Origin: Eledone cirrhosa | Taxonomy: Eukaryota | Direction of reading: 5' to 3' | Length of the DNA stretch: 64,000 nt | Assembly (NCBI GenBank): GCA_964016885.1 | Contig: OZ024755.1 | Coordinates: 17,236,001-17,300,000, forward strand | Shown: positions 1-64,000 of the stretch, piece by piece | Layout: the number at the start of each line of letters is the position of its first letter | Numbering within the stretch: position 1 is the stretch's first letter | Program-made: the position numbers and the translations under genes | Notes under the pieces: model-generated | The model's database searches: none | Seen by the model: only the letters and a program-made list of their open reading frames with translations | Told to the model about the DNA's origin: nothing

Positions 1-28507: not shown

Positions 28508-31500
28508 TGTGTATGTATATATAAATATGTGGAATGTAGGGAAGTGACATACTAGTACTTCTTTTATTGGCCTTGAAAGGATAAAAGGCAAAATTTACCT
28601 CAGCAGGATTTGAACTCAGAGTGCAAAAAGTTGGAAGGAATATGGCAAAGCATTCTATCTTATGTTCTAATGTCTCTGCCAATTTGTTGCCTTGCATACA
28701 CACACACACAATTATATCTACCTCTTATAATATGGAATTGTCTTTTCTATAATTCAGTATTATATTTTAATAGTGACACAGCTCCTTCCCTGGAAAATAT
28801 CAGGGCATAAATCTTCTCTAATTGGCATTGTGTGTATATGAATAGGTGTGTGTGTGCACACATGTGAACAAGTGTGTGTTTATGTGAACAAGTGTGTATT
28901 TGACTATGTATTTCAATATGCGTGTATGTCTAAGAACATGTTTATCTATATAAATGTGAGTGTATGCATGCAAACAAGTGTGTATGCATATGTACTTGTG
29001 TGCATGTAAAAAGGTGTCTATGCATGTAAACAAATGTGTATGTATGTAAGCAGGTGTGTATGTATGTGAATATATGTGTGTATCTATATGAACATGTGAA
29101 TGTGTGTGAATATGTATATGTATAGATGTGATGTTGAAGTATGTGGCCAAATATATGTATGTATGTGAACAGATACATATGTAAACTTGTATTTGTATGT
29201 GAACAGATATATATATGTGTAAACCTGTGTGTATATGTGAACAAATAACTATGTAGATGTGTGTGTATGTAAAGAAATACATATGTAATAATATGTATGT
29301 GAGCAGATATGTGCGTAAACATGCGTATCTGAAGAAATATGTATGTAAATGTGTATGTGAACAAGTATGTATGTAACTGTGTGTGAATGTGAACAGATAT
29401 GTTGTTGCTTTTGTTGATCACTCTATGATTTATATTGACTCAAACAAGGCAACTATAGAAAATACTGAAGGCATGCTGATTTAATTTTAAAATAAATCTG
29501 ATATCTTACTGACACTTTTGAATTTATCATTGTAAACTATATAATTGAAGACTAACATAGTTTTGTGTTTTATCAAATTCTATGTTAACAGGCCAACTAG
29601 GTGAAATTATTATTTTTCTATTTGTAAAAACATTATTTTCATAGTAATCTCTATAAGACGTGATATAAGTATCCTATAAAAAATATAGGTAAACGAACCT
29701 GTCTGTTTCAGCAATGAGTATTATAAAACTTACATTTATGTATTTATTTTGCAAGAGTCTTGATCTGGAATCATGTTGAACCAGATATTGTTATATTTGG
29801 TGATGGTCATTTTGTCAGTTCTGCCAATAAAAACACACGCACTATCCAATTTTCACTTCAGTTTAACCCTTTAGCATTTACATTACTCTATATTTACTAT
29901 TATATTTTCATGGCAAAGGCTTTACCTCACATAATTATCTGATGGATTTCCAAGCAGTTTCCATCTACATAACTGCACTCACAAACCTTGGCTCAACCTA
30001 AGGAAAATGACACTTGCCCAAGATGATATACTGGGATTGAACCCAAAATCCAATTTTTGCAAAGCAAATTTCTTAATTATCGCATTTTCTTATTTTCACG
30101 CACATACATGTTCACATTTCTAAAAAAAGTGTTCATTTTTATTTATTTAACCCTTTTCATACCAAACAATCTGAAACCACTCCTGGTTTTATGATACAAA
30201 GCTGTCTGTTTTAAAATGTTCATATTTATCTAAAACACTTCTGTCATTATTCTATGTAAGAACCTCTTAATAATTAGATAGTTGGTTGCATTACTAAATC
30301 CCTCCAAATTCTTGATTATTTTCAAAATGTTTTGAAAATTCTAAGCAGTCTCTTTCATTAGAAATATGGTTATCAAAAGTTTAACATCTAACTCACCAGA
30401 GGAAAAACATTTAAACCTTATCTTCTTATCAAAATATTAGCCTTTCCAGACGTAATATATCTTCTTCTGTCTGTTGAAAGTACTGGCTTTAAGTTTACTA
30501 TTATTTATGACCAATTCTAGTCAGTAAACCAATTTGTTTGTTTATATTCTCTGCCAGTCTTCACAGATAATTATTTTTTATCTTCTCAGATTTGTGGTTA
30601 TTTCATATAAAGAGTGTTTAACCTTTGTGAATGATGATACTGTCTATGATTTTCAAATAATTTTGAAAATAAAAAGAAAACTTTGAAGAAATTTAGTTAT
30701 ATAACCAGCTTTCTTATTGTTAAGTTGGTTTTTGGAACATGACTTAACAAAAGTTCTTACATAAAATTATGATGGAAAGTTTTTAGATAAATATAAACAC
30801 TTCCGTATAAGCAAGACACGGTCTCCCGACCATTCCCGCATCAAATGGAACAAAACCGTCTAACCCATGCTAGCATGGTAGATGGATTGTTAAATGATGA
30901 TGATGATAAACACTTTAAAATGATTTTCAAATCTTTTTGGAAATTGTAAAAAAATTTGAAGATATTTAATAATATAACCAACTTTCTCATTATCTGAACA
31001 TGACTTAACAAAAGTTCTTAGATAAAATTATGATCGAAGGTTTTTAGATAAATATAAACACTTTAAAAGAATTTTCAAATAATTTGGAAAATAGAAAAAA
31101 TTTGGAGAGATTGAATAATATACCCAACTTTTCTTATTATTAAACTGGTGTTTAGAACATTACTTAACGAAAGTTTTTACATTAAATTATGATGAATGAT
31201 TTTAGATAAATATAAAAACTTAAAAACTAACAATCTTGTAGCATAGAACCAGAGGCAGTTTCAGGCGGTTTGTTATAAAAATGATTAAATCTAATAGTAC
31301 GTAAAGATTTGCCAATGAAGATATCCCATTTCTTGGTTTTATCTATAAATATAATCTGTTTTGGTCAGAACTTGGCATCCAGTGTGTATAAGGGAATGTG
31401 TTTCATTGAAATTCAACACCTTTTGGCAGGTTTGCTTTTTGTTCAATATTTTGTATATTTATCAGATAATTCTATGCAATATTTCTGCTTCAGTATCTTG

Positions 31501-32294
31501 GCTAGGTCAAGCCATCTGCCATTGAAAACTTTACATATCATCATCAGAATTGTACTTTTTTTTTTTTTTTTTTTTTTAGATGATATTTCCTTCATCATCA
31601 TCATCATTACCACCACCATCATTATCATCATCATTATCACCAACATCATCATCTCCATCATCACCACAACCATCATCATCTCCATCACCACCATCATCTC
31701 TATCATCATCACCATCATCACCAGCACCATCATCACAATCACCACCACCATCACCATTATCACCATTGCCATTACCATCATCAACCCCGCCATCACTACC
31801 ACCATCACCAGCATGATGCCTACCACCATCACCATTACCACCATCACCATTACCACCACCACCATTACCATCAATGTCAACTCTGCCATCAGCACCACCA
31901 TCACTACCACCACCACCATCACTACCACCACACCCATCGACATTAATACTACCATTATCATTTTTATGGCTGCACAAGTTAAACAGGACATTTTGAAGCT
32001 GTGGTATACTGATGACACTACCATTAATCACTTTTTATGATGGGCTGGGATACATTATATTGATTTCAAAACCTGTGATTTTACGTATGAAAATGTAATA
32101 AATGGAACTCAATGGAGGGGGGAGGGCAGTACCTATATGTATACACATATATATATACATATATATATAAATGAAAGGTATAGAAAGTATTGTAGCAAGA
32201 AGCCAACAGTATTCCATAATATATGTGAGTATAGCGTCAAAATATATACATATATATATATATACATACATATATATATATACATACATACATG

Positions 32295-32464
32295 TGAAGG
32301 CGCATAGCTTAGTGGTTAGAGCATTGAGCTTGCAATCGAAAGGTTGTGAGTTCAATTCTCGGACCGGGTGATGTGCTGTTTCCTTGAGCAAGACACTTCA
32401 TTTCACGTTGCTCCAATTTACTCAGCTGTAAAAATTAGATGATAGGACTGGGGTCCCTATCATT
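32295..32464 (+). mobile_element. SINE family A, head and core only
   Basis: ggcgcatagcttagtggttagagc...gagttcaattctcggaccggg. Confidence 0.8.
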
Positions 32465-33085
32465 AAAATTACCCAAGACACCTCCAACGAGATATACCTT
32501 GGAGGACGCCAGCTAAACATGCATAGGAGTGAGCTGTCACACACACACACACACACACACATGTACACACACACACACAGAGACAGACATGTGTGTGTAT
32601 ACATATGTATATACATTGAATACACACATGTTTTTCTCAAAAGAATTGTTTTCTCTTCCTTCCTCTTCTCAGTCTCTATCTTTCTATTTCATCTTTTATT
32701 TCTCATTCTATCCTCTGATGAAGGAATAGTGTCCGAAATATAAAGACACTTTTTTCTAATATATCAAGCGTTAAACTTGTATATTTCTTCATTGTACTGA
32801 ATTGTTTGCTTTGCTGTTTCCACTCACTTTTTGCATACATGCACACACACTTGCATATATATATATATATAAAGGATCGATCAACTTTCGTCAAATCGGA
32901 CCGAGGAAACAATGTTTCCGTTAGTCTTTCCAGTTGCTAATACTATCTATCGGTCGCAACTCCAGGTAGAAGGAGCAATATGAAATAAAGTGTCTTGCTC
33001 AAGGACATAACGCATCGCCTGGTCCAGGAATCAAACTCACAACCTCAAGATTGTGAATCCAATTCTCTAACCACACAGCCACATG

Positions 33086-33130
<45 letters not shown>

Positions 33131-33593
33131 GGAGAAAATGGACCTCCATCATTTGTGATGATGCTCATGAAATTAGCAGTTATTCCACAGACACTTTGAC
33201 CGTTGACATAATTCTGAGGGAGATTCAGCATAACAGGGTGTGACTACGGGGACTCTTTGAATTACAGGTAGTTGTCTTTACAGACTGGAATAGAACAACA
33301 TGAAATAAGGTGTCTTATTGAGGACACAACACACTGCCAGGTCCAGAAATTGAACTCATGATCTTGCTATCCATGTGCTGAACAACCTAACCACTAAGCC
33401 ACACACCATATATATATATATATATATAGTGTAGGTAGTACAGTGAAATAGTGGTGTTGGTTCCAAATGAAGCACTCTATGCACAGGCCGAGTGTATATA
33501 ATAGAAAAAATGAGGAAATTTCGTTTACATAAATATTTTTCATATGTAAACGAAACTTCTTCGTTTTTTCTATTATATGTATAAATATATATA

Positions 33594-33674
33594 TATAAAA
33601 GAGAAAACACAGGTAAGCATTAAGAGAAGGATTAAATCCTTCTCTTAATGCTTACCTGTGTTTTCTCTTTTATA
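33594..33674. repeat. Perfect palindrome with 40-bp arms
   Basis: tataaaagagaaaacacaggtaagcattaagagaaggatt, one A spacer, then the exact reverse complement. Confidence 0.95.
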
Positions 33675-33897
33675 CTTATACTCCAAGATTGAACGAAATT
33701 CTTACAAACTTGTGGAGTTACCCCTAACCGTACCTTGAAACCATCCATGAAACTGGCTTTCTTAACCAAAAACTGGATTACAATAAGCAATTTTTTGCTT
33801 CTCTAACTAAATATATATATATATATAGAATTGGGTATGTATGTATATATGTATAAACATATTTGTATGTATAAATATATATGTGTATATATATACA

Positions 33898-33931
<34 letters not shown>

Positions 33932-33934
<3 letters not shown>

Positions 33935-34342
33935 TATAAAATAACAGGAAGCTGGACTGATGTAGTTCCTTGAAAGGTGTATTATACTATGATCATTTCA
34001 GTGACCGGGTTCAATGTGAATCTGGTGACATCATCGGGTATTCAAAATTTAACAAAGGAATATAATAGACAAAATCCATGGGGCTGAAAAGCAGAGACAG
34101 GAAGGCAGCCAAACTTTTAGCAGCTTGAAGGCGGCCAACCGGGCTAGAAGCTGCTAAATGTTCGGCTGCCCTCCTGTCTCTGTTTTTCAGCCCCATGGAT
34201 TTTGTCTATTATATTCCTTTGTTAAATTTCGAATACCTGATGATGTCACCGGATTCATACTGAACCCGGTCACTGAAATGATCATAGTATAATAAACCTT
34301 TTAAGGAACTACACCAGTCCAGCCTCCTGTTATTTTATAATA
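33932..34342. repeat. Long inverted repeat with about 195-bp arms and a 21-nt loop
   Basis: 33932-34126 is the reverse complement of 34148-34342, with about 13 substitutions by manual comparison. Confidence 0.95.
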
Positions 34343-35393
34343 ATTAACTCCCTACTCGCACTACCAACAACACAAACGAAGACGGGTGAGTTGCATTACG
34401 TTGAGCACTCTCTCTAATATTACATCAAGGTTGACTATACGGAATGACCAGTTCTATCCAGTGGTGAACCAACAAACCTAAATGAATATATATCATCATC
34501 ATCATCATCATCCTCGTTTAACGTCCACTTTCCACGCTAGCATGGGTTAGACGGGAGTTGTCCCACTTGAGGCAAGGTTGGTCGGGTGACCGTGTCTCGC
34601 TCATATAGGACTATCTGGCAGGTTTTCTACGGCTGGATGCCCTTCCTAACACCAACCACATTTACAGTGTGGAACAAGGAACTTTTTACCGTGCTACCTA
34701 CACGGCCACATTACAGCGTGGACTGTGTGTTTTTTCTCGTGACACCTACACGATCTCGATCTCATTTATCTCATTTATTTGGACTATATATATATATATA
34801 ATACATAATTTAACTAATGCGAAAACATCCATTTGGGGGATACAAGCTAGACAAACCAATATTAGAAAGTTTAGCTTGTATATTAGTGACAAATAACTTT
34901 GTCTGAAATATATCTAAACACACACACACAGATACACACACATGCGCACTCACATATATTCATACATACAGACACACATACATATATAGAGAGAGCTTTA
35001 ATTTATCCATTCAGTTTCTAATGGTTTGTTGATATTTCCTCTAGTCTCTTTCTCTCTAAACCTGTCTCCCTCTCTGACTAACACTCTCTCTATCTCTTAT
35101 TATGTCTGTTTGTGTTTATATTGTAAACATCACTGCTTCACTACTTCCTAAATCTCCTCACCCAAAGTCTATATAGAAAATAAATTCTCAATAGTGTTTT
35201 TGGTTCGTTTTTTTATTTTTTTATTAATATTATACCCTGGTCCTCCCTGCCCCCCACCCACACCTTTCTGGTGTTGATAAACAATGTGGAATGATTTTTT
35301 TTTTCTCCTCTGCTGCATCTGAGATATAAATCTAAGTTAATAGTGGCCTATTTCCTGCTAGCTCTCTGCCTCAACCTTCATATCTTCTCTCTG

Positions 35394-35441
<48 letters not shown>

Positions 35442-35490
35442 TGTGTATATACATATTTATTTATATATATTTATTTATAGATATTTGTAT

Positions 35491-35545
<55 letters not shown>

Positions 35546-35570
35546 CATACATTTATTTATAGAAATATGA

Positions 35571-35622
<52 letters not shown>

Positions 35623-35827
35623 TTATTTATAGAAATAGAAATTTATATATATATATGTATATATTTTTGTCTATATACATATACATATATATATATATAT
35701 ATTTTTGTCTATATACATATACATATATATATATATATATATATTTTTGTCTATATACATATACATATATATATATATATATATATTTTTGTCTATATAC
35801 ATATACATATATATATATATATATTTT

Positions 35828-35862
<35 letters not shown>

Positions 35863-36451
35863 CTATATATATATATATATATATATATTTTTGTCTATAT
35901 ACATATATATATATATGTATATATTTTTGTCTATATAAGCATTATCTTTCAAGCTATAATATACATGCTGTATGAGCAGTCTTCTGATCTTGCTCTTCAT
36001 ATTTCCTCATGTGATTCAGCTTTCAAATTATAGTGTTTAAACTATATTATAATATTTACAGATGCTATTCTATCTGGCTGTCACATCAATGCTATGATCT
36101 GTCAACAACGCTCTAAAACCAATATTTAGAATTTGCAGAGATGTAAGACAAAATGTCTTTCTCTCTATCTTTCTGTCTGTCTCTCTCTCCGTCTGTCTCT
36201 CTCTCCCTCGCTCTCCGTCTGTCTCTCTCTCCCTCGCTCTCCGTCTGTCTCTCTCTCCCTCGCTCTCCGTCTGTCTCTCTCTCTCTCTCTCCCTCTCTCT
36301 CTTTCTCCCTCTCTCTCTCCATCTCCCCATCTCCCTCTCTCTCTCCATCTCTCCATCTCCCTCTCTCTCTCCATCTCTCCATCTCCCTCTCTCTCTCTCT
36401 CTCTCCATCTCTCTCCATCTCCCCATCTCCCTCTCTCTCTCCATCTCTCCA

Positions 36452-36487
<36 letters not shown>

Positions 36488-36965
36488 TCCCTCTCTCTCC
36501 CCCTCTCTCTATCTCCCTCTCTCTCTCTCCCTCTCTCTTTCTCCCTCTCTCTCCCTCTCTCTCTCTCCCCCCTCTCTCCCTCTCCCCCCTCTCCCTCTCT
36601 CTCTCTCTCTCTCTCTGTATATATAGGTGTCACAACAAAAAGTACCCAGCACACACTGCAAATGTGGTTGACACCAGGAAGGGCATCCAGCCATAGAAAC
36701 CTAGCCCAAATCAGTTCTGTATGAGCAAAACACGGTCCCACCAACCTGAACTCTTATAAAGGGACAGCCTGTCCTAGTCATGTTAGCGTGGAAGATGGAC
36801 GTTAAACGATGATGATGATGATGATGATATATATATATATATATATATATATATCAACGAAGGAAATGTGGTAATGATGATGATGATATATATATATATA
36901 ACGAAGGAAATGGATGGACCATAACGCACCAAAGTACTCAATACTTAGGGTAGTAGAGTGGGTAA

Positions 36966-37089
36966 TAGGAACGAGTAGGACCCCGACGGCTGAGCTCAAG
37001 CCATTTCGACAGCTAATTCTGGACTCAGATGTCCAGAATTAGCCGTCGAAACGGCTTGAGCTCAGCCGTCGGGGTCCTACTCATTCCTA
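36966..37089. repeat. GC-rich inverted repeat with about 58-bp arms
   Basis: aggaacgagtaggaccccgacggctgagctcaagcc...ctggac / gtccag...ggcttgagctcagccgtcggggtcctactcattcct. Confidence 0.92.
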
Positions 37090-37532
37090 TATATATATAT
37101 ATATATATAAATAAAAGAAAAGTATTAGAAAGGGCATCCAGCTGTAGTAATCTTGCCAAACAAAGGTTTTGTAGGACCCTTCAATTTGTGTCAAAAAAGA
37201 CACATCTTCTCTGCACTCTATATGACCGTATGTAAGCAGGAGGCAGACCCCCTCAGCCTGTCTGGAAGTTCAGTAAGCCAGCTTCAGTACTGACTTTGTC
37301 TATGTAGAGCAGTTCAACTCTTGATAATAGGGAAAGTGGACGTTAAATGACGATGATATATAAAATAGAAGAAAAGGTGGTCACAATTGCAAAAACTTTT
37401 AATCATAGGACCATTTAATTAGGATCTGTCTTAGGACTAAACAACAACAACAATGGTTTTCATTTCTAGAAATGATTATCACCATTATCATTATCTTGAA
37501 GACCATAATCCTCATCATTATTTAGGTGTCAA

Positions 37533-38033
37533 GGGTGGGGGATTGGCAGTATCGGTTGAGGGTCGGACACCATGTTAGGGCGGTGGATTGGCAGTATCGG
37601 TTGAGGGTCGGACGCCATGTTAGGGCGGTGGATTGGCAGTATTGGTAGAGGGTCGGACGCCATGTTAGGGCGGTGGATTGGCAGAATCGGTAGAAGGTCG
37701 GACGCCATGTTAGGGCGGTGGATTGGCAGTATCGGTAGAGGGTCGGACGCCATGTTAGGGCGGTGGATTGGCAGAATCGGTAGAGGGTCGGACGCCATGT
37801 TAGGGCGGTGGATTGGCAGTATCGGTAGAGGGTCGGACGCCATGTTAGGGCGGTGGATTGGCAGTATCAGTAGAGGGTTGGATGCCATGCTTTCCAGCAT
37901 AGTTACGTCCCTTTACAATCTGAGTTCAAATCCCGCCGAGGTTGACTTTGCCTTTCATCATTATGGGGTTGATAAAATAAAGTACCAGTAATGCACTGGG
38001 TAATTGCTGGCCTTGTGCCTAAAGTAGAAACAG
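37533..38033 (+). mobile_element. SINE family B with 8 tandem 45-bp heads
   Basis: 45-bp period from 37533 to about 37890, then a single body; TSD ttatttaggtgtcaa at 37518-37532 and 38034-38048. Confidence 0.88.
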
Positions 38034-38667
38034 TTATTTAGGTGTCAATCAGTTAAGATAAACTGAATCATAAGTTTGATTTTCTGTTCAGATATTGCAT
38101 TATATATATATATATATATTTCTTCATTCCTCTACACGTTAGTCTTATACACGCCACGCATCTCAACGTACACCCACTTACATCTCTCTCTCGGGGTCCT
38201 GATTCTTTTCCTATTATTCATCCTACTACCCGAAGTATCGAGTACTCACCTGGTTCCTTACCCCACTTTCTTTGTTTTATATATATCTCAGTAGGGAAAA
38301 CATGATATTGGTCCATTCCCTTGTATATAGCGTGTATTGTATTAGCAACATAAACTTAATACATAAGAAGCTGTCTGATGATGTAGTGTTACTGGTTGTG
38401 AGATCGAAGCATCACGTAGCCATTAATACATTTGATATATGTAACACAGTTTTATAAATAAAGGAGTCATGACATCTACATCAGACCATCACAATTATAT
38501 TTATTGTACATATATTCTGGCATGCACTAACAAACTAACAAATTATATTTGAAAGGAAACACATGACGTAGAGTATTTAAGTCTAATTGCATCATTATTC
38601 ACTGATTGGTGTGTTGCTTACGCTACACTGATTAGTCAATATTTTTACCATGAGTATATATATACAC

Positions 38668-38708
<41 letters not shown>

Positions 38709-38789
38709 AAAACAGGGAGAAAGAGATGATTATGAGGAAGAAAAATATATTTTTTTCCTTTTTTGTGCCTCCTCTCCACATTTTATTAT

Positions 38790-38838
<49 letters not shown>

Positions 38839-38948
38839 TGTATCCAGATCATTCCTGCTTTCCTTTGCAGGTGGTATTGACTCTTTTCTTCAGGAAACAA
38901 GGGCAATAAAGTAGATTTTTATTAAAAGGTGTCTGTTTGTAGATGTTT

Positions 38949-39514
38949 GTGTGAATGAATATGTATGCTTGTGTCTATGTGTGAATGAATGTGTATGCTT
39001 GTGTCTATGTGTGAATGAATATGTATGCTTGTGTCTATGTGTGAATAAATGTGTATGCTTGTGTCTATGTGGGAATGAATGTTTATGCTTGTGTCTATGT
39101 GTGAATGAATGTGTATGCTTGTGTCTATGTGTGAATGAATGTGTATGCTTGTGTCTATGTGTGAATGAATGTGTATGCTTGTGTCTATGTGTGAATGAAT
39201 GTGTATGCTTGTGTCTATGTGTGAATGAATGTGTATGCTTGTGTCTATGTGTGAATGAATGTGTATGCTTGTGTCTATGTGTGAATGAATATGTATGCTT
39301 GTGTCTATGTGTGAATGAATGTGTATGCTTGTGTCTATGTGTGAATGAATGTGTATGCTTGTGTCTATGTGTGAATGAATGTGTATGCTTGTGTCTATGT
39401 GTGAATGAATATGTATGCTTGTGTCTATGTGTGAATGAATGTGTATGCTTGTGTCTATGTGTGAATGAATGTGTATGCTTGTGTCTATGTGTGAATGAAT
39501 GTGTATGCTTGTGT
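38949..39514. repeat. 30-bp minisatellite, about 19 copies
   Basis: unit gtgtgaatgaatgtgtatgcttgtgtctat. Confidence 0.95.
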
Positions 39515-39719
39515 ATTCATACAGAAATATATTTGTATACATTTTACTTACAGTATTTCTGACTGTTCATCTGTTTATTGCAGTCATTTGTACACACAAT
39601 TGCACACGCACACAAGCGTAATACTTACTCTCTCACACACACACGTGTAATAGATACACTCATGCACACAAGTGTAATAGATACACACTCACACACACAG
39701 TGTAATACATACACACACA

Positions 39720-40690
39720 CACAAGCGTAATACACACAGACAACCATAATACATACATACACACACATACAAGCATAATACATTCACACATGCACATATA
39801 CAAGTGAAATACATACACATAAGCGTAATACATACATACACACACATACAAGCATAATACATACACACATGCACATATACAAGTGAAATACATACACATA
39901 AGCGTAATACATACATACACACACATACAAGCATAATACATACACACATGTACATATACAAGTGAAATACATACACATAAGCGTAATACATACATACACA
40001 CACATACAAGCATAATACATACACACATACACATATACAAGTGAAATACATACACATAAGCGTAATACATATACACACACATACAAGCATAATACATATA
40101 CAAGTGAAATACATACACATAAGCGTAATACATATACACACACATACAAGCATAATACATACACACATGCACATATACAAGTGAAATACATACACATAAG
40201 CGTAATACATATACACACACATACAAGCATAATACATACACACATGTACATATACAAGTGAAATACATACACATAAGCGTAATACATATACACACACATA
40301 CAAGCATAATACATTCACACATACACATATACAAGTGAAATACATACACATAAGCGTAATACATACATACACACACATACAAGCATAATACATACACACA
40401 TACACATATACAAGTGAAATACACACACATAAGCGTAATACATATACACACACATACAAGCATAATACATTCACACATGTACATATACAAGTGAAATACA
40501 TACACATAAGCGTAATACATATACACACACATACAAGCATAATACATACACACATACACATATACAAGTGAAATACATACACATAAGCGTAATACATATA
40601 CACACACATACAAGCATAATATGTACACACATACACATATACAAATGAAATACATACACACACACACATACGCATAATACATATACGCAC
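39720..40690. repeat. CA-rich compound minisatellite, about 75-80-bp units
   Basis: recurrent caagcataatac / caagtgaaatac / taagcgtaatac blocks. Confidence 0.9.
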
Positions 40691-41045
40691 ACATTAGTAG
40701 CAAATGTCCTTGAAAGAGACTGAAGCATGTTTCCACTTGTACAACTATTGGCTAATTAAGACATCATTTATTCCCTTTATATCCAGATTACCTGCATACC
40801 TACCTGTCTACCAGAGTTAATTACCACATACATTAAAACTCTTCCATTTACTCTTCAAACTACCTGTATATATACACACACATATACATACATATATATA
40901 TATACATACATACAAACATACATATATATGTACATACATATATACATACATACACAGAATATGTACACATATACATATATATATATACATACATACATAT
41001 ATATGTACATATACACATTCATACATACACAGAATATATACACAT

Positions 41046-41084
<39 letters not shown>

Positions 41085-41149
41085 CATATATATATGTACC
41101 TACATATATACATACATACACAGAATATATACACATATACATATATATA

Positions 41150-42841
41150 TCATCATCATCACCGTTTTACGTCCGTTCTTCCACGCTAGCATGGGTTAGA
41201 CGGGTTGTCCTGTTGTGGGCAGTGTCTGGTCGGCTGACCATGCCTTGCTCATACAGGAACTGATCTGGCTTGATTTCTACAGCTGGATGCCCTTCCTAAC
41301 ACCAACCTCATTTACAGTGAGTGCTGGGTGCTTTTTCGTGGCGCCTACACGTCCACTTTACAGTGTGGGCTGGGTGCTTTTTTGCCGTGGCACCTCCACG
41401 ACCACCTTGCGGTGGGGGGGGGGGGCATATTGTTTATATGCTTCAGCATGTACCCATGGGAGGTCGGGTACCCTGTATTACTGCGTGACGCCAGAAGTCA
41501 CGGTCGTGTGTCATTGACTTTGAGAGGTGTAGTTGGGTAAGGTCGGCTCTTATCACCTCATCCCAAGTCATCTTGGGTCTCCCCACTCCGCGGTTTCCAT
41601 CAACTTCTAGTGCTCTGCACCTTTTTATGCAGCTGTCATCCTTCATACGCATCACATGTCCATACCAGCGTAACCGCCTCTCCTGCACGCAGCATTTGAT
41701 TCCTCTTATGCTCAGTCTCTCTCTCAATTCATTTATGCTTTGTCGTTCACGTATATTACTGTTACACATCCATCGGAGCATGCAGGCTTCGTTTCTCTCT
41801 AATCTACGTAAGTCTTCCACCTTCAGCGCCCAGGTCTCACTACCATGCAACATCGCTGTTCGGATACACGCATCATACAGTCTGCCTTTCATTCTGAGGG
41901 AGAAGCCTTTTGCAGCTAGCAGTGGTAGTAGTTCCCTAAACTTCTTCCATCCCGTTCTTACCCTAGTTATTGTACTTTCTGAGCACCCACCTCCGTTGCT
42001 AATTCGGTCACCTAGGTAGCAGAAGCTGTCTACTGTTTCTACAGGGCCCTCCCAGAGATTGGTGGTACTTGTTTCCTGTGGCTGTTTGCTTGCTGTTTCA
42101 GCACAGCTGCTGCATGTGAATCCTACATTCTTAATTAAGCTTCCTGAGATCCCGCTACATCTCTTGTGTACCCATTGTTTGCATTTGGGGCAAAGAATGG
42201 AGTTCCTACCTACACCTTTCCTACATACTGAGCAAGGCCATTTCCCTGAGGGGATCTGGGTTCTGTTTTCTCGTCTACTTATAAGGACCTTAGTCTTTGT
42301 CATGTTGACTTTGAGGCCCTTTCTCTCTAGTCCCTGCTTCCAGGTTTGGAATTTATTCTCTAGTTCTACCATAGATTCAGCTATGAGTGCGAGGTCATCA
42401 GCATACAGGAGTTCCCATGGGCATCCGGTCTTAAACTCCTCCGTTATTGCCTGCAGGACTATGATGAACAGGAGAGGGCTAAGAACAGAGCCCTGGTGGA
42501 CCCCAACCTGTACGCTAAATTCCTCGCTATACTCATTGCCAATCCTAACTTTGCTGACTGCTCCCCTATACATGGCTTGTACCGCTTTCACAAGCCATTC
42601 ATCTACTCCTAGTTTTCTAAGAGCCCACCAGATTACTGCACGTGGAACTCTGTCAAAGGCTTTCTCAAGGTCGACAAATGCCAAGTAGAGTGGCTTACTT
42701 TTAGCTAGGTACTTTTCCTGTAATTGCCTCACAAGGAAGAGCGCATCAGTGGTGCCTTTCCCTGGAACAAACCCAAATTGCATCTCGTCTATATTCACCC
42801 GGTCCCTAATCAGCTGTGCTATAACTCTTTCTGTTACTTTC

Positions 42842-42843
<2 letters not shown>
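41150..42843 (-). mobile_element. 5'-truncated RTE-clade LINE: RT, PHD-like finger, C-terminal region and 3' tail ending in (GAT)n
   Basis: Open ORF to stop at 41443 with QFGF, FVDLEKAFD, GVHQGSVLSP, LLYADD, YLG, GSETW and RRLRWYGHV motifs; starts abruptly at a (TA)n run. Confidence 0.92.
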
Positions 42844-42880
<37 letters not shown>

Positions 42881-43141
42881 CATACATATATATATGTACA
42901 TACATATATACATACATACACAGAATATATACATATATACATACATAGAAACTATTGCATTCACCCTTCAAACTACCTGTATACATACACACACACATCA
43001 TCAGCATCATTTTACATCCGCTTTTCCCTGCTTGCAAGGGTTGGACGAGTCCTATTCAGCACAGCATCTCTTCACTTGTCACGGTCCTTCGTCATCTCCT
43101 CGGTGAGTTTCTGAGGTCTGCTCTCACTATATATATATACA

Positions 43142-43718
43142 TGGTGGCTGCCAAGTCATTTTTGAGTACGGCCACTACTTTATATCCATGTAGGAGAACC
43201 CCTACCGATGCGCTGAAGGAGTGTGACTCTTTAGTCCAGCCAGCGACTTGAAAACTCTGGTACAAACACTACACTTGTGACAATTATTGACACATAGTGC
43301 TGGGCCCATGCTACCATGTAACGACAAGTGCAGAGAGATCTCCAGATATAAAGCAATGCCTGTGCCATGAAGCTTTTTATAGTGAGCAAAGGCACTGCAC
43401 AAAGCCAGTCCCACTCTCTTAACCAAGATGATATTTACCAAAAAGAAGTACAAGTCAACATCATTGGATACCATCAGGGTTTTCCTTCTCCTAGAATCTG
43501 CCTTGACAAAGGCTAAGGGGTCATCTCTCCCGGTGATTTTGGATGGCCATTGACTCTTAAGAGCTCCTTTGCCGTTTGACAGGTATTGTTTTTAGTCCTG
43601 CAGGATGTCCAAAGTCACCCTCCTCACCAAGAAACCTTGGTGGGGTTGCCAGTTTAGTCGCCAACGACCCGACCATGAGACAGGTTGTACTGGGATACAT
43701 GTTACCAGTAGCACCAAC
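43142..43718 (-). mobile_element. Non-autonomous RTE-like derivative (5'UTR-like part joined to a C2H2-coding 3' end)
   Basis: Minus strand encodes HKCSVCTRVFKSLAGLKSH near the 3' end; no RT; flanked by (TA)n; related fragment at about 12320-12457. Confidence 0.5.
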
Positions 43719-45593
43719 ATACATATATATATATATATATATACATTCATACATATATATATATACATACATACATATATATACATACATCTATCTCTCT
43801 TCCTCTTTTTTCTGTTCCTCTCTGTTGCACACATGCACAATCCCCACCCCTCTCATTCACACACTCTCATACTCCCTCTTTCACCCTCTCCTACTTTTTC
43901 ACTCTCTCTTTCTCCCTTCCTCTCTCATACATTCTACAATTATACAGATTCCCTTTATGGCTGTACCAACATCCCTTTCTTATTTGCATATTCCGGTATG
44001 TCGAGCTTTATGTAATAAAAGGATAATTACCATAATAATTGTTTCTACTTTTGGCACAAGGCCAGCAATTACCCAGTACATTACTGGTACTTTATTTTAT
44101 CGACCCCGTAAGGATGAAAGGCAAAGTTAACCTCGGCGGGATTTGAAGTCAGATCATAAAGGGCCGTAACTCTATGCTGCAAAGTATGGCGTCCAGCCCT
44201 CTACTGATACTGCCAATCCACCACCCTATAGATATATAATATAGTTATAATGATAAATAATGGTTTCTGATTTAGGCACAAGGCCAGAAAATCTGGGGGG
44301 GGGGGGAGGTGGGGGGAGCTAATTAAATCGACCCCAGTATGTTACTGATATTTTATTTTTTTGGCCCCGTAAGGGTGAAAGGCAAAGCTACCCAAGGAGA
44401 AATTCAAAATCAGAATGTAAAGGACTGTAACTTTGTGACATGAAACATAGCGTCTGACGCTCTACCAGTTCTGCCAATCCATCACCCTTAATAATAATTG
44501 TCTCTACTTTAGGCACAAGGCCAGCAATTACCCAGTGCATTACTGGTACTTTAATAATAATGATAGGCATGATGATGATGATGTCATGATGATGATGATG
44601 TCATGATGATGGTCATGATGATGATGTCATGATGAAGATGATGATCATGATGATGATGTCATGATGAAGATGATGATCATGATGATGATGTCATGATGAT
44701 GATGATGTCATGATGATGTCATGATGATGATGTCGTGATGATGATGTCATGATGATGATGATGTCATGATGATGATGATGTCATGATGATGATGGTCATG
44801 ATGATGATGGTCATGATGATAATGGTCATGATGATGATGGTCATGATGATAGTCATGATGATGATGGTTATAATGTTGATAGTTATGATGATGATGATGA
44901 TAGTAATAACAACAATGTCCTCTGGTGGCTGAATACACAATCTCTCTTCCCTGATGGAAATCCTCTTAATTAAAGATCAGATGATATATTTGTCTTCCTC
45001 CTTTACTTACACCTTCACTCCTCCTTACACCTTCCCCCCTCCCCCTCCCCCCTTTCCCCTACACCCACACCCCTTACACCTTCACCCCTGCCTTACACCA
45101 TCATTCCTTCTTACACCTTCACCCCCTACACCCCCATACACTCCACCTCCTTACACCTTCACCCCCCACACACACCATCACTCCCTCCTTACACCATCAC
45201 TCCCTCCTTACACCATCACTCCCCCCCTACACCATCACTCCCTCCTTACACCATCACTCCCCCCCTACACCATCACTCCCTCCTTACACCATCACTCCCT
45301 CCTTACACCATCACTCCCTCCTTACACCATCACCCCTCATACACCCCACCCCCTTACACCTTCACCTCCCCTACACCATCACTCCCCCCTACACCATCAC
45401 TCCCTCGTTACACCATCACTCCCTCCTACACCATCACTCCCTCCTTACACCATCACTCCCCCCCTCCACACCATCACTACCCCCTACGCCATCACTCCCC
45501 CCCTACACCATCACCCCCCTACATCACCCCCTCCCTACAATTACTGTCTTGTTTTATTCATATTCTTGTTGCTATTGTGACTATTATTGTTAC

Positions 45594-45625
<32 letters not shown>

Positions 45626-48251
45626 GTGGTTGCACACATCAATATATACATGTGTGTGTGTGTGTATATATATATATATGTATATATATACACATACATA
45701 TATATACACATACATATATATATACATACATATATATAAATATATACATATATGTATTTAACACATACATATATATATATACACATACACACACACACAC
45801 ATATATATTTATATATACAAACACACACACATATATATATATACACTTGCATGAATAGAAACACACACTCATACACACACTCACATAGATATATATCCTC
45901 TACAAATGTGTGATCACCTAGCGTTGGTTTTGTTAAGCAATTGGGAAGACCACATGACTGTGTGAGTATTGGGCATTTTTGTTGTTGTTAGGACTGTTGT
46001 TGTTTGTTATTGTTGCTATTTAGCCCTAGGCTTGTCCTGGTCGAGCAGACAAACTTATGATCAAAGGCATTCCAGCTATGACCACCCTGTCTTTTATTTC
46101 AGGCACAGTATAGCTAGGAATACATTAACTAGCATATCCTTCATTGTTTTAGACATTAAGATATTATTTGTGGGAAATGTTGTTGCTATTTCTAACAGGT
46201 TCAACAGCCACACTGAAGCTCCTTTACCAGCCAGTCTCATTTTGTTTTTTTAGGGTTGTTAAGATGGCAGAAATGACTGAGATTTGATATACTATTATAA
46301 CTAGCTTTGTCTTTCAATGTTATTGGCTCAAATCATACTAGGATCATGTTGTCGGGGCCGATAAACTATTTTCATTATCATCATTATTAACATCATGGCA
46401 GGGGGTTGGCAGTATCAGTAGAGCATTAGACAATATGCTTTGCAGCATGGAGTTACGTCCTTTTACATTTTGAGTTCAAATCCTGCCGAGGTTAACTTTG
46501 ACTTTCATCCTTACAGAGTTGATTAAATAAAGTACCACTAATGCACTGGGGTCAATTTAATCAATTTTCCACCCTCCCAAAATCAGAAATCATTACTCTT
46601 TGGGAAGATCAGCCATGACTGCCTCTCACAACTCCTTCCAAGCGGTTATGATCCTACATTACCATATCATGGTCTCTTACTTCATACATTAGTTTCACCA
46701 AGGACAAGATACGAAATAGGACCTTCATAGTTGCTGGATGGATGAACATGGAGAAAGACACCCTCCTACGAGTTGTTCTTAATTCTGTAAAGAAAGCCAC
46801 CCTGGAAAAGGACATTCCCCTCTAATTTATATTCCACAGATAAGGTTGAATAAGGCTCTACAAGCTAAGTTAAGCCTTGTGATGTTAAATTGCCTGAAAC
46901 TGCCCCAGATTTTATGATTCAAGGCTATTTATCTCAGTATTTATCTTAGTATTTATCTAAATCATAATTTATGTTTTGTCCCAAACATCAGCTTAATAAT
47001 AAAAAATGTTAGTTATATTGCTAAACCTCTTAAAATTCATGATAATTTAAAAAGTAATTTAAAAAAGCACAGGCAATGCTCTTTCTTTATAAATATAAAA
47101 ATATAATTTTGGTTGCTAAATGAATTAAGAATTTGATGCCATCAAAGAAAATCGATTTTATTTTTACTAGGATTTATGTCTATTATTTATTACACACCAG
47201 GTATGATATTTTCTCTTTTATTAGGTGAGGGAGGAAAGAAAAGGTTTGCTAGATTTCTGTTGACTTTCAAAAGAAACAAAAAGCAATGGCAGTACTTGAG
47301 TTATTTAGAATGAAAATTTATGCAGAGGAAATTTTAACTCTTTTGTTATTGCCCTGCCTAAAACCTCTCTGATTCTATGACAAGAATTCTCTTTTTAACC
47401 CATTCATTACCATATTTCTGGAAAGGCAATCAACAAGTTCCCAAATCTCATTCATTTACTGAGTGGGCTGGAACTCATCAAATTGGAAGAAGGAAACAAT
47501 GTTTCCATTGTTTTTTTCCATTGCTGATATTATCTTAGCAGAAAGAGCAATGTAAAATAGTGTTTTACTCAAGGACATAATGCATCACCTGCCCAGTTAT
47601 CGAATTTTCAATCTCATGATTGCAAATCAATTCTCTAAACACAAAGCTGCATGGCTCATAATTTTTAAAATAATCAAAAGTTTTGAGAGATTTGCTAATA
47701 TAATAGACTTTCTCATCATTAACTTATGGAAAGGGTTTCATATGAAATTATAATTTTCTACTTTTGGCACAAGGCCAGCAATTACCCAGTGTATTACTGG
47801 TACTTTATTTTATCAACCCCGTAAGGATGAAAGGCAAAGTTAACCTCGGCGGGATCAGAACTCAGAATGGCAAGGGCCGTAACTCTATGCATCAAAGCAT
47901 GGCGTATGACCTTCTACCGATACTGCCAACCCACCACCCTTCATATGAAATTATAATGGAAGGTTTTTAGATGGATATAACAGTTTTGTATAACACCAGG
48001 GACAGTTTCAGGTAATTTGCTATGAAAAGGGCTAAAATGTTCATATTTAAATTAAAACCTCCCCTATCCTAATTTTATCTAAAAGATTTTAAAGTTATAT
48101 TCCAAACATCAAGTTAAAATGAACAAAACTTAATTATTTTACTAAATCCCTCAAAAGATTTGATTATTTTAAAAATGAAATGATACTCAAAAGTAATATA
48201 TTTTATTGGAAATATGGTCAGAAAAGGGTTAAACATTATAAAACTATTTAA

Positions 48252-48723
48252 TCCTTTAGCATTTAAACCAGCCATATCTGGCCAGAATTCTCTCATCTCT
48301 TTCTGTTCAAAGCGGCTGTAACTGGCTGCTCATACTGATATTAAGGTATTGTTCTCAAAATAAATAATATCAAAATCTCGTAGATTTGATATTATGTGAG
48401 ATAAAGCCTTTACCACAAAAATACACTAGTATATATAGAGCAGGCATGTGAAACATGCGGTCTGCAGACTGCATGTGTCTCTTTACAGGCACACCTACAG
48501 CCCATTTCTACAGCCCGTTTCTACAGCACGAGCATGTTTTATCTTCGTAATATAAAATTAAAATATTAGGTGTAATGTGTGCAATTAGTTGTCATGTGTA
48601 GCCCTCAGACAACACATATGTGAGCCATGTGGCCCTCAGACAACACATATGTGAGCCATGTGGCCCATCGGGGGACCCTCAGTTTGACATGCCTGATATA
48701 GAGTAATATAAATGCTAAAGAGT
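48252..48723. mobile_element. piggyBac-like MITE interrupted by a hAT MITE
   Basis: Homologous to 10939-11146 on both sides of a 255-bp insert. Confidence 0.7.
48441..48695. mobile_element. hAT-superfamily MITE
   Basis: TIRs caggcatgtgaaac and gtttgacatgcctg; exact 8-bp TSD atatagag. Confidence 0.85.
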
Positions 48724-51700
48724 TAATGTAGTACCTCATAATTTTATGTATGAAACTTTTAAGTTACATTCCAAACATCATCATAAAATCAACAAAAATT
48801 TATTATTTTACTAAATCCTTCAAAAAGACGATTATTTTCCAAATTAAATGAAATACAAAAGTAATATATTTTATTAGAAATATGGTCACAAAAGGGTTAA
48901 ATATGATAAAATTATTTAAACCAATACCTCTACCATTTTTGTTATTTTCACTTCTTTAGTTGTTATTTTATTGTTTTTCAATATCCTAAGATCAATACAA
49001 TAAATAGAATAAATACCATTCAAATACTCGGATCAATATAATCTATAATCAATTATACCCTCCCACAAAATTAGTGGCCTTGTATCAATGTTAGAATTTA
49101 TTATTGTTTTTGTTGTTGGTATTTTATTGGTATTGCTGTTTGTTTTTCATACTATTGTTATTGTAGTTGTTGTGCATATTAGTATTATTGTTGTTGTTTT
49201 TGTTACTGTTGCTGTTGTTTTTGTTACTGTAGCCACTGCTCTTATTGTTATTGTTGTTTTTGTTATTGCAGATGTTGCTCTCATTGGTGTTGTTGTTATT
49301 GATGTTGTTTTTGTTACTGTTTTTGTAGCTGTGGCGTTTATCAGAGTTGGTTTTGCTGTTGTTTTTGTTGCTTTCATTTATATTGTTGCTGTTTTTGTTA
49401 TTATTGTTACTATTGTTGTTATTGTTGGAAGATGTGAGCAGGATGTTATATTCTGACCTATCTCGACTCAGAGTATGATTTCCCATCCAACCCATTCCAC
49501 CATAGAAAGAAAACATAAAATAATGATGATGATGATGATTGTTGCTTTTATTGATGTTGATGTTTAAATCCCAGATGGGGCAGTGAGTTAGCAACAGAGT
49601 CATTAGAGTTTCAGACAAATGCTTAGAAGAATTTGTTTCAGCTCCTTACTTTCTGAGTTCAAATCCTGCCAAGGTCAACTTTACTTTTCGACCTTCCAAA
49701 GTCAATAAAATAAAATACCAATAAAATAAAATACTGGTATCAGCTTTACGTGGAGTGACTCCCTGATCTCTAAGTTTTGCAATCTATTGAGTAACATTAC
49801 TCCAAAGACCCTTCGGAGGAGCCCCCTTTTGGCTGCTTTTATTTGTGACCATATTCTTTCAGTCACTACTCAAGATTCGTCACCATAGGTAAGGGTTGTT
49901 ATGATCACCAAATTGAAGTTATAAGCAAGTTTGGCTTTTTTACTTACCTCCCTTCTGATGATCAGGTGCTGAAGCTGGTATATTCTTACACCAGATCCAG
50001 CAATAATTGTATTTGATTCAGCCTCCTGCCTTCCCCCCATAATTTCTAGTCTTGTACGAAAATTAGAAACCAATATAAGTTAGTACCAGGTGAGTCCACA
50101 TCAAATGCAGCGATGATGTAAGACCTCCCAGCCATGGCCATCATATCTGTTTATGTCAAACACAATATATCTACAACTATACTATCCAATGTATCCATTC
50201 TTTTTAAAGGAACTAAAGTAGGATTTTAGTGAGATTAAGTTACTATTTCCTGCTGGTCAATAAACCATGTAAGTTCTCCAACATTGCTTATATTATTTTC
50301 CAAATAATTTGGAAACAATAGACAGTATCTTGCATTAGAAATATAGTAACAAAAGTGATAATTTATTTGGGTATTTTTTAAAAATGCTATTTTGCTTTGG
50401 TTATAAATAAATGTGTTTTGCTATTATGATAGCTGGAAGGAATATAATTTGTGTGAACTAAATACAAAACCCAGTTTTATTTCTTATTATTTTTATTCAA
50501 TACCCTGAGGACAGAGGTAAAGATGACAATTCCTTATTACCACTTCAGATCAGACATACTTAATATAATTTTCATTGTTCTTCCTTTTGTTTCAGATGTT
50601 TGTCTTAGTAGTAGAAATATGAATAGCCTTGAGCTCTTGGTCTGTGTTGATTGCATATTCCATAGTATGGTATCTTTGTCATTCTCTGACATCTTTTCTA
50701 GTGTATGCTTATACAATCTCATTTCAATTGGTATCTTGTGCTGACACAACTTCCTCTGCTAGTATTTAAAAGCCCCAATTCTATTATGCTAGTAGATGTA
50801 TCATTCTTTCTTGGGTTTAGCCATTCTTATATAACTCTAATTGCATCCAGGTGTGGTTCTGGGGTTAAGAAGTGAGTTCTAAACCAAAGGCTCATCAAGC
50901 CACTGCTTATCCTCAGTTTCTTTGGTGTTAAGCAACTGAGAGTACAAGACTTTCCCTGGATAGAATGTTGGTCTATCACAAGATTAACTTCCCACTTAGT
51001 ACTGGTACTCACTCTCAGCTGAGTGTACTGGAACAACGTGAAATAAAGTGTTTTGCTCAAGAACACAATGTTGCAGCCTGTCCAAAAATTAAACTGATGG
51101 CATTACAATCCTACATCAAGTGTTCTAATTTTTAAGCCATGCCCCATCACTTAAGAAGCCCACTTTGTAACTATGTTTTCAACTTCAATCCTACTCTGCA
51201 GAACATTAGACATGTTCTACCATAGCCTCAACTCAACATAAGTTTTGTAAATGAAATTTGGTAGATGGAACCTCTGTGGAAGTCTGTCAGAATGATCATT
51301 CCTGATTTGTGGCAAATTTAAGCCATCACCTAGTTTAATACCACTGCCTTGCACTTGGCTGCCTTTAGCAGAATTAATCCAATTGTAAGCATTCTGATCA
51401 TATTCTCCAGCTGAGAATAACTTCTTCCTTCCTTCCACCAGTCTTGGAGGTCATGAAAAAGGTCATAGCCAACATCCTTTTTCCTAATTAAAACCCCTCC
51501 CACAAGAAATGAAACATTACTTGTATATTGTCCTCCTTAGGGAGGATTACAACTTATTCAATGTTCTCATTTATAATTTGCTTTACCAAATTCTTTTATT
51601 TATTTCCTATTGTATTATATGAATACATACCCCTCTCTATCTTTCCCCTCTCTTTCTTCCTCTCCCCTCTCTATCTTCCTCTCCTCTCTATCTTCCCTCC

Positions 51701-52535
51701 TCTCCCCTCTCTCTCTTCCCCCCTCTCTTTCTTCCTCTCCCCTCTCGCTCCCTCTCGTTTCTTCAGAAATAGTTTAAATATAATCTATGATATTTAAATA
51801 TTATTCTGTACATTATTCAAATATTATTCTATATTATTCCCTATATATTGTTTTGATCTTCAGCTATTATTCGGTATTATTCAAATATTATTGGTCTTTT
51901 GAAGCCTGATACAAAACAAAATTGTAAACAGAGCAGTCTGTTGAATAATTAATGTGTCTAATTGAAAAATAACTGAATGAAAATCAAATAAAAAAAATCA
52001 ATAAACTGCAACATTAAACAAAATAAAAATAAGGCTTTTAGGTAATTATTTTTTTGGTTATGGAAATGTTTTACTATAGACATTTTATGCCCATGATGGC
52101 TTAAATTAAGCAAGCCTTACGTGATTCTACATCAACTTTTTAAAGTTAGAATGGAAAAGCTCGATAGTAATGGAAATGTGTAATAATGCTTTTTAGGCGA
52201 ATTTAGTCAGGATTGTTTTTACACCCTGCAATTTTTCGTTTTTTTTTTAAATCTTTTTTTTTTATGTTAACCGCAAAGATGCAAATTGAGAATTATATTT
52301 GTTCTGTAACTAATGAAGTTCATGAGTTTGCATAAGTTAATAAGCCATAAGGGAGAAGTGGACTCTAATATTACTATGCTGGTCTTTTGTCTGAGAAAGA
52401 AAACCATCTCATCTATACCCTCATCTCCCCATGGCTTAGAAACTCATATGAATTCACAAACATCAATGTAGAATTTTTACTGATGTAGACCAACATTAAT
52501 TACCTTAGAATTTGTTGTTTCTTTTACATCATTAA

Positions 52536-52779
52536 CCCTTATGGTATCAAACTGTCTTTGGTTTTGTGATACACACCAATTTGTTTTAATACATTTACAT
52601 ATAAATTTAAATCTTTCATCTAAATTTTATGTAAGAAAATTTTAAGTTATGTTTCAAACACCAGCTTTACAATGACAGTTATTTACTAAATCACACAAAA
52701 TAATTGATTATTTTAAAAATCAATTGAAAATTATAAGCAGTGTTTTTATTTTTTAATTAGAAATATGGTAATGAAAGGG
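52536..52779. mobile_element. Second piggyBac-like MITE family; copies at about 30150-30384, 59910-60143 and inverted at 61200-61460
   Basis: TTAA|CCCTT ... gaaatatggtaatgaAAGGG|TTAA. Confidence 0.65.
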
Positions 52780-53141
52780 TTAACAAGATCCCCAGTACAA
52801 GAATTCTCAAATATTCCTGCAAATTATGTTAATTTTAATTTTTCAAATGTTTCTTTAGTCTCCACTAAAACAACAATACCAAGTACCCACACCTCTTTAT
52901 TGTTTCAATGATTTATGAAATAATGTAAAGATTTTGATTAAAGAATATTGATTGAAAGAAAGTTAGAGAGATAGTGAGTGTATGTATATATATACCACTT
53001 ACCTCATGTACTACATCAAGCCTCATTAGCAAGATGTTCTTGAAAAGTAGAAATTAACATAATGACACCATATTAAAAATTGAAGTTTCTATGCTAATTT
53101 TACAAATTTTCAAAATGATATTTATTATATTATCGCTCTAT

Positions 53142-53525
53142 CTAGGGTGGGTAAAATTCCCAAGATCCATGGAATAGTTCTCTCCAGCAGTTTCTGTCCT
53201 TCTTCATCGTCGCCATGTTCTGCATCTCCAAGAGACCAGTGTCTGTCCTTAGGGCATCAACATATGTCAACCTCAGTCTCCCTCTTCTAGTGTGTCCACG
53301 TAGGGGCTCCCACAGGAGCACTGAGTGCAGTGTCAACTCTGAATATTGGTGAGCATGTCCAGCTAACTTCAGTCTCCTCTCTGTTATATTCAAGCTAATT
53401 TTTTGGAGGCTCCCGTACAGCTCTGAGTCCTTCATTCTCAGTGTATACTGATTAATGTTCATAGCGATCCTCAGCATTCTCGTGTAGCACCCATCCACCA
53501 TCTGAGTGCGTTTCTTGGTCAGTTG
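53142..53525 (-). mobile_element. RTE/RTEX-like LINE ORF2 3' fragment
   Basis: DGCYTRMLR, ERRLKLAGH, LLWEP..G..RRGR...TYVD and DRNCWR match the RTE C-terminal pattern. Confidence 0.8.
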
Positions 53526-53989
53526 CTTAGTATATTAAAGATACTATAAACATTTGAATTAACAAACCAACTGTTTTTAAAGATATTTTCTGCTAAATCA
53601 TTTCAGGATATTAAAAATTAAATGAAAAATATGAAATCATAATTTTTAAAATCCAGTTGTCTTGAATGAATCTTAAAGTTAATCTCATTTGGATTATAAT
53701 GGTATAGATTGGTATAGATTGCTGATATCTATGACATCTGTCAACACACAGGCACACATGCGCACACCCACCCACAAACACATGCACACTCACTCACACC
53801 AATACATACATTCCCTCTCTCACATACGCAAGAATGTAAACTTTCTATATCACTAACTTTCTCAATATTGGTTTATGGTTATTGAATGTCATAGTTTCAT
53901 TCCAATAATAATTAATCACTTGAATCCATTGTTTCAAGAGTTTGCCTCCAGATATTACTTATTACTTGCCAAATTTGTTTGCTTCATAT

Positions 53990-54282
53990 AGAGTGAAAGG
54001 TTTTTATTTGTCTTGTATACAGTGAAGGGGTTTTTTTGTTTAGTATACAGTGAAGGATTTTTTTGCCTAGTATTCAGTGAAGGGTTTTTTTTTTGCTTAG
54101 TATTCAGTGAAGGGTTCTTTTTGCCTAGTATTCAGTGAAGGATCTTTTTGCCTAGTATTCAGTGAAGGATCTTTTTGCCCAGTATTCAGTGAAGGGTTCT
54201 TTTTGCCTAGTATACATTGAAGGATCTTTTTGCCTAGTATTCAGTGGCAGGTTTCTTTTTTTGCTTAGTATACAGTGATGGA
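53990..54282. repeat. About 29-bp minisatellite
   Basis: ttttgcctagtattcagtgaagg repeated about 9 times. Confidence 0.88.
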
Positions 54283-55127
54283 GTTTTTAATTATTTTGTG
54301 AAGTATAGAGCTTGATGTTGATAACAGAATTTAAATCATTGATTCCTTCTCCAATATTCCAGGAACCTGATATTGTAATAACTGCTATAAAACTAGATAT
54401 AATATTTTAATTATCATCCAGAGTGGAGGGTGTACCTAGAGCTCAGAAACATAATTCATATGAGTATTCAAAAACAATAACTATGAACTAGAAATAGGCT
54501 AAATAGTTGTTACCTTTACCAAGCAGCCAATAGGGAAAACAGCAATTTAAATAGTGAAAGAAAGCAAAACCAAAACTGTGGACATAGTTTAAAATTATAC
54601 AGGTAATTACCACAATGGTGAAGTATTTCATTAGCAAAAAACTTTCAGAAAATACAGGGACTCACACACACATACACACATACACACACCACAAACCACA
54701 CACCACACACCCACACATGCATATACACACACACACACACTACAAACCACACACCACACACACACACACACTAACATAGACAACACAATACACACATGCT
54801 ACACACACATACGTGCTACACAAACACATACCTACACAGTGCACACACACTACACGCATACACACAACACATTTCACACATAGATACACACACACACACA
54901 CACACACATTACACAATCACTCACATACACCTACACACAAACACTCACATACACCTATACACACACACAATACACACATATATACAGACACACACACTAG
55001 AGGTAGTGATGGTGGTTCTAATGATTGTGTTGTTGTTGTTAATGTCCCCCTCGTATTTAGCTCTGTTAAAGCTGGTGTTTTGGTAATTATAGTAATGTTG
55101 GATGATTATGACAATTATAATGCTGCT

Positions 55128-55810
55128 TGTGATGATGATGATGGTGGTGGTGGTGGTGATGGTAATGGTGATGGTGGTGATGATGGTGATGGTGGTGGTG
55201 ATGATGATGGCGGTGGTGATGGTGATGGTGGTGATGATGGCGATGATGATGATGGTGATAGTGGTGATAGTGGTGATGATGATGGTGATGGTGGTGATGA
55301 TGGTAATGGTGGTGGTGGTCGTTGTGATGATGGTAATGGTGATGATGGAGGCTGTTGTGGTGGTTGTGATGCTGTTGGTAGTAACTATGAAGATGATGAT
55401 GATGGTGGTGGGGATGATGATGATGATGGTGGTGGTGGGGATGATGATGATGATGGTGGGGATGATGATGATGATGATGATTCCATCAACTATGAAGAGG
55501 AAGATAGAGGATGGAGTGAAGAAATAATGGTGTATAAGATGGTAGTGGTGTTGGTGATGGTGGTGATAGTGATGGTGGTTATGATGGTGTTGGTGATGAT
55601 GGTGATGGTAATAGTAATGGTGTTGGCGATGGTGGTATAGGATGGTAGTGGTGTTGGTGATGGTGGTGATAGTGATGGTGGTTATGATGGTGTTGGTGAT
55701 GATGGTGATGGTCGTTATGATGGTGTTGGTGATGGTGGTGATGGTAATAGTAATGGTGTTGGCGATGGTGGTATAGGATGGTAGTGGTGTTGGTGATGGT
55801 GGTGGAGGGT
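55128..55810. repeat. (GAT/GGT)n trinucleotide low-complexity tract; similar at 31590-31960, 44569-44903, 45000-45540 and 49100-49425
   Basis: direct inspection. Confidence 0.93.
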
Positions 55811-56001
55811 AGTAGTGATGGAGGATGAGTGAACTTGTATAAACCAATTTTATAATTTTTAATAGAAACACTAAAAGTTGTCTGACTTCAATTATATAAT
55901 CAAATCTGATGATTTTTAAAAAAAAACAGACATGAAAATTGTTCAGATAAAACAAAAAATAGATTTTATAAAAAGATTGCTTGCTCTTGAACTGAATTAT
56001 C

Positions 56002-56055
<54 letters not shown>

Positions 56056-56289
56056 TGTGTGTTCACACTGTAAGAATCATTAAGAAATATTCACCCAAAT
56101 TTATTTTAAATCTTCATAATTGTATGGTGCAGTCAAAAATCTGAGGGTTTTTTGTGTGTATGTGATAATTATGAAGTAGCAGCAGTTAAGTTAATATCAA
56201 TGGTAGATGAATGTTGTGTCCTGTGTTTAGAGTAAGTGAAATTGAGACACCAATGGTTATTACTTCATCACTCTATCTACCCTCCACAG

Positions 56290-58122
56290 CCAACCAAGCG
56301 GTGTGACTCCACTCAAACATCAGAACCATCTGCCCGCTATCCTGGTAGAAGGTCTCGGCTTAGCTCTGGCTCAGAAGACGATTCTGATACCGATCCATTT
56401 GCAGCAAAATCTCCTTCTGCGAATGGTGCTTCCTTCAGTGATAACCAACAACAACGACCACCGTCTTCATCGAGAGATAATGACCACTCAAAAAGGAGGT
56501 ATGGTTTAGATACATTCAGCCCACATTCATCTTTAAAGTCTAGAAATGTGCTGCTTGAATCCGAAAGTGAGGAATCTGGGTATGGGGAAACAAACACAAT
56601 GCAGGCATCTAGTTTTGATATTACTCTAGATAATGATGCCGATTTTGATGGCTTTCATTCCACCAGAACTCTCTACAGTAGCCACTCTGATGATACTTTC
56701 TCACTTATGAGCAATCATATTAATGAATCTACTGATGGCTGGATGAGAAGTACAAGTACTCAGACACATTGTAATGCCAGAACACAGACTCCAAAAAGTT
56801 TTGAATTTAATGCATCTTTTGCTCATTCAGTTAACTCTTTAAGCAGCAGTCTACCCATTAATGATGTCCAAACTCAGACAAGACTCTTACATAACCGATC
56901 ATTGCAAACCTCAAATACTTCTTTACATTCTATGTCAGCACAAACAAAATCTTTGAGTGGCTCAAAAAGTAATTTGTTAAAAAACATACTCCTTGAAGTA
57001 AAAAGCTTAAAAACAGACCGAGGAATTGATCAAAATTCCACAATGTCTGACAGTGTTTATTCACCTTCTTCAACTCTAAATGGTACCATGCTCAAGGAAA
57101 TCCTTAAAGATGTCCGTGTTATTAAGCAATCAGATTCTACCTGTGATGTGAGTACCCAAACATATGCTGAGCAAGGAACCCAAACTTCTTTTAGTGAAGA
57201 TAACACTAGCCATTGTCATAGACATGAAAAACTTAAAGATATTCTGAATGATGTAAAACTTGTGTCAAACAACAATGTTTTATTCCCAGAACCTAACCAG
57301 GAGGCTGGAGTATCAACTGGTCCACAGATTCAATTGAATCCTGCTGCACAACATCCTAGAAATCCATCACAGATTTTAGAAACAAATGGCAACCAAAGTA
57401 ATTTGAAATTTCTTCCTCCACAATATGGAAATAACACTAATTTTGTGCCATCTAAACCAGTTTATTTGATTCCTCAGAGACCACAAACAACCCCAAATCA
57501 AAGGCCAGTATTTCCGAGGAAGAAGGTTACCCAACAAGATTTAAACAATGTCAGTCAACGTATCGAAAGACTGCGCAACTATCAACTTCCTGAACCACAC
57601 CTACGAAGATTCATTCCTAACCAACAGAATGGTACAGTTTTAAGGTCTCCTAATACACATCATCCAACAGCATCTGTTAATAGAAATATAGTTTCCGAAC
57701 CAATGGCTGTATCTGGTGGCCCTTTAAACAACTTGCCTCAGTTCATTTCAGCTCAGTCTCAGATACCAGGAATCCCCACAAATCCTCCACATAATTTCTC
57801 CAATCCTTATGTATCATCTGCTAACCTGCCACCTCATCAATTTCTACCAAACCAAAATGAACGAGTTTCCTATACACAACGTGGCATTCCTCAAGAACAC
57901 CCTAGAAGGCCATATAGACATTCATATGATGATTTAGACCTTGCAGCTCACCCCCAAAGACACCACCGTGAATATTCTCCTCGAAGACGTGATCATCGAT
58001 CTCTTGTAATGGACAGATATCATCTTGATGAGGTTATTGAGAAAGTGACAAGAAAATCTCGACAACTTAAAAAAATTGCTGAAAAAATGAAGCAAACACT
58101 TAAGGATGAAATACTGAAATAA
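56290..58122 (+). CDS. Large terminal exon (610 aa plus stop): disordered S/T/P/N/Q-rich tail with TQT motifs and a C-terminal coiled coil
   Basis: Non-repetitive 1.8 kb ORF; ctctatctaccctccacag acceptor gives phase 0; TAA at 58120-58122; AATAAA at 58118, 58370 and 58412. Link to the upstream spectrin exons is inferred. Confidence 0.85.
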   Translation, partial: PTKRCDSTQTSEPSARYPGRRSRLSSGSEDDSDTDPFAAKSPSANGASFSDNQQQRPPSSSRDNDHSKRRYGLDTFSPHSSLKSRNVLLESESEESGYGETNTMQASSFDITLDNDADFDGFHSTRTLYSSHSDDTFSLMSNHINESTDGWMRSTSTQTHCNARTQTPKSFEFNASFAHSVNSLSSSLPINDVQTQTRLLHNRSLQTSNTSLHSMSAQTKSLSGSKSNLLKNILLEVKSLKTDRGIDQNSTMSDSVYSPSSTLNGTMLKEILKDVRVIKQSDSTCDVSTQTYAEQGTQTSFSEDNTSHCHRHEKLKDILNDVKLVSNNNVLFPEPNQEAGVSTGPQIQLNPAAQHPRNPSQILETNGNQSNLKFLPPQYGNNTNFVPSKPVYLIPQRPQTTPNQRPVFPRKKVTQQDLNNVSQRIERLRNYQLPEPHLRRFIPNQQNGTVLRSPNTHHPTASVNRNIVSEPMAVSGGPLNNLPQFISAQSQIPGIPTNPPHNFSNPYVSSANLPPHQFLPNQNERVSYTQRGIPQEHPRRPYRHSYDDLDLAAHPQRHHREYSPRRRDHRSLVMDRYHLDEVIEKVTRKSRQLKKIAEKMKQTLKDEILK

Positions 58123-58332
58123 AGTTATATTATATATTATACAGTACAATATATTATACTACATTATAATATTATAATGTATAATAACTAATATTATACT
58201 ATATTATAATGTCAGTATAATATATGACATAGTAATTAATAAGAAACACATGACAAGAAAATACAAACTATGAAAGACTTTATTTATATTGTCTCAAGTT
58301 CATCACAAAAATTAGTCTCCATAGAACATTCT

Positions 58333-58654
58333 ACATATATTTCTCTTAACATTGATATTTTTTATAGTAAATAAACATGTTTTTATTTCTAGGATAAAAT
58401 TACATAAAAATAATAAAGAAAAAGAAAGTAGCATTGCAAAAGACTATAAATGAGAGGAACACGAGGGAAAGGGTGAGGGTTATTAAGCAATGAAAGAAAG
58501 GGGGAAAAGGAGAGGGTGACAGACTCTACACCTAAGTCAAAGTGGTGTTTTGGCTGCATAAATTCTTTATTATATTTATGTAATTTTATCCTAGAAATGT
58601 TTATTTACCATAAAAAAATTTAAATCTTTCTCTTAATATCAGAGAAATATATGT
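58333..58654. repeat. Inverted repeat (about 90-bp imperfect arms) downstream of the large terminal exon
   Basis: tttctaggataaaattacataaa...aataaagaa versus ttctttatt...tttatgtaattttatcctagaaa. Confidence 0.8.
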
Positions 58655-58781
58655 CAATTTATCTGCATGCTTTCATGTCTATCCAAACCAGAAGCTGATT
58701 TCTTTTGTTTTTTTGTTATATATCATGAGTTGTATGTAGACCATGTCTTTACTTTGGCATTTATTATTATGATTATTATTA

Positions 58782-59000
58782 GGGCAGTGGATTGGCAGTA
58801 TCGGTAGAGTCGGACACCATGCTTTGTAGCATAGAGTTACGGCCCTTTATGGTCTGAGTTCAAATCCCGCCGAGGTTAACTTTGCCTTTCATCCTTATGG
58901 GGTCGATAAAATAAAGTACCAGTAACGTACTGGGGTCGATATAATCGACTTTCCCTTCCATCCAAATTGCTGGCCTTGCGCCTCTACTAGAAACCATTAT
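58782..59000 (+). mobile_element. SINE family B; other copies at about 13365-13585, 44040-44228 (-), 46400-46590 and 47760-47940 (-)
   Basis: Same head, B box and gggtcgataaaataaagtaccag body. Confidence 0.8.
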
Positions 59001-62000
59001 TGTTATTATTAAGGGAAGTGGATTAGTAGAATTGTTAGTGTTGGATAAAATACCGCAAGTTATTTAATTCTGAGTTCAGATCCTGTTGAGGTCAACTTTA
59101 CCTTTCATCCTCTTAGGGTTAATAAAATAAAGTACTAGTCAAGTACTGAGGCTGATTTTATCAATTTTTTCTGCCACCCAAATAGCTGGTCTTTTGCCTA
59201 AATCAAAATCGATTATTATTGTTGTTGTTTAATTATGCCCCCCTTTTACGTCCATGCTAAAGATTTACTTAGGGTTCAAATCCCACTAAGGTTAATTTTA
59301 ACTTTCATCATTCTAGGCTTGATAAAATAAAGTAGTAGTAAATATTGAGATCATTATAATCAAATGTTTCCTTCTTCAAATGGTTAGCTTTCTGTTAGAA
59401 GCATTATTCTTAGAACTAACATTAAAGTTAGTTATATTGCTAAATCCCAACACTAAATTCCTGATTGCTAATTGAAAATTATTGGCAATGTATTTCGTTC
59501 GAAATATGTTAATACAATGAAAGCGTTAATTGAAAATATCAAAAGGGTTATTGCGTTATCAAGTATACAAGTTATATTGACTATTTTAAAGAAGATTTTT
59601 CTTTAATCTTCATTGGAGCTTTCTTAAATCCCCTTTTAACAAAATCTATTTAAGGACATGATAGCTAAATCTTTATTTGGAATAACTGATGTTGTAATGT
59701 CGAGTTCAACATTAATTATTTGATATCCCTTTGAATTGCGCATGTTTATTCCTTAAATGGTTATCCATATAATTTACCATATTCCAATGTGAAGATAGGA
59801 AACTTTTACATGATGATGCATGTGCAGCTACATGTGCATTTGTGTGCATCCATTAATACACTCTGTAGTCCCTGTGTTAAACTGAGTGATGGATTATGTC
59901 ACACATTTTCACCCTTTTAATACCAACCAAGCCAAAACTTACTCTGGTTCTATGAAACAAAATTACCCATTTTAAAGGGATCTTATTTAAATCAAAACTG
60001 TTCAGCATGATTTTATATGAAAACTATGTTAGTTACTATCTTAGTAATGAAAAAATTGATATTTTCAATCAGTCCTTCAAAATTCTTTATTAATTAATTG
60101 AAATAAAATGTATTTCATTGGAAATATGATAACAAAAAGGTTAACACTCCCAACTGGCCTTTGGGTACCATTAAAAGAGTCACACTGTTTCAAATGTGGA
60201 CTCTTATGGCCACCAATCTTAGAGTTATTGAAAAAGGTCATAGATCATGGGTGCTGCCCTTCCTCTTCTCACTAAACAAATACATAAGCACATGGGTGTA
60301 GAATAATAACTGCAAAAATTCAAAAACATCAATTGTCATTGTATCTTTCCTTGAATTATTTTCTATCTGTCTTGATCATTCCTCTTCGCAGTAACTCCTC
60401 GTATTTCAGTAGCTTCTCTGCCTTCCTTGGGGTGAGCAAGACAAAACAAATGATGTTTATATGTGTAGCTACCTAGCTTCCAAATCACAGAATCTAGACC
60501 CATATTTATGCACAATCCCCATCACCCAAATTTTAATAAGACATTAAATGAAACAAAAATTATTTTAGAGAAAGAATTTATTCATACATCCATGCATATA
60601 AATATAAGGCAGATATTTGAAATGCAGCTGGTTAACACATTCCCTCGACACCCAAGAGATGTGGGGTTTGATTCCTTGCAGGTAGTTTTGTCCAATTTAT
60701 TTCCACCTCTAGGTGTACTTTACCCAATTTTCTAAACTACTATTTAGAGTAATTGACTATTTACATAGTCATTTACATTGGGACAGCTAAATTTCAAACA
60801 AAAAGAAAATTAAATTTTATTAAAAAGATTTTTTCATGAAATCTCCCAAATTTTACATGGAATCCTGAATTTCCTCAGGCTCCACATTGAGAAACACTGC
60901 TTTAGACAATCACAACTTACCTTTAATGGTGCAATATTATTTTGGTATCTTGTCAGATATTCTACTAAAATTCCAGTTCTTGGCTACACTTTCATTTTAT
61001 CTAGAGGCATCCAGGGACCAGGTCATCACCATTTAACATCTGTCTTCCCTGTTAGGAAGGGTTAGATATACATTTTCATAAACCAAGTTAATACTGACTG
61101 AAGTTGAGCTACTGACCTCTCAATTGATGTTAAATCAGATGACACTCAACAGGTACAATCCTAGTCGAAAAAGATTATTATTAAAAAAACATCTGAAAGT
61201 TTTTAATTCTTTCATTACTGTATTTCTAATTACATAAACTTCCAATATGTTTCAAATAATTTTGAAAATAATCAGTCATTTTGAGGACTTTAATAAAATA
61301 AGTTTTTCATTAGTAACGTGATATTTAGAATATTTCTTTAAAATATTTTAAAATAAAATTATGCTGAAAGGTTGTAATATAAGGTTCAACACTTTAAAAT
61401 TAGCATTTTAAAATTCATAAATCCAGGGCATTTCAGTCTGTTTGGTATGAAAAAGGTTAATAGTGTTCAATACATCTTATGGACATTTTTATATATGATA
61501 CTTACTGTGATAGAACTGTGAGAGATTTCTCTTCCATGTTATGACAATCCTTAGAGCAGATCTGTGACAATTGTTAAAACACAAGCCAAATGGAAGCCAC
61601 AATAATTAACTAAATAACTCTACATTCTAATTTCAAAACCTATTAGCACTGAAATTATCTTCCATTCCTTCATCCTTGAGGAAATATGTATCAATCAGTT
61701 ACTGTGATGATTAATTGTATTAATTTTTACCTTATCTCTTGTTAATGTGCATCTTTATGTGCTGCAGATTGGGAAGAGGGATAGGAAATATATCTTGCCA
61801 TATTTAGTTACATTCCTTTATATTCTGAGTTCAAATCCCATCTAGAAATACATTCTTTTATCTTTCTATGGATGGTGATTTAAGATATTAGTAAAGTACT
61901 GGGTTCTGTCTGATTGGTTATTTCTTTGTTCAAATTTGTGGTTATGCAACTACAACAAAAATCATTATTGTTAGATAGTGAAATAGAGCTTCCGCCGTGT

Positions 62001-64000
62001 TTTTGACTAAGTAAATTAGTCTAATTGTTGGAGTTATAAAAACCCCCAGATTGGAAAAAGGATGAGCATTGACGAACCCACATCTTTAGCTATCATGACC
62101 ACTATATTATCCATTACACAAATTATTATAATAGTATTGAGTTCGAATCCCACCGAGGTTCAAATCTTGCCCATGTTAGATTTGCCTTTTATCCTTATGG
62201 GGTCGATAAACTAAAGCAACCACTGGGGTTGATTTATTCAACTTTCTCCTCCCACAAATTGTTGGCCTTGTGCCTAAATCAGAAACAATTATTATAATAG
62301 TAATTTTTATAATTATGATTGTTTACATTTAGAGATAATTATTTCTATCAAAATATTTTATCAGGTTTTTATTATAAATCTACAACTATTTGATAATAGG
62401 TGATGATGTCGACTTTTATCCATTTAGGGGCTTTTATGCTTAATTTGTTAAACTATTTTTCATAGTAAAAAAATGTTATAAGCTTCTAAATTTTCAATAA
62501 ATACATATCCACTCAATGTTTCTAAAGATAGATCATTGTTTACATTCTGGTCAAGATAAGACTTCAAAATAATAGCAAAACTGTCAGCCTTGCTTTAGAG
62601 CAATCAGTAGGTTAGCCTGTCTGACATACAGCAGATGTGAGTTTGAGTTCCATGTTTTTCTGTCCAGGGGCTTTTATGCCTAGTTTGTTAGACTATTTTT
62701 TTATAGTAAAAAAAAAAAAAATACATTGAAGCTTCTAAATTTTTTTATAAATATCTTTTAGATTTATGTATATGATTTCCATCCAACTTTTTAATAACAC
62801 CATTCTTGTGATAAGAGGTTGTTTTGTTTTGTTTTTTATAAAACCCTCTATAGTGTGATAAACCAAATTTCATGAAAATAACATTCTGTTTATACCTCGA
62901 TACCTTGTTTTGGTAATGTCCCAATTTTACCAAAGTTATATTCCATCTATATATTAGTTGGCTGATTTTTTACAAATTTTCCAAAAATTACCTTCCATCT
63001 ATATCAGAATTATACCAATAATTTCAAATATTGTATGAAAAATATATATTCCGTCCAAACTTTGTTTTTGGTAATTTCCAAATTTTACAAAAATTATATT
63101 CCATCCATATGGAATAATTTATGGTAAAATTTCCAAATTTCAGAAAAATCACATTCCATTTACGTATATCAAATTTTAGTAATTTCCTCATTTTCCAAAA
63201 ATTACACTTTGCCCATATAATTAAGTAATTTTTTTGAATGATGTGAAAATTACTCTTTGGCCATATCAGATTTTGGTAATTTTCAATAAGCTTGAAAATT
63301 ACTCTCCGTCCATATCAGATTTTGGTAATTTTCAATAAACCTGAAAATTACTCTCCGTCCATATCAATTTTTTGCTAATTTTCAAAATTGTCAGAAATTT
63401 ACTACTCACCTATGTTAAATATTTGGTCATTTTTTCCATCAGTTGTGAAAATAACAAGGTGGTCATATATTCTCTTTAAATATATGTGTTGGGGTTTAGT
63501 TGTGTATTGATAAAATTTAGTAGATTTTTCTGTCTATACTGGTCTTTTATAGAACATTCCAAATATTTTAATACTTTTATTGCCACTGACTTATATTCAA
63601 AGCTTTTATAGGCCTCTTTACTGTCTGTCATAGAACAATAGGAGGAGAACTAATAATATTATCTATATTGTACTGATCATACATTCCATGCAAGAGCACA
63701 GTATTAACTCTTGGCTGTATGAATATAAATGTATATGTATGGATATGTATGTATATGTATGTATATACATATAGATATATATGTATATAAATGGATATGT
63801 ATATATATATGTATATAAATGGATATGTATATATATATATGTATATAAATGGATATGTATATATATATATGTATATAAATGGATATGTATATATATATGT
63901 ATATAAATGGATATGTATATATATATGTATATAAATGGATATATATATATGTATATAAATGGATATATATATATGTATATAAATGGATATATATATATAT

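Follow-up and report, generated by a model that had tools for sequence, protein, structure and literature searches.

The window, a 64,000-nucleotide stretch of Eledone cirrhosa contig OZ024755.1 (positions 17,236,001 to 17,300,000), carries on its forward strand eleven phase-0 exons of a nesprin-1-type spectrin-repeat rod (1251..20624) and, far downstream, a large tail exon (56290..58122). Three homologous proteins serve as references for the rod. P0002 (Sinanodonta; 35% over 479 columns) and P0003 (Pinctada) are gene models recovered by word searches in which rod and tail are combined, and P0055 is the Babylonia nesprin-1-like isoform X5. Nine of the eleven rod exons were located by tblastn and are collinear with residues 1276-2026 of P0002 and 971-1740 of P0055; the remaining two, 13169-13324 and 18834-19004, come from a splice-site scan. 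Pfam matches to Spectrin or Spectrin_SYNE1 were obtained for two of the six window exon pieces scanned. PF25034 and PF00435 are present on P0002, P0003 and P0055, for which the source names are nesprin-1-like, and dystrophin repeats were the only matches of P0055 in the PDB. The last rod exon (20322-20624) ends in the donor ACG/gtaggt, and this phase-0 donor at 20624 agrees in phase with the acceptor of the tail exon 35.7 kb away. That acceptor, a pyrimidine tract followed by CAG (56260..56289, forward strand, phase 0), has its CAG in the same place in two of three further tail loci, L001 and L002, and lacks it in the third, L003; the three loci were found by a metagenome scan among 364 candidate stretches.

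Between them, the last rod exon and the tail exon enclose a putative 35.7-kb intron (20625..56289, forward strand), which is repeat-rich and in which no rod exon was detected. Just upstream of the tail exon, 54000-54280 and 54650-56040 hold a minisatellite of ~30-nt units followed by (CA)n, (GAT/GGT)n and (ATT)n. A repeat at about 58760-59010, belonging to a family of ~200-400 nt, has copies near 37600-38000, 44100-44500, 46400-46600 and 47800-47950; copies are many and dispersed on both strands, so that the family is likely a SINE. About five 45-nt tandem units derived from the start of this type of repeat lie at about 37575-37800. Frames with the motif LYADDL on the reverse strand of the intron (about 42250-42700) presumably represent a LINE reverse transcriptase, probably an insertion.

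The reading frame around the tail exon is open over 628 codons (56236-58122, forward strand), and 610 residues follow the CAG at 56287-56289 before the TAA at 58120-58122. The encoded tail is predicted to be disordered, is devoid of a transmembrane segment and has 23 homologues. Two AATAAA hexamers in A/T-rich DNA (58370..58417, at 58370 and 58412) are candidate poly(A) signals. Past the stop codon, L001 (about 3940-4325) and L002 (about 1853-2105) share two non-coding blocks of 47 and 23 nt, possible 3' UTR elements. We rejected two other exon structures. The tail is not an internal exon: its strongest internal donor-like site scores 4.8, yet conservation extends to the reading frame, the final helix and the stop codon. 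A 58-nt intron starting at the donor-like AGA/GTAAGT at 56232 scores 3.0.

The first-pass annotation, made from the letters alone, had reported six TQT cores and two variants in a Ser/Thr-rich region of this exon. Translation of 56290-58119 (forward strand, standard code) reproduces them exactly, with TQT at 56311, 56758, 56782, 56872, 57154 and 57178, LQT at 56902 and AQT at 56938, and adds a VQT at 56866 that precedes and overlaps the fourth TQT core. Tail residues 1-327 consist of 19.6% Ser and 9.8% Thr. They contain six TQT against a mean of 0.147 in 100,000 residue shuffles, none of which got to six, and nine QT against 1.56 expected, a count likewise never attained in 100,000 shuffles; the homologous spectrin rods, by comparison, have merely three TQT across 9,968 residues. 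Since the QT sites are encoded by differing codons, a DNA repeat is ruled out, and together with the shuffles this excludes an origin of the motifs by chance or by DNA repetition. The sites, all on the forward strand, are grouped unevenly: S1 (RCDSTQTS, Q9) at 56299..56322; the tandem S2 and S3 (RSTSTQTH and CNARTQTP, Q158 and Q166) at 56746..56793; S4, S5 and S6 (NDVQTQTR, HNRSLQTS and HSMSAQTK, Q196, Q206 and Q218) at 56860..56949; and the tandem S7 and S8 (CDVSTQTY and AEQGTQTS, Q290 and Q298) at 57142..57189.

Homologues of the tail occur in bivalves and gastropods at ~30% identity. A profile built on three tails matched 23 proteins among 1.84 billion, and species names were found for three of the 19 clusters looked up, all of them molluscs (Crassostrea, Elysia and Candidula). 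Sixteen of the 23 matches, the window, P0002 and P0003 make up the tail alignment (n=19); P0019 and P0021-P0026, seven short or chimeric sequences, and redundant cluster members were dropped. S1 is preserved as xCxxTQTx in every one of the 11 sequences extending to the acceptor; the Pinctada model enters the exon downstream of it. QT is present in 18/18 and 17/18 sequences at S2 and S3, and in 17/19 at each of S7 and S8. At S4, S5 and S6 it is found in 16/18, 13/19 and 16/19, counted by alignment span because row P0020 stops before these sites; P0018 is without S5-S8. The distance from Q to Q is 8 in 18/18 sequences for S2/S3 and in 17/17 for S7/S8, and 12 in 13/13 for S5/S6. Only these three spacings are fixed: the intervals from S1 to S8 are about 150, 8, 13-40, 8-11, 12, 68-77 and 8. 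None of the homologues has TQT at S5 or S6, where the residue before Q is L/M/V/I and A/N/S, respectively, and mostly not S/T; S2 varies among SQ, TQ and CQ.

Identity to the window, with its two closest homologues excluded, averages 0.28 over residues 1-327, but reaches 0.83 for Q and 0.81 for T at the 16 anchor positions of the eight sites, as against 0.12 and 0.19 at 34 other Q and 31 other T. Around the anchors it drops to 0.15-0.31 at offsets -6 to -2 and +2 to +4. Thus, the anchors are conserved selectively relative to their flanks, the comparison on which the first-pass annotation had staked its proposal. The associated p-value of 7e-9 overstates independence, because alignment programs tend to place one QT over another and the homologues share ancestry. 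Mismatches between L001 and L002 number 316 at third codon positions versus 104 and 64 at the other two, and the third-position excess among L001-L003 points to selection on the protein. The eight-motif array is real, old and under selection, and it resides in what is likely an alternative last exon of a nesprin-1-type gene in molluscs.

The LC8 homodimer has two grooves, and by taking up a TQT-anchored strand in each it dimerises disordered client proteins (bioRxiv 10.1101/2025.07.16.665182). Fit to the groove was scored over residues -5 to +2 with position rules hand-coded from PMC6607443 rather than with LC8Pred. By these rules, six of the eight 8-mers pass in the window, and the passes across homologues from S1 to S8 are 6/8, 9/18, 2/18, 12/17, 9/12, 14/17, 3/17 and 16/17; S1 has Arg at -3 in 9/11 sequences. 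TQT itself is weakly predictive, binding having been observed for 16/53 phage-display and 7/19 matrix-predicted peptides (PMC6607443), and in KANK1 individually weak sites can bind LC8 together (bioRxiv 10.1101/2025.07.16.665182). The S4-S5-S6 spacing, mostly 10-12, would leave room for neighbouring LC8 dimers. In S2/S3 and S7/S8, the Q-to-Q distance of 8 corresponds to a zero linker between 8-residue footprints. The shortest linkers in the compared arrays are 1 residue in human ASCIZ (PMC10046861) and 3-4 residues in KANK1 (bioRxiv 10.1101/2025.07.16.665182); a zero linker is shorter than these, making full LC8 occupancy doubtful. The tail probably works like a multivalent LC8 client.

In an AlphaFold2 model based on a 17-sequence alignment, 449 of the 610 tail residues have pLDDT <50. 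All eight motifs fall within such segments, a prediction that agrees with the disordered region assumed earlier. Five helices are predicted on the same strand. H1 (aa 225-243) and H2 (aa 266-281), amphipathic helices of like pattern, are encoded at 56962..57132, and H3 (aa 307-326) at 57208..57267. H4 (aa 415-429; 57532..57576) is conserved and has high pLDDT, and H5 (aa 569-609; 57994..58116) is a conserved C-terminal amphipathic helix. H1 residues L230, L234, V237 and K241 are invariant across 17 sequences, and the helices match the anchors in degree of conservation, as does the acidic block described below. The pattern L-x-x-I-L-x-[ED]-V-[KR]-x-[LIV] is common to the three predicted helices at 56962-57267 and constitutes an internal repeat between the motif clusters. 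When the C-terminal helix (aa 560-610) was modelled as a homodimer of two copies, the score was 0.02 against a mark of 0.32, which carries no weight either way. The peak 19-residue hydropathy is 0.36 in the window and at most 0.81 across the 19 tails, and no membrane segment was found in either. Pfam returned no family for 17 tail sequences, just four single weak matches; the tail profile matched PDB entries only at E 2.6 and 6.5, the level expected by chance; and searches of the ESM Atlas gave no usable match.

Upstream of the first methionine of the exon (M104, 56599) lies an acidic block, ESESEESGYGET (56557..56592, forward strand), which is a candidate beta-TrCP-type phosphodegron. The pattern [DE]SGYG[DE]T is found in 20/22 sequences and is among the best-conserved stretches of the tail exon. 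The beta-TrCP consensus is DpSGXX(X)pS, and ESG is present in the MYC substrate degron, but outside the named consensus variants (PMC10317156). E-S-G-Y-G-E/D-T agrees with the DSGXXXS spacing, as a consensus match only.

Both S1 and this ESGYGET block are conserved upstream of the first Met, which argues for an upstream coding exon and for translation through the acceptor. Homologous records point to the rod as that upstream part. In P0002 and P0020, the rod is joined straight into S1 at the phase-0 junction of the window, and in P0003 it is joined to the tail exon downstream of S1; P0002 and P0003 are gene predictions that conflict on the acceptor, and P0020 is a fragment cut inside exons, with neither start nor stop. 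The first-pass suggestion that the exon may be spliced to a spectrin rod is supported by these homologous records. Before the junction, P0055 and P0002 are collinear (55.7% over 1,749 residues); past it, P0055 has ~3,150 further residues, nearly all rod. Because P0055 continues into rod from the same junction that is used for the tail, the tail is likely an alternative last exon. On these records, the simplest reading is that the tail and the further rod are two mutually exclusive continuations. The continuing rod exons would then lie beyond 64 kb in this species: of 26 pieces taken from the further rod of Babylonia, none matched the window at E<0.01, versus 19 of the 27 control pieces. CH and KASH domains were not found in P0002, P0003 and P0055, all of which begin inside the rod. 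The tail isoform is without KASH, having no Pfam match and a hydropathy of at most 0.81 in 19 tails; as KASH is unseen in P0055 as well, its loss is assumed from the family. At the end of P0055, residues about 4870-4904 are of low complexity and look frameshifted, the true end, with any KASH, being beyond the record. Of the KASH-less giant with an LC8 ladder that had been proposed, the selective conservation of the anchors, their predicted disorder and the rod-tail joins of homologous records are supported, and the end of a separate gene gives way to a probable alternative last exon, in view of P0055.

Could the tail be mainly the product of a nested gene or transcript, with a promoter in the nesprin intron and a start at M104, yielding a soluble LC8 scaffold of ~430-510 aa, and the rod joins be annotation errors or minor products? 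In oyster, RefSeq lists such a protein separately (XP_022330732.1, LOC111129000; 430 aa), starting at the Met equivalent to M104, and ORFs of 350-680 aa that stand alone make up the majority of tail matches. The 35.7-kb gap between rod and tail in the window points the same way, as does L003, which over positions 1-390 is unrelated to L001 and L002 exactly from the acceptor upstream (local alignment p 0.22 and 0.08, respectively, L001 and L002 being mutually alike), has no AG there and has an in-frame stop 11 codons upstream, as expected of a spliced non-coding first exon. The L003 sequence may, however, be genomic, its acceptor having shifted. A start at M104 would also leave S1 (11/11) and ESGYGET (20/22) upstream of the coding region, where they are nevertheless conserved, and the window, L001 and L002 all retain the CAG in phase 0. 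Moreover, the joins in P0002 and P0020 fall at the very point where P0055 continues. We therefore regard a predominantly tail-only product as unlikely, although tail-only and rod-joined transcripts may coexist.

Less probable still is the view of the first-pass annotation, that in this species the gene, or else a KASH-less paralogue, ends constitutively with the tail exon. The absence of any detected continuing rod exon between 20.6 and 64 kb fits it, and so does the failure to recover a full-length KASH form in a search limited to proteins of up to 5,000 residues, a size that full-length giant forms exceed. Yet P0055 is collinear with P0002 to the junction and then proceeds into more rod, the window stops 5.9 kb past the stop codon with the preceding intron already 35.7 kb long, and the distal rod is possibly too divergent for detection. 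It would surprise us equally if the motifs had been kept for a reason other than LC8, either as an ATM/ATR-type S/T-Q cluster or as a QT-x6-QT unit for another partner. The variation of S2 among SQ, TQ and CQ and the invariant 8-residue spacing, which differs from the compared LC8 arrays, would suit this explanation. An S/T-Q kinase site, however, has no need for Thr after Gln, and in the tail this Thr (0.81) is as conserved as the Gln (0.83); S5 and S6, in addition, mostly lack S/T before Q.

The reading that we favour, and consider probable, is that of an alternative last exon encoding a disordered tail with eight QT motifs, through which LC8 is predicted to zip two tails together and so to dimerise the giant rod. 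Splicing across 35.7 kb, which we infer for this species, would put the tail in place of the distal rod and, presumably, of the KASH anchor. The eight conserved QT motifs are predicted binders of several LC8 dimers; about five to eight of these would ladder two parallel tails, so dimerising the rod. The helices between the clusters may pair once LC8 aligns the two chains, and each zero-linker pair may hold one LC8 dimer in either of two registers. The site of action would be cytoplasmic rather than at the nuclear envelope. If the N-terminal calponin-homology domains are kept, dimerisation would yield a long, bivalent cross-linker of actin, similar to what has been proposed for isoform B of Drosophila Msp300 at Z-discs (PMC8616381). 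Phosphorylation of the ESGYGET block would trigger turnover of the protein, which is the weakest step of the proposal. A bolder version, which we hold to be rather doubtful, is that a splice switch predating the separation of cephalopods, bivalves and gastropods converts a nesprin-1 nuclear tether into an LC8-clamped, degron-controlled dimeric cross-linker, and that QT-x6-QT represents an undescribed way for LC8 to stack or to switch register.

If the favoured reading holds, it would link nesprins to the LC8 hub, and a KASH-less nesprin would have gained a purpose-built, deeply conserved C-terminal module instead of merely losing its anchor. This bears on a question of the nesprin field, namely, the function of KASH-less isoforms and the means by which they are kept in position. 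The invariant zero linkers of S2/S3 and S7/S8 would furthermore be a natural probe of the shortest spacing that permits LC8 dimers to stack. Beyond the motifs noted in the first-pass annotation, the present analysis adds the invariant 8-residue pairs, the interleaved helices and the acidic ESGYGET block.

The first-pass annotation did not recognise the architecture as a described one. KASH-less nesprins are well established in fly and mammals (PMC8616381, PMC11230431, PMC3388047), and LC8 ladders are known as well; it is their combination that we did not find in print. A literature search over titles and abstract starts, with most subscription papers outside its reach, produced no report of a nesprin with an LC8 ladder. 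Among the matches listed, nesprin and LC8 co-occurred in one ATMIN paper, in a single mention, and one review named both Msp300 and either dynein light chain or cut up; none was relevant for mollusc nesprin isoforms. Queries for DYNLL1 with SYNE1 gave an unrelated proteome only, those for octopus or cephalopod nesprin unrelated papers only, and LC8 with spectrin repeat and TQT nothing. LC8 is unmentioned in a paper on nesprin isoforms (PMC11230431), and no mention of SYNE1, SYNE2 or nesprin was found in four of the six supplements of PMC6607443.

As in the KASH-less isoforms of nesprin-1 and Msp300 described in the available portions of that literature (Msp300-B, which is CH+KASH-, Msp300-PE and the mammalian alternative 3' ends), a giant gene would here be shortened by an alternative end. 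Those isoforms end in an 8-aa retained-intron peptide, by loss of the KASH exon or, in Msp300-PE, in ~100-aa repeats and a membrane helix, whereas the tail described here is a 610-aa soluble exon product with conserved motifs of its own. With ASCIZ/ATMIN and Nup159 the tail shares TQT and variant anchors that lie in disorder and are clustered with long and short linkers (PMC10046861). It differs from them in that no sequence kinship was found, a spectrin rod is attached, helices lie between the clusters and two pairs have zero linkers. A further parallel comes from KANK1, likewise a scaffold of the cytoskeleton, whose linker L2 has individually weak motifs that engage LC8 cooperatively, stiffening a disordered region (bioRxiv 10.1101/2025.07.16.665182); for the nesprin tail, binding is predicted. 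KANK1 has at least 15 sites, evenly separated by linkers of 3-4 residues and internal to the protein, whereas the nesprin tail has eight unevenly spaced sites in a terminal and apparently optional exon.
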